Source of the DNA: Escherichia phage vB_EcoP_FFK3
Strand: one strand, 5' to 3'
Sequence record: ON548433.1
Length of the DNA: 39,300 bases
The notes beneath the pieces were generated by a model. The model was given only the letters and a program-made list of their open reading frames with translations. It did not search any database and was not told where the DNA came from. Positions within the stretch are counted from its first letter, which is position 1; the number at the start of each line of letters is the position of its first letter. This document shows positions 1-39,300 of the stretch, in pieces. The position numbers were made by a program, and so were the translations under genes.

Positions 1-581
1 ATAACGCCACGAAGAACAACCGAGCGATGGACGCTGCCCTGTCCACTGTGATCTCTATGGGTCTTGCTGGTATCTACTACATGGCTCAGGCTCATGTCAA
101 GGCTTACGCTATGCAGGATGGTCGAGACCGTGACTACCTCAAGCAAGCTCTAGACCCGACGATGATTGGATATGCAGCTCTATCACGTAGTTCACACCTT
201 GGTGGACCACTTGGGGTAGCTAACATTCTAGGTGGCATCGCTGGGTATGAGGACACTAAGATGCTCCGCTCGTCTATCCTACCTCGTTCGCCTACAGAGA
301 AGCCTGAACGTGCCATCACGTTTGGTGCAGCTACAAGTGACCCTGTGATGAATGTTGTTGGTAACTTCTTGGAGCAGGTTCCAGCTTTCGGATATGCTGC
401 TAACGTTGGCGTTTCTGCTTACAACTTGGCTGGCTACCTCAAGGCTGATACTCGTGTCAACGAGCGTGACTACATGACCGGGATGTATAATACGTTCCGT
501 GAACTGGTTCCGAACGACCCAATTACCCAGAAGCTGTTGCTTGGAACGTTTGAGGAGCAAGGTATCCACATCAAGGACTAA
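1..581 (+). CDS. gp16: Internal virion protein D (gp16), C-terminal fragment; 5-prime end lies outside the window
   Basis: Frame is open from nt 3 with no upstream stop; sits directly upstream of the tailspike gene as in T7 order 16-17; N-terminal part of gp16 runs off the window end at 39300. Confidence 0.6.
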   Translation, partial: NATKNNRAMDAALSTVISMGLAGIYYMAQAHVKAYAMQDGRDRDYLKQALDPTMIGYAALSRSSHLGGPLGVANILGGIAGYEDTKMLRSSILPRSPTEKPERAITFGAATSDPVMNVVGNFLEQVPAFGYAANVGVSAYNLAGYLKADTRVNERDYMTGMYNTFRELVPNDPITQKLLLGTFEEQGIHIKD

Positions 582-599
582 ACTATCACTATAGGAAAC
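577..599 (+). promoter_or_regulatory. Phage RNAP promoter (class II-like) upstream of tailspike gene
   Basis: ACTAAACTATCACTATAGGAAAC; shares core CTATCACTATAGG with 10 other sites; predicted +1 G at 594. Confidence 0.8.
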
Positions 600-645
600 G
601 GGAGGCGCTACCATAGGTCTCCGTTTAAATAACAAAGGAGGCATA

Positions 646-3600
646 ATGTCCACGATTACACAATTCCCCTCAGGAAACACTCAGTACAGGATTGAGTTCG
701 ACTACCTAGCCAGAACGTTTATTGTTGTTACGCTGGTGAATAGCTCTAACCCTACCCTGAACCGTGTACTGGAAGTTGGTCGGGATTACCGATTCCTTAA
801 TCCAACGATGATTGAGATGTTGGTTGACCAATCAGGTTTCGACATCGTTCGTATTCACCGTCAGACTGGAACTGACTTAGTGGTAGACTTCAGGAATGGC
901 TCAGTGTTGACAGCTAGTGACCTGACCAATTCAGAGCTTCAGGCTATCCATATTGCAGAAGAAGGTCGAGACCAAACGGTTGACTTAGCGAAGGAATATG
1001 CCGATGCTGCTGGTAGCTCTGCTGGCAACGCTAAGGATAGCGAGGACGAAGCACGACGAATCGCTGAGAGTATCAGGGAAGCTGGTCTAATTGGCTATAT
1101 TACCCGTCGCTCCTTCGAGAAAGGCTACAACGTTACAAAATGGAGCGAGGTCCTGCTATGGGAAGAGGATGGTGATTATTACCGCTGGGATGGTACGCTT
1201 CCAAAGAACGTTCCTGCTGGTTCAACTCCTGAAACTTCCGGTGGGATTGGATTAGGTGCGTGGGTTAGTGTTGGTGATGCGGCTTTAAGAAGTCAGATTT
1301 CAAATCCTGAAGGGGCAATACTCTACCCTGAATTACATAGAGCACGCTGGCTTGATGAAAAAGATGTTCGTGGTTGGGGGGCTAAAGGTGATGGTGTCAC
1401 TGATGATACAGCAGCGTTAACGAGCGCATTAAACGACATACCGGTTGGACAAAAGATTAATGGCAATGGGAAGACATATAAGGTCACATCCCTGCCTGAC
1501 ATTAGTCGCTTCATCAACACTCGTTTCGTTTATGAGCGCATTCCCGGACAACCTCTTTATTATGCCTCTGAGGAATTTGTTCAGGGTGAGTTGTTCAAAA
1601 TAACGGACACCCCTTATTACAATGCGTGGCCTCAGGATAAAGCGTTCGTATATGATAATGTGATATATGCACCTTACATGGGTAGCGATCGTCATGGTGT
1701 TAGTCGTCTGCATGTATCATGGGTTAAGTCTGGTGATGATGGTCAAACATGGTCTACTCCAGAGTGGTTAACTGATCTGCATCCAGATTACCCTACAGTG
1801 AACTATCACTGTATGAGTATGGGTGTATGTCGCAACCGTCTGTTTGCCATGATTGAAACACGTACTTTAGCCAAGAACGCATTAACCAATTGTGCATTGT
1901 GGGATCGCCCCATGTCTCGTAGCCTGCATCTTACTGGTGGTATCACTAAAGCTGCAAATCAGCGATATGCAACAATACATGTACCAGACCACGGACTATT
2001 CGTGGGTGATTTTGTTAACTTCTCTAATTCTGCGGTAACAGGTGTATCCGGTGATATGACTGTTGCAACCGTAATAGATAAGGACAACTTCACGGTTCTT
2101 ACACCCAACCAGCAGACTTCAGATTTGAATAACGCTGGAAATAATTGGCACATGGGTACTTCTTTCCATAAGTCTCCATGGCGTAAGACAGACCTTGGTC
2201 TAATCCCTCGTGTCACAGAGGTGCATAGCTTTGCTACTATTGATAACAATGGCTTTGTTATGGGCTATCATCAAGGCGATGTAGCTCCACGCGAAGTTGG
2301 GCTTTTCTATTTCCCTGATGCTTTCAATAGCCCATCTAGTTATGTTCGTCGTCAGATACCATCTGAGTATGAACCAGATGCGTCAGAGCCGTGCATCAAG
2401 TACTATGACGGTGTATTATACCTTATCACTCGTGGCACTCGTGGGGATAGACTAGGTAGCTCTTTGCATCGTAGTAGAGACATAGGTCAGACTTGGGAGT
2501 CACTGAGATTTCCACATAATGTTCATCATACTACATTACCTTTTGCTAAAGTAGGGGATGACCTTATTATGTTTGGTTCAGAACGTGCAGAAAATGAATG
2601 GGAAGCAGGTGCACCAGATGATCGTTACAAGGCATCTTATCCGCGCACCTTCTATGCACGCTTGAATGTAAACAATTGGAATGCAGATGATATTGAATGG
2701 GTTAACATCACTGACCAGATTTATCAGGGCGGAATAGTTAACTCAGGTGTAGGTGTTGGTTCGGTAGTTGTGAAGGATAATTACATCTACTACATGTTTG
2801 GTGGAGAGGACCATTTTAACCCATGGACATACGGAGATAACTCAGCGAAGGACCCATTCAAATCAGACGGTCATCCCTCAGATTTGTATTGCTACAAAAT
2901 GAAGATTGGCCCAAGCAATCATGTTTCCCGTGATTTCAGGTATGGCGCTGTACCTAACAGAGCTGTTCCCGTGTTTTTTGATACGAATGGGATTCGCACT
3001 GTTCCTGCGCCAATGGAATTTACAGGGGATTTGGGTTTAGGGCATGTGACCCTTAGAGCCAGCACCAGTAGTAACATTCGCTCTGAAGTTTTAATGGAAG
3101 GTGAATATGGGTTTATCGGGAAGTCTATACCGACTGATAACCCGGCAGGGCAGCGCACCATATTTTGCGGGGGTGAAGGAACCAGTTCAACGACTGGCGC
3201 ACAGATTACGCTTTATGGTGCAAATAACACCGACTCAAGGCGAATAGTTTACAATGGTGATGAGCATCTGTTCCAGACTGCTGACGTTAAGCCTTATCAC
3301 GATAACGTCATTGCGCTTGGTGGACCAAGTAACCGTTTCACAACTGCATATCTCGGAAGCAACCCTATTGTTACTTCTAATGGGGAGAAGAAAACAGAGC
3401 CGGTAGTTTTTGATGATGCTTTCCTAGATGCCTGGGGTGACGTTCACTACATCATGTATCAATGGTTAGATGCTGTTCAACTGAAAGGCAATGATGCTCG
3501 TATTCACTTCGGGGTTATTGCTCAGCAAATTCGTGATGTATTCATTGCACACGGTCTGATGGATGAAAACAGTACGAATTGTCGTTATGCTGTTCTGTGC

Positions 3601-3840
3601 TATGACAAGTATCCACGGATGACAGATACGGTATTTTCGCACAATGAAATCATTGAACACACTGACGAGGAGGGTAATGTCACTACTACGGAAGAGCCTG
3701 TATTCACTGAGGTGGTTATCCATGAAGAGGGTGAGGAGTGGGGTGTTCGGCCTGACGGAATTTTCTTTGCTGAAGCCGCTTATCAGAGAAGAAAACTGGA
3801 AAGAATCGAAGCCAGACTTTCTGCTCTTGAACAGAAGTAA
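646..3840 (+). CDS. gp17: Endosialidase (endo-N-acetylneuraminidase) tailspike with T7 gp17-like N-terminal adaptor and C-terminal intramolecular chaperone domain
   Basis: 1064 aa; N-terminus resembles T7 gp17 (FDYLARTFIVVTLVN); two Asp-box motifs (SGDDGQTW near nt 1716-1751, SRDIGQTW near nt 2473-2496); C-terminal chaperone-like segment (NDARIHFGVIAQQIRDV); RBS AAAGGAGG. Confidence 0.9.
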   Translation: MSTITQFPSGNTQYRIEFDYLARTFIVVTLVNSSNPTLNRVLEVGRDYRFLNPTMIEMLVDQSGFDIVRIHRQTGTDLVVDFRNGSVLTASDLTNSELQAIHIAEEGRDQTVDLAKEYADAAGSSAGNAKDSEDEARRIAESIREAGLIGYITRRSFEKGYNVTKWSEVLLWEEDGDYYRWDGTLPKNVPAGSTPETSGGIGLGAWVSVGDAALRSQISNPEGAILYPELHRARWLDEKDVRGWGAKGDGVTDDTAALTSALNDIPVGQKINGNGKTYKVTSLPDISRFINTRFVYERIPGQPLYYASEEFVQGELFKITDTPYYNAWPQDKAFVYDNVIYAPYMGSDRHGVSRLHVSWVKSGDDGQTWSTPEWLTDLHPDYPTVNYHCMSMGVCRNRLFAMIETRTLAKNALTNCALWDRPMSRSLHLTGGITKAANQRYATIHVPDHGLFVGDFVNFSNSAVTGVSGDMTVATVIDKDNFTVLTPNQQTSDLNNAGNNWHMGTSFHKSPWRKTDLGLIPRVTEVHSFATIDNNGFVMGYHQGDVAPREVGLFYFPDAFNSPSSYVRRQIPSEYEPDASEPCIKYYDGVLYLITRGTRGDRLGSSLHRSRDIGQTWESLRFPHNVHHTTLPFAKVGDDLIMFGSERAENEWEAGAPDDRYKASYPRTFYARLNVNNWNADDIEWVNITDQIYQGGIVNSGVGVGSVVVKDNYIYYMFGGEDHFNPWTYGDNSAKDPFKSDGHPSDLYCYKMKIGPSNHVSRDFRYGAVPNRAVPVFFDTNGIRTVPAPMEFTGDLGLGHVTLRASTSSNIRSEVLMEGEYGFIGKSIPTDNPAGQRTIFCGGEGTSSTTGAQITLYGANNTDSRRIVYNGDEHLFQTADVKPYHDNVIALGGPSNRFTTAYLGSNPIVTSNGEKKTEPVVFDDAFLDAWGDVHYIMYQWLDAVQLKGNDARIHFGVIAQQIRDVFIAHGLMDENSTNCRYAVLCYDKYPRMTDTVFSHNEIIEHTDEEGNVTTTEEPVFTEVVIHEEGEEWGVRPDGIFFAEAAYQRRKLERIEARLSALEQK

Positions 3841-3973
3841 TAAACAAAACCATTTTGCCATTAAGTTGGTGGGGTAGATGTTAGAAGGTTGTGGAGGTAG
3901 AGGCTAACTACACGCTAAACAACATAGGTAACAACTTTGGGTCACGGACGACCCGCTTTAAACTGGAGGTTTT

Positions 3974-4168
3974 ATGATTGAGTTAGACTTCAAGAATGAG
4001 GTCCTTAAAGCCTCTCCTATCGTCGGGACCGCTGCGGCTGATGGTGCCAGTCGGTTCTTCTTCGGACTTACACTGAACGAATGGTTCTACGTTGCAGCTA
4101 TCGCGTACACCGTTGTACAGATTGGTGTGCTAGTCTACAAAACGATTAAAGGAGGTGGTAAAACATGA
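3974..4168 (+). CDS. gp17.5: Class II holin (T7 gp17.5-like)
   Basis: 64 aa; strong similarity to recalled T7 gp17.5 (FFGLTLNEWFYVAAIAYTVVQIG); one TM segment; RBS GGAGG. Confidence 0.85.
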   Translation: MIELDFKNEVLKASPIVGTAAADGASRFFFGLTLNEWFYVAAIAYTVVQIGVLVYKTIKGGGKT

Positions 4169-4428
4169 CGCAGATGGACTTAGAGAAGTTCCTCTTGATG
4201 CTTGATACTGAGCGTGCTCGACTTATGCTGCAAGACTTGCGGGATGACACTAAGCGTTCACCTCAGCTCTACAACGCCATTGAGAAGCTGCTTGCTCGTC
4301 ACAACTTTGTGTTAAGCAAGGTGTCTGTTGACGAGAAGACGCTCGCTGATATGGAGGCCCTGAACGCAGAGTATGATAAGGTGCTTTCAGCGACTGAGGA
4401 TAATGACACCGGGTATGGTGTTCAATAA
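4165..4428 (+). CDS. gp18: Terminase small subunit (T7 gp18-like)
   Basis: 87 aa; similar to T7 gp18 (SPQLYNAIEKLLARH); start overlaps holin stop (ATGA). Confidence 0.8.
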   Translation: MTQMDLEKFLLMLDTERARLMLQDLRDDTKRSPQLYNAIEKLLARHNFVLSKVSVDEKTLADMEALNAEYDKVLSATEDNDTGYGVQ

Positions 4429-4430
4429 GC

Positions 4431-4478
4431 GTTAGACTCAAGGTCATTACTGTATGTAGTGGCCTTTATGGTTAACAC
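4431..4478 (+). other. Conserved stem-loop element, putative RNase III processing site (R18.5-like)
   Basis: GACTCAAGGTCAT..GTGGCCTTTATGGTTAAC; stem AAGGTCAT (4440-4447) pairs with GTGGCCTT (4459-4466) with two G-U wobbles; outer GTTA/TAAC pairing. Confidence 0.55.
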
Positions 4479-4529
4479 TAACTAGTGGAGGAGACTCTAC
4501 GTGCAATCTGATAAACCGGGAGGGCAACT

Positions 4530-4979
4530 ATGCTCGAATTTTTAAAGAGAGCGGCTCCGTGGTTACTTGCAGCAGTGATGTTTGCTGGTGGCTACCACAC
4601 CGCTAACAATAAGTGGGAGGCTAAGGTCAATGAAGAATACACCTCGAATCTTAAGGCATCGGAAGATACAAGGCTTGCTATCCAAGCTGAAGTCAACAAA
4701 GTGTCCAAACGGTTTCAGGACGAAATGTCCTCGTTGGAAGGCAGCACTGATAGGATTATTGCTGACCTTAAGTCTGACAATAAGCGGCTGCTCATCCGAG
4801 TCAAACCTACGAGTGGAACCACGCAAAGTGACGGTCGATGCTTCATTGATGGTTACGCCGAACTTGACGAACGAGATGCTAAACGTCTTATCGCCATCGG
4901 AGTGAAAGGAGACAAGTGGATTAAGGCCCTTCAAGACACTGTGAGAGCCTTACAGCAAGAGAAGGAGGTGACGCATTGA
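4530..4979 (+). CDS. gp18.5: Rz-like i-spanin (T7 gp18.5-like)
   Basis: 149 aa; N-terminal TM segment followed by a charged, coiled-coil-like periplasmic region; position after gp18; RBS GGGAGGG. Confidence 0.75.
4630..4905 (+). CDS. Rz1-like o-spanin lipoprotein embedded in the +1 frame of Rz; start codon uncertain
   Basis: +1 frame encodes [18 protein letters not shown] with lipobox Cys codon at 4789-4791 followed by a Pro-rich tail; only upstream ATG is at 4630, giving an implausibly long leader, so the true start is probably a non-ATG codon near 4747-4761. Confidence 0.4.
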   Translation: MKNTPRILRHRKIQGLLSKLKSTKCPNGFRTKCPRWKAALIGLLLTLSLTISGCSSESNLRVEPRKVTVDASLMVTPNLTNEMLNVLSPSE

Positions 4980-6739
4980 GTAAAGACTTAGTGGCGCGTC
5001 AGGCGCTAATGACTGCCCGTATGAAGGCAGACTTCGTGTTCTTCCTGTTCGTCCTGTGGAAAGCTCTGTCACTCCCGGTCCCGACTCGCTGTCAGATTGA
5101 CATGGCGAAGAAACTATCGGCTGGCGACAACAGGCGTTTCATCCTACAGGCGTTCCGTGGTATCGGGAAGTCCTTCATTACGTGTGCATTCGTGGTCTGG
5201 AAACTATGGAACAACCCAGACTTGAAGTTCATGATTGTGTCGGCCTCAAAGGAACGAGCCGATGCGAACTCCATCTTCATCAAGCGAATCATCGACCTCA
5301 TGCCTCAGCTTAAGGAACTCAAACCTAAGCAGGGACAGCGAGATGCGGTTATCAGCTTCGACGTTGGACCAGCCAAGCCGGACCACTCACCTTCGGTTAA
5401 GTCCGTTGGTATCACTGGTCAGTTGACTGGTAGTCGTGCTGACATCCTGATTGCCGATGACGTGGAGGTTCCGAACAACTCAGCGACTCAGGCTGCACGA
5501 GACCGTCTGTCAGAGCTTGTGAAAGAGTTCGATGCTATCCTGAAGCCCGGAGGCACAATCATCTATCTGGGTACTCCTCAGAACGAGATGACCCTGTATC
5601 GTGAGTTGGAAGGTCGTGGGTATACCACTACTATCTGGCCTGCTCGTTATCCACGCGACAGGAAGGACTGGCAGTCTTACGGCGACCGTCTGGCTCCTAT
5701 GCTTCAGGCAGAGCTTGAAGAGGACCCTGAGTCCTTCTACTGGCGTCCTACCGACGAGGTACGCTTCGATGATACGGACCTGAAGGAACGTGAGTTGTCA
5801 TATGGCAAGGCTGGCTTCGCTCTACAGTTCATGCTTAACCCTAACCTGAGTGATGCCGAGAAGTACCCTCTGAAGCTCCGTGACCTTATCGTAGCAGACT
5901 TGGACCCAGCGTCTAGCCCAATGGTCTACCAATGGCTTCCTAACCCTCAGAACAAGCGTGAGGACGTTCCTAACGTTGGACTCATAGGTGACTCATACCA
6001 CACGTATCAGACTGTAGGTTCTGCCTTCAGTTCGTACACCCAGAAGATTCTGGTCATTGACCCTAGTGGTCGTGGTAAGGATGAAACGGGTTATGCGGTA
6101 CTGTACCAGCTAAACGGCTACATCTTCGCTATGGAAGTTGGCGGTATGCGAGGTGGCTATGAAGACTCTACGCTGGAAGCCTTGGCTAAGATTGGTCGTA
6201 AGTGGAAGGTAAACGAATACGTCATTGAGGGTAACTTCGGTGATGGTATGTACCTTGAGCTATTCAAGCCTGTAGCTTCCCGTATTCATCCTGCTGCTGT
6301 AACTGAAGTGAAGAGTAAGGGTCAGAAGGAACTCCGCATCTGTGACGTTCTGGAGCCTATCATGGGGTCTCACCGACTTATCGTCAACGCTGCTGCTATC
6401 GTCCAAGATTACCAGTCTGCCTCTGATAAGGATGGTGTTCGTAACCCTATCTACTCTCTCTTCTATCAGATGACACGTATCTCTCGTGAACGTGGAGCAT
6501 TGGCACACGATGACCGACTTGATGCGCTGGCTATCGGTGTACAGTTCTTCGTTGAGTCTATGGCGAAGGATGCCAACAAAGGCGAACGTGAAGTCACTGA
6601 GGAGTGGCTGGAGGAACAGATGGAGAACCCACGGAAAGGCTTCGAGTCCATCCACACGGAGTTCTGGGACAATGGGGTCCGGGTAACTCACGATACGGAC
6701 GACGAGACGGGACTAGGGTCCTACGTTACGTTCCACTAG
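4976..6739 (+). CDS. gp19: Terminase large subunit (T7 gp19-like), probable TTG start
   Basis: 587 aa; similarity to T7 gp19 from the first residues ([30 protein letters not shown]); TTG at 4976 preceded by AGGAGG at 4960-4965; next in-frame ATG would remove conserved N-terminus. Confidence 0.9.
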
Positions 6740-6746
6740 CTGAATG

Positions 6747-6799
6747 AATAACTATAGGCGAAAACTGAATTAATAAGCAGTTAGTAACCTATAGTTACT
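6747..6799 (+). other. Inverted repeat of promoter-like half-sites after terminase gene
   Basis: TAACTATAGG (6749-6758) and its reverse complement CCTATAGTTA (6788-6797) separated by 29 nt. Confidence 0.4.
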
Positions 6800-6833
6800 A
6801 CCAGTCTAACCTACTGTTTTACAAGGAGTTTGG

Positions 6834-6856
6834 ACTTAACTATCACTATAGGGAAG
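6834..6856 (+). promoter_or_regulatory. Phage RNAP promoter (phiOR-like, class III-like GGGA start)
   Basis: ACTTAACTATCACTATAGGGAAG; +1 G at 6851. Confidence 0.8.
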
Positions 6857-7035
6857 ACCCCCGGTTACTTATAGTATTACTGTAGTGAATATACATATGC
6901 AGACTTTATGCAAGACCTTAGGAGGCAGACTCCGAGTTCTTACCTAAGGCTTGCACCGATTGAAGGAGGGTGATATTAATCATAATCCCTCCAATACAGA
7001 TAGTAAAGACCATAGATACAGGAGGTATGTAGCAT

Positions 7036-7194
7036 ATGGCAAAGACCAAAGCTGTACTTAAAGCTCTGGCTACCAATCGAGCTACATACAGGTTTCTTGC
7101 TGCTGTTCTACTTGCTGCTGGCGTTACTGCTGGAAGTCAGTGGGTCGGGTGGGTCGAGACTCTCGTATGTTCTCTGGTGTCTCAGTGCAATTAA
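7036..7194 (+). CDS. gp19.5-like small protein
   Basis: 52-aa ORF with RBS GGAGG 8 nt upstream; downstream of phiOR-like promoter as T7 gene 19.5; hydrophobic core (FLAAVLLAAGV); absent from ORF track because under 60 aa. Confidence 0.45.
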   Translation: MAKTKAVLKALATNRATYRFLAAVLLAAGVTAGSQWVGWVETLVCSLVSQCN

Positions 7195-7444
7195 CGCAAT
7201 CATGGTAACGATTCATGAAAGGAGGTAGGTAGGTGTGAACGAAGATGACTACGTGTCGTTCTCAGAAGAGGACTACCAGACAGAGTGGGAATACGCACAT
7301 GGGAGGAAGAGCTAAGGTCAGTACGTGGATAAAGACTCACTCTACTGACCTTAGCTACTGTAGTCAAGGACTTTAGGTAACACCTTAATAGAAGCTCACT
7401 TAGTGTCATCCTACTTATTGGTCTATCCTAGTGTCGCCTGACCT

Positions 7445-7485
7445 ACGGTCCTTGACCTACAGTGGCTGTGGCCTACAGTAGTGAC
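7445..7485 (+). repeat. Short-repeat array (CCTAC(A/G)GT x3) on the right-end side of the terminal repeat
   Basis: GACCTACGGT, GACCTACAGT, GGCCTACAGT within 40 nt. Confidence 0.6.
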
Positions 7486-7517
7486 GATGAGTTTTGGACC
7501 AAAAGTTTGAGACCACA

Positions 7518-7705
7518 TCTCACAGTTCAAGAACCTCAAGTCTCCCCATAGGCCCTCTTTAAGTCCAGACCAAAGGCCCTACCCAGTCTATCATAAGGCT
7601 GGACCGATGGTCGACGATAGGTCTAGGCTATGGCTGGAGGTCAGGACGATAGGTAGGGACTATTGGTCTGTCTTTGAGTCTCTATCTGTATAGTGTTATA
7701 GTATA
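7518..7705 (+). repeat. Candidate terminal repeat (single copy as in a concatemer junction or circularised assembly); boundaries approximate
   Basis: Begins TCTCACAGT..CCCCATAGG, resembling the recalled first bases of the T7 genome; ends near ..GAGTCTCTATCTGTATAGTG, resembling the end of the T7 terminal repeat; flanked by short-repeat arrays. Confidence 0.45.
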
Positions 7706-7719
7706 ACATTACGTCCTAC

Positions 7720-7815
7720 ACCTACAGTCCTACACCTACAGTCCTACAACCTACAGTCCTACAACCTACAGTCTCAACCATAAGACACCAACACCTACAG
7801 TCAGAGACCTACAGT
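7720..7815 (+). repeat. Short-repeat array (about 6 copies of ACCTACAGT) on the left-end side of the terminal repeat
   Basis: CCTACACCTACAGT x2, CCTACAACCTACAGT x2, then two more CCTACAGT copies; analogous to T7 CCTAAAG repeats. Confidence 0.65.
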
Positions 7816-7926
7816 TACTAGACACAGAGCTATAGACTTAAGGTCAAAGACATGTTAGTCAAAGACTATATCCTCTTACACCATGAGGTCGACGATAGCT
7901 TAATCAATATTATTTCAAATTACCTA

Positions 7927-7962
7927 TTGACTATAGGTCAAGACTATGGCTTAATAGCTTCC
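7927..7962 (+). promoter_or_regulatory. Candidate host sigma70 early promoter (A1-like), weak -10
   Basis: TTGACT at 7927-7932 followed 17-19 nt later by TTAATA/TAATAG. Confidence 0.3.
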
Positions 7963-8067
7963 GTCAACACGACACGGCAACAACCGGATAGTGAAGACGC
8001 CTGGTCATCCCGGTTAAGTAGACAGCCTGATAAGACATACGAACAACAGGCAAACGACAGAAAGTAG

Positions 8068-8103
8068 TTGACAAGATGTAACGATAAGATGTAAGATGTA
8101 CCA
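8068..8103 (+). promoter_or_regulatory. Candidate host sigma70 early promoter (T7 A2/A3-like)
   Basis: TTGACA (8068-8073), 17-18 nt spacer, TAAGAT (8092-8097), then GATGTACCACAT matching the recalled T7 A3 initiation region. Confidence 0.55.
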
Positions 8104-8211
8104 CATCGAAACAACGGTGATGACCAACACTGAAATGGTCTACCTGAAGTCCTCTGACTGAAGGGAATGCTCTTTAACAATCTGGATAAACTCTTAATGT
8201 GCGCCGATAGC

Positions 8212-8268
8212 GATTAACTACAGGGTCTTTGAGTCTACATCTGAAGGCCCTGACTGATAGTCACTAAC
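8212..8268 (+). other. Structured element upstream of the first early gene (R0.3-like hairpin), copy A
   Basis: GATTAACTACAGG..GGCCCTGACTGATAGTCACTAAC; stem CAGGGTC/GGCCCTG; paralogous to copy B with compensatory stem changes. Confidence 0.5.
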
Positions 8269-8275
8269 TTAAAGG

Positions 8276-8530
8276 ATGAACACTATGAAACACTTAAGCA
8301 CAATCACTAATCACAATGAAGTATTCGTGAACACTAAAGGTTATGCGTGGATTCAGCTTAAAGAGATGACAGGAGCGCGTCACCGTGTGGTAGTGCGCAA
8401 GGTCTCAAGCAAGCCGTTCAGCAACTACAGCGTAGATACTGTGCGTATAGACAACGAGACCTACCTGATAGATTCGCAGATAACCGTGAGTCCTACAGCG
8501 GGCGTCTCAGCTCCTTATTTCGCTAACTGA
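8276..8530 (+). CDS. Hypothetical early protein
   Basis: 84-aa ORF, RBS AAAGGA, first gene after the early promoter region; no recognised homolog. Confidence 0.5.
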   Translation: MNTMKHLSTITNHNEVFVNTKGYAWIQLKEMTGARHRVVVRKVSSKPFSNYSVDTVRIDNETYLIDSQITVSPTAGVSAPYFAN

Positions 8531-8534
8531 GAGT

Positions 8535-8585
8535 GATTAACTACAGGTCGTTAGACTTATAGCGGCCTGACTGATAGTCACTAAC
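8535..8585 (+). other. Structured element upstream of ocr (R0.3-like hairpin), copy B
   Basis: GATTAACTACAGG..GGCCTGACTGATAGTCACTAAC; stem CAGGTCG/CGGCCTG. Confidence 0.5.
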
Positions 8586-8617
8586 ATACACACAAACAAC
8601 TTTGAGAGGATATAACT

Positions 8618-8962
8618 ATGGAACGTAACGCTAACGCATACTATGAGCTGCTGGCTGCAACCGTTGAGCTGTTCAATGAGCGTATTCAGTACGACGAAAT
8701 AGCTGAAGGCGATGACTACTATGATGCGCTGCATGAGGTCGTAGACGGTCAGGTTCCGCACTATTACCACGATATTTTTACGGTGATGGCTGCTGATGGT
8801 ATAGACCACGAGTTCGAAGACTCTGGGCTGATGCCTGAGACCAAGGACGTAACGCGTATACTACAAGCTCGCATCTATGAGGCACTGTATAACGATGTGT
8901 ATGATAGCTCGGATGTAGTCTGGTTTGAGGCTGAAGAGAGTGACGAGGAGGACTGCGAGTGA
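8618..8962 (+). CDS. ocr: Ocr-like DNA-mimic anti-restriction protein (T7 gp0.3 homolog)
   Basis: 114 aa, highly acidic; near-identical blocks to recalled T7 Ocr ([43 protein letters not shown]). Confidence 0.85.
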
Positions 8963-9111
8963 TGGTAACTTATGGTCTCTGCCAGCACCACGTCACCAAC
9001 GCCCGGCTTATGGTCAAGACCGGGCAGTTAAACCACGATGCGACTATGCGCCACCTGAAAGCGGTCTACGAGGGCCGCAAGCGTATACACGACAGCTTAC
9101 ACACTGAGTGA
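8962..9111 (+). CDS. Hypothetical small early protein
   Basis: 49-aa ORF whose ATG overlaps the ocr stop (TGATG); preferred over the alternative-frame ORF 8925..9107 for that reason only. Confidence 0.3.
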   Translation: MVTYGLCQHHVTNARLMVKTGQLNHDATMRHLKAVYEGRKRIHDSLHTE

Positions 9112-9118
9112 TAGACGA

Positions 9119-9144
9119 GAGGTCATCGACTGATAGGTGGCCTC
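9119..9144 (+). other. Stem-loop of the AGGTCAT/GTGGCCT family
   Basis: GAGGTCAT (9119-9126), loop CGACTGATAG, GTGGCCTC (9137-9144); same stem architecture as elements at 4440, 12822, 19827. Confidence 0.45.
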
Positions 9145-9177
9145 AAAGATTACCACTTAAATTGATAGAGGTTAACT

Positions 9178-9267
9178 ATGAACATCGGTTACTGGGTATG
9201 CCTGTCTCCAGTTATCTGGATGATAGGCTATGGGTTATACGACTGTATTAAACGGAAATCACTATGA
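9178..9267 (+). CDS. Hypothetical small hydrophobic peptide
   Basis: 29-aa ORF with SD GAGG; stop overlaps next start (ATGA); hydrophobic. Confidence 0.3.
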   Translation: MNIGYWVCLSPVIWMIGYGLYDCIKRKSL

Positions 9268-9461
9268 GTCTTGCACTATTGATAGCCATAGGCTATGGAC
9301 TTATCACCTACGTGCTGGTGAGAGACATCGACAAAGCGCGTAAAGTCTACAAATTCAACTATGTACGTCTGGGCCGCTGGACTGTACGTCAACCTAACGG
9401 ACGATTCATGCGCAACTTAGCGAACGTCTGGGACATAGCAACTATTGGGAGCAAACTGTAA
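9264..9461 (+). CDS. Hypothetical small membrane protein (early)
   Basis: 65 aa; N-terminal TM segment (LALLIAIGYGLITYVLV); translationally coupled to neighbours. Confidence 0.5.
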   Translation: MSLALLIAIGYGLITYVLVRDIDKARKVYKFNYVRLGRWTVRQPNGRFMRNLANVWDIATIGSKL

Positions 9462-9721
9462 TGAAAACCGTATACATTAACAAACCATCTATCCGTAGCC
9501 GTGTAGAGCAAATACAGCGTGACGTGTTCTTACATCGCCGCATGGAGGCAGAGGGCCATAAGTCCGAACTGATGTGTCTGGCGTATGGTGGACGACCGAT
9601 CACTGACGATGGTAGACTTTTAGTCTCAGGCTGGAAGGCGATAGACCAACGGTCAACCATCAAGCACACGACTCATGGTGACTTCAGCCATCTCCACGCT
9701 AACCCACTGATATGCAAGTAA
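9461..9721 (+). CDS. Hypothetical early protein
   Basis: 86-aa ORF; start overlaps previous stop (TAATG). Confidence 0.5.
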   Translation: MKTVYINKPSIRSRVEQIQRDVFLHRRMEAEGHKSELMCLAYGGRPITDDGRLLVSGWKAIDQRSTIKHTTHGDFSHLHANPLICK

Positions 9722-9726
9722 TTATG

Positions 9727-9749
9727 ACTTAACTATCACTATAGGACTC
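9727..9749 (+). promoter_or_regulatory. Phage RNAP promoter immediately upstream of the RNAP gene
   Basis: ACTTAACTATCACTATAGGACTC; exact match to the window consensus; +1 G at 9744, 75 nt before the gene 1 start. Confidence 0.75.
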
Positions 9750-9818
9750 AAGGTCTAAGACTCCAAGTGAAAGACCAAAGAGACTTTAAGTGAAAGACTA
9801 ATAACAAGGACTTTAAGT

Positions 9819-12500
9819 ATGAGCGTCATCTCTATTGATAAACACGACTTCTCTGATGTGTCGAACGCCATTGAGCCGTTTAACCTGCTGGCCGACCACT
9901 ACGGGCAAGATCTTGCAGTCAAACAGCTTCAGCTTGAGCATGAGGCATACACTGAAGGCGAGCGACGTTTCATCAAGAACCTTGAGCGACAGACTGAGCG
10001 CGGGGAACTGGCAGACAATCAGGTCGCCAAGCCTTTGATGCAGACTCTGGTCCCTAAGATTGCGCAAGCCGTCAAGGAGTGGCACGAAGGTCCAGACGGG
10101 AAGCTGTCAACCTCTCGTCCTAGCGTAGCGTTCACCATGTTGAGCACTGAAGAGAAGGCCGTCAAGGACCGCTCACTGCGTATCTCTTGCGAGTCTGCTG
10201 CGGTCATCATACTGAAGGTCATACTCTCCAAGCTGGTCAAGCCTGAGGGGATACCAATTACACCGATGGCTTCCGCGATAGGTCGCACACTTGAGGATGA
10301 AATCCGCTTCGGTCGCATCCGTGACAAGGAGAAGGAGCACTTCAAGAAGGCGATAGCTGATAACCTGAATAAGCGGGCCGGGGCGTCCTACAAGAAAGCC
10401 TACATGCAAGCGGTCGAGGCATCCATGCTGGAGCAAGGACAACTTGAAGATGCGTGGGGAACTTGGAGTCCTACAGAGGCTGTCCACGTTGGCATCAAGA
10501 TGCTTGAGATTGTCATCCAGTCAACACAACTGGTAGAGCTTAAGCGGTACGGTGCTGGCAATGCAGCGGCTGACGTAGAGATGGTCCACCTGTCAGACTT
10601 CTGGGTCAAGAAGATGGCACAACGAGGATTCAGCCTTGCGGGTATCGCTCCAGTCTACCAGCCTTGCGTCGTTCCACCTAAGCCGTGGACTGGTGTCGTA
10701 GGTGGTGGGTACTGGGCCAAAGGTCGCAGACCGTTACCATTGATTCGCTTAGGGTCTAAGTCTGCGGTGGCACGTTATGAAGACGTGTACATGCCTGAAG
10801 TCTATGACGCTGTGAATATCATCCAGAATACACCTTGGAAAGTGAACAAGAAGGTATTAGACGTGGTGAACATGGTCGAGAAGCTGAACAACACGCCTAT
10901 TGATGACATCCCTCAGATGGAACCGCTGAAGCCTGAAGACTATGCGGGTGAGACTGAGGAGGAACTCAAGGCATGGAAGAAGGCTGCTGCTGGTATCTAT
11001 CGCCGCGAGAAGGCCAGACAGTCACGCAGATTATCACTGAGCTTTATCGTTAACCAAGCGAACAAGTTCTCTCAGTTCAAGGCCATCTGGTTCCCGTACA
11101 ACATGGACTGGCGAGGTCGTGTCTACGCTGTGCCGATGTTCAACCCTCAGGGTAACGACATGCAGAAGGGTCTCCTGACTCTGGCAGTCGGTAAGCCTAT
11201 TGGTGCTGATGGTTTCAAATGGCTGAAGGTCCACGGTGCAAACTGTGCTGGTGTCGATAAAGTCACCTTCGAGGAGCGTATCAAGTGGGTGGAAGACAAC
11301 CACGAAAACATCATGGCTGCTGCTAAGGCACCGATGGATAGTATTGAGTGGTGGGGCAAGTTAGACTCTCCGTTCTGTTTCCTCGCGTTCTGCTTCGAGT
11401 ATGCTGGCGTAATGCACCACGGCCTGTCTTACTCCTGCTCGCTGCCGATAGCGTTCGATGGGTCCTGCTCTGGTATTCAGCACTTCAGTGCGATGCTTCG
11501 TGACCACATCGGTGGACATGCAGTAAACCTGACGCCATCCGGTAAGGTACAAGACATCTACCGCATTGTGTCTGACCGCATTGAGGAGGAGCTTAAAGTC
11601 CTGCTGATTAACGGTACTGACAACGAGATGGTCACTCACGAGGATAAGAAAACTGGTGAGATTACCGAACGTATCAAGCTGGGGACACGAGAGCTGGCCC
11701 GGCAGTGGCTGACTTACGGCATGTCACGCAAGGTCACTAAGCGTTCAGTAATGACTCTGGCCTATGGGTCGAAAGAGTACGGCTTCGCAGACCAAGTTTA
11801 TGAGGACATCGTGATGCCAGCGATTGACTCAGGGTCTGGCGCTATGTTCACCGAACCAAGCCAAGCGTCCCGCTTCATGGCTAAGATGATTTGGGAAGCT
11901 GTGAGCGTGACCGTAGTTGCTGCGGTTGACGCGATGAAGTGGCTTCAGGGTGCTGCCAAGCTGCTGGCTGCTGAAGTGAAGGACAAGAAGACTGGAGAAA
12001 TCCTGAAGCCTTGCCTTCCGGTACACTGGGTAACACCTGATGGTTTCCCGGTCTGGCAGGAATACCGCAAGAAGGATACCACTCGTCTGAATCTGATGTT
12101 CTTAGGGTCATTCAACCTTCAACCTACGGTCAACAAAGGCACGAAGAAAGAGCTTGACAAGCACAAGCAGGAGTCAGGCATTAGCCCGAACTTCGTCCAC
12201 TCACAAGATGGTAGCCACCTCCGCAAGACTGTAGTCCACACGCATCGCAAGTATGGCGTGATGTCATTCGCAGTGATTCATGATAGCTTCGGGACCATCC
12301 CGGCTGACGCTGAACATCTGTTCCGTGGTGTCCGTGAGACGATGGTCGAGACCTACCGCGACAACGATGTGCTGCTTGACTTCTACGAGCAGTTTGAATA
12401 CCAGCTTCATGAGAGCCAGCGCGACAAGTTGCCTGAGCTTCCGAAGAAAGGTAAACTGAATATCGAAGACATCTTGTCTTCAGACTTTGCATTCGCTTAA
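9819..12500 (+). CDS. gp1: Single-subunit DNA-directed RNA polymerase (T7 gp1 homolog)
   Basis: 893 aa; conserved T7 RNAP blocks incl. catalytic DGSCSGIQH and C-terminal FAFA; RBS AAGGA. Confidence 0.95.
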   Translation: MSVISIDKHDFSDVSNAIEPFNLLADHYGQDLAVKQLQLEHEAYTEGERRFIKNLERQTERGELADNQVAKPLMQTLVPKIAQAVKEWHEGPDGKLSTSRPSVAFTMLSTEEKAVKDRSLRISCESAAVIILKVILSKLVKPEGIPITPMASAIGRTLEDEIRFGRIRDKEKEHFKKAIADNLNKRAGASYKKAYMQAVEASMLEQGQLEDAWGTWSPTEAVHVGIKMLEIVIQSTQLVELKRYGAGNAAADVEMVHLSDFWVKKMAQRGFSLAGIAPVYQPCVVPPKPWTGVVGGGYWAKGRRPLPLIRLGSKSAVARYEDVYMPEVYDAVNIIQNTPWKVNKKVLDVVNMVEKLNNTPIDDIPQMEPLKPEDYAGETEEELKAWKKAAAGIYRREKARQSRRLSLSFIVNQANKFSQFKAIWFPYNMDWRGRVYAVPMFNPQGNDMQKGLLTLAVGKPIGADGFKWLKVHGANCAGVDKVTFEERIKWVEDNHENIMAAAKAPMDSIEWWGKLDSPFCFLAFCFEYAGVMHHGLSYSCSLPIAFDGSCSGIQHFSAMLRDHIGGHAVNLTPSGKVQDIYRIVSDRIEEELKVLLINGTDNEMVTHEDKKTGEITERIKLGTRELARQWLTYGMSRKVTKRSVMTLAYGSKEYGFADQVYEDIVMPAIDSGSGAMFTEPSQASRFMAKMIWEAVSVTVVAAVDAMKWLQGAAKLLAAEVKDKKTGEILKPCLPVHWVTPDGFPVWQEYRKKDTTRLNLMFLGSFNLQPTVNKGTKKELDKHKQESGISPNFVHSQDGSHLRKTVVHTHRKYGVMSFAVIHDSFGTIPADAEHLFRGVRETMVETYRDNDVLLDFYEQFEYQLHESQRDKLPELPKKGKLNIEDILSSDFAFA

Positions 12501-12518
12501 TAACATAGGAGAGACAAC

Positions 12519-12719
12519 ATGCAGTTCGCACACCGTGTATCAAACGTATCTGGCGGCAACAAGGTAGTAACCGTAACCACTGTGGCTGGCAAGGGTCTGG
12601 TCAAGGTTACTATGGTCCCGACCGGAACGGCTAAGGCCAAGGGTATCAGCCAGAAGGAGCTGATTCAGGTAATCAAGTGGTCCCACGAGAAGTCCCTACG
12701 GGAAGAGGCAACCAAATGA
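12519..12719 (+). CDS. Hypothetical protein between RNAP gene and phi1.1-like promoter
   Basis: 66-aa ORF with RBS GGAGAG; no recognised homolog. Confidence 0.45.
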   Translation: MQFAHRVSNVSGGNKVVTVTTVAGKGLVKVTMVPTGTAKAKGISQKELIQVIKWSHEKSLREEATK

Positions 12720-12793
12720 CAGACCTACAGTTACTGGCCTTGTGGCTGGGAGTACTAGCAGTATTCACTTTAATCCAACTCAGAAGAGGTTAA

Positions 12794-12816
12794 CCTAAAC
12801 TATCACTATAGGATTA
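12794..12816 (+). promoter_or_regulatory. Phage RNAP promoter (phi1.1A-like)
   Basis: CCTAAACTATCACTATAGGATTA; +1 G at 12811. Confidence 0.8.
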
Positions 12817-12857
12817 GACTCAAGGTCATGACTCAAAGTCGTGGCCTTCATGATTAA
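12814..12857 (+). other. Conserved stem-loop element, putative RNase III site (R1.1-like)
   Basis: TTAGACTCAAGGTCATG..GTGGCCTTCATGATTAA; stem AAGGTCAT (12822-12829) with GTGGCCTT (12841-12848). Confidence 0.55.
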
Positions 12858-12888
12858 CCCTATAACCTAAACAACTGGAGCTACAACA

Positions 12889-13068
12889 ATGTATCAGAAC
12901 ACTATCAACTTCGAGCGCATCCGTGAACGTCAGCAGACTGAAGACTACATTCCGAAGGGCCGCAAGCTGAACAAGACCAAGCGTGGCGGTGGTGTCAAAG
13001 GAGCTTTCCGTAACGCTGAGGGCAAAGACTCTATGGTAAATCAAGAGAAATACTTCGTAGGAGCATAA
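12889..13068 (+). CDS. gp1.1-like small basic protein
   Basis: 59-aa ORF with SD CTGGAG; motif KGRKLNKTKR matches recalled T7 gp1.1; under ORF-track threshold. Confidence 0.45.
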   Translation: MYQNTINFERIRERQQTEDYIPKGRKLNKTKRGGGVKGAFRNAEGKDSMVNQEKYFVGA

Positions 13069-13072
13069 CGCT

Positions 13073-13336
13073 ATGGGCCGACTTTATAGTGGCAACATTA
13101 ACGCTTTCAGAGCAGCGTGCAACCGACTATATCAGTTAGACTTCGCTGTCATATCTCAGGAGTCTCAAGACCTTGCGTCACGCCAAGAGTGCATGAGACT
13201 CAGGGTCGAGGACCGGGCTGGTAACATATTCGCTCTTGAGTCCTTCGCACACTACGATGAAGACGTACTGTACAATACTGCAACCGACTTCCTTAATGGT
13301 CTCGCTGACCAACTCGACACATGGAGCAAATCCTAA
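13073..13336 (+). CDS. gp1.2: gp1.2-like protein (T7 dGTPase inhibitor homolog)
   Basis: 87 aa; N-terminus MGRLYSGN and blocks LRVEDRAGN, HYDEDVLYN match recalled T7 gp1.2. Confidence 0.75.
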   Translation: MGRLYSGNINAFRAACNRLYQLDFAVISQESQDLASRQECMRLRVEDRAGNIFALESFAHYDEDVLYNTATDFLNGLADQLDTWSKS

Positions 13337-14388
13337 TGACAACGATTATCAAAACTAACCCACATCGCGCTGTATACTACTCTGAGTCTGGCGTTAAGAA
13401 AGCACTGGATGCCACTGGGTCTCTCGAAGCTGAAGTGAAGTACGATGGCGTCCGGTTGAATCTTCCGGTCTTCCCTACTGGTGAGACTCAATGGTTGAGC
13501 CGTGAGTCTAAACCTCTCCCAGCCCTTAGCTGGTTGAACACTTCCGGTCAGGACATAGGAGCTACCAAAGCGAGCGACTGGCGGTGGTTCCTGAAGCAAG
13601 CTGGCTATGAAGGGACTGGCCTGATGATTGATGGCGAGGTCATGGTGAAAGGGGTTGACTTCAACACGTCTTCGGGCCTCATCCGCACGAAGTATGTCAA
13701 GTCTAAAAACTACGACTTCCACGATGGCGATTGGGACCTCAAGTCCAAGACTACTCAGTTCCGGCTGGACCGAGACCATATCAAGGTGGTCGTCTATGGT
13801 ATCATAGACCTTAACGTCATCCTTGACCCGAAAGCCGAAGGTCCTATCCATAGCGTCACACGCCTGAAGGCCGAAGCTATCGTCCCTCTCCTCCAGAAAT
13901 ACTTCCCGGAAATCGACTGGGTTCTGTCTGAGTCACACACGGTCTATGACATTGAGTCGCTCAACTCCCTGTACGAAGAGAAGCGTCTGGAAGGACATGA
14001 GGGTCTGGTAGTCAAGGACCCACTGGGTAAATACAAGCGTGGCAAGAAGTCAGGCATGTGGAAGATGAAGCCTGAGGAGACAATCGACGGGACCGTGTGT
14101 GGCCTCGTGTGGGGGACTCCGGGTAAGGCGAACGAAGGTAAGGTCATTGGCTTCGAGGTGCTGCTTGAGGATGGCATGGTGGTTAATGCTTGTGGTCTGA
14201 CTGAAGAACAGAAGGATGAGTTTACGGAAGCCTGTAACACTGATACATATATTCTCGGTGGAATCAATCCATACGAAGGCTGGCAGTGTGAAGTCCTTTT
14301 CATGGAGCGGTTCCCTGATGGCTCACTCCGTCATCCCAGCTTCAAGTGTTGGCGTGGAACGGAAGACAATCCAACCGTTAAGAGCTAA
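13336..14388 (+). CDS. gp1.3: ATP-dependent DNA ligase (T7 gp1.3 homolog)
   Basis: Adenylation motif KYDGVR; start taken at ATG 13336 overlapping gp1.2 stop (TAATG), consistent with T7 ligase N-terminus (IKTNP). Confidence 0.9.
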   Translation: MTTIIKTNPHRAVYYSESGVKKALDATGSLEAEVKYDGVRLNLPVFPTGETQWLSRESKPLPALSWLNTSGQDIGATKASDWRWFLKQAGYEGTGLMIDGEVMVKGVDFNTSSGLIRTKYVKSKNYDFHDGDWDLKSKTTQFRLDRDHIKVVVYGIIDLNVILDPKAEGPIHSVTRLKAEAIVPLLQKYFPEIDWVLSESHTVYDIESLNSLYEEKRLEGHEGLVVKDPLGKYKRGKKSGMWKMKPEETIDGTVCGLVWGTPGKANEGKVIGFEVLLEDGMVVNACGLTEEQKDEFTEACNTDTYILGGINPYEGWQCEVLFMERFPDGSLRHPSFKCWRGTEDNPTVKS

Positions 14389-14399
14389 CTAAACGTCAA

Positions 14400-14430
14400 C
14401 CCAGTGGTCTTCGGACTGCTGGGTTTCTTT
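14400..14430 (+). terminator. Early terminator (T7 TE-like) after the ligase gene
   Basis: Stem CCCAGTGGTC/GACTGCTGGG with two G-U wobbles, UUCG tetraloop, followed by TTTCTTT; same position as T7 TE. Confidence 0.7.
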
Positions 14431-14452
14431 GCGTCTTGGCCACAAGCCTGAC

Positions 14453-14475
14453 CCTAAGCTATCACTATAGGACAA
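14453..14475 (+). promoter_or_regulatory. Phage RNAP promoter (variant at -11)
   Basis: CCTAAGCTATCACTATAGGACAA; +1 G at 14470. Confidence 0.7.
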
Positions 14476-14501
14476 CCATAACTCGACCTAAGGAGGCCGA
14501 C

Positions 14502-14765
14502 ATGTTTAAGAACTTAATGTTCAACCGTTATTCCAATACCTTCCACCTGTCTCACAACCCGTTCGCTTGCATTAAGCGCAACGAGAAGCTGGGATACTTC
14601 GGGAAGGCCGTTAAGCTGTCACCTACAGTCTACGCGCTGATTACTCCCGGAAAAGCTGAAGAGGCTCGCCAAAAGCGTGAGACCGACGTACCTGTGGTAT
14701 ACACCAAGTGGCCTCGCGTTCGTCTGTTTATTGAGTTCGTGAAGAAGGAGGTGATCAATGGTTAA
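14502..14765 (+). CDS. Hypothetical protein
   Basis: 88 aa from ATG 14502 with RBS AAGGAGG; the longer ORF-track start at 14436 would overlap the promoter. Confidence 0.5.
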   Translation: MFKNLMFNRYSNTFHLSHNPFACIKRNEKLGYFGKAVKLSPTVYALITPGKAEEARQKRETDVPVVYTKWPRVRLFIEFVKKEVING

Positions 14766-15201
14766 GGTGGGGGATACAGTTAACTATGTTGGACCAGTTG
14801 AAGCCCACACGGGACGCTCCTGTGGCAAGGTGGTAGTGGTTAAGAATGAGCATGTAGCTGTTGTTAAGTGGCCCCGTTTATCTGAACCACTCACTCACTC
14901 CATTAGTTCCTTAAGTATTACCAAGCAGGCGCAGTCCGAGCCGACAACCATAGGTCAGGAAGATAGCGTCCGTAAGCCATCTCACTATCAGGTCTTTGAC
15001 GGTGTGGAATCCATTGAGATTATCGCTCGGTCAATGACTGTCAGCGAGTTCCGTGGCTTCTGCATGGGTAACGTCCTTAAGTATCGACTCCGGGCTGGTA
15101 AGAAGTCAGAGCTAGCAACTATGGAGAAGGACCTAAACAAAGCGGCCTTCTATCAGGAGCTGTTCGACCTGCATAAAGGTAAGTGCTATGACTCCAAGTA
15201 G
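14758..15201 (+). CDS. DUF3310-like protein (possible T7 gp1.7-type nucleotide kinase family)
   Basis: 147 aa; C-terminal block KPSHYQVFDGVESIEIIARSMTVSEFRGFCMGNVLKYRLRAGKK resembles the conserved phage DUF3310 signature; RBS AGGAGG. Confidence 0.5.
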   Translation: MVKVGDTVNYVGPVEAHTGRSCGKVVVVKNEHVAVVKWPRLSEPLTHSISSLSITKQAQSEPTTIGQEDSVRKPSHYQVFDGVESIEIIARSMTVSEFRGFCMGNVLKYRLRAGKKSELATMEKDLNKAAFYQELFDLHKGKCYDSK

Positions 15202-15279
15202 CTGGTGCTTTAGACAGTGGGTCTCAACCGGGAATGTGGACTACCTGTCCATGTACCATATGTGGAAGGAGAAAGGGCT

Positions 15280-15438
15280 ATGAGCCTTGAAGAAAAGAAA
15301 TACATCGTGGAGCTTGAGGGACGCGTTCAGTCCTTCGAGGTTCCGTTGTACGCAAAGTCTCTTGAAGAGGCTACCCTGAAGTCCCAAGAGTATGAGGACG
15401 CTGGGTTTGTGGTCGGACGGATTCGTCCTGAGACCTAA
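15280..15438 (+). CDS. gp2: Host RNA polymerase inhibitor (T7 Gp2 homolog)
   Basis: 52 aa from ATG 15280 (RBS GGAAGGAG); [14 protein letters not shown] and [10 protein letters not shown] match recalled T7 Gp2. Confidence 0.7.
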
Positions 15439-15456
15439 ACTATCACTGTAGGACAG
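15434..15456 (+). promoter_or_regulatory. Phage RNAP promoter variant (CACTGTAGG)
   Basis: CCTAAACTATCACTGTAGGACAG; one mismatch at -3; upstream of SSB gene. Confidence 0.6.
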
Positions 15457-15495
15457 ACGTCCAGTTCGTAACTTTAAAATAGGAGATTTACACCG

Positions 15496-16194
15496 ATGGC
15501 TAAAGAGCAACTGAAGACTTTCACCACTCCGGTAGCTGGTATCGTTGAGCCTTACGCATGGCTGAACAAAGCAGACACCAAGTTTAATGATCGTGGTGAG
15601 CATAAGGTTAACCTGACTTTCGACCTGAGCAACCCGAAGGTCCGTAAGATGATTGATGTCTTACAGAAGATTCACGACGATGCGTATGCGAAAGCACTCG
15701 CAGACCACGAGAAGAACCCGCCTCAGGTTCAGCGTGGCAAGAAGCCTATTGAACCACGAGAAGGCGACATGCCGTGGATTGAGAATGGTGACGGTACTGT
15801 TACCTTGAAGTTTAAATGCTTCGCGTCTTACCTGAAGGATGGTAAGTCTGAGCCTATCGTATTACGGTTCTACGACACCGATGCTAAGTTAATCCGTGAC
15901 GTCCCGAATATTGGCGCTGGGTCTAAGCTGAAGGTCAAGTTTAAAGTCCTGCCGTTCAAGTGGAACGCTGCGACTGGTGCAAGCGTTAAGCTCCAGCTTG
16001 AGTCCTGCCTTCTGGTAGAACTGAAGGAGTGGAAAGGCGATGGTGCTGGTGGCGATGGTGGCTGGGGTGATGATGAAGACCTTGGTACTGGCTACAAAGC
16101 GTCAACCGATGGTGACTTCGGGTCTGATGACTTCGGTGACGATGGTTCCGAAGGTGGTTCCGAGTCCAACTCTGGTGGCGATTACGACTTCTAA
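15496..16194 (+). CDS. gp2.5: Single-stranded DNA-binding protein (T7 gp2.5 homolog)
   Basis: 232 aa, same length as T7 gp2.5; acidic C-terminal tail ending DYDF. Confidence 0.9.
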   Translation: MAKEQLKTFTTPVAGIVEPYAWLNKADTKFNDRGEHKVNLTFDLSNPKVRKMIDVLQKIHDDAYAKALADHEKNPPQVQRGKKPIEPREGDMPWIENGDGTVTLKFKCFASYLKDGKSEPIVLRFYDTDAKLIRDVPNIGAGSKLKVKFKVLPFKWNAATGASVKLQLESCLLVELKEWKGDGAGGDGGWGDDEDLGTGYKASTDGDFGSDDFGDDGSEGGSESNSGGDYDF

Positions 16195-16646
16195 TGGCCC
16201 AATGGTCTGCAAAACGGGGGCACTCTGTGGGTGCCTACCGCTCTGGGCTTGAAGCCAAGAACCAGCAGTGGCTGGAACAGAACGGCGTCAAAGCGGAGTA
16301 CGAAAGCCATTATATCAACTATGTGATTCCGGCTTCCGACCACAAGTACACACCAGATTTTATTCTTCCTAACGGTATCATCGTGGAGACCAAAGGTATC
16401 TTCGATAGTGATGACCGTAAGAAGCACCTTCTGGTACGAGAACAGCACCCAGAGTTAGACATCCGGTTCGTGTTCTCAAGTTCCCGCTCCAAGCTATACA
16501 AAGGGTCTCCGACCACGTATGGCGCATGGTGCGAAAAGAACGGCTTTAAGTATGCCGATAAATTCATCCCTGTTGAGTGGCTGCGAGAGGCGACTGTACG
16601 TCTGCCTTCGGGTATACTCATTCCAAAAAAGAAAGGAGTTAAGTGA
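16194..16646 (+). CDS. gp3: Endonuclease I, Holliday junction resolvase (T7 gp3 homolog)
   Basis: 150 aa; similarity to T7 gp3; start overlaps SSB stop (TAATG). Confidence 0.9.
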   Translation: MAQWSAKRGHSVGAYRSGLEAKNQQWLEQNGVKAEYESHYINYVIPASDHKYTPDFILPNGIIVETKGIFDSDDRKKHLLVREQHPELDIRFVFSSSRSKLYKGSPTTYGAWCEKNGFKYADKFIPVEWLREATVRLPSGILIPKKKGVK

Positions 16647-16870
16647 TGACTCAGGAAGTTAAGGTAGTTCGTAAGCGTCTGACCATTGATAAAATCCCGG
16701 TAGGCTATGCGTTTATCGTCCACGGTAAGCCGGGTGAAGTGTACGTGAAGATTAGTAACTCTCACGTCTTCAACCATAAGTTACTCCAGATGCACACCAC
16801 GGATGCTAACCGCTTCCAACGTCATCTGAACCTCGTAGCTGTAGAGCTGGTGGTGTATGATGGTGAGTAA
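16646..16870 (+). CDS. Hypothetical protein between endonuclease I and lysozyme genes
   Basis: 74 aa from ATG 16646 overlapping gp3 stop (TGATG); RBS GAAAGGAG; no T7 counterpart at this position. Confidence 0.5.
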   Translation: MTQEVKVVRKRLTIDKIPVGYAFIVHGKPGEVYVKISNSHVFNHKLLQMHTTDANRFQRHLNLVAVELVVYDGE

Positions 16871-17318
16871 GGTGCAATTCAACCCACGGTCCCGGACTGA
16901 CGCTATCTTCGTTCACTGTTCGGCTACCAAGCCAGAGATGGACATCGGGGTAGAGACCATCCGTATGTGGCACAAGCAGCAAGGCTGGCTGGATGTAGGC
17001 TACCACTTTATCATCAAGCGTGACGGTACTGTGGAAGAGGGTCGCCCGGTAAATGTCGTAGGGTCACACGTTAAGGATTGGAACTCCCGGTCAGTAGGCG
17101 TCTGCCTTGTAGGTGGAATTGACGCTAAGGGTCAGTTTGAAGCTAACTTCACTCCAGCCCAGATGAACTCCCTGCGCAACAAGCTGGCTGACCTGAAGGT
17201 CCTGTATCCTCAGGCAGAAATCAAAGCACACCATGACGTAGCACCTAAGGCGTGTCCAAGTTTTGACTTGCAACGCTGGCTGTCTACCAATGAACTGGTC
17301 ACTTCCGACCGTGGTTAA
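16857..17318 (+). CDS. gp3.5: Lysozyme / N-acetylmuramoyl-L-alanine amidase, RNAP inhibitor (T7 gp3.5 homolog)
   Basis: 153 aa; long identical blocks to T7 gp3.5 (DAIFVHCSAT, WLDVGYHFIIKRDGTVE, HHDVAPKACPSFDL, NELVTSDRG). Confidence 0.95.
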   Translation: MMVSKVQFNPRSRTDAIFVHCSATKPEMDIGVETIRMWHKQQGWLDVGYHFIIKRDGTVEEGRPVNVVGSHVKDWNSRSVGVCLVGGIDAKGQFEANFTPAQMNSLRNKLADLKVLYPQAEIKAHHDVAPKACPSFDLQRWLSTNELVTSDRG

Positions 17319-17342
17319 TAAACTCTAAGGGAGAACAACCCA

Positions 17343-17558
17343 ATGATTAAACTTATCGAATTTCTTGGTCGTCTGGTGGTGCGTGGGTATCGTCGTGCTG
17401 CGGTACTGGAACGAAAGGTAGAAAAGAAGACTGCGGACGGTGCGGCTGATGCTGCTGCTCTGGCTGACAAGCTGACCATAGCGTCACTGGAAGCTGGCAT
17501 GAAGGCGCGTCAGGCTGACACCAAAGCTGACCAGTTGGCTCAGTTATTCAAAGCCTAA
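17343..17558 (+). CDS. Hypothetical basic coiled-coil protein
   Basis: 71-aa ORF; Ala/Lys-rich. Confidence 0.45.
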   Translation: MIKLIEFLGRLVVRGYRRAAVLERKVEKKTADGAADAAALADKLTIASLEAGMKARQADTKADQLAQLFKA

Positions 17559-17576
17559 ACTATCACCTTAGGGATG
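17554..17576 (+). promoter_or_regulatory. Degenerate phage promoter-like site (CACCTTAGGG)
   Basis: CCTAAACTATCACCTTAGGGATG; conserved -17 to -6, two mismatches at -4 to -2. Confidence 0.4.
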
Positions 17577-17626
17577 GGACCATTAGTCCTGTCCCTTTGT
17601 TCGCATTTGTGACTAAGGAGTGACCA

Positions 17627-17806
17627 ATGGTTACAGTTATTCTAGTTCTAACGCTGATCAGTGGTAGTGGGCAAACTATCAGCCAAGTACCTATAACAGC
17701 GCCAACATTACAGGACGCATTCACAATATGTGACCAGTCCGGCTCAAAGTGGGCCGATAAGTTTGGCGATGTCTCAAACGTTGCAGCAGGGTATGAGTGT
17801 ATTTAA
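17627..17806 (+). CDS. Hypothetical small protein with signal-peptide-like N-terminus
   Basis: 59-aa ORF; preceded by TAAGGAGTGACCAATG identical to the gene 4 initiation region; N-terminus MVTVILVLTLISGSG. Confidence 0.35.
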   Translation: MVTVILVLTLISGSGQTISQVPITAPTLQDAFTICDQSGSKWADKFGDVSNVAAGYECI

Positions 17807-17813
17807 GGAGTGA

Positions 17814-19517
<1,704 letters not shown>

Positions 19518-19550
19518 TTACGAGAAGTATAAATGGAGGGTTCCATTCTA

Positions 19551-19856
19551 ATGTTACGAAAACTTAAAGCTCGCTACCATCGGTTCATGTACAAATGGTG
19601 GAGTGACGAAGCAACCTGCCTGTCCAACATTCTGGGAGACCAAAGGTTCGAAGGCGTGGGGAGGGTAAAGCTCGATACCATCGGTTCATGTACAAATGGT
19701 GGAGCGACGAAGCAACCTGCCTGTCGAACATTCTGGGAGACCAAAGGTTCGACTCTGAGGCGTGGAAGAGAGCTAACAGGAAGTTTATGTATCACTTCTT
19801 GCGTACAGACTTCTAGGTCTAGACTCAAGGTCATTCATAGCGAGTGGCCTTTATGA
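19551..19856 (+). CDS. Hypothetical small protein, reading frame altered by an internal tandem duplication
   Basis: ATG 19551 with SD GGAGGG; frame runs through duplication copy 1 and then through the downstream stem-loop to 19856; a reconstructed single-copy gene would be 54 aa and stop at 19816. Confidence 0.4.
   Translation: MLRKLKARYHRFMYKWWSDEATCLSNILGDQRFEGVGRVKLDTIGSCTNGGATKQPACRTFWETKGSTLRRGRELTGSLCITSCVQTSRSRLKVIHSEWPL
19565..19765 (+). repeat. Tandem direct duplication (copies 19565-19659 and 19666-19765, offset 101 bp)
   Basis: Copies differ by 3 substitutions plus a 5-bp indel (CTCTG); offset not a multiple of 3. Confidence 0.85.
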
Positions 19857-19860
19857 TTAG
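19819..19860 (+). other. Conserved stem-loop element, putative RNase III site (R4.7-like)
   Basis: CTAGACTCAAGGTCATTC..GTGGCCTTTATGATTAG; stem AAGGTCAT (19827-19834) with GTGGCCTT (19844-19851). Confidence 0.55.
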
Positions 19861-19880
19861 ACTAAAGCGGAGGATTAACC

Positions 19881-22052
19881 ATGTTTGACCTTAAGAGTAT
19901 CTGGGGTTCTGACATCGAGACCAACGGTCTCCTTGATACAGTCTCCCAGTTTCACTGTGGGGTCCTGATTAACGCCGAGTCGAATGAGACCCTTAAGTAT
20001 GGGGTAGCTCCGATGGTCGGTATCGTCGGCGGCTTCAAAGAGTATGTTCATAAAGTGGAAGAGATTGCCGCATCACCTGATGGTATGCTGGTATTCCATA
20101 ACGGCATCAACTATGACGTCCCTGCTATAGACAAGCTGAAACGTATGTACTTTGGGAAACGATTTAACTTCCCGAAACATAAGATGATTGATACCTTGGT
20201 GCTGGGACGCTTGATGTATCCAAACATTAAGTTCTCAGACATGGGCGCAGTGAAAGCTGGTCGTCTGCCGCCTAAGATGATGGGACGACAGTCTCTTGAG
20301 GCTTGGGGCTATCGTCTCGGTGAGATGAAGGGTGAGTACAAACACGATTACGTTGCCAAGTGCAAGGCCGAAGGTATCGAATATAAGGCTGGGGACGAAT
20401 GGTTGTTCCCGTCTCAGGAGATGCTGGACTATAACGTTCAAGACGTTGTGGTCACGCTGGCGTTGTTCAAGAAGTTCCTGACTGACAAGTATTACTTCCA
20501 GTCTGAACAGTTCGCTTTCGACCAGATTTATGCGTTGCGTCTGGAACATGATGCTGCGTGGACCTGTGCGAAGATGGAACGTAACGGCTATCCGATGAAC
20601 ACCGAGATGGTCGAAGGCTTATATCGTGAACTCACCGTCAAGCGTGCAGAGCTGCTGGACAAGCTGCGTTCGACTTTCGGTAGCTGGTACGCACCAAAGG
20701 GCGGAAAGGAGTTCTTCAAGCACCCACGGACAGGCAAGGACCTTCCGAAGTATCCGCGAGTCGTGTATCCTAAGGTCGGGTCAGTATTCAAGAAGCCGAA
20801 GAACAAAGCTCAACGCTTAGGTCTGGAGCCTTGCGAGTTCGACTCACGAGACACGATGGAGGGAGCACCGTTCACACCTATCACTTACGTTGAGTTTAAT
20901 CCGGGAAGCGGGGACCACTTAGCGAAAGTTCTGATGGAGCGTGGCTGGGAGCCTGTGGACTTCACTGACACCGGGAAACCTGTAGTCGATGACGAGACGT
21001 TGGAACACGTTAAGTTGCCAGACGAAGAGGCTCAGGCTTGCGTAGAGCTGGTCCGTGAGTATCTGGTAGTCCAGAAGCGCATCGGTCAGGCTGCTGAAGG
21101 TAAGAACGCATGGTTGAAACTTGTAGGTCCAGACGGACGTATGCACGGTTCAATAAACCCATGCGGGGCAGTAACCGGACGTGCGACTCACAGTTCACCA
21201 AACATGGCTCAGGTCCCTGCTAACGGTGCTCCGTACGGTGAGACTTGCCGTGGTGCTTTCGGTGCAGCGTGGAACAAGAAGGACGGTAAGCCAGACCCTT
21301 GGATTCAAGTAGGCGTGGATGCTTCAGGTCTTGAGCTTCGTTGTCTGGGGAACCGAGCGGCTCCGTTTGATGGTGGCGCCTATGCGAAGACTGTGGTCGA
21401 AGGTGACATCCACTGGGCCAACGCAGTCAACGCTGGGTTAGCACCTAACGTCCCACGCAATAAGTCCAGCCACGACCATGATGCTTTCCGTAACAACGCT
21501 AAGACGTTCATCTATGCGTTCCTATATGGTGCAGGGGCCGCGAAGATTGGACTGATAGTTGGCGGTGGTAAGAAGGAAGGTGCTGCCCTGATGAAGAAAT
21601 TCATTGAGGGTACACCAGCTATTAAAGACCTCAGGGAAGCTGTGAGTAATACGTTAATCTCCGAATCCAAATGGGTAGATGGAGAGAACATCGTGAAGTG
21701 GAAACGTCGCTGGCTGAAAGGTCTGGATGGTCGCCGTATCCACATCCGGTCTCCACACTCAGCACTAAACGCATTACTTCAAGGCGATGGTGCGGTTGTC
21801 TGTAAGCACTGGATTGTAGAGACTGAACGTATGCTTGAAGAGGCAGGGTATGTTCACGGCTGGGAGGGGGACTTCGCGTACATGGCCTGGGTTCACGACG
21901 AATTGCAGATTGCGTGCCGTACTCAGGAGATTGCCGAAGAAGTCGTCAAGATTGCTCAACTTGCTATGCGTAAGGTGGGTGAGTTCTATAACTTTAAATG
22001 TGTCCTTGATACCGAAGGTAAGATTGGACCAACGTGGAAGGAGTGTCACTAA
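19881..22052 (+). CDS. gp5: DNA polymerase (T7 gp5 homolog, family A with 3-prime to 5-prime exonuclease domain)
   Basis: 723 aa; N-terminal exo motif DIETNGL; overall T7 gp5 architecture; RBS GGAGGA. Confidence 0.95.
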   Translation: MFDLKSIWGSDIETNGLLDTVSQFHCGVLINAESNETLKYGVAPMVGIVGGFKEYVHKVEEIAASPDGMLVFHNGINYDVPAIDKLKRMYFGKRFNFPKHKMIDTLVLGRLMYPNIKFSDMGAVKAGRLPPKMMGRQSLEAWGYRLGEMKGEYKHDYVAKCKAEGIEYKAGDEWLFPSQEMLDYNVQDVVVTLALFKKFLTDKYYFQSEQFAFDQIYALRLEHDAAWTCAKMERNGYPMNTEMVEGLYRELTVKRAELLDKLRSTFGSWYAPKGGKEFFKHPRTGKDLPKYPRVVYPKVGSVFKKPKNKAQRLGLEPCEFDSRDTMEGAPFTPITYVEFNPGSGDHLAKVLMERGWEPVDFTDTGKPVVDDETLEHVKLPDEEAQACVELVREYLVVQKRIGQAAEGKNAWLKLVGPDGRMHGSINPCGAVTGRATHSSPNMAQVPANGAPYGETCRGAFGAAWNKKDGKPDPWIQVGVDASGLELRCLGNRAAPFDGGAYAKTVVEGDIHWANAVNAGLAPNVPRNKSSHDHDAFRNNAKTFIYAFLYGAGAAKIGLIVGGGKKEGAALMKKFIEGTPAIKDLREAVSNTLISESKWVDGENIVKWKRRWLKGLDGRRIHIRSPHSALNALLQGDGAVVCKHWIVETERMLEEAGYVHGWEGDFAYMAWVHDELQIACRTQEIAEEVVKIAQLAMRKVGEFYNFKCVLDTEGKIGPTWKECH

Positions 22053-22210
22053 TGGCTAAAACTTATAGTGAGCAGGAGGTCAAAGACCTGATGCGGTCAG
22101 CTTGGTGGTGTGGACACGAGGAGTCTCGTTATAGTCCAAACCTCAGTGGTTCATGCAGTCAAGACATTCATGAAATCCTGAAAGAACATAACGAAGAAGG
22201 AGAAGGCTAA
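22052..22210 (+). CDS. Hypothetical small protein
   Basis: 52-aa ORF; start overlaps pol stop (TAATG) and stop overlaps next start. Confidence 0.4.
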   Translation: MAKTYSEQEVKDLMRSAWWCGHEESRYSPNLSGSCSQDIHEILKEHNEEGEG

Positions 22211-22500
22211 TGGCTATTACTAAACGTATGCGAGTTTCATTCTCGCTTGGCGCTGTACTGTCTACTGAAGAAGTTGAGCACTTCAAGAAGTCTCTCTGTG
22301 AGTTGAGCCGTAAGGTTCTCAATGGTGAGAAGACCACTGGCTTCGAGCGTAAGATGGTCGAGGTCGGCGTTACAGATGGTCTGGAAGCTGTGGTAGAGCT
22401 TGTCTTTAAGAAGGGTATTGTTGATGGTCTGAAAGAAGACCTGAGTCATTATGCTGACAAGCCCAGCTTCGGAGACTTCCGAGTGGAGTTCAAGCAATGA
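22210..22500 (+). CDS. gp5.5-like protein
   Basis: 96 aa; position and size as T7 gp5.5; start overlaps preceding stop. Confidence 0.5.
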   Translation: MAITKRMRVSFSLGAVLSTEEVEHFKKSLCELSRKVLNGEKTTGFERKMVEVGVTDGLEAVVELVFKKGIVDGLKEDLSHYADKPSFGDFRVEFKQ

Positions 22501-22706
22501 GTGAATACTTACGGGTCCTAGCGGCCCTTAAGTCCTGCCCGAAGACCTTCCAGTCCAACTATGTGCGCAACAACGCTGCACTTGTGGCTGAGGCTGCGAG
22601 TCGTGGACATCTAAGCTGCCTGTCTATGGATGGGCGTAACAACGGTGCGTGGGAGATTACCGCTGAAGGCACCAAGTTCCTGAACCAACACGGAGGCTGT
22701 CTATGA
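22497..22706 (+). CDS. gp5.7-like protein
   Basis: 69 aa; position and size as T7 gp5.7; motif KSCPKTFQSNYVRNNAALVAEAASRGH. Confidence 0.55.
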   Translation: MSEYLRVLAALKSCPKTFQSNYVRNNAALVAEAASRGHLSCLSMDGRNNGAWEITAEGTKFLNQHGGCL

Positions 22707-23152
22707 AGATACCTGAAAGTCTGAAAGAGCTGGTCCTTGAAATGGGTGAGTGCGAGATGACGCACCGTAAGTATGCTGAGTTCTACGCATCTTGGTCTTA
22801 CACCCTGACCGAGAAGGACGTTGAGTCCTACACCGAGTCTCCTTCTGAGGCTTATGAGTGGAGTCCGTTCATCGGACTGACCATCGTAGCTAGCGGTATG
22901 TGGGATGACAGCTACGGCTCAGAGGTAAACGACTGGGACGTGTACCGCCAAGTTGAGAAGGAGACCGAAATGTCTTCCAACTTCTGGAGCCTGATGTCCC
23001 ACCTCAACTCAGATGACAACGACATGGCCCATGAGTTCGCCAACAAATGGCTGAAGCCTGAGGTGACTCTGGAACGTATTGAGGAGCCTAAAGTTCCCTT
23101 GATGCCATATGCAGTCGCTATGGCTACAGGAGGTCTGGACGATGGGTGCTGA
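22703..23152 (+). CDS. Hypothetical highly acidic protein at the gp5.9 position
   Basis: 149 aa; 30 Asp+Glu versus 11 Lys+Arg; lies immediately upstream of the exonuclease gene. Confidence 0.55.
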   Translation: MKIPESLKELVLEMGECEMTHRKYAEFYASWSYTLTEKDVESYTESPSEAYEWSPFIGLTIVASGMWDDSYGSEVNDWDVYRQVEKETEMSSNFWSLMSHLNSDDNDMAHEFANKWLKPEVTLERIEEPKVPLMPYAVAMATGGLDDGC

Positions 23153-24011
23153 GAAGAAGATAGCTCTTGTTCTTGATGGCGATTACCTAGTATTCTCTTC
23201 TATGGCTGCTGCCGAGGACGAGACAGACTGGGGTGATGACATCTGGACCCTTATCTGCGACCACGAGAAGGCTCGCCGTATCCTTGAGAACACCATCGCT
23301 GAAATCGTTAAGAAGCGCAAGGCGTGGAAAGACGCTAAGATTGTGATGTGCTTTACTGATGATAACAACTGGCGTAAGGACGTTTTGCCTACCTATAAGG
23401 CTAACCGTAAGGGTTCTCGCAAGCCTGTAGGTTACAAGAAGTTCGTAGCCGAAGTGATGGCTGACCCACGGTTCAACAGCTTCCTGCGTCCAACGCTTGA
23501 GGGTGATGATTGTATGGGTATCATCGGGACCAGACCTCAGATTGTCGGATGCGACCATGCGGTGCTGGTGTCCTGCGATAAGGACTTCAAGACCATCCCG
23601 AACTGTGAGTTCTTCTGGTTAACCACTGGTGAAATCCTGAGTCATACGACTTCCGAGGCAGACTACTGGCACATGGAGCAGACCATCAAGGGTGACACTA
23701 CAGATGGCTACGGCGGTATTCCGGGGATGGGTGAGGACACCACTCGTGCATTCCTTGACGAACCGTATTACTTCGTGCAGGAGAGCCGCGAGCTTAAGAC
23801 TGGCAAGAACAAAGGCCAGATTAAGACTGAGTGGAAGAAGTATCCGAAGCGTGAAGACATGACGCTGTGGGACTGCATGGTTACACTGGCTGCTAAGGCT
23901 GGCATGACCGAGGAGGAACTTCTGGTCCAAGCTCAGGTCGCTCGTATTTGTCGAGCATCTGACTATGACCCTAAGTCCAAGGAGGTCATCCTATGGACAC
24001 CATCCATGTAA
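23142..24011 (+). CDS. gp6: 5-prime to 3-prime exonuclease (T7 gp6 homolog)
   Basis: Start at ATG 23142 with RBS AGGAGG; FEN-family features (LVLDGDYL); T7 gp6 is 300 aa. Confidence 0.9.
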   Translation: MGAEKKIALVLDGDYLVFSSMAAAEDETDWGDDIWTLICDHEKARRILENTIAEIVKKRKAWKDAKIVMCFTDDNNWRKDVLPTYKANRKGSRKPVGYKKFVAEVMADPRFNSFLRPTLEGDDCMGIIGTRPQIVGCDHAVLVSCDKDFKTIPNCEFFWLTTGEILSHTTSEADYWHMEQTIKGDTTDGYGGIPGMGEDTTRAFLDEPYYFVQESRELKTGKNKGQIKTEWKKYPKREDMTLWDCMVTLAAKAGMTEEELLVQAQVARICRASDYDPKSKEVILWTPSM

Positions 24012-24137
24012 TTTACTGGGTCGGACTTCTTGCCCTTTACTGCATGTACAAGGGGTTCGGGTCGAACAACCGCCCTAAACACTGAGTCTAGCCGATAGTC
24101 ATATCCTATCAATCCAACAGTCATCCATAGGTGAAAC

Positions 24138-24160
24138 ACTAAACTATCACTATAGGGACT
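24138..24160 (+). promoter_or_regulatory. Phage RNAP promoter (phi6.5-like, class III-like)
   Basis: ACTAAACTATCACTATAGGGACT; +1 G at 24155. Confidence 0.8.
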
Positions 24161-24221
24161 TTAGGACCTAAGATATGACTATAAGATAGACTTTAGTCTT
24201 AACTTAAAGAGGAGATTCAAG

Positions 24222-24494
24222 ATGGCTCTTAATGCTATTGAAAACGTTGTTAAGCAGTTACAGGAAGAAAGACTTGATGTCCCTAACATCTCCCAGTCTG
24301 CCATCCAGTTCCTGCACGTATTGTTCAACGCAAGCTATGCTGAGAAGATGGGAGCTATCAGTCTCCTCAAGCAGCAAGGCTACAGCGATGCGTTCATTGC
24401 CGGGTTCATCAAGGGTCTCCAGTATTGTTCTGACACTCTCGACTCTGCGATTGCTATGCGTCGTGAGCTGAAAGATACCGTTCAGTTTGATTAA
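24222..24494 (+). CDS. gp6.5-like protein
   Basis: 90-aa ORF after phi6.5-like promoter; RBS GAGGAG. Confidence 0.5.
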   Translation: MALNAIENVVKQLQEERLDVPNISQSAIQFLHVLFNASYAEKMGAISLLKQQGYSDAFIAGFIKGLQYCSDTLDSAIAMRRELKDTVQFD

Positions 24495-24508
24495 CTGTAG
24501 GAGGGACT

Positions 24509-24733
24509 ATGTGTTTCAGTCCAAAGATTAGCACTCCGAAGCCTTCGGTCCAAGCACCTGAACCAGCACCTCTGAGTGAGGAAGTTGCGTCAGTTGACAT
24601 CGGGGCTGAATCGGATGTTGACACCAACGAGACCAAAGGTATCAAAGACCTGAAGGTCAAGAAGGAGTCTGCACCTAAAGATAAATCGTCAGTTAGCCGC
24701 GCTATGCGAGCCTCTGGCGTCAACATGGGGTAA
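24509..24733 (+). CDS. gp6.7: gp6.7-like virion protein
   Basis: 74 aa; N-terminus MCFSPKI as recalled for T7 gp6.7; RBS GGAGGG. Confidence 0.65.
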   Translation: MCFSPKISTPKPSVQAPEPAPLSEEVASVDIGAESDVDTNETKGIKDLKVKKESAPKDKSSVSRAMRASGVNMG

Positions 24734-24737
24734 GACA

Positions 24738-25142
24738 ATGCTACCATATCTCAACTCACGCGAAGGTCGCCACATGTGCGCTTGTCGCCTCTGGGAAGAC
24801 GGGCAGTCTAACTTCAAGTCATTCGAGGACTTCAAGGCTCATACTTACCGTATGGCTGACGAGTTCGATGGTGAAGAGTACACAATCTACGATGTCTCAG
24901 GTCAACCAGTAGCGTATCTCTACATGCTGGCTACCGCATCTTGGCACCGACCGACTCCCGGTCTTGACCTTTCAATCGTCGCTATTCGTCGTGACTCGCA
25001 GTCCTCCCGTAAGGTTCTTGAGACTGTCAGGCACATCATAGACGAAGAGTGCAAGCGTTGGGGTCTTGGCTGGTATTCTCGTGTCAAGCATGTTTCCGGG
25101 TCGGTAGACATCGTAACAACTAAGGAGATTAATCATGGGTAA
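24738..25142 (+). CDS. gp7-like protein (positional)
   Basis: 134-aa ORF in the position of T7 gene 7. Confidence 0.5.
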   Translation: MLPYLNSREGRHMCACRLWEDGQSNFKSFEDFKAHTYRMADEFDGEEYTIYDVSGQPVAYLYMLATASWHRPTPGLDLSIVAIRRDSQSSRKVLETVRHIIDEECKRWGLGWYSRVKHVSGSVDIVTTKEINHG

Positions 25143-25383
25143 ATCAATCAGTAAGGCATTCAAGAAAGTGGTGAAAAGTACGCTAGGGACCGTTGGTCTT
25201 GGCTCTGATGACGCACCTAAGGTTGTTGAGGCTCAGACCCCAGCAGCACCAGTGGAAGTACCGAACGACAAAGTGGAGGATGTGGATACTGAAACAACCG
25301 CATCTGACGAGAAGAAAGTGAAGCGTTCCGGTAAGCGTAGCCTTCAGGTCTCTCGTACCTCTGGTGGCGGTATTTCTATTTAA
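25135..25383 (+). CDS. gp7.3: gp7.3-like tail-associated protein
   Basis: 82 aa; Lys-rich N-terminus MGKSISKAFKK and C-terminal SGGGISI as recalled for T7 gp7.3. Confidence 0.65.
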   Translation: MGKSISKAFKKVVKSTLGTVGLGSDDAPKVVEAQTPAAPVEVPNDKVEDVDTETTASDEKKVKRSGKRSLQVSRTSGGGISI

Positions 25384-25394
25384 GGAGGTGACGA

Positions 25395-26963
25395 ATGGCT
25401 GAACGTGAAGGGTTCGCTGCTGAAGGAGCCAAAGCGGTCTATGACCGACTGAAGAACGGTAGACAGCCATATGAGACACGCGCTCAGAACTGTGCTGCTG
25501 TCACTATCCCGTCACTGTTTCCTAAGGAGTCCGACAACTCGTCTACTGAGTACACAACTCCGTGGCAAGCTGTAGGTGCTCGCTGTTTGAACAACTTGGC
25601 TGCAAAGCTGATGCTGGCATTATTCCCTCAGTCACCGTGGATGCGACTTACAGTCTCCGAATATGAGGCCAAGACCTTGAGTCAGGACTCAGAGGCTGCT
25701 GCTCGTGTTGACGAAGGGCTTGCTATGGTCGAGCGTGTGTTGATGGCCTACATGGAGACTAACAGTTTCCGTGTGCCATTGTTCGAAGCTCTGAAGCAGC
25801 TTATCGTCTCCGGTAACTGTCTGCTTTACATTCCAGAGCCTGAACAGGGTACTTACAGTCCTATGCGAATGTACCGCTTAGTGTCCTACGTTGTTCAACG
25901 TGATGCTTTCGGTAATATCTTGCAGATTGTGACTCTCGACAAGGTAGCGTTTAGTGCTCTACCGGAAGACGTTAAGTCACAACTCAACGCAGACGACTAT
26001 GAGCCTGACACAGAGCTGGAAGTATATACGCACATCTACCGTCAAGACGACGAGTATCTACGTTATGAGGAAGTGGAAGGCATTGAGGTGGCAGGGACCG
26101 AGGGTTCCTACCCACTGACTGCATGTCCATACATCCCGGTACGAATGGTTCGACTGGATGGTGAAGACTATGGTCGTTCTTACTGCGAGGAGTATCTGGG
26201 AGACCTGAACTCGCTGGAGACGATTACAGAAGCTATCACCAAAATGGCTAAGGTAGCCTCCAAGGTGGTGGGCCTCGTTAACCCGAACGGTATCACGCAA
26301 CCTCGTCGTCTGAACAAGGCGGCTACAGGTGAGTTCGTTGCCGGTCGCGTTGAGGACATCAACTTCCTGCAACTGACTAAGGGTCAGGACTTTACGATTG
26401 CCAAGTCGGTGGCTGATGCTATCGAGCAACGTTTAGGCTGGGCCTTCCTTCTTAATAGTGCTGTTCAGCGTAATGCCGAGCGAGTCACTGCTGAAGAGAT
26501 TCGTTATGTTGCTGGCGAACTGGAGGCGACCTTAGGTGGCGTGTACTCAGTACAATCCCAAGAGCTTCAGTTACCTATCGTCCGTGTGCTGATGAACCAA
26601 CTTCAGTCTGCTGGCATGATTCCTGACCTTCCGAAAGAAGCGGTAGAGCCTACTGTCTCCACTGGTCTGGAAGCGTTAGGTCGTGGTCAGGACTTGGAGA
26701 AGCTAACTCAGGCGGTTAACATGATGACTGGTCTTCAGCCGCTATCTCAGGACCCGGACATCAACTTGCCGACCCTTAAGCTACGACTCCTGAACGCTCT
26801 GGGCATCGACACCGCTGGCCTACTCCTGACGCAAGACGAGAAGATTCAGCGCATGGCTGAGCAGTCGTCTCAACAGGCAGTTGTCCAAGGTGCTAGTGCT
26901 GCTGGTGCTAACATGGGTGCTGCTGTAGGTCAGGGAGCTGGTGAGGACATGGCTCAAGCCTAA
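25395..26963 (+). CDS. gp8: Portal (head-tail connector) protein (T7 gp8 homolog)
   Basis: 522 aa; position between 7.3 and scaffold; RBS AAGGAGG. Confidence 0.9.
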   Translation: MAEREGFAAEGAKAVYDRLKNGRQPYETRAQNCAAVTIPSLFPKESDNSSTEYTTPWQAVGARCLNNLAAKLMLALFPQSPWMRLTVSEYEAKTLSQDSEAAARVDEGLAMVERVLMAYMETNSFRVPLFEALKQLIVSGNCLLYIPEPEQGTYSPMRMYRLVSYVVQRDAFGNILQIVTLDKVAFSALPEDVKSQLNADDYEPDTELEVYTHIYRQDDEYLRYEEVEGIEVAGTEGSYPLTACPYIPVRMVRLDGEDYGRSYCEEYLGDLNSLETITEAITKMAKVASKVVGLVNPNGITQPRRLNKAATGEFVAGRVEDINFLQLTKGQDFTIAKSVADAIEQRLGWAFLLNSAVQRNAERVTAEEIRYVAGELEATLGGVYSVQSQELQLPIVRVLMNQLQSAGMIPDLPKEAVEPTVSTGLEALGRGQDLEKLTQAVNMMTGLQPLSQDPDINLPTLKLRLLNALGIDTAGLLLTQDEKIQRMAEQSSQQAVVQGASAAGANMGAAVGQGAGEDMAQA

Positions 26964-26981
26964 ACTATCACTATAGGAACA
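26959..26981 (+). promoter_or_regulatory. Phage RNAP promoter (phi9-like)
   Basis: CCTAAACTATCACTATAGGAACA; +1 G at 26976; overlaps portal stop. Confidence 0.8.
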
Positions 26982-27071
26982 ACACAACTTGAGTGAGTGA
27001 ACGCATAGCCAGCCGTAACGGGAGGGCAGGTTGTTGTGTTTCCTATTAACGACTTAAAGGAGAATGACTTA

Positions 27072-27956
27072 ATGTCTCAATCAGTTTATGCCGAGTTCGG
27101 CGTTAGCTCTAATGCAATCACTGGTTCCGTTGAGGACCTGAACGAACACCAGAAGTCTATGCTTGAACAGGACGTAGCTGTTCGTGATGGCGATGACGCT
27201 ATTACCTTCAAGCAACTGGAAGCCGAAAACGAAGAGGCGACCGAAGAAGACGAGAACGTCGAAGAGACTGGGGGTGATGAAGACAACGAGTCCGATGACG
27301 AAGAGTCGGAGGACGATGGTGAGCAGCCTGAGTTCATCGAACTGGGTGATGCACCGAAAGATCTGACCGAAAGTGTCACCGCTCTGGATGAAAACGAAGC
27401 TGCATTTGACGACATGGTGTCTTCTGCTGTAGAAGCTGGCAAGGTCACTGCTGATGAAATTACCGCTATCAAGGCTGAATACGCCAAGGACGGTAAGCTG
27501 TCTGACGCATCCTACGCTAAGTTGCAGGAAGCAGGTTACACCAAGCGCTTCGTAGATTCGTTTGTCCGTGGTCAGGAAGCTCTGGCTGAACAGTATGCCG
27601 CTGGTGTGGTTCGCTACGCTGGTGGTGCTGAACAGTTTAATCGCATCCTGTCACACCTTGAGGCCAACGACCCGTCAACTCGTGAAGCACTGGAAGCTGC
27701 TATCGTTCGTAAGGACATTGCGACTACCAAAGCTCTGCTGAATCTGGCTGGCAAGACTCTGGGTAAAGCTGTGGGTGTTAAACCTCAGCGTACCATCACC
27801 ACTCAGGCTAAACCTGTGGTCGCACCTAAGGCTCCTCAGACCGAAGCATTCAGCTCCAAGGCTGACATGATTAAGGCTATGAGTGACCCGCGATACCTGC
27901 GTGACGCTAAGTACACGATGGAAGTTCGCGCTAAGGTAGCCGCCTCAAGCCTGTAG
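27072..27956 (+). CDS. gp9: Capsid assembly scaffolding protein (T7 gp9 homolog)
   Basis: Start at ATG 27072 (RBS AAGGAG); acidic; blocks VYAEFGV, RDGDDAI, YTKRFVDSFVRGQEAL, KAMSDPRY match T7 gp9. Confidence 0.85.
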   Translation: MSQSVYAEFGVSSNAITGSVEDLNEHQKSMLEQDVAVRDGDDAITFKQLEAENEEATEEDENVEETGGDEDNESDDEESEDDGEQPEFIELGDAPKDLTESVTALDENEAAFDDMVSSAVEAGKVTADEITAIKAEYAKDGKLSDASYAKLQEAGYTKRFVDSFVRGQEALAEQYAAGVVRYAGGAEQFNRILSHLEANDPSTREALEAAIVRKDIATTKALLNLAGKTLGKAVGVKPQRTITTQAKPVVAPKAPQTEAFSSKADMIKAMSDPRYLRDAKYTMEVRAKVAASSL

Positions 27957-27957
27957 G

Positions 27958-27980
27958 ACTAAACTATCACTATAGGGAGA
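27958..27980 (+). promoter_or_regulatory. Phage RNAP promoter (phi10-like, strongest class III form)
   Basis: ACTAAACTATCACTATAGGGAGA; initiation region GGGAGA identical to T7 consensus; +1 G at 27975. Confidence 0.85.
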
Positions 27981-28082
27981 CCAAGAGATAGACTCAAGGT
28001 TTCCCTATTACTTCAGTCCATACGGATTGGGCATACAGTAAGTAATACACTTTATCTTTCAATTGAATAGGAGAATTATCAT

Positions 28083-29126
28083 ATGGCAAACGTTCCGGGT
28101 CAGAAAATTGGTACAGACCAAGGTAAAGGTGAATCCAGTTCCGACGCGCTGGCGTTGTTCCTGAAGGTCTTTGCTGGTGAAGTCCTGACCGCATTCACTC
28201 GCCGCTCTGTAACCGCTGACAAACATATTGTCCGTACCATTCAGAACGGTAAGTCTGCTCAGTTCCCGGTCATGGGTCGCACCTCTGGTGTGTATCTGGC
28301 TCCAGGTGAGCGACTGTCCGATAAGCGTAAAGGTATTAAACATACCGAGAAAGTGATTACCATTGATGGTCTGCTGACTGCCGATGTGATGATTTTCGAC
28401 ATTGAAGACGCGATGAACCACTATGACGTGGCTGGCGAGTATTCCAACCAGCTAGGTGAAGCTCTGGCTATCGCTGCCGATGGTGCGGTTTTAGCTGAAA
28501 TGGCTATCCTGTGCAACCTCCCGGCTGCATCCAACGAGAACATCGCTGGTCTGGGTACTGCGTCCGTCCTGCAAGTTGGTAAGAAAGCTGACCTCAACAC
28601 CCCGGCTAAACTGGGCGAAGCAATCATCGGTCAACTGACCATTGCTCGTGCGAAGCTGACCTCCAACTACGTTCCTGCTGGCGACCGTTACTTCTACACA
28701 ACGCCGGACAACTACTCTGCAATCCTCGCGGCTCTGATGCCGAACGCTGCTAACTATGCTGCGCTGATTGACCCAGAGACTGGTAACATCCGTAACGTGA
28801 TGGGCTTCGTTGTTGTTGAAGTTCCACATCTGGCACAGGGTGGTGCTGGTGAGACTCGTGGTGAAGATGGTATCTCTATCTCTTCTGGTCAGAAACACGC
28901 ATTCCCGGCGGCTGCTACTGGAGACGTTAAAGTTGCTATGGACAACGTTGTTGGTCTGTTCTCTCACCGTTCTGCTGTGGGTACTGTGAAGCTGCGTGAC
29001 TTGGCGCTGGAACGTGACCGTGACGTAGATGCTCAGGGCGACCTGATTGTTGGTAAATACGCTATGGGTCACGGTGGTCTGCGTCCTGAAGCGGCTGGCG
29101 CACTGGTTTTCAGCCCAGCGGCGTAG
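28083..29126 (+). CDS. gp10A: Major capsid protein 10A (T7 gp10A homolog)
   Basis: 347 aa; extensive identity to recalled T7 gp10A (KHTEKVITIDGLLTADV, MPNAANYAALIDPE, KYAMGHGGLRPEAAGA). Confidence 0.95.
   Translation: MANVPGQKIGTDQGKGESSSDALALFLKVFAGEVLTAFTRRSVTADKHIVRTIQNGKSAQFPVMGRTSGVYLAPGERLSDKRKGIKHTEKVITIDGLLTADVMIFDIEDAMNHYDVAGEYSNQLGEALAIAADGAVLAEMAILCNLPAASNENIAGLGTASVLQVGKKADLNTPAKLGEAIIGQLTIARAKLTSNYVPAGDRYFYTTPDNYSAILAALMPNAANYAALIDPETGNIRNVMGFVVVEVPHLAQGGAGETRGEDGISISSGQKHAFPAAATGDVKVAMDNVVGLFSHRSAVGTVKLRDLALERDRDVDAQGDLIVGKYAMGHGGLRPEAAGALVFSPAA
29105..29111 (+). other. Conserved -1 ribosomal frameshift slip site GGTTTTC near the end of gene 10A
   Basis: G GTT TTC in the 10A frame, same heptamer as recalled for the T7 gene 10 frameshift site. 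Confidence 0.6.
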
Positions 29127-29130
29127 CACC

Positions 29131-29256
29131 TTTAGCCAACCTAACGTCGCTACAGTAGCGGCTGCACCTGAAGAGGAGACTCTAACTCCTCAACAGAAAG
29201 CTGCGCGTACTCGTGCTGCGAACAGGGCCGCTAAACTGGCTGAGACCAACAACTAA
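29131..29256 (+). other. Capsid 10B C-terminal extension coding region, in the +1 frame relative to 10A
   Basis: Frame encodes VATVAAAPEEETLTPQQKAARTRAANRAAKLAE, matching the T7 10B tail; the -1 frame from the slip site stops at 29156-29158. Confidence 0.5.
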
Positions 29257-29262
29257 TTGAAA

Positions 29263-29299
29263 CCCCTTGGGTGCCTTCGGGTGCCTGAGGGGTTTTTTT
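29263..29299 (+). terminator. Late terminator (T7 Tphi-like)
   Basis: Stem CCCCTTGGGTGCC/GGTGCCTGAGGGG with G-U wobbles, loop TTCG, followed by TTTTTTT. Confidence 0.8.
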
Positions 29300-29312
29300 G
29301 CTTAAAGTGAGG

Positions 29313-29408
29313 ATGATTATGTTTTACTTACTTACAGCCTTGGGACTATTTGTTAGTTTCTGGGCGATTATATTATTAACCGGACCATGCAGTCCTTACG
29401 ACAGATAG
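29313..29408 (+). CDS. Hypothetical small hydrophobic peptide between Tphi and gene 11
   Basis: 31-aa ORF (MIMFYLLTALGLFVSFWAIILLTG..) with SD GTGAGGA; single predicted TM helix. Confidence 0.25.
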   Translation: MIMFYLLTALGLFVSFWAIILLTGPCSPYDR

Positions 29409-29416
29409 GAGGGAGT

Positions 29417-29983
29417 ATGGCTCAATACATTCCACTGAATGCTAACGATGACTTAGACGCTATCAACGATATGTTAGCTGCTATCGGTGAACCAGCAGTC
29501 CTACAGCTTGACGAGGGGAACGCTGACGTCTCGAACGCCCAACGTATCCTGCATCGTGTCAATCGTCAGGTCCAAGCTAAAGGCTGGAACTTTAACATCA
29601 ATGAAGCTGCTGTCCTGACACCTGATGTCCAAGACAATAGGATTCGATTCTTGCCGTCATACCTTCGTGTAATGACCGCTGGGGCCACCAGCTACTACAG
29701 CAACATGGGTGGATACCTGTACGACCTGTCCACTCAGTCGACCACTTTCACCGACCCTATCACGGTAGAGCTTGTGGAGATGAAGCCATTCTCAGAGATG
29801 CCTGTGGTCTTCAGGGACTACATCGTCACTAAAGCTAGCCGTGAGTTCAACGCTAAGTTCTTCGGTAGCCCAGAGTCTGAACTGTACCTTCGTGAGCAGG
29901 AAGCAGAACTCTATCAGCAGGTCATGGAATACGAGATGGATACTGGTCGCTACAACATGATGTCCGACATTGGGAGAGACTAA
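29417..29983 (+). CDS. gp11: Tail tubular protein A (T7 gp11 homolog)
   Basis: Start at ATG 29417 (RBS GGAGGGAG); blocks GEPAVLQLDEGNADVSNAQRILHRVNRQVQAKGWNFNI and YIVTKASREFNAKFFG match T7 gp11. Confidence 0.85.
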   Translation: MAQYIPLNANDDLDAINDMLAAIGEPAVLQLDEGNADVSNAQRILHRVNRQVQAKGWNFNINEAAVLTPDVQDNRIRFLPSYLRVMTAGATSYYSNMGGYLYDLSTQSTTFTDPITVELVEMKPFSEMPVVFRDYIVTKASREFNAKFFGSPESELYLREQEAELYQQVMEYEMDTGRYNMMSDIGRD

Positions 29984-30210
29984 TGTCTAGTCACAACCTG
30001 AAGATTCGCCGCCAGCACTTTGGTCCGGTACAGCTAGGTCTAAAGACAGCAGAGCTGAGACTTAACGACCGGGACTTTAAGGTTGGAGATTGGCTTATCC
30101 TGAATGAGTGGGACAACGGGTATACTGGACAACAGGTAGCGCGTAAGGTTGTCCACATTGCTGACGTTGGTGACATCGCTGAAGGATACGTCCTAATGAG
30201 TATAATTTAA
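29983..30210 (+). CDS. DUF3850 / ASCH-like (PUA-fold) protein inserted between tail tubular genes
   Basis: 75 aa; pattern HNLKIRRQHFGPVQLGLKTAELRLNDRDFKVGDWLILNEWD fits the DUF3850 signature (recalled); start overlaps gp11 stop (TAATG). Confidence 0.55.
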   Translation: MSSHNLKIRRQHFGPVQLGLKTAELRLNDRDFKVGDWLILNEWDNGYTGQQVARKVVHIADVGDIAEGYVLMSII

Positions 30211-30219
30211 GGAGGGCCT

Positions 30220-32577
30220 ATGCCACTAATTACTCAATCAATCAAGAACCTTAAAGGTGGCATTAGCCAACAGCCTGATATACTGAGGTTCTCAGACCAA
30301 GGCGAGGCACAGGTTAACTGCTGGTCATCCGAGAGTGATGGCCTCCAGAAGCGTCCACCTACAGTCTTCAAGCGACGTCTTAACATCGACGTTGGGAGCA
30401 ACCCTAAGTTCCACCTGATTAACCGTGATGAGCATGAGCAGTATTACATCGTGTTCAATGGGTCCAACATTCAGGTAGTTGACTTGAGTGGTAATCAATA
30501 CTCAGTGTCAGGTGCGGTAGATTACGTTAAGTCCTCCAACCCACGAGATGACATCCGTGTCGTTACCGTGGCAGACTATACGTTCGTCGTTAACCGTAAG
30601 GTTGTCGTCAAAGGTGGAAGCGAGAAGTCACACTCTGGTTATAACCGCAAAGCACGAGCTTTAATTAACCTGCGTGGTGGACAGTATGGTCGAACCCTTA
30701 AGGTGGGAATCAACGGTGGCGTTAAGGTCTCGCATAAGCTACCAGCAGGTAATGATGCCGAGAATGACCCGCCTAAGGTGGACGCTCAAGCCATTGGTGC
30801 AGCTCTGAGAGACCTTCTTGTTACTGCCTACCCTACCTTCACGTTTGACCTTGGGTCTGGATTCCTGCTAATCACAGCTCCTTCAGGGACCGATATTAAC
30901 TCAGTGGAGACGGAGGATGGCTACGCTAACCAGCTAATAAGCCCAGTCCTAGACACTGTGCAGACAATCTCTAAACTACCTCTTGCCGCTCCTAATGGGT
31001 ATATCATTAAGATTCAAGGTGAGACAAACAGTAGCGCCGATGAATACTACGTGATGTATGACTCCAACACTAAGACGTGGAAGGAGACAGTGGAGCCGGG
31101 AGTTGTCACTGGGTTCGATGACACCACAATGCCACATGCTCTGGTAAGACAGTCTGACGGCTCCTTTGAGTTCAAGACTCTGGATTGGTCCAAGCGTGGT
31201 TCTGGTAACGATGACACAAACCCTATGCCTAGCTTCGTGGATGCTGCGATTAATGATGTGTTCTTCTACAGGAACAGACTTGGGTTCTTGTCGGGTGAGA
31301 ACGTAATCATGAGCCGTTCAGCCAGCTACTTTTCGTTCTTCCCTAAGAGTGTGGCGACACTGAGTGATGATGACCCTATTGATGTAGCTGTAAGTCACCC
31401 TCGAATCTCAATCCTTAAGTATGCCGTTCCGTTTAGCGAGCAGCTACTACTTTGGTCGGATGAGGTTCAGTTCGTGATGACAAGCTCTGGGGTCCTTACC
31501 TCGAAGTCTATCCAGCTTGATGTAGGCTCAGAGTTTGCCTTAGGCGACAATGCCAGACCGTTCGCTGTAGGACGCTCAGTCTTCTTCTCAGCTCCTCGTG
31601 GGTCATTCACCAGCATTAAGCGATACTTCGCTGTAGCTGATGTGTCTGATGTGAAGGATGCTGATGATACAACCGGTCACGTATTGTCCTACATCCCTAA
31701 CGGGGTGTTTGATATTCAAGGTACAGGGACTGAGAACTACATCTGCGTCAACTCTACAGGTGCATACAACCGTATCTACATCTACAAGTTCTTGTTTAAG
31801 GACGGCGTACAGCTTCAAGCCTCTTGGTCACACTGGGAGTTCCCTAAAGATGATAAGATTCTGGCGTCTGCTTCTATTGGCTCTACCATGTTCATCGTTC
31901 GTCAGCATCAAGGAGGGGTAGACATTGAGCACCTTAAGTTCATCAAGGAGGCAACTGACTTCCCGTCAGAGCCATATAGACTACACATTGACTCCAAGGT
32001 GTCTATGGTAATTCCAATTGGCTCATATAATGCTGACACCTATAAGACTACGGTTGACATTGGTGCTGCTTATGGTGGCAACGCTCCGTCTCCCGGTCGG
32101 TACTATCTGATTGACAGTCAGGGTGCTTATGTGGACCTTGGGGACTTGACCAGTATCTCTACTGTGATTACCCTCAACGGCGATTGGTCAGGACGTACAG
32201 TGTTCATCGGACGGCCCTATCTGATGTCCTACAAGTTCTCACGGTTCCTGATTAAGATTGAAGATGATAGGGGCACTCAGTCTGAAGACACTGGTCGTCT
32301 ACAGCTTCGTCGGGCCTGGGTCAACTACAAGGACACTGGCGCTCTGAGACTCATTGTCAGAAACGGTGAGCGAGAGTTCGTTAACACCTTTAATGGGTAC
32401 ACCCTTGGTCAGCAAACCATAGGGACTACTAACATTGGTGACGGGCAGTATCGCTTCGCTATGAATGGTAACGCATTAACCACGAGTCTAACCTTAGAGT
32501 CCGACTATCCTACCCCAGTGTCCATCGTTGGGTGTGGCTGGGAGGCATCATACGCTAAGAAAGCTCGTTCAATCTAA
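30220..32577 (+). CDS. gp12: Tail tubular protein B (T7 gp12 homolog)
   Basis: 785 aa; N-terminus ITQSIKNLKGGISQQPDILRF matches T7 gp12; RBS AAGGAGGG. Confidence 0.9.
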   Translation: MPLITQSIKNLKGGISQQPDILRFSDQGEAQVNCWSSESDGLQKRPPTVFKRRLNIDVGSNPKFHLINRDEHEQYYIVFNGSNIQVVDLSGNQYSVSGAVDYVKSSNPRDDIRVVTVADYTFVVNRKVVVKGGSEKSHSGYNRKARALINLRGGQYGRTLKVGINGGVKVSHKLPAGNDAENDPPKVDAQAIGAALRDLLVTAYPTFTFDLGSGFLLITAPSGTDINSVETEDGYANQLISPVLDTVQTISKLPLAAPNGYIIKIQGETNSSADEYYVMYDSNTKTWKETVEPGVVTGFDDTTMPHALVRQSDGSFEFKTLDWSKRGSGNDDTNPMPSFVDAAINDVFFYRNRLGFLSGENVIMSRSASYFSFFPKSVATLSDDDPIDVAVSHPRISILKYAVPFSEQLLLWSDEVQFVMTSSGVLTSKSIQLDVGSEFALGDNARPFAVGRSVFFSAPRGSFTSIKRYFAVADVSDVKDADDTTGHVLSYIPNGVFDIQGTGTENYICVNSTGAYNRIYIYKFLFKDGVQLQASWSHWEFPKDDKILASASIGSTMFIVRQHQGGVDIEHLKFIKEATDFPSEPYRLHIDSKVSMVIPIGSYNADTYKTTVDIGAAYGGNAPSPGRYYLIDSQGAYVDLGDLTSISTVITLNGDWSGRTVFIGRPYLMSYKFSRFLIKIEDDRGTQSEDTGRLQLRRAWVNYKDTGALRLIVRNGEREFVNTFNGYTLGQQTIGTTNIGDGQYRFAMNGNALTTSLTLESDYPTPVSIVGCGWEASYAKKARSI

Positions 32578-32586
32578 CTTATTGAA

Positions 32587-32631
32587 GGGCCTATAGATTT
32601 ACCTTAACTATCACTATAGGGACTATAGGCC
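32587..32631 (+). other. Inverted repeat enclosing the phi13-like promoter (R13-like processing hairpin)
   Basis: GGGCCTATAG (32587-32596) and CTATAGGCCC (32622-32631) form a 10-bp stem around a 25-nt loop that contains the promoter. Confidence 0.5.
32602..32624 (+). promoter_or_regulatory. Phage RNAP promoter (phi13-like, class III-like)
   Basis: CCTTAACTATCACTATAGGGACT; +1 G at 32619. Confidence 0.8.
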
Positions 32632-32653
32632 CTTAAGGTTATAAGGAGACTTT

Positions 32654-33124
32654 ATGTATATTCGCAAGGCTACGGAACCAGATGTCCACTGCTTTCTGTG
32701 GCATCTTTCAGCAGATGATGTTAATGAGTGCAAAGCAAACTATGGGTCAACCGTTGGTCTCTCTGAAAGACTGCTTAAGCACCTATCTCCGTCATCTGTG
32801 GTTTTAACGAACGGTGTAGGAGAAGTGTTTGCCTATGGTGGAAACCAAGGGGATAACGTATGGTTCTTGACTTCCGGTCTGGTCTATAAGCTGAGACCTA
32901 AAGAGAAGCGAGAGTTCATAAAGCGTATCTCTGAGTACAGGGACTTAATGTTAGACCAATACGGGACCATCTGGAACTACGTGTGGTCAGGCAATAAGTC
33001 TCACATTAGATTCTTGAAGTTGCTTGGGGCTAAGTTCCATGATGATTGGACTGTAAGCCCGGTAACTGGTGAGCGTTTTCAATTATTCACTATCTCTAAG
33101 GAGGACGTATGTGTGAACCCGTAA
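32654..33124 (+). CDS. gp13-like internal virion protein (positional call)
   Basis: 156-aa ORF after phi13-like promoter with RBS AAGGAG; identity by position only. Confidence 0.5.
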   Translation: MYIRKATEPDVHCFLWHLSADDVNECKANYGSTVGLSERLLKHLSPSSVVLTNGVGEVFAYGGNQGDNVWFLTSGLVYKLRPKEKREFIKRISEYRDLMLDQYGTIWNYVWSGNKSHIRFLKLLGAKFHDDWTVSPVTGERFQLFTISKEDVCVNP

Positions 33125-33696
33125 GTATCGGCATGGGTATCATTGCTGTAGCCGGGGCCACTATGTCCGCATCCCAGCAGGCCAAGGCCGAAGGTGCAGC
33201 AATTGACGCTCAGAACCGACAGGCTCAGGAAATGGTTAAGCAGATGAACTACTCTGACGCCAACCTGAAGATGCAGGAGCGAGACCTGAAGGAGCAGCAG
33301 ATGGCTGAACTGACAGAGACAACGCTCAACGGTATCCGAAATCAGGGTATGGTCAGAGCTGCGGTGGCTGAGTCTGGTTTGGAAGGTAACTCTATGGACA
33401 GGATTGAACGTCAGGTCGAAGGAGATACAGTCAAGGAGCGAGCAGGGATTACCGAAAGTTACAACCGCGACTATGCGGCTATCTTCGGGAACCGTATCGC
33501 CAACATTGAGAACACCAAGTCTGCTATCCGTGGTCAAGGTAAAATCATCAAGACCAGCCCACTGGCCCATGCACTTAATGTTGCTAGCGCCGGGATGCAA
33601 GGTTACGCCGCTGGTAAGTCAATCTCTGGAGCGTCAAGCTCTGGTGGTGCTGCACCAATTAGTGCTGCTAAAGGCACACCTACAGGTCATAGCTAA
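33109..33696 (+). CDS. gp14: Internal virion protein B (T7 gp14 homolog)
   Basis: 195 aa, N-terminus MC..; blocks GNSMDRIERQVEG and ESYNRDYAAIF resemble T7 gp14. Confidence 0.8.
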   Translation: MCEPVSIGMGIIAVAGATMSASQQAKAEGAAIDAQNRQAQEMVKQMNYSDANLKMQERDLKEQQMAELTETTLNGIRNQGMVRAAVAESGLEGNSMDRIERQVEGDTVKERAGITESYNRDYAAIFGNRIANIENTKSAIRGQGKIIKTSPLAHALNVASAGMQGYAAGKSISGASSSGGAAPISAAKGTPTGHS

Positions 33697-33707
33697 GAGG
33701 AGGACTA

Positions 33708-35990
33708 ATGGCTAGTAATATTGAATCAGCTCTGGCTAATCGGACTATGGGTCGCGGCAGAGCGCCGGGTAAAACTATCGCCGTAAACTATCAAGCAGCC
33801 AGCGTTCAGGCTCCGACTGGGGACTCCGGTCTGGCTCGTGCGTTAACCAACTTCGTTGAGTCTGGGACTGGATTGTACAAGCAGTTCAAGGACGAGGAGA
33901 AGACCAGAGCTGACGAGCGGTCTAACGAGATTATCCGTAAACTGACACCTCAGCAAAGACGTGAGGCTATCCAGAACGGCACATTGCTGTATCAGGATGA
34001 CCCTTACGCTATGGAAGCACTTCGAGTCAAGACTGGTCGTAATGCTGCCTTTGCTGTAGACGACGAGATTAACGTTAAGATTCAGAACGGTGAGTTCCGT
34101 ACACGTCAGGACATGGAAGAGTATCGCCACCAGCGACTTCAGGACGCCGCTAAGTCCTATGCTGAAGAGGCGGGTATTAACCCTACAGACGAGTTCTTCC
34201 AGCGTGGGTTCAACGATAACATCACAGACCGCAACATCGCTATCTATGGGTCTTTCAATAAGTATTTCAGCAAGCAGTCTGAAGAGACAGCAATGTTGAA
34301 CACTCGTATTGAGATGAACTCATTCCTGAACGATGGCGACCTGATGCGTTCACCTGAGTCTGGAAAGACATTCATGGCCTACCTTCGTGATGGACTGACT
34401 ACTGCTGCTATCCCCTCGGACCAGCGAGCGCGGGAGGTCATTACCCAGACGGTCCGTGACGCAATCCAGAAGTCAGGCGGCTCAAACTTCCTACAGCAAG
34501 TACGTGGCGAGCGTATCACCCTTAACGGTGTTGACGCTACCATCGAAGAGATTGTAGGACCTGACGTCTTCAATGCTGCTACGGTTGAGGCCCAAGGTAC
34601 TGAGTATAAACTGGTGGCTAAGTATCAGGAAGACTTAGCGTTAGGCGTTCAGTCTGCGATTCTTCAGGATGACCCAACCATCGGTCTGGCCCAGATTCAG
34701 AAACTCAAGGAGCAGAACAACCTGCTTCAGCCGGGTGAAGAACTAACGCCTCAGCGTCAGATGCTTATTAATGCCGAAGCCAGCTTACTGGAAGCGGTAA
34801 AGCGTAAGTCCGCTGAACAGGCTAAGGAGAACACTAAGTTAATCCAGACCCAGAATAAGCAACTGGTCATTGACCAAGTTTATCAGCGACGTCTGGCTGG
34901 GGACAACGTGTCCACCAACTATGAGGACCTTCCGGTCTCTGAAGCTACAGGAGAGTTCAAGCGTTCAGACATGAACAACTATGCGTCTTCTAAGCTACAG
35001 CAGATTGACCAGATGGACATCCCTGAGGCTGCTAGAGACGCACAGAAGGTGGCATTGTTAAGGGCTGACACTAACAATGGTCCGTTCCGTAATGCCTTCC
35101 AGACGCTGACTCAGGACGCTGCTGGTGAGTGGCAAGCTGCGGTCATCCGTGGGCAGTACGACCCAGACAAGATGCAACGCTTCGAGTCTCTTCGTCGTGC
35201 CTACACTCAGGACCCTTCAAGTTTTGCTGCTCTGTATCCTGACCAAGCTCAGTTGTTCTCTACGTTCGACCAGATGGACAAGATGGGTCTGGACCCTCAG
35301 ACGATGATTGAAGCTGATAAGCAAGCTGCAAGTCAAAGCCGTGAGATGCGCATTGAGTCAGACAAGGCGTGGCAGGAGTTGAAGAACGACTCTCGGAATA
35401 AGGACCTTTCGCGTCTTCCTACGTCTCTGGACGCAAGTGCTCGTAAGGTCTGGGACTCATGGTACTATCGTACAGGTAACGCTGACGCTGCAACTCAGCA
35501 GACTCAACGCTGGCTGAATGAGAACACCGTAACGTTCCAGTCTGAAGGTTCTGATGGTAAGTCAATCGGCATGGTGTCCAAGCACCAGCTTATGGTCGGG
35601 GATAACCCAGAGTCGTGGCAGGTTGGTCGAGACATTATCGACACCGCTCGTAAGCAGCTCATTAAGGCCAACCCTTGGGTAGTGAACTCTCAGTTGTCCG
35701 TTGTTGAACAGAACGGCTCTATCTTCCTCCAAGACGCTACAGGGACTATTCGTATTCGCTACGATAAAGAACTTGTAGGTAAACTCTACCGCGAACAACA
35801 GCAGAAGGCACAAGATGCCGCATATGCTCAGGCAGAACGTGACGCTAACAAGCGGGCGCGTATCGTCGGGACTAAAGCTGCTGGTGATAAACGTCGAGCT
35901 GACCGAGAGGCCAACATCGAGAAGCGCGGTGGGATGTACAATGACGTCTCACTGGAGGGTATCGCAAACGTACTAATCGGTAAGGAGTAA
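33708..35990 (+). CDS. gp15: Internal virion protein C (T7 gp15 homolog)
   Basis: 760 aa; size and position as T7 gp15; RBS GAGGAGG. Confidence 0.85.
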   Translation: MASNIESALANRTMGRGRAPGKTIAVNYQAASVQAPTGDSGLARALTNFVESGTGLYKQFKDEEKTRADERSNEIIRKLTPQQRREAIQNGTLLYQDDPYAMEALRVKTGRNAAFAVDDEINVKIQNGEFRTRQDMEEYRHQRLQDAAKSYAEEAGINPTDEFFQRGFNDNITDRNIAIYGSFNKYFSKQSEETAMLNTRIEMNSFLNDGDLMRSPESGKTFMAYLRDGLTTAAIPSDQRAREVITQTVRDAIQKSGGSNFLQQVRGERITLNGVDATIEEIVGPDVFNAATVEAQGTEYKLVAKYQEDLALGVQSAILQDDPTIGLAQIQKLKEQNNLLQPGEELTPQRQMLINAEASLLEAVKRKSAEQAKENTKLIQTQNKQLVIDQVYQRRLAGDNVSTNYEDLPVSEATGEFKRSDMNNYASSKLQQIDQMDIPEAARDAQKVALLRADTNNGPFRNAFQTLTQDAAGEWQAAVIRGQYDPDKMQRFESLRRAYTQDPSSFAALYPDQAQLFSTFDQMDKMGLDPQTMIEADKQAASQSREMRIESDKAWQELKNDSRNKDLSRLPTSLDASARKVWDSWYYRTGNADAATQQTQRWLNENTVTFQSEGSDGKSIGMVSKHQLMVGDNPESWQVGRDIIDTARKQLIKANPWVVNSQLSVVEQNGSIFLQDATGTIRIRYDKELVGKLYREQQQKAQDAAYAQAERDANKRARIVGTKAAGDKRRADREANIEKRGGMYNDVSLEGIANVLIGKE

Positions 35991-35994
35991 CATA

Positions 35995-38900
35995 ATGGCG
36001 ACTCGTGGTATTCGCAATAACAATCCTGGTAATATACGGGTAAGTAAGGACCAATGGGAAGGAATGACTGGAGATGATGGCGCCTTCGTCACCTTCGATA
36101 GTCCAGAGTCTGGCGTCCGAGCTTTAGGTAAAAACCTGCTGTCCTACGGTCGCCGAGGTTATGACTCCATCGAGAAGATTATCAACCGATGGGCGCCTCC
36201 TAACGAGAACGACACTAAGGCTTATATTGACTCAGTGGTGGCTGCAACTGGTATTCCAGCTACCCAGAGTCTCGACCTATCGAACCCTGACACCCTGTCT
36301 GCTCTGGCGCAAGCTATTAGCTTCCATGAGACAGGCTCCCGGTACAATCCTGAAGTCTATCAGAAGGGAGTCGAAAGAGCACTTAACGGCATTAGCCCAA
36401 AGACTCCACCAGTAAGCGCTAACGTATTTGACGCACTCACGGAAGGACTCAAGGCTAAACCTAAAGTAGCTCTGGGTGAGAACCTTCCGACCGCTGCTGG
36501 TCTAAACATTGAGGGTCAAGCACCTGAAGCTCCCAACGAATCGTTCGGTGAGATGTTCTATAAGTCTACTGGCGAGACCATGCAGGAACGAGAGGATCGC
36601 TCTACGTGGTTCGGTTTCGGCTCGGCTACAGAAGCTGAAGTGAAGAACTCTATGGTCGGCGTGGCTATCCGCGCTGGTCAGACCGAGGACTCACTTGATG
36701 TCATTGGCGATGTGTTCAACCCTACCCGCTGGAACAACCATAAGTGGTCTCGTGAGGAGCTGGACCAGATTCGTAACGCTGGGGTTCTCCCTCAGTATTA
36801 CGGAGTAATTACTGGCGGTTCTCCTCAGAATCTGACAGAGCTGATCAACTTGGCGCTTGAGAACCAGAAGTTGGACCAAGAGAAGGCCAAGGCTGGGACT
36901 GGTGCTCAGCTAGCAGCTGGTGTGATTGGTGCTGGTGTAGATCCTCTGACCTACGTTCCTATCGCTGGACAGGTTGGTAAAGGTGGGAAGCTGGTCAACA
37001 AGATGTTCACCGTGGCTGCTCAATCTGGAGCACTTGCTGGTGTATCAGAGATGGCCCGTACCTCAGTGGCTGGTGGGGATGCTCATGTGGCTGAAGCTAT
37101 CCTTGGTGGTGCTCTCTTCGGCGGAGGCATGACTGCCATCGCTGATGGGTTAGGCAGAGCCTTAGGGCGCAACACTAATGAGTTTGCTGGCCCAGCTACA
37201 CGTCTGGAAGCTCGTGAGACCGCTCGTAACGTTGATGGTCAGGACCTGTCTCGTCTTCCTATTCAGGAAGGTGAGCAGACCTTTAGTCATCAAGGCGTTA
37301 AGTTCGCTGACGTTCCTAATGAGCCTGGTAGTGTGCGGCTGGAGGATGGTTCAATCCTGATTGGTGAGAACCCTCTGAACCCTAAGACACGTAAAGTCTT
37401 CGACGAAGTGATTGAGCCTGAACGGGCCGCTGCTGGTGTGAACCTTGGTGGTCTGACCGAGATTGGCCTGAAGCTGCTTCGGTCTGAGAACCCCGAGATT
37501 CGTGGAGTAGCTGCTGACTTAGTGCGTTCACCGACTGGTATGCAGTCTGGGGCCTCAGGTAAAATCGGGACCACTGCGTCTGACGTATTCGAGAGACTCC
37601 GTGCTGTGGACCATCGGTTCTACAACGACATCGACGATGCGGTTACTGAGGCACTAAAGGACCCGCACTTCCAGACAGCATTCTGGCGAGACTCTGGAGC
37701 ATTCCGTCAGGACATCTACCAGCGCGTGTCTATGGCTATCGAAGATGGCAGCGGAAACCTGAAGGCTGAACTGACTCCGGGAGAACTTAAAGTCTATGAC
37801 CTACTGAAGAACCAGTTTGACGCCAAGCGTGAGATGATGGAGAACCCAGCGATGTTTGGTCGTCCAGACGCTCAGTCTATCTTTCCGGGTAGCCGCTTCA
37901 AGGGAACCTACGTCCCTCATGTGTATAGCAACCAGATGAAGGAGCTGTACACCAAGGAGCTTGGGAGTCCAGAGGCACTACAGGAGGCCATCAAGAAGTC
38001 ATGGTTGACCAGCTATGCGTCTCGACCTGAAGTCAAGAAACGTGTGGACGAGGCACTCTTAGAGTCTGACCCTACGTTGACTCCAGAAGGACTTGCGGCT
38101 GCGGTCGATAAGTACGCCAACGATAAGGCTTATGGTATCTCTCACACCGAGCAGTTCGAGCGTTCATCCGTAATGGAAGAGAACATCAATGGTCTGGTTG
38201 GTCTGGAGAACAACAGCTTCCTTGAGGCTCGTAACCTGTTCGATAGCGATATGTCAATCGTCCTACCTAACGGTCAGACCTTCAGTGTCAACAACCTGCG
38301 TGAGTGGGACATGGACAAGATTGTCCCGGCCTACAACCGTCGAGTTAATGGCGATATTGCTATCATGGCTGGTACAGGCAAGACCACGAAGGACATGAAG
38401 GACTTGGTTGAGACCATGATGAACAAGGCTGGGGATGACGGTAAGTTGAAAGGTGAAGTATCTACCTTACGTGACACCTTGAAGATTCTAACTGGTCGTG
38501 CTCGACGTGATGGGGCTGATGATGCAGCCTTCGCTGCCGTGATGCGCACAATGACAGACCTATCGTTCTTCGCTAAGAATGCCTATATGGGTGTTCAGAA
38601 CTTAACGGAGATTGGTGGTATGCTGGCCCGTGGTAACGTTCGTGCAATGCTGCATGGAGTCCCAATTTTCCGTGACCTAGCCTTCCGTAACAAGAAAGTT
38701 GGGGCCTCAGAGATTAAGGACCTGCACAATGTTATCTTTGGTAAGGAGCTGGATGACTCAATCCGTCCGTCTAAACAGGATGTCATTGACCGTCTGCGAT
38801 CTTACAGTGACCTCGGTCGTGGTGCAGCTACAGCTCTGGGGACTGCCAAGTATTACACTGGCGAACTTGCAGTACGCTCTCCGTTCACTAAAGTCCTCAA

Positions 38901-39300
38901 CGGTACGACCAACTACCTGTTAGATGCTGGACGTCAAGGCTTCCTGTCTGACATCGTGGAGCATAGCCTGACTGGTAGTAAGCGTAAGTTCGATGACCGC
39001 TGGCTGAAGACCGCTGGTATCTCTGACGAGCAGTGGAAGGGCATTAAGTCCCTAATCCGTGAGTCAGTGACTCGTGGTCCAGACGGGAAGTATATCATCA
39101 AGGATAAGAAGGCGTTCAGTCAGGACCCAAGGGCTATGGACCTGTGGCGTATGGGTGATACCATCGCTGACGAAACGTTACTCCGTCCTCATAAGCTGTC
39201 CAACATGGACGCCAAGGCTTATGGTCCTATCGCTAAGACTGTCCTTCAGTTTAAGAACTTCGTCATCAAGTCCATCAATGGACGTACCATGCGAACCTTC
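35995..39300 (+). CDS. gp16: Internal virion protein D (gp16), N-terminal 1102 codons; 3-prime end beyond the window
   Basis: ORF from ATG 35995 open to the window end; position after gp15; large size as T7 gp16; continues into the fragment at window start. Confidence 0.85.
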   Translation, partial: MATRGIRNNNPGNIRVSKDQWEGMTGDDGAFVTFDSPESGVRALGKNLLSYGRRGYDSIEKIINRWAPPNENDTKAYIDSVVAATGIPATQSLDLSNPDTLSALAQAISFHETGSRYNPEVYQKGVERALNGISPKTPPVSANVFDALTEGLKAKPKVALGENLPTAAGLNIEGQAPEAPNESFGEMFYKSTGETMQEREDRSTWFGFGSATEAEVKNSMVGVAIRAGQTEDSLDVIGDVFNPTRWNNHKWSREELDQIRNAGVLPQYYGVITGGSPQNLTELINLALENQKLDQEKAKAGTGAQLAAGVIGAGVDPLTYVPIAGQVGKGGKLVNKMFTVAAQSGALAGVSEMARTSVAGGDAHVAEAILGGALFGGGMTAIADGLGRALGRNTNEFAGPATRLEARETARNVDGQDLSRLPIQEGEQTFSHQGVKFADVPNEPGSVRLEDGSILIGENPLNPKTRKVFDEVIEPERAAAGVNLGGLTEIGLKLLRSENPEIRGVAADLVRSPTGMQSGASGKIGTTASDVFERLRAVDHRFYNDIDDAVTEALKDPHFQTAFWRDSGAFRQDIYQRVSMAIEDGSGNLKAELTPGELKVYDLLKNQFDAKREMMENPAMFGRPDAQSIFPGSRFKGTYVPHVYSNQMKELYTKELGSPEALQEAIKKSWLTSYASRPEVKKRVDEALLESDPTLTPEGLAAAVDKYANDKAYGISHTEQFERSSVMEENINGLVGLENNSFLEARNLFDSDMSIVLPNGQTFSVNNLREWDMDKIVPAYNRRVNGDIAIMAGTGKTTKDMKDLVETMMNKAGDDGKLKGEVSTLRDTLKILTGRARRDGADDAAFAAVMRTMTDLSFFAKNAYMGVQNLTEIGGMLARGNVRAMLHGVPIFRDLAFRNKKVGASEIKDLHNVIFGKELDDSIRPSKQDVIDRLRSYSDLGRGAATALGTAKYYTGELAVRSPFTKVLNGTTNYLLDAGRQGFLSDIVEHSLTGSKRKFDDRWLKTAGISDEQWKGIKSLIRESVTRGPDGKYIIKDKKAFSQDPRAMDLWRMGDTIADETLLRPHKLSNMDAKAYGPIAKTVLQFKNFVIKSINGRTMRTF

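Follow-up and report, generated by a model that had tools for sequence, protein, structure and literature searches.

Gene 17 of a K1F-like Kayfunavirus: a probable endoNF-type endosialidase tailspike on an exchangeable cassette

Introduction

Tailspikes of T7-like phages combine a conserved attachment part with a receptor-binding part, and the long open reading frame near the start of the Escherichia phage vB_EcoP_FFK3 sequence (ON548433.1; the whole stretch analyzed, 39,300 nt, is called the window below) raises the question of which tailspike it encodes and where its parts were joined. The original prediction had described a modular protein with a T7-type adaptor, a sialidase-like center and a C-terminal chaperone, acquired horizontally. 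We conclude that this gene is almost certainly gene 17 of a K1F-like Kayfunavirus (a T7 relative) encoding the endosialidase tailspike endoNF (CAZy GH58), and no evidence contradicting this reading was found. The system is already known and a textbook one. What had been observed in the sequence was confirmed, and its interpretation was supported.

Identity and Extent of Gene 17

646..3840, + strand: gene 17, endosialidase tailspike precursor (open reading frame of 1064 amino acids plus stop)

The reading frame begins with ATG, has no internal stop codon and occupies exactly the coordinates originally predicted. Its product is 97.7% identical to K1F gp17 (endoNF) in amino acid sequence, with 24 of 1064 positions different, and 99.2% and 98.0% identical to the tailspikes of vB_EcoP_PR_Kaz2018 and vB_EcoP_F, respectively; none of these alignments contains an indel. 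At the DNA level, the full-length gene is 95.5–99% identical to 24 phage records, mostly Kayfunaviruses. The endoNF crystal chains 1v0e, 3gvj, 3gvk, and 3gvl align end to end over aa 245–910. None of the 24 differences from K1F falls on a catalytic, sialic-acid-binding or cleavage residue. Of 20 key residues checked, all match K1F, and 16 do not vary among endosialidases from six phage lineages. The 97.7% identity to the characterized K1F enzyme, together with the fact that the nearest record comes from a K1 host, argues that the protein is probably an active enzyme specific for K1.

Tail Anchor and Connector

646..1065, + strand: tail adaptor (anchor) module, aa 1–140 (Pfam Phage_T7_tail, PF03906, at aa 10–115, E=1.4e-15)
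1111..1278, + strand: Tail_spike_N domain, aa 156–211, connector between anchor and enzyme (PF18668, E=3.4e-19)

An adaptor of about 140 residues resembling the T7 tail fiber had been proposed. Its T7-type character was borne out by Pfam and by the T7 gp17 N-terminal chains solved in the tail (7boz, 8dsp, and 8e4g), which match aa 6–116 with E values of about 1e-15 to 1e-17. The direct match to T7 is shorter than proposed, covering about 115 residues: the PF03906 match spans profile positions 16–115 of 157, leaving the last ~40 unmatched, and T7 gene 17 aligns to aa 6–113 with 39% identity (tblastn). Against Klebsiella-phage anchors the similarity extends to about 130 residues, and an anchor of ~140 residues is also quoted in the literature (PMC6872550).

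The Tail_spike_N domain matches the CBA120 TSP and G7C-type chains 4oj5, 5w6f, 5w6h, 6nw9, and 4qnl. This domain, the endosialidase N-terminal extension, the beta-barrel, and the beta-helix stalk are modules that the original prediction did not contain. Tail_spike_N domains are found in podo-, sipho-, and myovirus tailspikes.

Enzyme Domains

1381..1581, + strand: endosialidase N-terminal extension, aa 246–312 (PF12218, E=2.7e-37)
1582..2907, + strand: six-bladed catalytic beta-propeller, aa 313–754 (PF12217, E=5e-222)
1729..1752, + strand: Asp-box 1, SGDDGQTW, aa 362–369 (regular expression with shuffle control)
1915..2163, + strand: polysialic-acid-binding, lectin-like beta-barrel inserted in the propeller, aa 424–506 (PF12195, E=2.9e-47)
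2473..2496, + strand: Asp-box 2, SRDIGQTW, aa 610–617 (regular expression with shuffle control)
2914..3375, + strand: triple-beta-helix stalk, aa 757–910 (PF12219, E=4e-78)

All four dedicated Pfam endosialidase families match the central region (E from 5e-222 to 3e-37), and the propeller match covers profile positions 1–366 of 367. The profile search and the alignment to endoNF chains over aa 245–910 thus agree with the predicted endosialidase domain; crystal constructs begin at aa 245/246. The two sialidase-type Asp-boxes reported earlier were recovered. The strict motif S-x-D-x-G-x-T-W occurs exactly twice in the protein, while only 14 of 20,000 protein shuffles contained at least one. Asp-box 1 is conserved in every aligned endosialidase, and Asp-box 2 is also conserved, in relaxed form in CUS-3 and K1H. 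Two Asp-boxes have likewise been published for the propeller of K1F, in blades 1 and 4 (PMC2716378). The exosialidase FRIP motif was searched for, and just RIP turned up, at aa 298, which is not part of the propeller.

The residues H350, R549, E581, R596, and R647 are identical to those of K1F and invariant in seven endosialidases of six phage lineages; Q330, K585, and N699 are also present and invariant in the seven aligned sequences (residue roles in catalysis and substrate contact from PMC13564897). In the stalk, the residues of the third sialic-acid binding site (R812, Y821, R837, S848, and Q853) are conserved. The GH58 mechanism is of the inverting type (PMC6811678).

Could the gene nevertheless encode a catalytically dead, binding-only tailspike, or be decaying? 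We regard this as extremely improbable. The only reason to consider it is that endoNF point mutants lacking activity retain their binding of polysialic acid; the chains 3gvj, 3gvk, and 3gvl, whose sequences depart slightly from that of 1v0e, are probably such mutants. Nothing was found in this gene that supports inactivity or decay. The 1064-codon frame is intact and all eight propeller residues named above are present. Moreover, the differences from relatives are mostly synonymous, with 83 nucleotide changes for 24 amino acid changes relative to K1F; across the whole genome, codon position 3 accounts for 209 of the 262 differences in coding sequence.

C-Terminal Chaperone

3376..3837, + strand: intramolecular chaperone/Peptidase S74 domain, aa 911–1064 (PF13884 at 914–971, E=5e-9)

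A self-cleaving chaperone had been expected at the C-terminus, and the profile and structure matches agree. The Peptidase_S74 match scores 36.7 bits, where the cut-off is 22, and the domain directly follows the triple-beta-helix. The endoNF chaperone construct 3gw6 aligns over aa 790–1064 (E=1e-182), and the phi29 gp12 chaperone 3gud over aa 915–1014 (E=9e-13). The cleavage-site sequence reads NPIVT|SNGEKKTEPV, and S911, N912, K916, G956, and D994 are all present, with S911, K916, and G956 invariant across seven homologues. Ser911 and Lys916, five residues apart, are described as the autocleavage dyad, and Asn912 and Gly956 are reported to be essential (PMC3742443). The annotation of AM084414 ends the mature gp17* at codon 910 and starts gp17-CTD at codon 911. 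From the near-identical K1F protein, autocleavage between Thr910 and Ser911 is predicted, which would release the chaperone.

Exchange of the Endosialidase Cassette

1282..3883, + strand: exchangeable cassette relative to the sister Kayfunaviruses LS3 and ST3, aa 213 to the gene end plus 43 nt downstream (blastn)

The DNA comparisons locate where the parts of the gene were joined. By blastn, the window matches LS3 and ST3 at 1–1281/1278 (94–96% identity) and again at 3884–5000 (97%), with nothing between. Conversely, IME207 (Shuimuvirus) aligns solely to 1169–3851 (94%), and YX22 (Ackermannviridae) solely to 1210–3851 (81%). The segment from nt ~1170/1282 to ~3851/3883 behaves as a cassette that can be swapped while the Kayfunavirus backbone around it is conserved. 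Its GC content is 44.3%, compared with 50.3% in the rest of the window, and the endosialidase module is present in at least seven unrelated phage lineages. These breakpoints, the GC deficit of 6 points, and the lineage distribution support the proposed horizontal acquisition.

The 5' breakpoints at nt 1169, 1210, 1278, and 1281 correspond to aa 175, 188, and 212; with some partners the break comes at aa 214–263. All four lie inside the DNA coding for Tail_spike_N (nt 1111–1278) or at most 3 nt from its end. The junction is therefore not near aa 140; it is within or just after the Tail_spike_N domain. The acquisition, whatever its direction, is part of the shared history of the K1F clade and not peculiar to this genome. 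Reviews use T7 and K1F as the type example of such module swapping between tailspikes (PMC6872550).

Vertical descent with uneven divergence, the enzyme part evolving faster than the anchor and no horizontal exchange taking place, would account for the general observation that anchors are more conserved than receptor-binding parts, and the K1F clade does inherit the gene whole (95–99% over the full length in 24 records). But the similarity to sister Kayfunaviruses stops abruptly at nt 1278/1281 and returns to 97% at nt 3884, and unrelated domains stand in between, such as the SASA esterase of the S. Typhi phage ST3. The enzyme DNA is, moreover, 94% identical to that of a Shuimuvirus with an unrelated backbone and 81% identical to that of an Ackermannviridae phage, and the cassette lies 6 GC points below the backbone. 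On this evidence descent without exchange has a negligible chance of being correct, and exchange of a cassette is preferred.

Taking cassette exchange further, we tentatively suggest, giving the idea somewhat less than an even chance, that the Tail_spike_N connector DNA is a recurrent cross-family recombination junction, a universal "plug" for the cassette, and that variation in the stalk fine-tunes processivity. If so, endosialidase and chaperone could travel together as one cassette from one tail type to another, unrelated one through this plug, with processivity tuned among K1 strains.

Variation in the Stalk

The differences from K1F are unevenly spread: 8 of the 24 lie in the 156-residue stalk and 4 in the connector region at aa 141–245. 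Amino acid divergence is 5.1% in the stalk, whereas the anchor, propeller, and barrel modules show 0.9–2.1%. Whichever two K1F-type alleles are compared, the stalk varies most (1.1–6.0% at the nucleotide level), and one of its substitutions here, I838T, adjoins the stalk-site residue R837.

This pattern raises the possibility that the protein keeps the endoNF fold while its substrate preference or processivity is shifted from that of K1F through substitutions at the stalk site, so that, for example, O-acetylated K1 or alternating alpha-2,8/2,9 (K92) polysialic acid would be handled better or worse. The concentration of changes in the stalk, I838T among them, and the variability of this part in all allele pairs are in favor, as is a deep mutational scan in which the stalk is termed a "tuning knob" of processivity and of host discrimination among K1 strains. 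However, the named binding residues (R812 to Q853) are unchanged, and the single mutations of the scan left the capsule type unreprogrammed. Synonymous divergence is raised in the stalk as well, with 28 nucleotide changes for 8 amino acid changes relative to K1F, a pattern equally compatible with selection and with a patch that has recombined or is under less constraint. The host of the nearest record is, in addition, an ordinary O18:K1 strain. We thus consider a shifted preference unlikely and keep to the K1F-like specificity of endoNF.

Genomic Context and Expression Signals

577..595, + strand: putative promoter of gene 17 for the T7-type single-subunit RNA polymerase, ACTAAACTATCACTATAGG (consensus copy)
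634..640, + strand: Shine-Dalgarno sequence AAGGAGG, 5 nt upstream of the ATG (read from the sequence)
25395–26963: portal (Head-tail_con, E=1e-97)
29417–29983: tail tube (PF17212, E=4e-46)
30220–32577: Phage_nozzle (PF25675, E=0)

The gene order is of the T7 type (gp16, 17, holin 17.5, 18, Rz 18.5, and 19). The putative promoter is one of 11 copies of a 19–25 nt consensus along the + strand of the window; it overlaps the stop codon of gene 16 and lies 50 nt upstream of the gene 17 ATG. In the old K1F record M63657 a promoter is annotated at the equivalent place (record positions 43–69, window 579–605), as is a ribosome-binding site equivalent to 634..640. A matching phage RNA polymerase is encoded at 9819–12500 of the window. 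Sigma-70 promoters gave no signal (6 found versus 6.8 expected), and the whole window yielded no Rfam match at gathering thresholds.

Neither a consensus scan of 3840–3974 nor the fold of 3838–3975 (z = -1.2) revealed an intrinsic terminator after gene 17; the transcript presumably runs on into the lysis and packaging genes. The "terminator" annotated in M63657 was rejected because it sits within the chaperone coding sequence, where it is a relic of an early reading of the gene as truncated. An attempt to restore gene 16 by joining the ends of the window was also rejected: the join is one base short and the frames mismatch.

Proposed Mechanism

In the mechanism that we propose, the phage RNA polymerase would transcribe gene 17 from its own promoter at 577–595. 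Three precursor chains would trimerize, nucleated by the C-terminal chaperone domain (aa 911–1064). After folding of the triple-beta-helix stalk, cleavage of Thr910|Ser911 by the Ser911/Lys916 dyad would free the chaperone. By analogy with the near-identical K1F protein, the T7 gp17-type anchor (aa 1 to ~140), with Tail_spike_N (156–211) behind it, would then attach six mature trimers (aa 2–910) to the tail. The beta-barrel and stalk sites would hold alpha-2,8-polysialic acid, and the propeller site (H350, R549, E581, R596, and R647) would cleave it internally with inversion of configuration. Such cleavage would let the virion tunnel through the K1 capsule and reach the E. coli cell.

Significance

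The discovery value of this gene is small, as K1F gp17 is among the best characterized phage depolymerases, with crystal structures with and without substrate, a study of the chaperone mechanism, and a complete deep mutational scan. Endosialidases are in use as polysialic-acid reagents and anti-K1 therapeutics. The present allele supplies 24 naturally tolerated substitutions that can be compared with the mutational scan, and the nucleotide-level breakpoints provide tailspike-swap junctions for Kayfunavirus chassis, 5' at ~aa 175–212 and 3' just past the stop codon.

Comparison with Known Systems

The closest characterized system is K1F endoNF (PDB 1v0e, 1v0f, 3gvj-l, and 3ju4; chaperone 3gw6). 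The two proteins share their length of 1064 residues, domain order, Asp-boxes, catalytic and binding residues, and cleavage site, and the genes share the phage promoter ahead of them and a location flanked by genes 16 and 17.5. They differ by the 24 conservative-to-moderate substitutions that are enriched in the stalk and connector region.

The closest record is vB_EcoP_F (KY295894), a Smith-Huggins K1 therapy phage. The window is collinear with it over all 39,300 nt at 98.8% identity, with no indels and the gene at the same coordinates. Its tailspike is already annotated as an endosialidase. The isolation host of this phage was E. coli O18ac:K1:H7, and an endosialidase gene is present in each of the nine phages in its collection. 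At the gene level the best match is vB_EcoP_PR_Kaz2018 (MN510331), with 99.0% nucleotide identity and 8 amino acid differences. Gene 17 differs from it at 32 nucleotides and from vB_EcoP_F at 68, whereas the backbone is nearest to vB_EcoP_F, which suggests shuffling of alleles inside the clade. Mt1B1_P3 is another K1F-like Kayfunavirus with a related tailspike.

Outside the genus, the enzyme, stalk, and chaperone are common to gp47 of K1E/K1-5 (Vectrevirus), SiaK1 of CUS-3 (P22-like), and K1G/K1H (Kagunavirus), and the same modules occur in phi92/phAPEC8-type myoviruses (PDB 4hiz), YX22 (Ackermannviridae), and IME207 (Shuimuvirus). From ~aa 85–234 onward, identity is 92% with IME207, 80% with YX22, 71% with K1E, 62% with CUS-3, and 48% with K1H, and H350, R549, E581, R596, R647, S911, and K916 are invariant in these endosialidases. 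Their N-terminal attachment modules differ, and none has the T7 gp17 anchor. In CUS-3, 113 unrelated residues precede the shared part, which we take to form a P22-type head-binding domain. In K1E just ~21 residues do, and that phage attaches through a separate adapter protein (PMC6872550).

The reverse combination is seen in tailspikes that share the N-terminal anchor, namely T7 gp17, LS3, ST3, PDB 9vvr and 9lna, and the Klebsiella KP32-type 7xy1 and 8x8m. LS3 and ST3 are 89–90% identical to the present protein over aa 1–211/220, and 9vvr_A (one of 18 chains in PDB 9vvr) is near-identical until ~aa 230 and similar until aa 263. Endosialidase similarity was found neither in the distal part of LS3 (Pfam scan) nor in that of 9vvr (sequence match). 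Past the anchor and connector all of these proteins differ, from the LPS-binding fiber of T7 to the SASA-type esterase of ST3.

Gene 17 Locus and Expression Signals

Gene 17, which encodes the endosialidase tailspike precursor, is one unbroken open reading frame of 1064 codons starting with ATG. The order of genes around it is that of T7 (16, 17, 17.5, 18, 18.5, 19). The features of the locus and its expression signals are as follows.

Features of the gene 17 locus and the matching RNA polymerase (window positions)
Upstream of gene 17: 3' end of gene 16 (internal virion protein)
577-595: promoter-like 19-nt sequence, ACTAAACTATCACTATAGG, overlapping the gene 16 stop codon, 50 nt 5' of the ATG
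634-640: Shine-Dalgarno sequence AAGGAGG, upstream of the gene 17 ATG
646-3840, + strand: gene 17
3974-4168: holin, downstream of gene 17
4165-4428: small terminase (gp18), downstream of gene 17
4530-4979: Rz-like spanin, downstream of gene 17
4976-6739: large terminase, downstream of gene 17
9819-12500: matching single-subunit RNA polymerase, encoded in the window

The putative promoter belongs to a set of 11 consensus copies scattered over the + strand of the window, which is how T7-type phage promoters are distributed. A promoter was annotated at the equivalent position in M63657, a K1F record of the 1990s. No terminator was found 3' of gene 17 by a terminator scan and folding of the downstream stretch. 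In M63657 the CDS is also shorter (110..2872), and the "terminator" annotated at 2970-3070 (about window 3506-3606) lies, according to later records, inside the chaperone-domain coding sequence; this is an old error of sequencing or annotation that persists in the database.

Modular Architecture of the Tailspike

Profile searches divided the protein into the following modules.

Modules and motifs of the tailspike (residues)
10-115: T7-type anchor (Pfam Phage_T7_tail, E = 1.4e-15)
156-211: connector (Tail_spike_N, PF18668, E = 3e-19)
246-312: endosialidase N-terminal extension (Pfam)
313-754: endosialidase beta-propeller (Pfam)
362-369: Asp-box 1, SGDDGQTW
424-506: beta-barrel, inserted in the propeller region (Pfam)
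610-617: Asp-box 2, SRDIGQTW
757-910: stalk (Pfam)
914-971: chaperone (Pfam Peptidase_S74)

In T7, the gp17 anchor docks where the tube (gp11) and the nozzle (gp12) join; the window itself carries genes for a tail tube, a nozzle, and a portal protein. The original prediction of a T7-type anchor was borne out, except in its length: measurable similarity to T7 spans about 115 residues, not 140. Besides the Pfam match, the N-terminal chains of T7 gp17 solved in the tail (7boz, 8dsp, 8e4g) matched residues 6-116, and identity to T7 gene 17 was 39% over residues 6-113 (tblastn). Reviews give about 140 residues for anchors of this type (PMC6872550).

The endosialidase itself was recognized by four dedicated Pfam families (E = 5e-222 to 3e-37). 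As had been predicted, the strict Asp-box S-x-D-x-G-x-T-W occurs exactly twice, and two is also the number published for the K1F propeller (PMC2716378); at least one strict Asp-box appeared in just 14 of 20,000 shuffled versions of the protein. The expected C-terminal chaperone was likewise found, with 3gw6, the solved chaperone construct of endoNF (gp17 of phage K1F), matching residues 790-1064 (E = 1e-182). The Tail_spike_N module between the anchor and the enzyme had not been mentioned in the prediction; other tailspikes that have it include those of CBA120, G7C-type phages, and many Ackermannviridae and Salmonella phages. Counting this extra module, the protein is built of an anchor, a connector, an endosialidase with four sub-domains, and a chaperone, in that order.

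Horizontal Exchange of the Enzyme Cassette

The horizontal acquisition proposed for this gene holds at the DNA level, as seen in abrupt breakpoints, cross-lineage matches, and a contrast in GC content. The E. coli phage LS3 and the S. Typhi phage ST3, both sister Kayfunaviruses, carry other tailspikes, that of ST3 having a SASA esterase domain. They were 94-96% identical to the window up to nt 1281 and 1278, respectively (residue 212), after which all similarity was lost; it returned at 97% from nt 3884, 43 nt beyond the gene 17 stop. Conversely, matches to the Shuimuvirus IME207 and the Ackermannviridae phage YX22 were confined to nt 1169-3851 (94%) and 1210-3851 (81%). Vertical descent with uneven rates is ruled out by such abrupt breakpoints together with 94% DNA identity across families.

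At the protein level, the shared part began at window residue 234 in K1E gp47, 214 in CUS-3, 141 in IME207, 116 in YX22, and 85 in K1H, while the solved spike 9vvr_A has its N-terminus in common up to about residues 230-263. The junctions are thus placed within the connector domain or shortly behind it (residues 175-263), not at residue 140. The GC content of the cassette exchanged relative to LS3 and ST3 (1282-3883) was 44.3%, versus 50.3% in the rest of the window; the former is close to the 45% of the K1E-like phages (Vectreviruses), which is no more than a hint as to the donor lineage. By tblastn, 138 phage records contained the enzyme module; almost all of these came from E. coli, with K1 hosts where a serotype was given. 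The anchor region matched 2,417 records spanning many different hosts. The exchange belongs to the history of the clade.

Other Features of the Window

The sequence was opened within gene 16 (window 1-581 and 35995-39300). The frame at 27..581, labeled "hypothetical protein gp16" in KY295894 (phage vB_EcoP_F), is just the C-terminal end of an internal virion protein of about 1295 residues, the remainder of which is encoded from 35995 onward, past the end of the window. When the ends are joined, one base (T) is missing relative to K1F gene 16, so that the two parts are out of frame; an artefact of assembly or permutation is the probable cause.

An element of about 49 nt occurs in three copies, each with a strong hairpin fold, for which Rfam gave no match.

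Copies of the 49-nt hairpin element
4432-4480: between genes 18 and 18.5 (hairpin z = -2.4)
12814-12862: directly 3' of a promoter copy (12788-12812), after RNA polymerase gene 1 (z = -5.8)
19814-19859: directly before the DNA polymerase gene (z = -2.4)

T7 has its RNase III processing sites R18.5, R1.1, and R4.7 at these places. Between the primase-helicase and DNA polymerase genes, an unannotated gap contains an 87-nt tandem repeat (19565-19752) whose copies start 101 nt apart and are 97% identical; a 107-codon frame (19533-19856) spans it. A cluster of 14-nt direct repeats resembling CCTACACCTACAGT (7436-7815) lies in the noncoding stretch that separates the first early genes from the gene at 7036-7194, itself downstream of terminase gene 19. 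This region presumably contains the ends of the genome and its terminal repeat; terminal repeats of 165 bp were reported for vB_EcoP_F.

Comparison with endoNF and Related Phages

By sequence, the gene 17 product is an allele of endoNF, with 24 of 1064 residues substituted and no indels; among the substitutions are K499N, D757S, R759H, I838T, N885H, and T889I. The endoNF crystal structure could be aligned, with chains 1v0e and 3gvj-l covering residues 245-910. All 20 catalytic, substrate-binding, and maturation residues checked from the literature were identical to K1F (Q330, H350, K410, R549, E581, K585, R596, R647, N699, R812, Y821, R837, S848, Q853, R866, S911, N912, K916, G956, and D994). 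For their roles we relied on a deep mutational scan of K1F gp17 (PMC13564897) and on a study of the MYRF/ICA domain, which described a Ser-Lys dyad and found N912 and G956 essential (PMC3742443). In an alignment of seven endosialidases from six phage lineages, H350, R549, E581, R596, R647, S911, K916, and G956 were invariant. In AM084414, the genome record of K1F, mature protein and chaperone are divided between codons 910 and 911, where the window protein reads the same (NPIVT|SNGEKK). Given 98% identity to K1F gp17, the product would be expected to act on polysialic acid and to cleave itself. A dead or decaying gene is ruled out by the intact frame, the conserved active site, and mainly synonymous divergence.

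It is unlikely, though conceivable, that this tailspike differs subtly from that of K1F in processivity or in how it discriminates among K1 host strains. The stalk, termed a "tuning knob" in the K1F scan (PMC13564897), holds 8 of the 24 differences from K1F and varied more than any other module in five of six pairwise allele comparisons; however, its named binding residues are the same as in K1F, and synonymous divergence is elevated there too. Among the four K1F-type alleles (window, K1F, vB_EcoP_F, and Kaz2018; six pairs), nucleotide differences cluster in the stalk (up to 6.0%), are above average in the chaperone domain in some pairs, and amount to 0.4-2.0% in the beta-barrel; stalk and chaperone together correspond to window 2908-3837 (residues 755-1064).

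Returning to the window as a whole, it is collinear with the Kayfunavirus vB_EcoP_F, a Smith and Huggins K1 therapy phage isolated on E. coli O18ac:K1:H7, with equal length and the same gene coordinates (486 substitutions, no indels, 98.8% identity). Across the 17 larger genes examined, 209 of 262 differences fell at codon position 3, and 22-28 kb was nearly free of differences. In gene 17, the window is nearer to Kaz2018 (8 amino acid differences) than to vB_EcoP_F (21), which gives it the look of a naturally mosaic relative, one absent from the phage collection searched. The tailspike itself is no new find: an endosialidase is what the nearest GenBank record lists here, and for the closely related K1F gp17 both a solved structure and a mutational scan are available.

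Follow-up and report, generated by a model that had tools for sequence, protein, structure and literature searches.

Two short elements of similar sequence stand a little upstream of two neighboring early genes of Escherichia phage vB_EcoP_FFK3, and the question that they raise is what they do there: whether they act in the DNA or in the RNA, and if in the RNA, by what means. In the window, by which we mean the whole stretch of 39,300 nucleotides analyzed here (record ON548433.1), the first element, E1, reads GATTAACTACAGGGTCTTTGAGTCTACATCTGAAGGCCCTGACTGATAGTCACTAAC (8212–8268) and the second, E2, reads GATTAACTACAGGTCGTTAGACTTATAGCGGCCTGACTGATAGTCACTAAC (8535–8585). They share a 3′ block of 16 nucleotides (nt), CCTGACTGATAGTCAC, of which the 39.3 kb hold two exact copies, and a 5′ block, GATTAACTACAGG, with exact copies in E1 and E2 only. 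When up to three mismatches are allowed, the 16-mer has three matches against 0.52 expected, a count that none of 100 shuffles attained. On the strength of these shuffles, a chance likeness of E1 and E2 is rejected. An earlier note on this DNA had described two look-alike elements with common blocks upstream of two early genes, and the sequence reads exactly as it claimed. Its limits are right for the core of each element, while the true 5′ limits lie slightly further out, the lower stems beginning at about 8209 and 8532.

The neighborhood is that of a T7-group phage at the start of infection. A megablast search of 7800–9900 against GenBank phages found the stretch to be ~98% identical to Escherichia phage vB_EcoP_F (KY295894), a K1F-like coliphage of the T7 group, genus Kayfunavirus, whose genome measures 39,300 bp; 265 records matched in this search. 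Over the 5.1 kb between 6300 and 11400, the two differ by 93 substitutions, 61 of them transitions, and by no indels. The region 7800–9900 is the class I, host-transcribed part of such a genome, in which sigma-70-type promoters are followed by gene 0.2, ocr, several small genes and the gene for the T7-type RNA polymerase (gene 1, 9819–12500), the last lying downstream of E1, E2 and a third site, S3. The best sigma-70-type early promoter is found at 8068–8097 on the + strand (TTGACA-18-TAAGAT, 10/12 consensus matches). Its context aligns with the A3–R0.3 stretch of T7, and on that alignment it is the counterpart of T7 A3. Host RNA polymerase starting here would run through E1, gene 0.2, E2 and ocr and on to gene 1; E1 itself lies ~110 nt 3′ of the last early sigma-70 promoter. 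Two features further upstream deserve mention in their own right. Immediately 5′ of the early promoters is a short direct-repeat array (7701–7815), built of CCTACACCTACAGT and CCTACAACCTACAGTC in at least five copies, which looks like the arrays that T7-group genomes have near their left ends. A 71-aa ORF, F_8 (7852–8067), overlaps the early-promoter region, its stop codon falling 1 nt short of the −35 hexamer of the 8068–8097 promoter; the name it bears in KY295894, “alpha,alpha-trehalase,” looks implausible given the size and position of the protein.

The two genes that follow the elements are of rather different standing. Gene 0.2 (8285–8530, + strand) encodes 81 aa, belongs to PHROG 10124, of unknown function, and is an accessory gene situated between E1 and E2. 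The other, ocr (gene 0.3; 8618–8962, + strand), encodes the anti-restriction DNA mimic of 114 aa. Their Shine–Dalgarno sequences are AAGGA at 8272–8276 and GAGAGGA at 8604–8610, respectively. A gene after E1 had been proposed with a start at 8276; the gene is indeed present, but the ATG at 8276 falls within the Shine–Dalgarno AAGGAUG, and the likely start is the ATG at 8285, as in F_9 and in K1F gp0.2.

Both elements fold into one and the same bipartite hairpin, composed of a lower stem, an asymmetric internal loop of 4 nt/5 nt and an upper hairpin of 10–12 bp. The lower stem pairs GAUUA with UAGUC and reaches 8 bp in E2. In E1 (8208–8270, + strand), this stem joins 8212–8216 to 8258–8262 and extends over a C•A mismatch to a further helix of 8209–8210 with 8264–8265. 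The internal loop is made of 8217–8220 and 8253–8257, the upper stem pairs 8221–8230 with 8243–8252 and adds two more pairs, and the apical loop covers 8233–8239. In E2 (8531–8587, + strand), the lower stem pairs 8532–8539 with 8575–8582, the internal loop comprises 8540–8543 and 8570–8574, and the upper stem of 8544–8553 with 8560–8569 is capped by the loop 8554–8559. E2 starts 1 nt past the stop codon of gene 0.2 and ends 30 nt 5′ of ocr. The differences from KY295894 that fall in or beside the two elements are 8208 T/C, 8211 C/T and 8558 T/C, and the 5′ flank of E1 in that genome reads CAGTGATTAAC, so that its E1 lower stem is a perfect 7-bp helix, like that of E2, and the common 5′ block measures 16 nt. 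Measured against dinucleotide shuffles, the 52–57-nt cores have fold z-scores of −2.8 for E1 and −4.2 for E2. A small alternative hairpin, UGACU-GAU-AGUCA, can form in the 3′ arm, where it competes with the lower stem; the cut predicted below would destroy it. Rfam 15, searched at its gathering thresholds over the whole 39.3-kb stretch, gave no match, which means only that no curated family reaches threshold there.

The earlier note had further observed that the stems differ between the two copies while their pairing is preserved, and so they do. In a common register of ten upper-stem pairs, five differ between E1 and E2: three are changed on both sides (G-C to U-G, C-G to G-C and U-G to A-U), two on a single side, and all still pair. 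An internal-loop variant together with its closing pair, ACUA-C...G-ACUGA, is common to E1 and E2 and absent from the other four sites of this genome, which are described below. Because this variant is confined to the two of them, E1 and E2 are mutually closest relatives, and to call the element “duplicated,” as the note did, is reasonable.

The same pairing is kept far beyond this one genome. Forty-one loci, gathered by homology to Ocr or gp0.2, yielded 63 sites under a covariance model of the element (model R1, whose construction is given below), and 61 distinct rows were aligned. Standard pairs fill 94.9% of the pair cells of these 61 sites, versus 30–55% when the 3′ partner is slid by 1–3 columns; two-sided changes occur at 12 of the 18 pairs (166 cells); and the observed covariation score was matched in 0 of 500 shuffles. 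Because the alignment was fitted to the model, these counts are somewhat inflated, and they lean toward structure. The minimum-energy folds of 38 of 40 distinct ocr-upstream regions take the same bipartite shape, which is kept even where nearly all of the sequence has been replaced, AGGUUA pairing with UAACCU and CUAGGGUAUUC with GAGUACCCUAG. All 98 matches found in relatives at E ≤ 0.01 (63 + 20 + 15) are on the + (transcribed) strand, and at one pair position U-G is present in 35 of the 61 sites. Strand-specific covariation that includes G-U pairs reveals selection on RNA structure. The functional RNA hairpin that had been proposed from covariation between two copies is in this way borne out by 61 distinct related sites, and the outcome named in advance as its refutation, a failure of pairing in related phages, did not appear.

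Several relatives carry unusual versions of the sites. Among the Kayfunavirus contigs of IMG/VR are E1 variants with an apical insertion of ~23 nt (821–906; 716–801), for which a branched top is predicted over an unchanged base, and further IMG/VR contigs hold a larger version, an 86-nt site with a long extended upper stem. Phage ECG4 (MN218775.2) has two degenerate E2-type sites, at 1022–1078 and 1371–1440. In one of the two, three upper-stem pairs are mismatched, including C•C at the position termed pb2 below; in the other, an internal duplication of 18 nt has taken the place of the upper stem's 3′ strand. Sequencing or assembly errors could account for these sites, and so could real decay. 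As to how widely the element occurs, an exact-pattern scan of IMG/VR with the E2 5′ arm found 11 loci, several on clearly unrelated contigs. In GenBank, 121 phage records contain the E2 sequence, and an RNase III label is missing from all 60 of those listed.

What function would such a hairpin serve at this place? Sequence comparison points to E1 and E2 being processing signals for the host RNase III in the early, host-polymerase transcript of a K1F-like phage, a reading to which we assign a probability of roughly 0.88. An alignment to T7 places E1, together with ~60 nt of its upstream flank, in the interval from promoter A3 to gene 0.3, where T7 reads gcggataactcaagggtatcgcaaggtgccctttatgatattcactaat. 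In the T3 RefSeq record, the aligned stretch contains a curated “RNase III recognition site R0.3,” and R0.3 has been placed between A3 and gene 0.3 (PMC3276506). By the evidence of position and alignment, E1 is the orthologue of T7/T3 R0.3 in both location and sequence.

The wider family was delineated with model R1, seeded with eight sequences (E1, E2, S3, T7 R0.3 and four ocr-upstream elements of IMG/VR contigs) under a hand-written structure. A MAFFT alignment of ten divergent sites, in which sites of the GGUUA/UAACC type were misaligned, was dropped in favor of this eight-sequence alignment. The T3 RefSeq record provides an independent test because it has curated stem_loop features, whereas the T7 records NC_001604/V01146 are without RNase III features. 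When the whole genome of T3, which is outside the seed, was searched unfiltered, the top six matches were the curated sites R4.7, R0.3, R0.5, R1.1, R6.5 and R18.5, that is, 6 of 10 curated RNase III recognition sites, with limits no more than 5 nt from the curated ones. The T3 sites named R1 and R1.3 gave weak partial matches to the model, and curated sites R3.8 and R13 were missed in the same unfiltered whole-genome search. T7 has eight matches, on the + strand and intergenic, which we take to be R0.3 (a member of the seed), R0.5, R1, R1.1, R1.3, R4.7, R6.5 and R18.5; the R1 sites of both T7 and T3 are partial matches only, at 18–20 bits. The T3 terminal repeat also holds an unannotated partial match of 20.2 bits (E = 0.006; 88–129 of one T3 locus and 31065–31106 of another), which may be due to chance.

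In the window, model R1 has six matches, all on the + strand, all intergenic and most of them abutting a stop codon. E2 is the top match with 69.7 bits, and E1 scores 60.9 bits. S3, at the R0.5 position (9106–9162, 60.5 bits), overlaps the stop codon of gene 0.35. Of the other three, one lies at the R1.1 position downstream of gene 1 (12809–12866, 36.9 bits), one at the T3 R4.7 position immediately 5′ of the DNA polymerase gene (19814–19868, 37.5 bits) and one at the R18.5 position (4427–4484, 51.2 bits), between an 87-aa ORF (4165–4428) and a 149-aa ORF (4530–4979) that are named gene 18 and gene 18.5 from position alone. The gene contexts of the sites match the T3 positions of R18.5, R0.3, R0.5, R1.1 and R4.7, and when the sites of this phage, T7 and T3 are aligned side by side they form one family, (R)AGUGAUAnACUCAAGGUC...GUGGCCUUUAUGAUUAUCACU. 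A weaker hairpin at 9735–9800, in the 97-nt gap 5′ of gene 1, occupies the place of the T7/T3 R1 site and went undetected by the model.

The composition of the upper stem can be compared with the substrate preferences of the enzyme. According to Pertzev and Nicholson, the proximal box has G-C at pb1, A-U or U-A at pb2 and A-U at pb3; G-C or C-G at pb2 strongly inhibits RNase III binding, and the distal box consists of U-A and U-G (PMC1540722). When the boxes are mapped through the numbering of that study (C9:G30 = pb2) and through T7 R1.1, upper-stem pairs 1, 2 and 3 correspond to pb3, pb2 and pb1. E1 and E2 both have G-C at pb1 and A-U at pb2. Of the 61 sites, 60 have G-C at pb1 and one has G-U; at pb2, A-U is found in 45 and U-A in the other 16, and neither G-C nor C-G occurs there. 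The pair at pb3 deviates: E1 and E2 have C-G there and not A-U, the optimum for minimal substrates, and the pair is free to vary across the 61 sites (G-C 24, C-G 23, A-U 8, U-A 4), so agreement with the minimal-substrate rule is partial. Natural sites endowed with a lower stem may tolerate a non-optimal pb3. The distal box is canonical in E2 (U-A, U-G) and U-A/U-A in E1. The earlier note had left the choice between an RNase III site and a translational enhancer. Homology to T7 R0.3, the curated T3 sites, covariation and the proximal-box rule together favor the former, and an effect on translation would be at most a secondary consequence of processing.

Other roles have been, or could be, ascribed to hairpins of this kind. 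The upper stems are G+C-rich, as are those of rho-independent terminators, and the GenBank record of vB_EcoA_ASO2B (MZ726794) labels the counterpart of E2 and two downstream elements “rho-independent terminator,” citing WebGeSTer; on this account the hairpins would attenuate early transcription. Yet neither stem is followed by a U-tract, the 3′ sequence being GACUGAUAGUCACUAAC with the flank GACUGAUAGUCAC, a terminator scan of 7300–9900 found none, and a terminator would have no use for the conserved lower stem and internal loop. Gene 1, moreover, must be reached by host polymerase through all three sites, and the T3 record lists the homologous elements as curated RNase III sites while the early terminator, TE, is a separate feature after the ligase gene. 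The absent U-tract and the need for read-through rule out intrinsic terminators as candidates, and we accord attenuation only a vanishing probability. The three “terminators” of MZ726794 (966–1001, 1766–1798 and 2204–2239) themselves have no U-tract and score 54–70 bits against the RNase III site model; their labels are probably mis-annotations, and ones that would wrongly imply that gene 1 is beyond the reach of host polymerase. A subtler proposal is that the structures work mainly without cleavage, be it as translational modulators or standby sites, as sites for a regulatory protein or as places where RNase III merely binds. It draws on the location of both sites 15–45 nt upstream of a Shine–Dalgarno sequence and on the conservation of the intervening segment GAUAGUCACUAAC. 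Sites of the same family, however, also occur after genes and far from starts, as at 12809–12866 and 4427–4484; ribosome-binding sites are not consistently sequestered in the predicted folds; and the family takes in the curated RNase III sites of T3 as well as T7 R0.5 and R1.1, working sites that have found use as modules for RNase III cleavage (PMC3643576). A function chiefly independent of cleavage is, in our estimation, improbable.

A different kind of explanation dispenses with RNA altogether and regards the common sequences as recombination linkers at the DNA level, or as the scars of a duplication. It accounts readily for the identical flanks of E1 and E2 and for the permutation, among relatives, of the cassettes that lie between such sites. 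It does not account for pairing that covaries in a strand-specific manner and admits G-U pairs, for matches in relatives that are without exception on the transcribed strand, or for pairing whose loss, in the homologues sampled, was seen only in the two degenerate ECG4 copies. A linker role can coexist with an RNA function and cannot replace it, and elements devoid of any RNA function are scarcely credible here.

Processing by host RNase III, the preferred reading, would proceed in a simple manner. The early transcript would read through both elements, each of which would fold to about two helix turns (a lower stem of 5–8 bp, the 4 nt/5 nt internal loop and an upper hairpin of 10–12 bp), and RNase III would cleave each of them just once, at the 3′ side of the internal loop. 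The T7 cleavage coordinates were reportedly given by Dunn and Studier in 1983, and on these coordinates cleavage falls 14–15 nt 5′ of the 3′ end of the model match at R0.3 and at five other T7 sites. From this constant distance at six T7 sites, cuts are predicted between U8255 and G8256 in E1 and between U8572 and G8573 in E2, in both cases by homology with T7 R0.3, and between A9147 and G9148 in S3. Three products would result: a leader RNA with the E1 hairpin at its end; a gene 0.2 mRNA of ~317 nt (8256–8572) with the E2 hairpin as its 3′ end; and an ocr/0.35 mRNA of 575 nt (8573–9147), with the aforementioned GAUAGUCACUAAC as its 5′ end and S3 at its other end. The 3′ hairpins would shield each message from 3′–5′ exonucleases, and the uniformly short 5′ leaders would keep the ribosome-binding sites free. 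Such a scheme has precedent in the behavior of the enzyme, since internal loops confine the enzyme to one phosphodiester, and the 3′ hairpin that is left behind gives protection from 3′–5′ exonucleases (PMC1540722). T7 transcripts are cut by RNase III at specific sites, and T7 nonetheless grows on hosts that lack the enzyme (PMC6938266), so the sites are probably not essential. The sequence, the fold, the homology, the covariation, the membership in the family and the gene context are observed, and from them we infer cleavage, its exact bond and its effects on stability and translation. The sites would indicate where the mRNAs of gene 0.2 and ocr are likely to begin and end, which is useful for the engineering of K1F-type therapeutic phages and for the insertion of payload genes into the early region.

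E2 had also been viewed as a second leader. It is more aptly taken for the 3′ boundary of a cassette that has been inserted. A comparison of about 20 related genomes shows a modular pattern. Several relatives have no cassette: gene 0.2 is absent, and E1 stands directly before ocr. In others a single cassette, which is either gene 0.2 or a 58-aa gene unrelated to it, separates E1 from ocr, and some have two, gene 0.2 together with an unrelated 92-aa gene. The order of these two is not fixed, the 92-aa gene preceding 0.2 in a Vec13-like contig and following it in Peacock, T147P5 and ECG4. Each inserted gene is immediately followed by an E2-type site, the 5′ end of which abuts or overlaps the stop codon (TGA|GAGUGAUUA, UAGUGAUUA, CAGUGAUUA). 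Each cassette gene retains this downstream site as its own, that of the 92-aa gene having the same loop, GACUGA, and each likewise retains its own leader after UCACUAAC. The attachment of E2-type sites to at least three unrelated upstream genes led to the rejection of simple duplication with compensatory drift as the whole story. As for the products of the cassettes, Pfam has no family for the three proteins, and PHROGs places each of them only in a function-unknown family; accessory early genes are candidates for anti-defence functions.

That cassettes differ in order and yet keep their own site and leader suggests exchange within the common 3′ arm. Conceivably, then, RNase III sites in K1F-like phages double as portable cassette boundaries, a proposal that the sequence comparison leaves evenly balanced between true and false. 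The exchanged unit would comprise the leader, the ORF, the stop codon, and the 5′ arm and upper hairpin of the E2-type site, and would be exactly the RNA set free by processing. Insertion, deletion and reordering would take place by homologous recombination in the ~20-nt 3′ arm, CCUGACUGAUAGUCACUAAC, which is common to all E-type sites. In ST1749 (PQ390404), a chimeric site at 1902–1956 combines an S3-type 5′ arm, AAGTGACAGAC, with an E-type 3′ arm, CCTGACTGATAGTCA, and adjoins an extra 75-aa gene on that gene's 5′ side; recombination within a site seems to have left a direct trace here. If the proposal is true, these loci would offer a concrete, testable case in which a functional RNA signal is also the boundary at which accessory early genes recombine.

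Ever since the T7 sequence appeared, T7-group RNase III sites have belonged to textbook knowledge. Searches of the literature for RNase III in connection with K1F or Kayfunavirus, and for early-gene exchange at RNase III sites, returned nothing relevant in what is searchable. The kind of site is thus long known, and it is these members that are unannotated, including in the records of vB_EcoP_F and K1F. Like R0.3 of T7 and T3, E1 sits between the last of the early promoters and the first early genes, and has a lower stem, an internal loop, an upper hairpin and a conserved 3′ segment, ...GAUAnUCACUAA. It differs in the internal loop and closing pair (ACUA-C...G-ACUGA in E1 vs ACUC-A...U-UUAUGA in R0.3), in its longer apical part, composed of 10 bp, a bulge, 2 bp and a 7-nt loop, and in being followed by gene 0.2, whereas R0.3 is followed directly by gene 0.3. 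E2 resembles the inter-cistronic sites R0.5 and R1.1 of T7 and R0.5, R1.1 and R4.7 of T3 in starting at or beside an upstream stop codon and preceding the next leader. Its upper stem has seven of its ten pairs in common with T7 R1.1, among them pb1, pb2 and the two pairs of the distal box, while its lower stem and internal loop are those of E1 and not those of the other sites of the genome. Unlike the inter-cistronic sites of T7 and T3, it accompanies an accessory gene that is missing from many relatives.

The likeness extends from individual sites to a general scheme, the modular theory of phage evolution, in which conserved boundary sequences have a part. As at the boundaries envisaged there, identical short sequences flank swappable cassettes, and the order of two cassettes varies. 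What sets the present boundaries apart is that the boundary is itself a putative RNA processing signal, so that, as the ~20 genomes compared here suggest, the unit of exchange would equal one mature mRNA.

Follow-up and report, generated by a model that had tools for sequence, protein, structure and literature searches.

Between positions 8,276 and 9,721 of Escherichia phage vB_EcoP_FFK3 (record ON548433.1; the window is the whole 39,300 nt stretch that was analysed), six small open reading frames lie ahead of a phage RNA polymerase gene, and the question raised by this locus is whether they constitute a reservoir of new functions or a familiar set of early genes. All six frames of the original prediction are recovered in the ORF listing at the coordinates it gave, and its description of the block as early genes of a T7-like phage that encode Ocr but no kinase is borne out by homology and gene order. 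We consider it very probable (about 0.85) that a K1F-like Kayfunavirus has its class I (early) transcription unit in this region. The window is of the same length as Escherichia phage vB_EcoP_F, a K1F-like member of the genus Kayfunavirus, and shares its coordinates; the two are 98.2% identical over a 1,721 nt query and 98.1% identical across 4,721 nt with no indels. The early genes of K1F, vB_EcoP_F and EcoDS1 are direct orthologues, with 77-100% protein identity and in the same order, and annotated counterparts of gp0.2, 0.3, 0.35, 0.37 (0.6) and 0.38 are present in one or another of these genomes; the 29-aa ORF is the sole gene without one. The end of the EcoDS1 terminal repeat maps at 7654-7692 of the window, and the cassette lies approximately 0.6-2 kb from the physical left genome end, so that it would be one of the earliest parts of the genome to enter the cell.

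The cassette is of a known kind, an ordinary K1F-type early block organised like the textbook early region of T7 and T3 (Table 1). The class I genes of T7 are 0.3, 0.4, 0.5, 0.6 and 0.7, followed by gene 1, with RNase III sites R0.3, R0.5 and R1. The order here is the same, with promoters near the left genome end, an R0.3-type hairpin, ocr, a gp0.4-type gene coupled to it and an R0.5-type hairpin, followed by a small hydrophobic protein, further small proteins and the RNA polymerase gene. It differs from T7 in the absence of the gp0.7 kinase and of homologues of gp0.5 and gp0.6A, and in the presence of gp0.2, with its own hairpin 5' of ocr, and of gp0.38, which has no T7 counterpart. T3 has RNase III hairpins of almost identical design and a gp0.6 that, like gp0.37 of the window, is 65 aa long, has the same N-terminal anchor and falls in the same PHROG, but it encodes a SAM lyase as gene 0.3 where the window has Ocr, lacks a gp0.4 homologue, and carries gp0.65 and the gp0.7 kinase. 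There are also differences among the closer relatives: K1F Ocr is 169 aa, compared with 114 aa in the window, with a C-terminal insert of about 55 aa; K1F has a 55-aa gp0.36 where the window has the 29-aa gene; and in EcoDS1 gp0.2 is missing and gp0.38, extended at its N-terminus, reaches 132 aa.

Table 1. Features of the early region of the window and its boundaries.
Feature	Coordinates	Strand	Description
Host (sigma-70) early promoter	7927..7963	+	94.6% identity over 37 nt to the first EcoDS1 'host RNAP promoter', 469-505
Strong sigma-70 promoter-like site TTGACA-18-TAAGAT	8068..8097	+	10/12 consensus matches only
RNase III-type hairpin Ra	8208..8266	+	Upstream of gp0.2; fold like T3 sites
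gp0.2	8285..8530	+	81 aa, basic, beta-rich; earlier '84-aa' ORF from 8276
RNase III-type hairpin Rb	8528..8586	+	R0.3 position, upstream of ocr
ocr (gene 0.3)	8618..8962	+	114 aa; Pfam, PHROG and PDB matches
gp0.35	8962..9111	+	49 aa; homologue, by sequence, of the T7 gp0.4 FtsZ inhibitor
RNase III-type hairpin Rc	9105..9159	+	R0.5 position; divides ocr-gp0.35 from downstream unit
29-aa microprotein	9178..9267	+	Hydrophobic, KRKS tail, own Shine-Dalgarno GAGGT
gp0.37 ('0.6' in K1F, EcoDS1)	9264..9461	+	65 aa; T3 gp0.6 family
gp0.38	9461..9721	+	86 aa, basic, helical; C-terminal half very conserved
Phage RNA-polymerase promoter	9727..9749	+	Just 5' of gene 1; 100% identity to EcoDS1 'phi' promoter
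Gene 1, T7-type single-subunit RNA polymerase	9819..12500	+	893 aa; downstream cassette boundary

From T7 and T3 biology, by homology and position, we infer the following mode of expression. The host RNA polymerase would transcribe the cassette from sigma-70 promoters at approximately 7927-8097, and the long transcript would be cut at the three RNase III-type hairpins to give three mRNAs, the first with gp0.2, the second with ocr and gp0.35, and the third with the 29-aa gene, gp0.37 and gp0.38 and possibly running into gene 1. Overlapping stop and start codons would couple translation within each mRNA. In position the block corresponds to T7/T3 genes 0.3-0.7, minus the kinase. A scan for sigma-70 promoters found four sites, compared with a mean of 4.1 in shuffled sequence, and therefore no enrichment; by position, the promoter-like site at 8068-8097 would be the last early promoter ahead of the cassette. 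We note that the promoter at 7927-7963 sits within a doubtful ORF, 'gp0.1'. The core of the phage promoter 5' of gene 1 recurs at least ten times in the window, and gene 1 is annotated as RNA polymerase in all relatives.

Ra, Rb and Rc each consist of a lower stem, an asymmetric internal loop and a G+C-rich upper stem, which is the design of the annotated R0.3, R0.5 and R1 sites of T3. Rb has a folding energy of -23.9 kcal/mol (z = -4.67, with none of 200 shuffled sequences folding equally well) and the same architecture as T3 R0.3, and Rc (z = -3.0) matches T3 R0.5 in its architecture and in its upper stem, AGGTC...GGCCT. The fold of Ra alone is indistinguishable from that of shuffled sequence (z -1.69), and Ra is a direct duplicate of Rb (repeat families D4 and D8). 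All three are predicted to be RNase III processing sites of the T7 group, located at equivalent positions between early genes. An Rfam search of 7500-9900 gave no match, Rfam having no model for such sites, and a folding scan found no clear R1-type hairpin before gene 1.

The four small ORFs that follow ocr had been described as coupled, and they are so only in two groups. The ocr termination codon TGA (8960-8962) overlaps the gp0.35 ATG at 8962 (TGATG at 8960-8964), the 29-aa ORF terminates across the ATG at 9264 (ATGA), and gp0.37 terminates across the ATG at 9461 in a TAATG junction that is kept in 16 of 21 loci. A single chain does not exist, however, as 66 nt separate the end of the 49-aa gene (9111) from the start of the 29-aa gene (9178), and in this gap a further Shine-Dalgarno sequence accompanies an RNase III-type hairpin. 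Gene content in the region is mosaic over 20 distinct related loci, and the region is a hot spot for gene exchange. The reading frames themselves are conserved: codon-level comparison across 11-23 related loci shows low dN/dS values and substitutions biased toward the third codon position, and purifying selection is seen in all six ORFs.

Two of the small genes belong, by sequence comparison, to known T7/T3 early families (gp0.4 and T3 gp0.6), and they accompany the known Ocr. The identity of Ocr is secured by matches to Pfam PF08684 (3e-33; 114.7 bits against a cut-off of 25), to phrog_2568 (9.3e-54) and to PDB entries 1S7Z and 2Y7C (~3.6e-29; 3.7e-29 for 1S7Z), and it was the only one of the six proteins to match in scans of Pfam, NCBIfam and PADLOC. 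It is 54% identical to T7 Ocr, strongly acidic (pI 4.1, with 32 Asp+Glu and 5 Lys+Arg) and has a dN/dS of 0.17 among related loci. Ocr is a DNA mimic that inhibits type I restriction-modification and BREX, and the Ocr of the cassette would be expected, by homology, to block both systems in the same way.

The 49-aa gp0.35 had been listed among the candidates for new functions, but its sequence makes it a homologue of T7 gp0.4. The pairwise comparison gives 39% identity over 41 aa (E 1.9e-4) and the PHROG profile matches are reciprocal, gp0.35 matching phrog_7202 at 2.4e-5 and T7 gp0.4 matching phrog_5058 at 9e-5. Przondovirus Kp_7 also matches gp0.35 (39% identity, E 7.6e-6), and the counterpart in phage CR44b is annotated '0.4'. 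The two proteins are of similar length (51 aa in T7 and 49 aa here) and both are coupled to ocr, the T7 genes lying at 925-1278 (ocr) and 1278-1433 (0.4), although identity is only 38-39% and each belongs to a separate PHROG (5058 for gp0.35 and 7202 for T7). A search of the gp0.35 profile against PDB sequences gave nothing meaningful. Residues V6, Y8, G9, M32, L35, K36 and Y39 are invariant in the alignment of gp0.4 and gp0.35 proteins, and dN/dS among related loci is 0.26.

In T7 gp0.4 the residues required for inhibition of FtsZ are V15, V22, W28, M32, L35 and Y39 (PMC13423816), and gp0.35 keeps five of the six (V15, V22, M32, L35 and Y39 in T7 numbering). The exception is W28, which is replaced by His beside a one-residue insertion in all seven of the non-T7 homologues aligned (six from Kayfunavirus and one from Przondovirus). 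Because substitution of W28 abolishes FtsZ binding by T7 gp0.4, this replacement and the accompanying insertion make FtsZ binding by gp0.35 likely but not certain. By extrapolation from T7, gp0.35 would bind FtsZ and stop cell division; infection by K1F has been reported to mislocalise FtsZ and to cause filamentation (PMC9372555), and T7 gp0.4 is sensed by the CapRel system (PMC13423816).

gp0.37 is related to T3 gp0.6, at 38% identity, and to a Przondovirus counterpart, at 43%. Both it and T3 gp0.6 match phrog_2385 (3.9e-31 and 9.1e-30, respectively), and the two share a basic character (pI 10.7 and 10.5) and an N-terminal hydrophobic segment, with Kyte-Doolittle maxima of 2.38 at residues 3-19 (17-residue window) and 2.33 at residues 2-18. 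The expectation that two of the small proteins are hydrophobic or membrane-anchored is confirmed for gp0.37, which has a clear transmembrane (TM) segment, and holds for the 29-aa protein in that it is hydrophobic and aromatic, although borderline for a TM helix (Kyte-Doolittle 1.31). gp0.37 would be anchored in the inner membrane, its basic tail probably facing the cytoplasm; dN/dS among related loci is 0.30. T7 gp0.6A/B is an inhibitor of MreB, and we considered and rejected such an assignment for gp0.37: the similarity is in name only, no ORF in the window matches gp0.6A by BLAST or matches phrog_8393, to which T7 gp0.6A belongs, and what K1F and EcoDS1 call '0.6' is the T3-type gene.

The 29-aa gene is uncalled in vB_EcoP_F, has no counterpart in K1F and is annotated in only some related records. 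With so few codons, a hairpin close upstream and no match in PHROG or Pfam, this ORF, and perhaps other small ORFs, might be taken for non-genes whose conservation comes from a signal in the RNA or DNA (an RNase III site, a promoter or a ribosome-binding region, for instance). We regard this as very improbable. By tblastn the ORF is present in 93 phage records, and of 15 loci compared, 14 have it at exactly 29 codons, behind a Shine-Dalgarno sequence and beginning with ATG; in all 14 the termination codon overlaps or abuts the start of the next gene; differences fall 62/49/167 over the three codon positions and dN/dS is 0.13. Hairpin Rc ends at 9159, ahead of the ORF start, and 7 of the 15 loci have stop codons in the overlapping alternative frame, a 47-aa GTG ORF at 9108-9251 that was considered as a gene and rejected. 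The notion that the ORF is a duplicate of the gp0.37 N-terminus was also rejected, the match extending to just 11 nt (IGYGL). The 29-aa gene fills a slot of variable content behind the R0.5-type hairpin, taken in T7 by gp0.5. It is missing from about a third of related loci; K1F and some relatives have the different small hydrophobic protein gp0.36 in the slot, and some loci have both.

gp0.38 matches phrog_7066 (3.3e-41) and 223 phage records, and a profile search of 1.84 billion representative proteins returned only 13 clusters; one match to a 1594-aa protein is taken as spurious because it involves only the charged N-terminal helix. It appears from these searches to be largely restricted to Kayfunavirus-type phages. 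Residue H69 never varies and H77, H79 and C85 hardly do, with a dN/dS of 0.31 among related loci and a pI of 9.6. The AlphaFold2 model is of low confidence (pLDDT 62.6) and gives only generic matches in fold searches, and a search of the profile against PDB sequences found nothing meaningful. Of 20 distinct loci, 19 have both gp0.37 and gp0.38 if the truncated gp0.37 of phage ZG49 (locus L016) is included. gp0.38 is a genus-level, near-universal early protein. A relationship to T3 gp0.65 was considered and rejected, no similarity being found.

The absence of a gene the size of gp0.7 is upheld, as there is no ORF longer than 114 aa between 8276 and 9819, and tblastn of T7 and T3 gp0.7 against the whole window gave no match at E <= 1. 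Some Kayfunavirus relatives have a 244-aa kinase-only gene that lacks the shut-off domain and keep gp0.38 downstream of it; among the 20 distinct loci examined, ocr and gp0.35 are never found together with this kinase gene. These relatives raise the possibility that gp0.38, as a separate protein, takes over the function of the C-terminal shut-off (DNA-binding) domain of T7 gp0.7, which is missing here, and the protein is basic and helical and is encoded directly before gene 1, the position of gp0.7 in T7 and T3. We consider this unlikely, as the gp0.38 profile scores just 2.9 bits against T7 gp0.7, with no detectable sequence similarity, and gp0.38 does not match phrog_2828, of which positions 238-366 correspond to the shut-off domain. 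Derivation of gp0.38 by homology from a detached shut-off domain was rejected for the same lack of similarity.

A different proposal for the third mRNA is that the 29-aa protein, gp0.37 and gp0.38 form a coupled module working in host takeover or exclusion at the inner membrane, for example by blocking superinfection or DNA entry or by modulating a membrane enzyme, with the small hydrophobic proteins anchoring or recruiting gp0.38. The TM helix of gp0.37, the hydrophobic character and KRKS tail of the 29-aa protein, the conserved stop-start overlaps and the co-occurrence of gp0.37 and gp0.38 are consistent with this, and T7 gp0.5 and K1F gp0.36 are other small hydrophobic proteins encoded between the R0.5-type hairpin and the next gene. 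In phage ZG49 the 29-aa protein and the gp0.37 C-terminus are naturally fused in frame, which suggests that the two anchors are interchangeable. However, the coupling may merely reflect the compact packing of phage genes, the 29-aa gene is dispensed with in the loci noted above, four loci have an additional gene of approximately 420 nt between gp0.37 and gp0.38, and T3 has a gp0.6 homologue without gp0.38. We therefore regard such a module as rather doubtful.

For gp0.2, the 84-aa ORF from 8276 exists, but the start is most likely the ATG at 8285, giving a predicted product of 81 aa; a Shine-Dalgarno sequence, AAGGA, directly abuts the ATG at 8276 but is 8 nt upstream of that at 8285, homologues in four further phage genera have their first residue aligned with 8285, and both K1F and vB_EcoP_F annotate an 81-aa protein. 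Within Kayfunavirus the gene is patchy, being found in 3 of 20 distinct loci, yet relatives at 35-75% identity are present in Kayfunavirus, Przondovirus and Ermolevavirus (T7-like), Gamaleyavirus (N4-like) and Phapecoctavirus (large myoviruses), in phages only and always among small early or accessory genes. Comparisons with the homologues of other genera give pS values of 0.74-0.89, which are saturated, and pN values of 0.19-0.44. A profile search of 5.8 billion proteins returned 69 clusters, all of small, stand-alone, domain-free phage proteins. A search against PDB sequences found nothing meaningful, the AlphaFold2 model is of low confidence (pLDDT 65.6) with only generic matches in fold searches, and a BFVD search turned up small podophage proteins, themselves uncharacterised, that resemble it only weakly. 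The gene is flanked by the duplicated hairpins Ra and Rb, and a plausible scenario is that gp0.2 is a horizontally mobile accessory gene, apparently inserted along with the duplicated RNase III site. We note that, with a duplicate site on either side, gp0.2 has the look of an inserted, self-contained expression cassette.

The suggestion that the small proteins of the cassette are uncharacterised and candidates for new functions thus holds only in part, because some prove to be homologues of known T7 early proteins. It stands for gp0.2, the 29-aa protein and gp0.38, and in practice for gp0.37, although the gp0.37 family is known; it does not stand for gp0.35. Homology searches recovered the relations to Ocr, gp0.4 and T3 gp0.6, and gave no function for gp0.2, the 29-aa protein or gp0.38. 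Neither these three nor gp0.37 could be assigned a function from Pfam, PHROGs, NCBIfam, PADLOC, the PDB, fold searches or the searchable literature, in which we found no functional study of K1F gp0.2, 0.36, 0.37 or 0.38 or of T3 gp0.6. The idea that they are host-takeover or anti-defence factors consequently remains plausible but unproven.

In its stronger form, that gp0.2, the 29-aa protein, gp0.37 and gp0.38 include at least one new anti-defence factor directed against a specific bacterial immune system, this idea is possible but the balance is against it; it adds to the explanation of the region as an early transcription unit and does not exclude it. The uncharacterised genes adjoin ocr, on DNA that enters the cell first, and lie in a hot spot for gene exchange, and gp0.2, patchy in the genus but common to several unrelated phage groups, has the distribution expected of mobile counter-defence genes. 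The T7 kinase is broadly anti-defence (PMC13645617), and it is the related kinase of some relatives that is never found alongside ocr and gp0.35. Location beside ocr is nevertheless mere guilt by association, and the four proteins show no similarity to known anti-defence proteins or domains in Pfam, PHROGs, NCBIfam or PADLOC. Six short peptide strings from these proteins gave no match in a text search of the supplementary files available from two phage accessory-gene screens. The near-universality of gp0.37 and gp0.38 in the genus argues for a core host-takeover role more than for that of an accessory in an arms race.

The early transcription unit of a K1F-like Kayfunavirus remains our preferred interpretation of the region, and it leaves three or four conserved early proteins without assigned function, among which gp0.2 stands out in that it moves between unrelated phage families. 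We suggest tentatively that gp0.2 may be a new mobile counter-defence or host-takeover protein and, separately, that the 29-aa protein, gp0.37 and gp0.38 may provide an unrecognised membrane-associated early function common to Kayfunavirus. The practical value lies in a short and well-defined list of candidates for experiments. Therapy-oriented work on K1-capsulated E. coli makes use of K1F-like phages, and the effects of their early proteins on the host are thus of some applied interest. A putative FtsZ inhibitor of the gp0.4 type that has diverged at a key tryptophan bears on the evolution of FtsZ inhibitors and on possible escape from CapRel-type sensing.

The segment at 8276-9721 is an early operon that is already annotated and is organised like the gene 0.3-0.7 region of T7 and T3. 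All six open reading frames of the original prediction are found at the positions described, and its interpretation of them as candidates for new functions is half right. What lies here is a K1F-like phage's standard early operon, already known as a feature; three of its proteins belong to known families, and the other three match no functional family. By sequence comparison, two of the former are Ocr and a predicted gp0.4-type FtsZ inhibitor, and the third is a predicted membrane protein of the T3 gp0.6 family.

With a 1.7-kb query (8100-9820), Escherichia phage vB_EcoP_F (KY295894, Kayfunavirus, 39,300 bp) is 98.2% identical at the same coordinates and phage K1F is ~96% identical. The window and KY295894 differ over 4.7 kb by 90 substitutions and no indels, and since 33 of the 35 differences in the RNA polymerase gene are at third codon positions, the window behaves as a natural close relative. 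The position of the EcoDS1 terminal-repeat end indicates that the record is circularly permuted and that the cassette lies ~0.6-2 kb from the true left genome end, in the part of the genome that enters the host first. Short direct repeats (CCTACAGT-type, with 14-nt spacing) form an array next to this repeat end, just inside the left genome end.

Features of the early region, in window coordinates
Feature	Coordinates	Remark
EcoDS1 terminal-repeat end	7654-7692	mapped from EcoDS1
Direct-repeat array	7701-7815	
'gp0.1' ORF	7852-8067	71 aa
First EcoDS1-annotated host-polymerase promoter	7927-7963	mapped from EcoDS1
TTGACA-18-TAAGAT site	8068-8097	
Hairpin Ra	8208-8266	
Hairpin Rb	8528-8586	R0.3 position
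ocr	8618-8962	
ocr/gp0.35 junction	8960-8964	TGA overlaps ATG
Hairpin Rc	9105-9159	R0.5 position
GTG ORF	9108-9251	47 aa; annotated in EcoDS1
29-aa ORF/gp0.37 junction	9264-9267	ATGA
gp0.37/gp0.38 junction	9459-9463	TAATG
Phage promoter	9727-9749	identical to EcoDS1 'phi' promoter; just upstream of gene 1
Gene 1	9819-12500	

The mapped promoters and the hairpin positions show a layout that mirrors T7 and T3: promoters, R0.3, genes 0.3-0.4, R0.5, small proteins and gene 1. In the folds of hairpins Ra, Rb and Rc an asymmetric internal loop separates a lower stem from a G+C-rich upper stem, the same design as in the annotated T3 RNase III sites R0.3, R0.5 and R1. A stretch of ~60 nt is directly duplicated, with Ra on one side of gp0.2 and Rb on the other, and a Klebsiella Przondovirus gp0.2 homologue also has a hairpin of this kind after it, which together suggest that gp0.2 was gained as a gene-plus-processing-site cassette.

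The first gene had been described as 84 aa from 8276; the gene stands, but its start is most likely ATG 8285, giving a product of 81 aa. This is favoured because the Shine-Dalgarno sequence AAGGA is 8 nt upstream of ATG 8285 but touches ATG 8276, the homologues in four other genera begin at a methionine aligned with 8285, and the gene is annotated as 81 aa in K1F and vB_EcoP_F. Of the coupling proposed among four small ORFs, direct reading of the sequence bears out the overlaps at the ocr/49-aa, 29-aa/65-aa and 65-aa/86-aa junctions but not that between the 49-aa and 29-aa genes, which are separated by a 66-nt spacer that holds a hairpin and gives the 29-aa gene its own Shine-Dalgarno sequence.

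For comparison with the window and the K1F and vB_EcoP_F records, 22 related early regions were taken from IMG/VR with a gp0.38 profile; two loci duplicate another, leaving 20 distinct loci as the denominator. Substitutions in the compared cassette ORFs are biased towards third codon positions, and dN/dS is well below 1 (Ocr, 0.17; gp0.35, 49 aa, 0.26; 29-aa ORF, 0.13; gp0.37, 65 aa, 0.30; gp0.38, 86 aa, 0.31; RNA polymerase as control, 0.04). Between gp0.2 and its homologues of other genera, synonymous sites are saturated (pS 0.74-0.89; pN 0.19-0.44). In 14 of 15 loci the 29-aa ORF is exactly 29 codons long, starts with ATG and is preceded by a GGAG/GAGG Shine-Dalgarno sequence; in each of these 14 its stop codon overlaps the following gene's ATG or adjoins it. 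By tblastn it is present in 93 GenBank phage records. The 47-aa GTG ORF, which shares sequence with hairpin Rc and runs in a different frame through part of the 29-aa gene, is likely spurious, with in-frame stops in 7 of 15 loci. Upstream, the 'gp0.1' ORF, labelled 'alpha,alpha-trehalase' in KY295894, contains the mapped host promoter, is without codon-position bias (115/107/109) and gives a dN/dS value of 0.59. This ORF is unlikely to be a gene, and its trehalase label seems to be an error of annotation.

Ocr matches Pfam PF08684 at 3e-33 and PDB 1S7Z at 3.7e-29, is 54% identical to T7 Ocr and has a pI of 4.1. K1F Ocr (169 aa; 1114-1623 in the K1F early locus) carries an extra C-terminal segment of ~55 aa (KAEYWVVDTRTGEIIEAAV...) that loci L007, L010 and L026 share and the window Ocr lacks; the long and short forms both end in EEDCE. 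The assignment of gp0.35 draws on 39% identity to T7 gp0.4 and on reciprocal profile matches, of gp0.35 to the PHROG of T7 gp0.4 (7202) at 2.4e-5 and of T7 gp0.4 to that of gp0.35 (5058) at 9e-5. Alanine substitution of six T7 gp0.4 residues abolishes toxicity (PMC13423816); in a MAFFT alignment gp0.35 keeps five of these (V15, V22, M32, L35 and Y39), and W28 is replaced by His. Upon K1F infection FtsZ is reported to be mislocalised and cells to become filamentous (PMC9372555), and the annotation of phage CR44b already names this gene '0.4'.

The gp0.37 gene bears the label '0.6' in K1F (DQ111067) and EcoDS1, and its product is 38% identical to T3 gp0.6, shares PHROG 2385 with it, and combines a clear transmembrane segment at the N-terminus with a basic tail. 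It is unrelated to the MreB inhibitor T7 gp0.6A (phrog_8393). Genes gp0.37 and gp0.38 are almost universal in the sampled genus, and 16 of 21 loci keep their TAATG junction. Exactly at this point, apparently a hot spot for insertion, an extra insert of ~420 nt is found in four loci (L018, L019, L023 and L025). Phage ZG49 (L016 2600-2743) has a natural in-frame fusion of residues 1-28 of the 29-aa protein and the 19 C-terminal residues of gp0.37, a 47-aa protein from which the gp0.37 transmembrane segment is deleted.

The reported lack of a gp0.7-sized gene holds: the longest ORF ahead of gene 1 is 114 aa, and tblastn finds no T7 or T3 gp0.7 kinase homologue in the whole window. Seven related loci encode a gp0.7 homologue of 244 aa, which is kinase-only and lacks the C-terminal shut-off/DNA-binding domain. 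These are Kayfunavirus-type contigs (L019, L021-L025 and L027; for example L022 1850-2584), and the homologue belongs to phrog_15752 and has a DPV motif. Both ocr and gp0.35 are missing from all seven, and the kinase is missing from all ten distinct loci with ocr; the ocr-gp0.35 and kinase modules may be mutually exclusive.

The other three early proteins (gp0.2, the 29-aa microprotein and gp0.38) are genuine and conserved, and match no functional family in Pfam, PHROG, NCBIfam or PADLOC. Two accessory-gene screens have none of six short peptide strings from these cassette proteins in their supplements, and the literature searched yields no functional study of these proteins. gp0.38 occurs in 223 phage records, yet a search of 1.84 billion proteins gives only 13 representative clusters; conservation is high in its C-terminal half (H69 invariant; H77, H79 and C85 nearly so). 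Length variants of 83, 108 and 130-139 aa, with N-terminal extensions, are seen. It is similar to neither the gp0.7 shut-off domain nor T3 gp0.65, and its AlphaFold2 model is helical and of low confidence (pLDDT 62.6). That of gp0.2 has five beta-strands, also at low confidence (pLDDT 65.6), and BFVD gives just a weak likeness to other uncharacterised small proteins of T7-like phages.

Within Kayfunavirus gp0.2 is sporadic (3/20 distinct loci), and it is also found in Przondovirus, there as the first early gene, in Ermolevavirus, in the early region of N4-like Gamaleyavirus and in one 154-kb Phapecoctavirus. A profile search of 5.8 billion proteins yields only 69 clusters, all of 43-100 aa and with no Pfam domains or functional name, and the longest contigs bearing their members are of phage-genome sizes. 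In the N4-like Shigella phage pSb-1 (L033 2495-2719) an unannotated homologue is interrupted: its ORF stops after 34 codons, which marks either a pseudogene or an error of sequencing. The position and distribution of gp0.2, the 29-aa protein and gp0.38, above all the occurrence of gp0.2 in phages that are unrelated to one another, mark the three as reasonable but unproven candidates for a role in host takeover or counter-defence.

Follow-up and report, generated by a model that had tools for sequence, protein, structure and literature searches.

A probable phage polymerase promoter directly upstream of the gene for RNA polymerase in a K1F-type Escherichia phage

Phage promoters near the polymerase genes of T7 and its relatives

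According to the textbook model of T7, the phage polymerase gene is transcribed by the host enzyme only. In the T7 genome (NC_001604), phiOL is located at 405, gene 1 at 3171, and phi1.1A at 5848, as determined from the annotation and from a mismatch-tolerant scan. The first strong phage promoters lie just after gene 1, and the E. coli 'C' promoter alone directly precedes the gene. The phiOL promoter, to the left of gene 1 the sole phage promoter of T7, resides 2.77 kb upstream of the gene, ahead of the host promoters and the whole early region.

The DNA examined in the current study is a stretch of 39,300 nt from Escherichia phage vB_EcoP_FFK3 (ON548433.1), hereafter called the window, for which a phage promoter immediately before gene 1 had been proposed. 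This original prediction took T7 to have no phage promoter upstream of gene 1, which is correct for the region proximal to the gene but overlooks the more distant phiOL. It also held that the proposal would fail if an equivalent promoter were standard in T7; annotation and scan alike reveal no proximal promoter in that phage. The T7 promoters phiOL, phi1.1A, and phi1.1B have the same architecture as the site in the window, with a length of 23 bp, the core CACTATAGG, and a G start. In addition, phiOL resembles the window site in being the leftmost phage promoter and in lying upstream of gene 1.

Among the T7-, T3-, and K11-like IMG/VR loci that were scored, none has a promoter in the ∼600 nt preceding gene 1, and extending the distance to 2 kb adds a single locus (L044, at −617). 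Upstream, the nearest copy in these loci is mostly a phiOL-like promoter 2.0–3.4 kb away; downstream, the first one comes at about +2.68 or +2.75 kb. Likewise, no phage promoter is present close to the gene 1 ATG of Kvp1 or SP6. The exceptional locus L044 is a T3-like contig of 36 kb (positions 9384 and 9974) in which most early genes are apparently missing. Its phiOL-like promoter precedes gene 1 by ∼600 nt, and the interval holds no + strand ORF, a layout intermediate between that of T7 and that of gh-1 and K1F.

A promoter before gene 1 is less unusual than had been implied, since the site is annotated in EcoDS1, CR44b, CR8, and PE3-1, and an equivalent exists in gh-1. The EcoDS1 record (NC_011042) lists a 'promoter, phi' at 2244–2266 that is homologous to the window site, has the same 75-nt leader, and is positioned between a gp0.38-like ORF and gene 1. 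In the records of CR44b and CR8 (HG818823 / HG818824), a 'predicted promoter' is given for each phage. The CR44b site is homologous to ours with essentially no difference, whereas that of CR8 has another specificity (GGTACACTATAGG) and a diverged leader of 87 nt. The same site is annotated in PE3-1 (KJ748011), although there it is labeled as a host RNA polymerase promoter, which looks like a mislabel. The four records report no experimental support for these annotations, and the records of K1F, vB_EcoP_F, and Ro45lw omit a promoter before gene 1. A Kayfunavirus genome paper from 2026 (PMC13298934) gives the same promoter consensus and lists copies of CTWAACTATCACTATAGG, including one at the 3′ end of a gene whose number immediately precedes that of the polymerase gene.

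The equivalent in Pseudomonas phage gh-1 (NC_004665, 939–961), annotated as 'phi1; putative gh-1 RNAP promoter', is leftmost and lies ∼100 nt before the polymerase gene. This phage belongs to another Studiervirinae genus in which the polymerase gene comes first and phi1 is placed amid the host early promoters, with an R1 stem–loop and a minor terminator annotated beside it. The specificity region of the gh-1 promoter is unrelated (AAAAACCCTCACTGTGGC), and its leader is not homologous to that of the window.

Self-amplification of the polymerase has been proposed for two other phages. In LUZ100, the polymerase gene has phi1 directly upstream, and long-read transcriptome data led to the suggestion of a positive feedback loop (PMC10134795). 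This phage shows temperate features and is only distantly related, and gating of its loop by a MarR-like repressor together with a terminator has been proposed (PMC10134795); neither a repressor gene nor an upstream terminator of this kind was found in the window. In phiA318, a phage promoter precedes a kinase and polymerase gene pair, and 'autoregulation' has been suggested (PMC4099482). For both phages, as for the window, read-through by the host polymerase is proposed to seed a self-amplifying loop (PMC10134795, PMC4099482). The arrangement is therefore already known from the annotations of EcoDS1, CR44b, CR8, and gh-1, and published proposals of feedback exist for LUZ100 and phiA318. The residual novelty is the unusually constrained leader.

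The promoter, its leader, and the surrounding genome

The promoter region of the window reads ...gaCTTAACTATCACTATAGGACTCaagg..., within which CTTAACTATCACTATAGGACTC spans 9728–9749. An 18-mer consensus derived from this genome, CTWAACTATCACTATAGG, is matched exactly at 9728–9745, and the gene 1 ATG begins at 9819. The full-consensus promoter that had been predicted 75 nt before gene 1 is thus present as described (Table 1). The +1 position was set at the first G of the GG by analogy with T7. When up to three mismatches are permitted, 11 copies of the motif occur in the window, every one on the + strand. Only 0.06 copies are expected at this threshold in shuffled sequences, and none of 100 shuffles reached 11. 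The gene 1 site is real and far beyond what chance would produce. The eleventh copy, at 17555–17572, is a weaker promoter-like sequence (CTAAACTATCACCTTAGG, with two mismatches) just upstream of the primase/helicase region, and is followed immediately by a strong hairpin (−22.8 kcal/mol, z −2.7).

Table 1. Coordinates of features in the window, with sequence variation among 16 distinct K1F-type sequences
Feature	Position	Strand	Variable positions	Remarks
Promoter motif copies (start positions)	578, 6835, 9728, 12795, 14454, 15435, 17555, 24139, 26960, 27959, 32603	+		
phiOR-like promoter	6834..6856	+		+1 = 6851; near right genome end
Last early ORF, gp0.38 homologue	9461..9721	+	11/34 (third codon positions)	Stop 5 nt before promoter −17
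Phage RNAP promoter phi1 (putative)	9727..9749	+	0/23 (−17 to +6)	+1 = G9744; sequence ACTTAACTATCACTATAGGACTC
phi1 transcript leader (predicted), 75 nt	9744..9818	+	5/56 (+7 to +62)	A-rich, 36% GC (64% AT)
AAGTGAAAGAC copy 1	9765..9775	+		Extended unit 9758–9778
AAGTGAAAGAC copy 2	9788..9798	+		Extended unit 9781–9801
Shine–Dalgarno AAGGA	9806..9810	+	0/13 (SD to ATG)	8 nt before ATG
Gene 1, single-subunit T7-type RNA polymerase, 893 aa	9819..12500	+	182/300 (61%; third codon positions)	Pfam, loop alignment
Next downstream phage promoter	12794..12816	+		+1 = 12811; ∼310 nt past gene 1 stop
Early terminator after ligase gene	14397..14432	+		TE-like hairpin and T run; sequence read
gp2-like inhibitor of host RNA polymerase	15217..15438	+		Pfam PF16857, E 3e-19
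gp3.5-like amidase/lysozyme	16857..17318	+		Pfam PF01510, E 2e-16

The site has the attributes of T7-group (Studiervirinae) promoters of the K1F specificity class, including an element of ∼23 bp with its core and G start, and coding-strand copies located in spacers or at gene ends. The copy at gene 1 occupies the 97-nt spacer at 9722–9818. Pfam and loop comparison also identify a cognate polymerase in the genome whose specificity loop, TRLNLMFLGSFNLQ, matches promoter positions −8 to −12. The gene 1 promoter would yield the initial transcript GGACTC, which is of the GGA type. Such starts are typical of the middle-gene promoters of this phage (GGATTA, GGACAA, and GGACAG), whereas the capsid-gene promoter specifies GGGAGA. 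A host sigma-70 promoter, as the PE3-1 record has it, was rejected since a sigma-70 scan is empty at the site and the match to the phage promoter is exact. From these characteristics, the site is probably a functional promoter for the phage's own RNA polymerase. In the Kayfunavirus literature, as far as it could be searched, no report of a transcript 5′ end or of initiation in vitro was found.

The ORF at 9819–12500 matches the Pfam families RNA_pol (PF00940, E 7e-107) and RPOL_N (PF14700), and its start region shares 98% nucleotide identity with phage K1F. RefSeq names the T7-type polymerases of such phages 'N4-like RNA polymerase', and the public record similarly contains an oddity in the early region, where a 71-aa ORF at 7852–8067 is called 'alpha,alpha-trehalase'. 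The leader that precedes gene 1 is composed of loose reiterations of GACT..AAG..AAGAC and folds weakly, with 192 of 200 shuffled versions giving the more stable structure (z +1.40). A search of positions 9500–10000 against Rfam returned a sub-threshold chance match to a snoRNA and nothing else. The block AAGGACTTTAAGTATG at the end of the leader is identical across all Kayfunavirus leaders examined. When used as an exact pattern to scan IMG/VR, this block retrieved mainly unrelated chance matches along with contigs that were already known.

The two direct repeats that had been reported in the leader were confirmed as exact copies of AAGTGAAAGAC. There are exactly two copies, whose extended units of 21 nt are 86% identical, and TRF scored no tandem array for them. 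Both copies are invariant within K1F-type leaders. In GW1-type leaders, copy 1 is degenerate and copy 2 is kept, whereas Dev2-type leaders have a single copy and CR8 retains only loose AAGAC reiterations. Two exact copies are therefore confined to the K1F-type leader, and for this reason we reject a pair of protein-binding sites (iterons or operators) as a general feature, as conservation of both copies across promoter-bearing relatives would be expected of such a pair. Short ORFs for which the GTG within each repeat would serve as start codon (GTG AAA GAC TAA and a 9-codon frame) were also dismissed because they lack a ribosome-binding site and, by eye, are not conserved in Dev2-type leaders.

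The window represents a T7-like genome in circularly permuted form, with its physical left end at ∼7501 by the coordinates of K1F and EcoDS1. The early region extends over ∼7500–9720 and is followed by gene 1 and then by the DNA-metabolism and structural genes. A concatemer-junction-like TATCTGT at 7683–7689 matches the annotated junction position in EcoDS1, and a short-repeat array of the CCTACAGT type, typical of T7-group left ends, covers 7715–7830. Together, these two features confirm the circular permutation and the genome end near 7501. A motif scan located no phage promoter between this left end and phi1, and contigs of relatives that begin at the left end likewise have no promoter to the left of phi1. 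The EcoDS1 annotation also shows only host promoters before 'phi'. The phi1 site is thus the leftmost phage promoter because Kayfunavirus genomes have no phiOL.

As an autogenous arrangement demands, promoter and polymerase gene share one orientation with the promoter upstream, and no terminator was detected between them. Indeed, a scan of 6700–15000 identified no terminator-like site before gene 1. The early terminator that follows the ligase gene is trailed immediately by a phage promoter (+1 = 14470). In K1F, a rho-independent early terminator has been placed at 7128–7161 (PMC4099482), which is just past the K1F ligase gene (6096–7118). The transcribed motif GACTCAAGGTC is common to the start of the leader (9744–9760) and to positions 12811–12830, which suggests an old duplication of a promoter plus leader. 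The transcript from 12811 would open with a strong stem–loop (z −4.8).

Conservation and co-variation with polymerase specificity

The window is a variant of vB_EcoP_F (KY295894, a Kayfunavirus of the K1F group), which has the same length, carries the region at the same coordinates, and is 97.8% identical to the window over 9000–10500. Its IMG/VR copy (L004, IMGVR_UViG_2974615076_000001) encodes an identical polymerase protein. Over window positions 1–22497, the two sequences are separated by 361 substitutions (1.6%) but by no indels, with most changes at third codon positions; within gene 1, 47 of 51 differences are of this kind. None of the differences falls in the promoter 23-mers, compared with ∼2.6 expected by our own estimate, which is not a significant deficit.

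To cover a broader range, 80 IMG/VR loci with relatives of the polymerase were collected, and the promoter consensus was derived de novo for each locus. In all 22 loci with a polymerase that is 88%–100% identical, the promoter is present 75–81 nt before the ATG. In the Citrobacter phage CR8 (Caroctavirus), whose polymerase is 79% identical, the promoter is 87 nt before the annotated ATG. K1F, EcoDS1, PE3-1, CR44b, PRF-SP11, and others have the same promoter and leader, and at least 80% of window positions 9640–10000 is covered in ∼220 phage records of GenBank.

Variation was counted site by site over the 16 K1F-type sequences (Table 1). Promoter and leader together vary at 5 of 92 positions, with π of 0.010 versus 0.167 for the third codon positions of gene 1 (Fisher p 3e-23). 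Moreover, an alignment reveals that the leader is homologous over the K1F, GW1, Dev2, and CR8 types. This pattern indicates that the promoter is under purifying selection, which preserves its placement, sequence, and specificity across Kayfunavirus and Caroctavirus, as judged by comparison of these genomes. However, conservation of the leader could instead reflect constraints at the level of RNA or translation.

Changes in promoter specificity provide a second line of evidence. Genome-wide, the promoter consensus of GW1-type Kayfunavirus loci (L018, L043, and L176) is TTAAACCCTCACTATAGG. Their promoters, including the copy at gene 1, read AAACCCTCACTATAGG instead of AACTATCACTATAGG, such that CCCT replaces CTAT, and their leader from +1 onward is nearly identical to that of the K1F type. 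The specificity loop of the GW1-type polymerase is TRLDLMFLGTFRLQ and differs from that of the window. This loop carries D748 and R756 (T7 numbering), as do T3-like enzymes, which likewise use CCCT. N748/N756 accompanies ACTAT, and D748/R756 accompanies ACCCT. In CR8, both the loop and the promoter are of a third type, and this promoter type again occurs before gene 1. The co-variation of the gene 1 site with the loop argues for selection of this site as a promoter. A side observation is that one subgroup within the genus Kayfunavirus, the GW1 type, has switched to a T3-like polymerase specificity.

One group departs from its own consensus at this site. In Dev2/Ro45lw-type loci (L012–L014, L020, L022, L175, and L177), the gene 1 promoter alone has an A at −2 (CACTAAAGG), whereas the other promoters of these genomes carry TATA or TGTA. 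This substitution may weaken the promoter and, like the omission of the site from the records of K1F, vB_EcoP_F, and Ro45lw, counts against a promoter function. Nevertheless, the fixed distance to the ATG, the co-variation with the loop, and the invariance of the site give comparative support to the claim that the RNA polymerase can transcribe its own gene, although initiation at 9744 is an extrapolation from these comparisons. Further support comes from independent annotators, who labeled the homologous sites of EcoDS1, CR44b, and CR8 as phage promoters, and from the precedent of phi1 in LUZ100.

A model for polymerase gene expression and competing explanations

The simplest explanation for these findings, and one that we consider likely, is that the leftmost promoter for the phage's own RNA polymerase, located 75 nt before gene 1, is functional and confers positive feedback on polymerase synthesis. 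Host sigma-70 polymerase would start near the left end, traverse the early genes and the promoter into gene 1, and run on as far as the terminator that follows the ligase gene, as in the T7 model with no intervening terminators. Read-through into gene 1 is expected because the stop codon of the upstream ORF is 5 nt from −17 and no terminator was found. The first phage polymerase molecules would then recognize the promoter and initiate at G9744, and the resulting gene 1 mRNA would have a leader of 75 nt that is A-rich and unstructured, along with a strong ribosome-binding site. Gene 1 would in this way be both an early gene, transcribed by the host polymerase, and a middle gene, transcribed by the phage polymerase.

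Such feedback could sustain polymerase synthesis once the gp2 homologue shuts off the host enzyme, and the phage polymerase would gain a start site upstream of genes 1–1.3. In T7, gp3.5 binds the phage polymerase and damps its activity. Because its start is of the GGA type, like those of the middle-gene promoters, the loop would probably be damped later by the gp3.5-like lysozyme in the manner of T7 class II promoters. What the analysis establishes is the sequence, the promoter family to which it belongs, its conservation, and the co-variation with specificity; initiation, feedback, and shut-off are inferred. The promoter may also serve a hand-over during DNA entry or the expression of genes 1.05–1.3.

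A more tentative alternative is that the promoter is functional but was selected as the leftmost entry point, replacing phiOL, rather than for feedback on gene 1. It might then permit an early hand-over of transcription-coupled internalization and of genes 1.05–1.3, or the priming of replication, and we regard either role as possible but less probable. The phiOL and phi1.1 origins of T7 prime replication. Consistent with an entry-point role, no promoter is found farther left in the window, in left-end relatives, or in the curated EcoDS1 annotation, and T7- and K11-like phages have a phiOL-like promoter 2.1–3.4 kb upstream of gene 1 instead. The distances in L044 (∼600 nt) and gh-1 (∼100 nt) suggest a positional continuum, the next promoter in the window is ∼3 kb farther to the right, and the leader is locally 64% AT. 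However, the origin region of T7 is far more AT-rich than this leader. The tight constraint on the promoter-to-ATG distance and on the ribosome-binding site suggests that the stretch is used as the leader of the gene 1 mRNA. Furthermore, the promoter is ∼2.2 kb from the left end, and therefore the host polymerase would still be needed to bring it into the cell. An entry-point role is also compatible with feedback because transcripts from the site must traverse gene 1.

Two further proposals invoke RNA structure. The first, which we consider doubtful, is that promoter and leader form a dual-use element, acting as a promoter in DNA and pairing as RNA only in transcripts made by host read-through. 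Such use could be possible because the leader is as constrained as amino-acid-changing positions and a AAGTGAAAGAC box is found in every Kayfunavirus leader type. If so, the two classes of gene 1 mRNA might differ in processing or translation, or a factor that tunes polymerase synthesis might bind the box, and the Dev2-type A at −2, which perfects a 10-bp pairing, would be a compensatory change.

The second proposal, which seems still less probable, is that the conservation reflects an RNA element in which the core (−8 to +6) pairs with the second AAGTGAAAGAC region to create an RNase III site like R1 of T7, with promoter activity being secondary. Local hairpins are predicted for the K1F type (−17.4 kcal/mol, z −2.1), Dev2 (−19.2, z −2.3), and CR8 (−20.4, z −2.8), and these are comparable to the R1 region of T7 (−21.2, z −1.6). 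The Dev2-type sequence ATCACTAAAG has a perfect 10-nt complement, CTTTAGTGAT, ∼50 nt downstream, and the A at −2 that perfects this pairing is found at no other promoter of those genomes. Also, four of the five variable leader sites are unpaired. However, the fold windows were chosen after the hairpin was seen. On the post hoc 70-nt window, the K1F-type hairpin scores z −2.1 to −2.5, whereas windows of 139–151 nt give z −0.1 to −0.75. Larger windows overall range from z −0.75 to +0.46, and the minimum-energy fold of the Dev2 type omits the pairing. In a control, pairing of the core or of the initial transcript with sequence farther downstream proved common at other promoters of this genome, some with stronger hairpins (12811, z −4.8; 27975, z −4.7; 17571, z −2.7), and there is no Rfam match. 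Moreover, a role in RNA only fails to explain why positions −10 and −9 switch along with polymerase specificity.

Two near-identical hairpins do occur in early spacers at 8208–8265 and 8531–8585, with GATTAACTACAGG...CCTGACTGATAGTCAC in common, the latter hairpin having −23.7 kcal/mol and z −4.2. Both resemble RNase III processing sites of the T7 type, situated ahead of the gp0.2-like ORF and the ocr gene. Neither the GATTAACTACAGG nor the CCTGACTGATAGTCAC motif is present near gene 1. We therefore downgraded the RNase III and dual-use hairpin candidates, given that their z scores are lost in larger windows, stronger hairpins exist elsewhere, and the early-hairpin motif is absent. An RNA-level role for the promoter and leader is a minority possibility.

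Finally, a chance or relic sequence without function, such as the leftover of a promoter duplication, would fit the GACTCAAGGTC start shared with the 12811 promoter and the lack of annotation in several relatives' records, but this highly improbable reading is effectively refuted by conservation and co-variation: an exact 18-mer stands where only 0.06 copies are expected even with three mismatches permitted, the site is invariant next to synonymous sites of which 61% vary, and no K1F-like relative examined lacks it, with its specificity positions rewritten along with the polymerase loop.

A functional promoter that feeds back on gene 1 would be a natural counterpart of the 'autogene', a type of circuit that is hard to tame in synthetic biology. 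In 1991, Dubendorff and Studier reportedly placed T7 gene 1 under a T7 promoter in such a circuit. The T7 autogene is reportedly hard to maintain uninduced owing to runaway expression. The circuit logic is the same in both cases; however, the autogene is synthetic, whereas the loop proposed here would be natural and seeded by the host polymerase during lytic infection. The natural loop is presumably limited by lysozyme and by cell death.

The gene 1 promoter could inform models of infection timing, although it opens no new question as such. Its recognition should aid the annotation of Kayfunavirus genomes sequenced for phage therapy, for which several records omit or mislabel the site, and may guide the engineering of K1F-type phages and of K1F polymerase and promoter pairs. 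In contrast to the textbook model of T7, many relatives, including the K1F group, CR8, gh-1, and LUZ100, appear to wire the polymerase gene to its own promoter as well.

Follow-up and report, generated by a model that had tools for sequence, protein, structure and literature searches.

A 101-bp tandem duplication between genes 4 and 5 of a Kayfunavirus genome is almost certainly a genome-closing scar that conceals an ordinary gp4.3 gene

Between the primase/helicase gene (gene 4) and the DNA polymerase gene (gene 5) of the DNA analysed here (the window, the whole stretch of 39300 nt) a short segment is repeated head to tail, and the small gene that carries the first copy runs on into the second in the wrong frame. 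Is this a duplication that the phage tolerates and that gives the protein a new C-terminus, is it deliberate recoding, or is it a fault of assembly? We compared assembled phage records with the published method by which the record closest to the window was made. We conclude, at a probability of about 0.96, that the 101-bp duplication is not biology but a scar of genome closing, made up of an untrimmed overlap of the contig ends and of Ns that were filled in afterwards. The features of the locus are as follows.

17817–19517, + strand: gene 4, primase/helicase, a 566-aa ORF; KY295894 and NC_047808 have it as replicative DNA helicase / toprim protein.
19551–19856, + strand: chimeric 101-aa ORF, consisting of gp4.3 residues 1–33 followed by out-of-frame filler, copy 2 and hairpin.
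19565–19651, + strand: copy 1, an 87-nt exact run in KY295894.1 that in the window shares 97% identity with copy 2.
19652–19665, + strand: filler AGGCGTGGGGAGGG, the 14 nt between copy 1 and copy 2.
19666–19752, + strand: copy 2, which carries three window-specific substitutions (19675, 19705 and 19726).
19688–19816, + strand: remnant ORF of 42 aa, which corresponds to gp4.3 residues 13–54 in the ancestral frame.
19551–19651 joined to 19753–19816, + strand: true gp4.3, 54 aa, as the repaired translation.
19816–19863, + strand: stem-loop between gp4.3 and gene 5, core stem 19825–19836 / 19842–19850.
19881–22052, + strand: gene 5, DNA polymerase, a 723-aa ORF assigned by annotation, with ATG 19881 preceded by the gene 5 ribosome-binding site.

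A repeat search of the window returned a direct tandem repeat of 87 nt with 97% identity, three mismatches and a start-to-start spacing of 101; TRF reported a period of 101 with 1.9 copies and a score of 355. The repeat is far beyond chance. The duplication with a 101-bp offset that had been described from the sequence alone (19565–19659 and 19666–19765) is therefore present in the window, and it consists of the 87-nt core plus the extension AGGCGTGG. This extension is the first 8 nt of the filler (19652–19659) and equals 19758–19765, which lie 5 nt further along in the downstream flank of copy 2. The filler's GGAGGG(T) in turn equals the true upstream flank at 19535–19541. The same reading had recorded a 5-bp indel between the copies; a 5-nt offset does exist in the window, but it is not an evolutionary indel and belongs to the 14-nt filler, a composite of both true flanks.

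The reading frame across the repeat is easily followed. The chimeric ORF starts at ATG 19551 or 19533; copy 1 is in frame with the start, copy 2 falls into another frame because 101 = 3 × 33 + 2, and the ORF continues through the hairpin to 19856, just as the sequence-only reading had it. Deletion of one repeat unit leaves a 165-nt ORF of 54 aa that ends at 19816. The prediction that removing a copy would give a clean 54-aa gene from ATG 19551 is thus borne out, and by more than the frame: the repaired protein has the same sequence as its counterpart in Esher2 (the closest relative), lies 2–3 residues away from the phiHAO1-1 and ASO2B proteins and matches the PHROG profile phrog_13039 over its full length (1–54 of 54, E 4.9e-39), whereas the chimeric ORF as it stands matches the profile with residues 1–34 only. 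Pfam gave no family for either the repaired or the as-is protein. Without the extra 101 nt, the alignment to Esher2 runs for 599 nt at 99.3% and needs no gap.

Relatives have a 165-nt CDS annotated at this place, and the ASO2B entry notes its similarity to K1F gp4.3. For vB_EcoP_F, no CDS is annotated in the gene 4–gene 5 interval in GenBank or RefSeq. The K1F gp4.3 family (phrog_13039) comprises a small protein, with no assigned function, whose gene lies between genes 4 and 5 of Kayfunavirus phages. Like the members of this family, the repaired gene encodes 54 aa, occupies the same position and is followed by the same hairpin; unlike them, the gene is broken after codon 33, in the record as well as in the window, and is unannotated. 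The locus really holds a single, ordinary, conserved 54-aa gp4.3 homologue, with the conserved hairpin and then gene 5 behind it. Both other ORFs, the 101-aa read-through and the 42-aa remnant, are by-products of the artefact.

The stem-loop downstream of gp4.3 (MFE −21.4 kcal/mol, z −2.59) is nearly invariant among relatives. It is annotated as a rho-independent terminator in ASO2B and is without a clear U-tract; a scan of 19400–20000 for sigma-70 promoters and simple intrinsic terminators called nothing, the stem-loop included. Position 19851, within the stem-loop, is G in KY295894.1 and T in the window and in all three aligned relatives.

How widely is the two-copy arrangement distributed? 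Alignment to the small genes of related phages had been proposed as a check, and it is informative. Among 190 phage records that match 19440–19900, only the two vB_EcoP_F records have two copies; the remaining 188 are single-copy and span about 337–377 nt (~360) versus 461. The sole match of a junction 30-mer was the IMG/VR copy of the KY295894.1 record, and the 30-mer was absent from the metagenome and GTDB genome contigs searched.

The window has the same length (39300 bp) and register as vB_EcoP_F, a K1F-like Kayfunavirus (KY295894.1 / NC_047808.1). Compared with these records and with IMGVR_UViG_2974615076_000001 it shows 486 substitutions and no indels, and both technical scars (the second is described below) are present. 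Within annotated CDS, 263 of the substitutions are synonymous and 103 non-synonymous (72% synonymous), and 273 of these 366 fall at codon position 3. In a 2.36-kb sample, the window allele was found in at least one of three relatives at 20 of 36 sites, a strong enrichment for alleles of related Kayfunavirus genomes.

The differences between the two copies have to be read against this background. They are 19574/19675 (C/A), 19604/19705 (T/C) and 19625/19726 (C/G), and in the gp4.3 frame all three fall at third positions and leave the amino acid unchanged, as had been observed from the letters of the window. The observation holds for the window and not for KY295894.1 / NC_047808.1, where the copies are identical (87/87 in KY295894.1 and also in the IMG/VR copy). 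Positions 19675, 19705 and 19726 are all window-versus-record changes and all lie in copy 2; copy 1 and filler (115 nt) contain none, where 1.4 would be expected, which is unremarkable. The three differences belong to a separate, genome-wide layer of changes between window and record. Selection maintaining both copies was considered as their cause and rejected: because the synonymous changes are absent from the deposited record, they are no evidence of selection on both copies, and they match the genome-wide pattern of 72% synonymous substitutions.

The position of the repeat in the record points to its origin. The last base of the exact run in copy 1 is 19651, 1 nt from the midpoint of the record (19650); by simple arithmetic, the chance that a random site falls within 16 nt of the midpoint is p ~8e-4. 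A second irregularity is found where the record ends and begins.

39251–39300, + strand: record end; compared with Esher2, the join of 39300 to 1 lacks exactly one base (T).

In a blastn comparison with Esher2 gp16, a single 1-nt gap lies exactly at the 39300|1 join. The missing base frameshifts gp16, which is divided into 35977..39300+1..48 and 27..581. The larger part of gp16 (35977–39300) is unannotated in GenBank. The gap at 39300|1 is the second scar, in all likelihood of the same cut-and-swap rotation that centred the first.

The genomes of the source study were each obtained as a single contig from SPAdes 3.6.2; the end of the contig was joined to its beginning by a string of Ns, the Ns were then filled from re-mapped reads, and the reads were deposited in ENA (Baig et al., 2017; PMC5582158). 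All nine records of the study (KY295891–KY295899) were tested for a scar at the midpoint. As predicted for a scar left by a shared pipeline, 9/9 have a join scar within about 110 nt of their own midpoint. In six of them, vB_EcoP_F included, it takes the form of a 79–105-bp tandem duplication with filler. The scars of the eight siblings are listed here.

B (KY295891), 21935–22085: tandem duplication, offset 87.
D (KY295893), 22296–22457: tandem duplication, offset 100, with a literal N at 22358, the end of copy 1.
G (KY295895), 20620–20811: tandem duplication, offset 105, with an 87-nt exact run as in F; inside the structural-protein gene G_25.
L (KY295896), 20436–20599: tandem duplication, offset 104; at a lysozyme gene that appears as two CDS, L_34/L_35, in the annotation.
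P (KY295898), 20520–20666: tandem duplication, offset 79; at the split spanin CDS P_24/P_25.
C (KY295892), about 22472–22489: 9-bp tandem duplication near the midpoint.
R (KY295899), about 22471: 26-bp deletion at the midpoint; annotation split into R_31 and R_32.
K (KY295897), 18888 (midpoint 18887.5): rearrangement breakpoint.

The fillers of B, D, G, L and P measure 11–44 nt, and those of G and P are flank patchworks analogous to the filler in F. A technical, possibly adaptor-derived motif (GAAGG..GGGGAG-like) shared by the fillers of F, B and L was also considered and dropped, since flank patchwork explains the fillers of F, G and P base by base. The duplication in D is missing in C, even though C matches D at 99.6–100% across the region. 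When F, B, C, D and G were scanned over their full length, no further repeat of this kind was found. At the breakpoint in K, the adjoining segments match phage B in a different order and orientation, which suggests that the K record was mis-joined at its midpoint.

These features can be combined into a scheme for how the duplication arose. When a genome is circular or terminally redundant, the last bases of a SPAdes contig repeat the first (a terminal k-mer overlap). If the genome of vB_EcoP_F was of either kind, its contig would have carried such an overlap, starting at TAAAGCTCGC and ending at GGTTCGA or slightly beyond. The ends would then have been joined through Ns with the overlap left untrimmed, such that copy 1 would represent the old 3′ end of the contig, the 14-nt filler the former Ns and copy 2 the old 5′ start. 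We infer that the sequence was subsequently cut mid-way and the halves swapped, a step that would have moved the join to the centre of the record and cost one base at the new ends. The filler appears to be stitched from both true flanks, probably by gapped read alignments that were forced into a run of Ns with no real sequence behind it. Such a patchwork speaks against a clean biological head-to-tail duplication, which would not show the flank matches.

The vB_EcoP_F scar behaves in most respects like an untrimmed overlap from a de Bruijn-graph assembler such as SPAdes: identical copies flank the original join, the arrangement is absent from relatives and recurs in every genome from the same pipeline, and the repeat measures tens to ~100 nt, within the range of assembler k. 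It departs from a plain untrimmed overlap in that the copies are separated by 14 nt of pseudo-sequence derived from Ns and the join has been centred by the swap of halves. It departs also in length: default SPAdes k is 77, 99 or 127, none of which equals the 87-nt exact overlap, and the route from an overlap plus Ns to the 87 + 14 architecture is one that we infer. Among the six duplications, the exact runs are 87 (F and G), 68, 64, 62 and 60 nt with offsets of 79–105, and the k values are not given in PMC5582158.

If the phage F stock truly carried a tolerated 101-bp tandem duplication that disrupts a non-essential gp4.3, and the repeat then broke the SPAdes contig, the scar would lie at the same point. 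Assemblers can break at repeats, and, as is known from T7 genetics, T7-like phages can generally do without small genes of the gp4.3 class. The repeat also stands in the deposited sequence, and the three differences between the copies in the window, which count against the artefact, would on their own suggest an older, real duplication; the copies are, however, identical in the record. By itself, the location at the midpoint is compatible with a real duplication, because a true repeat can also break the contig there. What tells against it is that a midpoint scar occurs in nine of nine same-pipeline genomes, related or unrelated, that one of them retains an N and that the filler in F is a patchwork of both flanks; with these three observations a real duplication is effectively excluded. 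Moreover, its junction occurs in no relative and in no independent assembly searched, and an 87-nt repeat, being shorter than the 2×250 reads and the larger SPAdes k, should not force a break. T7-like phages do acquire genuine short tandem duplications, by recombination or slippage at microhomologies. These are likewise head-to-tail and would likewise sit in a small, probably dispensable gene, but their junction is a clean one at a microhomology that reads can reveal, in contrast to the flank-patchwork filler, the midpoint position and the eight scarred siblings met here. We therefore regard a real duplication as very improbable. A more specific form of it, in which a recent 101-bp duplication in the Smith-Huggins phage F stock had a templated-patchwork junction, knocked out gp4.3 and broke the contig at the repeat, seems to us slighter still.

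Deliberate recoding would require a programmed −1 frameshift, or a restart at ATG 19688, that yields either a gp4.3 with a duplicated domain or two products. Read from ATG 19551, copy 2 does have its ancestral frame at −1; the junction contains an 'A AAG' tetranucleotide with GGAGGG before it; and none of the three window substitutions changes an amino acid in the ancestral frame. Several observations stand against this explanation. The junction is a technical join; a reading of 19607–19672 found no canonical X XXY YYZ heptamer; ATG 19688 lacks a suitably spaced Shine-Dalgarno sequence (the last base of GGAGGG lies 22 nt upstream of it); and the synonymous changes are absent from the deposited record and follow the genome-wide substitution pattern. 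The two-copy arrangement is, in addition, absent from every relative among the matching records. We give this explanation practically no weight. Of the three possibilities that the sequence-only reading had left side by side, the assembly artefact is the one that stands, while a new C-terminus and deliberate recoding find no support: none of the matching relatives is two-copy, and a canonical slippery site is absent.

Understood as a genome-closing scar, the duplication is without biological significance, and its interest is one of curation only. RefSeq represents the species Kayfunavirus F by KY295894.1 / NC_047808.1; in this record a false 101-bp duplication hides gp4.3 and a missing base splits gp16. 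Eight sibling records carry equivalent midpoint scars, including those for Vectrevirus bee, cee and kay, and in several of the siblings annotated CDSs are split at the scar or contain it. Artefacts of this class can be flagged cheaply and generally by a repeat or indel that lies exactly halfway along a record. Until the records are corrected, scans of phage genomes for duplications, frameshifts and recoding will keep flagging these sites.

Follow-up and report, generated by a model that had tools for sequence, protein, structure and literature searches.

HOR59_gp33 is a genuine gene that occupies the slot of gene 5.9 in the genome of a T7-like podophage and encodes a protein of conserved acidity. 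It belongs to the accessory region of the genome, its product shares one module with other proteins of the same slot and matched no known fold, and its family was confined to phage sequences within the searches run. We tentatively propose, as a reading of somewhat less than even probability, that HOR59_gp33 is a non-enzymatic accessory protein that acts by binding a host factor of DNA processing or defence and thereby neutralising it. The gene had already been annotated and assigned to a catalogued but uncharacterised PHROG; the census of the slot, the chain of modules leading to gp5.9-like proteins, the explanation of the junction tail, the conserved acidity, and the absence of a known fold are new.

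Genomic position and expression context

The window, i.e., the whole stretch of DNA analyzed, was 39,300 nt in length (Escherichia phage vB_EcoP_FFK3, ON548433.1). The 2.1-kb stretch compared was 100% identical to Escherichia phage vB_EcoP_F (Kayfunavirus F; KY295894 / NC_047808; phage F below), a K1-capsule-specific T7-like podophage. The record is circularly permuted relative to the T7 convention. The gene for gp16 was split over the record ends (35995-39300, continuing to 27-581), and the tailspike, holin, and terminase genes preceded the early region. The following features were identified at and around the locus, all on the plus strand:

17548..17572, +, nearest 5′ copy of the phage RNA polymerase promoter, consensus CTAAACTATCACTATAGG (next copy at 24132-24156)
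22497..22706, +, gp5.7 homologue, the conserved left flank of the slot
22692..22696, +, Shine-Dalgarno sequence GGAGG of HOR59_gp33, 6 nt 5′ of the ATG
22703..23152, +, HOR59_gp33 CDS, 149 aa, PHROG 4382, annotated as "hypothetical protein" (dN/dS 0.05-0.26 for residues 1-129)
23129..23133, +, Shine-Dalgarno sequence GGAGG of gene 6, within the tail codons of HOR59_gp33 (encoding G-G)
23142..24011, +, gene 6, 5′-3′ exonuclease, the conserved right flank of the slot

The preliminary description, made from the sequence alone, had placed the ORF at the gp5.9 locus, and it was indeed located between genes 5.7 and 6, the position of gene 5.9 in T7. The ATG of HOR59_gp33 (22703) overlaps the TGA stop codon of the gp5.7 homologue (22704-22706) in the sequence ATGA, which suggests translational coupling of HOR59_gp33 to gp5.7. 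At the other end, HOR59_gp33 shares 11 nt with gene 6, which starts at 23142; location between 5.7 and 6 with an overlap of gene 6 is characteristic of gp5.9-type genes. No promoter- or terminator-like site above the chance level was found from 17548 to 24132, and therefore HOR59_gp33 belongs to the class II (DNA metabolism) transcription unit together with genes 4, 5, and 6. Residues 1-129, compared among five Kayfunavirus alleles, were under purifying selection; these dN/dS values, together with homologues in several phage genera, identify HOR59_gp33 as a real gene.

Acidity of the protein

The composition given in the preliminary description was confirmed: the 149-aa product of 22703..23152 contained 30 acidic residues (10 Asp and 20 Glu) against 11 basic ones (8 Lys and 3 Arg), with a pI of 4.26. 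Its net charge of -0.128 per residue ranked second in acidity among 48 annotated CDSs; with a genome mean of about +0.006 acidic excess and a standard deviation of 0.067, its z value was 1.8. The acidity of HOR59_gp33 is thus that of an outlier, not an extreme. The most acidic CDS encoded the phage's own Ocr-like protein, with -0.237 per residue, so the charge profile comparable to Ocr that had been claimed for HOR59_gp33 was an overstatement. The strong net negative charge typical of DNA mimics was present in HOR59_gp33, though weaker than in Ocr. For T7 gp5.9, the net charge was -0.154 per residue.

All 42 aligned family members, originating from Kayfunavirus, Przondovirus, Aarhusvirus, Jarilovirus, Elunavirus, a Providencia phage, and Ounavirinae, were acidic (net charge from -0.07 to -0.155 per residue, pI 4.15-5.0). 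Most of the acidic positions drift across the family, and only seven (5, 9, 13, 20, 74, 105, and 111) were kept as acidic. According to the sequence and the predicted secondary structure, E5, E9, and E13 form a conserved i/i+4/i+8 acidic stripe on helix 1.

The third most acidic CDS of the genome was a 52-aa ORF at the gp5.3 position (22052-22210; 11 acidic and 5 basic residues). It belongs to PHROG 20928 of unknown function and is a candidate accessory gene.

Family membership and distribution

HOR59_gp33 matched the profile of PHROG 4382 (unknown function) with an E value of 1.2e-48, its residues 1-130 covering positions 6-129 of the 130 in the profile. HOR59_gp33 thus belongs over its full length to this family, which brings no functional information. 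The Pfam scan yielded nothing above the threshold (best hit SLT_L, E 0.21) and no match to the Ocr model, NCBIfam and PDB sequence searches yielded no match, and the PHROGs search matched only families of unknown function. When 1.84 billion representative proteins were searched exhaustively with an HMM, 44 related representative clusters were retrieved, which consisted of phage sequences only. No match was found in 185,579 bacterial and archaeal genomes, prophages included, scanned with one degenerate pattern of limited sensitivity. The family was conserved over its full length across at least 6 genera and two phage families. Its members were named "hypothetical protein" in nearly all database entries, the exceptions being two isolated automated labels, and no mention of the PHROG 4382 family was found in the literature and supplements searched. 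Truncated copies also occurred: the 91-aa K42PH8 and P0065 proteins lacked the middle of the core, and P0028 and P0030 were truncated as well. In Ounavirinae myophages (Mooglevirus, Suspvirus), the homologue was located between nrdD and nrdG with no nuclease nearby.

In a second group of phages, uncultured, ~85-105 kb in size and unrelated to the T7-like ones, a relative consisting of the core only was encoded directly 3′ of a FEN-type 5′-3′ exonuclease (PHROG 107), which was related to the gp6 alignment with an hhalign E value of 1e-4; in one locus (L100) the two genes overlapped by 4 nt. Twenty ~90 kb loci were examined, and in most of them an HNH endonuclease gene (PHROG 1985) was located 3′ of the relative. 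Related ~90 kb contigs go from the exonuclease directly to HNH without a family member, and the latter is therefore an optional insert in these phages. In a ~52 kb metagenomic phage contig, an HNH domain (PHROG 1985) was fused in frame to a PHROG 4382 core (L112 3371-4318, also L116), in the order opposite to that of the separate adjacent genes of the ~90 kb phages. This fusion was considered as Rosetta-stone evidence and downgraded because it is a singleton in IMG/VR and exonuclease-HNH pairs exist without the family member.

Predicted structure and modular organization

The AlphaFold2 model of HOR59_gp33, built on a 33-sequence alignment, had a mean pLDDT of 81.5, with values of 85-94 at residues 1-120 and below 50 at residues 130-149, which are predicted to be disordered. 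The predicted order of elements was H5-14, E16-21, E26-34, H37-43, H47-56, E59-68, E72-86, H89-100, H107-116, and E120-125, i.e., five beta-strands and five helices, all short, in a globular alpha/beta arrangement. The protein was divided into the following parts, all on the plus strand:

22703..22966, +, beta-sheet core domain, residues 1-88 (AF2 pLDDT 85-94, conservation)
22967..23053, +, SHLN module, residues 89-117, a helix - acidic loop - helix insert, EMSSNFWSLMSHLNSDDNDMAHEFANKWL
23060..23077, +, final beta-strand returning to the core sheet, residues 120-125 (AF2 model)
23090..23152, +, disordered tail KVPLMPYAVAMATGGLDDGC, residues 130-149 and the stop codon (pLDDT <50, dN/dS 0.2-1.05)

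The model matched no solved structure and showed no similarity to solved mimics (Ocr, Gam, gp5.9, Ugi, ArdA, etc.). The core carried the motifs E-x-[EH]-[HF]-R/x-K-[YH] and G-x-W-[SD]-D-x-x-G-x-[ED]. G65 and G72 were invariant, L97 and F112 nearly invariant, and K23 nearly always basic, so that the best-conserved side chains include this basic residue and aromatics. Neither an enzyme-like fold nor a catalytic-type constellation of residues was seen, and the lack of such a constellation argues for a binding protein over an enzyme. An EF-hand-like reading of the acidic loop was rejected by eye, as its spacing does not fit.

Many distant relatives of 100-117 aa consisted of the core only (profile positions 6-92) followed directly by the final strand; residues 89-117 (FWSLMSHLNSDDNDMAHEF) are therefore regarded as an insert. 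The motif of this SHLN module, LMSHLNxEDNxMAxEF, recurred as the N-terminus of acidic slot proteins of 66-76 aa and on a 56-aa protein (P0095), and the module matched PHROG 6163. A metagenomic protein of 163 aa (P0076) was a circularly permuted relative, in which the SHLN module is N-terminal and the beta-core follows (PHROG 24684 + PHROG 6163); the permuted order supports core and SHLN module being independent units.

Direct homology between HOR59_gp33 and gp5.9 was rejected by hhalign: the alignment of the HOR59_gp33 family gave a probability of 0.1% with T7 gp5.9, in agreement with the earlier remark that the two proteins have no obvious motif in common, and the C-module and the full family gave 0.15% and 0.09%, respectively, with a T7 + T3 gp5.9 profile. 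Shared modules were found instead in three steps. The SHLN insert matched the N-terminal ~28 residues of proteins in which this module is joined to a "GVDNW" module (hhalign 97.6%, E 3.7e-12); the remaining ~50 residues of these SHLN+GVDNW proteins matched T3-type gp5.9 (hhalign 96.6%, E 5.7e-10); and the N-half of T3-type gp5.9 matched T7 gp5.9 (blastp about 1e-7). By these alignments, HOR59_gp33 is linked to gp5.9 through a chain of three successive module swaps, not by homology. The chain leaves out the C-half of gp5.9, the part that contacts RecB.

Variability of the slot between gp5.7 and gene 6

We classified the content between gp5.7 and gene 6 in 80 T7-like loci from IMG/VR (L012-L091), found with the gene 6 alignment; in each locus the slot lies 5′ of position ~2501. 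Single-linkage grouping of the slot proteins merged 48 of them, spuriously joined by their common junction tail and by mosaic modules, and was rejected; a module-wise census was therefore used, with the following result:

19/80 loci, slot empty
12/80 loci, HOR59_gp33 family (3 of 12 also with a 58-aa basic ORF)
11/80 loci, unrelated acidic family (EPWSDELP...GDWTD...GYETEF)
10/80 loci, KOW-like small proteins
8/80 loci, T3-type gp5.9
5/80 loci, GVDNW module with another N-terminus
3/80 loci, SHLN module fused to the GVDNW module
1/80 loci, T7-type gp5.9
remainder of the 80 loci, Cys-rich, HNH, or orphan ORFs

At least 10 types of cargo were present, up to three of them in tandem, e.g., KOW-like, basic 58-aa, and acidic GVDNW proteins in L089. 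Acidic proteins from at least four unrelated families were found in about 39 of the 61 occupied slots. A member of the HOR59_gp33 family never occurred together with a gp5.9-type protein (0/80 loci, with about 2.4 expected by chance; these counts are small and phylogenetically non-independent). Since 19 slots were empty, the function of HOR59_gp33 is either dispensable or supplied elsewhere.

Genes of accessory regions are recognized by variable presence or absence between conserved flanks in close phages (Silas et al., bioRxiv 10.1101/2023.04.06.535777). Genomes with a gp6 that shares at least 94% identity with its phage F counterpart carried a full-length HOR59_gp33, an empty slot, or three other cargos, and in near-identical Kayfunavirus genomes the slot was empty or held five or more different cargos; HOR59_gp33 is thus an accessory-region gene of variable presence between conserved core flanks. 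Its tail recurred on unrelated cargos (LLGATLAMAKGGLRDE, LLAATVPAMSKAKAVSDE) and is a read-through translation of the conserved translation-initiation region of gene 6. Being common to unrelated cargos, the tail marks the right-hand junction of the cassette.

The unrelated acidic family of the slot is a second uncharacterised one (97-136 aa, EPWSDELPDxW...GDWTDxHK...GYETEF...EVEPYE; L019, L028, L036, L038, L041-L043, L051, L060, L063, and L067). A likeness between SGMWDDSYGSEV of HOR59_gp33 and SGDWTDSHKSES of this family was considered and found unsupported (hhalign probability 0.75%).

Comparison with gp5.9, Ocr, and other inhibitors

T7 gp5.9 is a DNA mimic that inhibits RecBCD and MukBEF (PMC9836394, PMC7617805) and is sensed by retron Ec48 and type III Sir2-HerA (PMC9836394, PMC7617805, PMC13434337); its residues E36, D38/E39, and E45 touch RecB (PMC9836394). 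Like HOR59_gp33, it occupies the slot, overlaps gene 6, is non-essential, acidic, and phage-restricted, and belongs to the same pool of swappable cargos. T7 gp5.9 is, however, a parallel coiled-coil dimer of 52 aa, whereas HOR59_gp33 has 149 aa and is predicted to be globular alpha/beta; neither the size nor the predicted secondary structure of HOR59_gp33 is that of the gp5.9 family (~52-62 aa, an N-terminal beta-strand and a long helix forming the parallel coiled-coil dimer). No gp5.9 homologue was found anywhere in the genome (best tblastn E 0.23). The gp5.9 proteins of the T3/phiYeO3-12 type and the SHLN+GVDNW proteins share the slot with HOR59_gp33, and the N-terminus of the latter proteins is homologous to its insert. 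HOR59_gp33 lacks the C-terminal GVDNW module and the N-half of gp5.9, whereas T3-type gp5.9 and the SHLN+GVDNW proteins lack the beta-sheet core.

Ocr (T7 gp0.3) is an acidic phage protein like HOR59_gp33, and the genome has its own Ocr-like gene at 8618-8962. HOR59_gp33 differs from Ocr in having about half the charge density, another predicted fold, and expression from the middle operon instead of an early one. The likeness to lambda Gam and P22 Abc2 is limited to genomic logic, i.e., a small accessory gene beside the phage's own recombination exonuclease, and neither protein has sequence or fold similarity to HOR59_gp33.

Other features of the genome

The phage RNA polymerase promoter occurred about eleven times in the genome, at 571, 6828, 9721, 12788, 14447, 15428, 17548, 24132, 26953, 27952, and, in a weaker form, 29811. 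An element of ~49 nt was present in three copies (4432-4480, 12814-12862, and 19814-19859), each forming a conserved hairpin (z values of -3.5, -5.4, and -2.7, respectively), in which the sequence of the apical stem varies between copies while pairing is kept. The positions of these hairpins (after gene 18, after gene 1, and before gene 5) match the T7 RNase III sites R18.5, R1.1, and R4.7. An 87-nt direct repeat (19565-19651 / 19666-19752, 97% identical, 101 nt apart) was located inside an unannotated ORF (19533-19856) between the primase/helicase and DNA polymerase genes. A cluster of 14-nt direct repeats of the CCTACACCTACAGT type (7436-7815) was located in the non-coding region that probably holds the true genome end or concatemer junction.

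Three product names in RefSeq are dubious: "alpha,alpha-trehalase" for a 71-aa ORF (7852-8067), "N4-like RNA polymerase" for the T7-type single-subunit RNAP (9819-12500), and "HNS binding protein" for the gp5.7 homologue (22497-22706).

Possible function of HOR59_gp33

Phage genes with a known action against RecBCD are linked to genes for the phage's recombination exonuclease, as in lambda gam-bet-exo, P22 abc-erf, and T7 5.9-6. We favour an inhibitor of a host factor because HOR59_gp33 is an acidic accessory protein swapped at the gp5.9 hotspot beside the phage recombination exonuclease, as in lambda gam-exo and P22 abc-erf; at this tentative level we infer the inhibitory role, the action by protein binding, and the identity of the target. 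HOR59_gp33 would be made from the middle (DNA-metabolism) operon in translational coupling with gp5.7 and the gene 6 exonuclease. Its beta-sheet core with the portable SHLN insert most likely has no enzymatic activity and would act by binding and neutralising a host protein, the contacts being made by the acidic surface conserved in the family and by the SHLN hairpin, which hardly varies. Host factors that process DNA ends or serve in defence are the likeliest targets (a nuclease of the RecBCD type, a complex of the SMC type, or a defence nuclease). HOR59_gp33 would then be one of several swappable cargos, gp5.9 included, at the gp5.7-gene 6 junction.

A nuclease- or defence-inhibiting role had already been suggested in the preliminary description. 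The slot, the lack of a gp5.9 homologue elsewhere in the genome, conserved acidity, accessory status, the absence of an enzyme-like fold, and the module common to acidic proteins resembling T3-type gp5.9 agree with it. Against it stand a globular alpha/beta fold unlike gp5.9, Ocr, Gam, and the other solved mimics, half the charge density of Ocr, only seven conserved acidic positions, a link to gp5.9 that takes three module swaps and leaves out the RecB-contacting region, and the Ounavirinae copies encoded away from nucleases. The conserved K23 and aromatics suit a specific binding pocket as well as a mimic. A bolder version of the inhibitor reading appears doubtful: the gp5.7-gene 6 junction would be a cassette-exchange site shuffling small acidic modules, and HOR59_gp33 a two-module chimera representing a structurally new class of host-nuclease or defence inhibitors, with the SHLN hairpin as a transferable targeting determinant.

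A RecBCD inhibitor acting by DNA mimicry, i.e., a non-homologous functional replacement of gp5.9, would account for the occupation of the gp5.9 slot in a genome with no gp5.9 elsewhere, for a charge density close to that of gp5.9 (-0.128 and -0.154), for the acidic stripe on helix 1, for the family never accompanying a gp5.9-type protein in the 80 loci, and for its adjoining FEN-type exonuclease genes in two phage groups. We consider such a replacement unlikely: HOR59_gp33 has no homology to gp5.9, it is predicted to fold neither as a coiled coil nor like Gam, the region of gp5.9 contacting RecB is absent from both T3-type gp5.9 and HOR59_gp33 (PMC9836394), and the slot is empty in many phages. 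Improbable, too, is a protein that associates with or regulates nucleases of the phage itself (the gene 6 exonuclease, or HNH in other phages) and would serve as an immunity-like inhibitor or a specificity factor. The overlap and translational coupling of the reading frame with gene 6 favour a partner of this kind, as do the relatives in ~90 kb phages between the FEN-type exonuclease and, mostly, HNH (PHROG 1985), one of them with a 4-nt overlap, and the HNH::family-domain fusion. However, gp6 at least 94% identical occurs with an empty slot or unrelated cargos, exonuclease and HNH follow each other without a family member in related ~90 kb phages, the fusion is an IMG/VR singleton, phage F has no annotated HNH gene, and the Ounavirinae copies do not adjoin nucleases.

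In this otherwise acidic protein, basic and aromatic side chains (H21-R22-K23-Y24, W67, Y71 in many members) are conserved best; they are located on adjacent beta-hairpins and could form a pocket. The small size of the protein is typical of known sponges. A "sponge" of small molecules or nucleotide signals, or another ligand binder in place of a protein-binding inhibitor, is nevertheless very unlikely. Least probable of the readings weighed is that HOR59_gp33 is what remains of a selfish or decaying cassette and does nothing for the phage: the rapid turnover of the slot and the truncated copies fit it, whereas purifying selection, conservation over the full length in at least 6 genera and two phage families, a strong ribosome-binding site, and a confidently predicted fold do not. 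The remaining probability belongs to functions beyond those listed here.

If HOR59_gp33 is not an inhibitor, it is one more conserved hypothetical phage protein. T7 gp5.9 is a current focus of work on phage-host conflict, and its slot is a natural library of swappable, mostly acidic, modular proteins; the near-isogenic natural Kayfunavirus genomes with differing slot content constitute a series that is ready for use in experiments. Should the PHROG 4382 protein prove to be inhibitory, the repertoire of proteins acting against nucleases or defence would gain a new fold, and it would become easier to see how therapeutic podophages specific for K1 and Klebsiella do without gp5.9.
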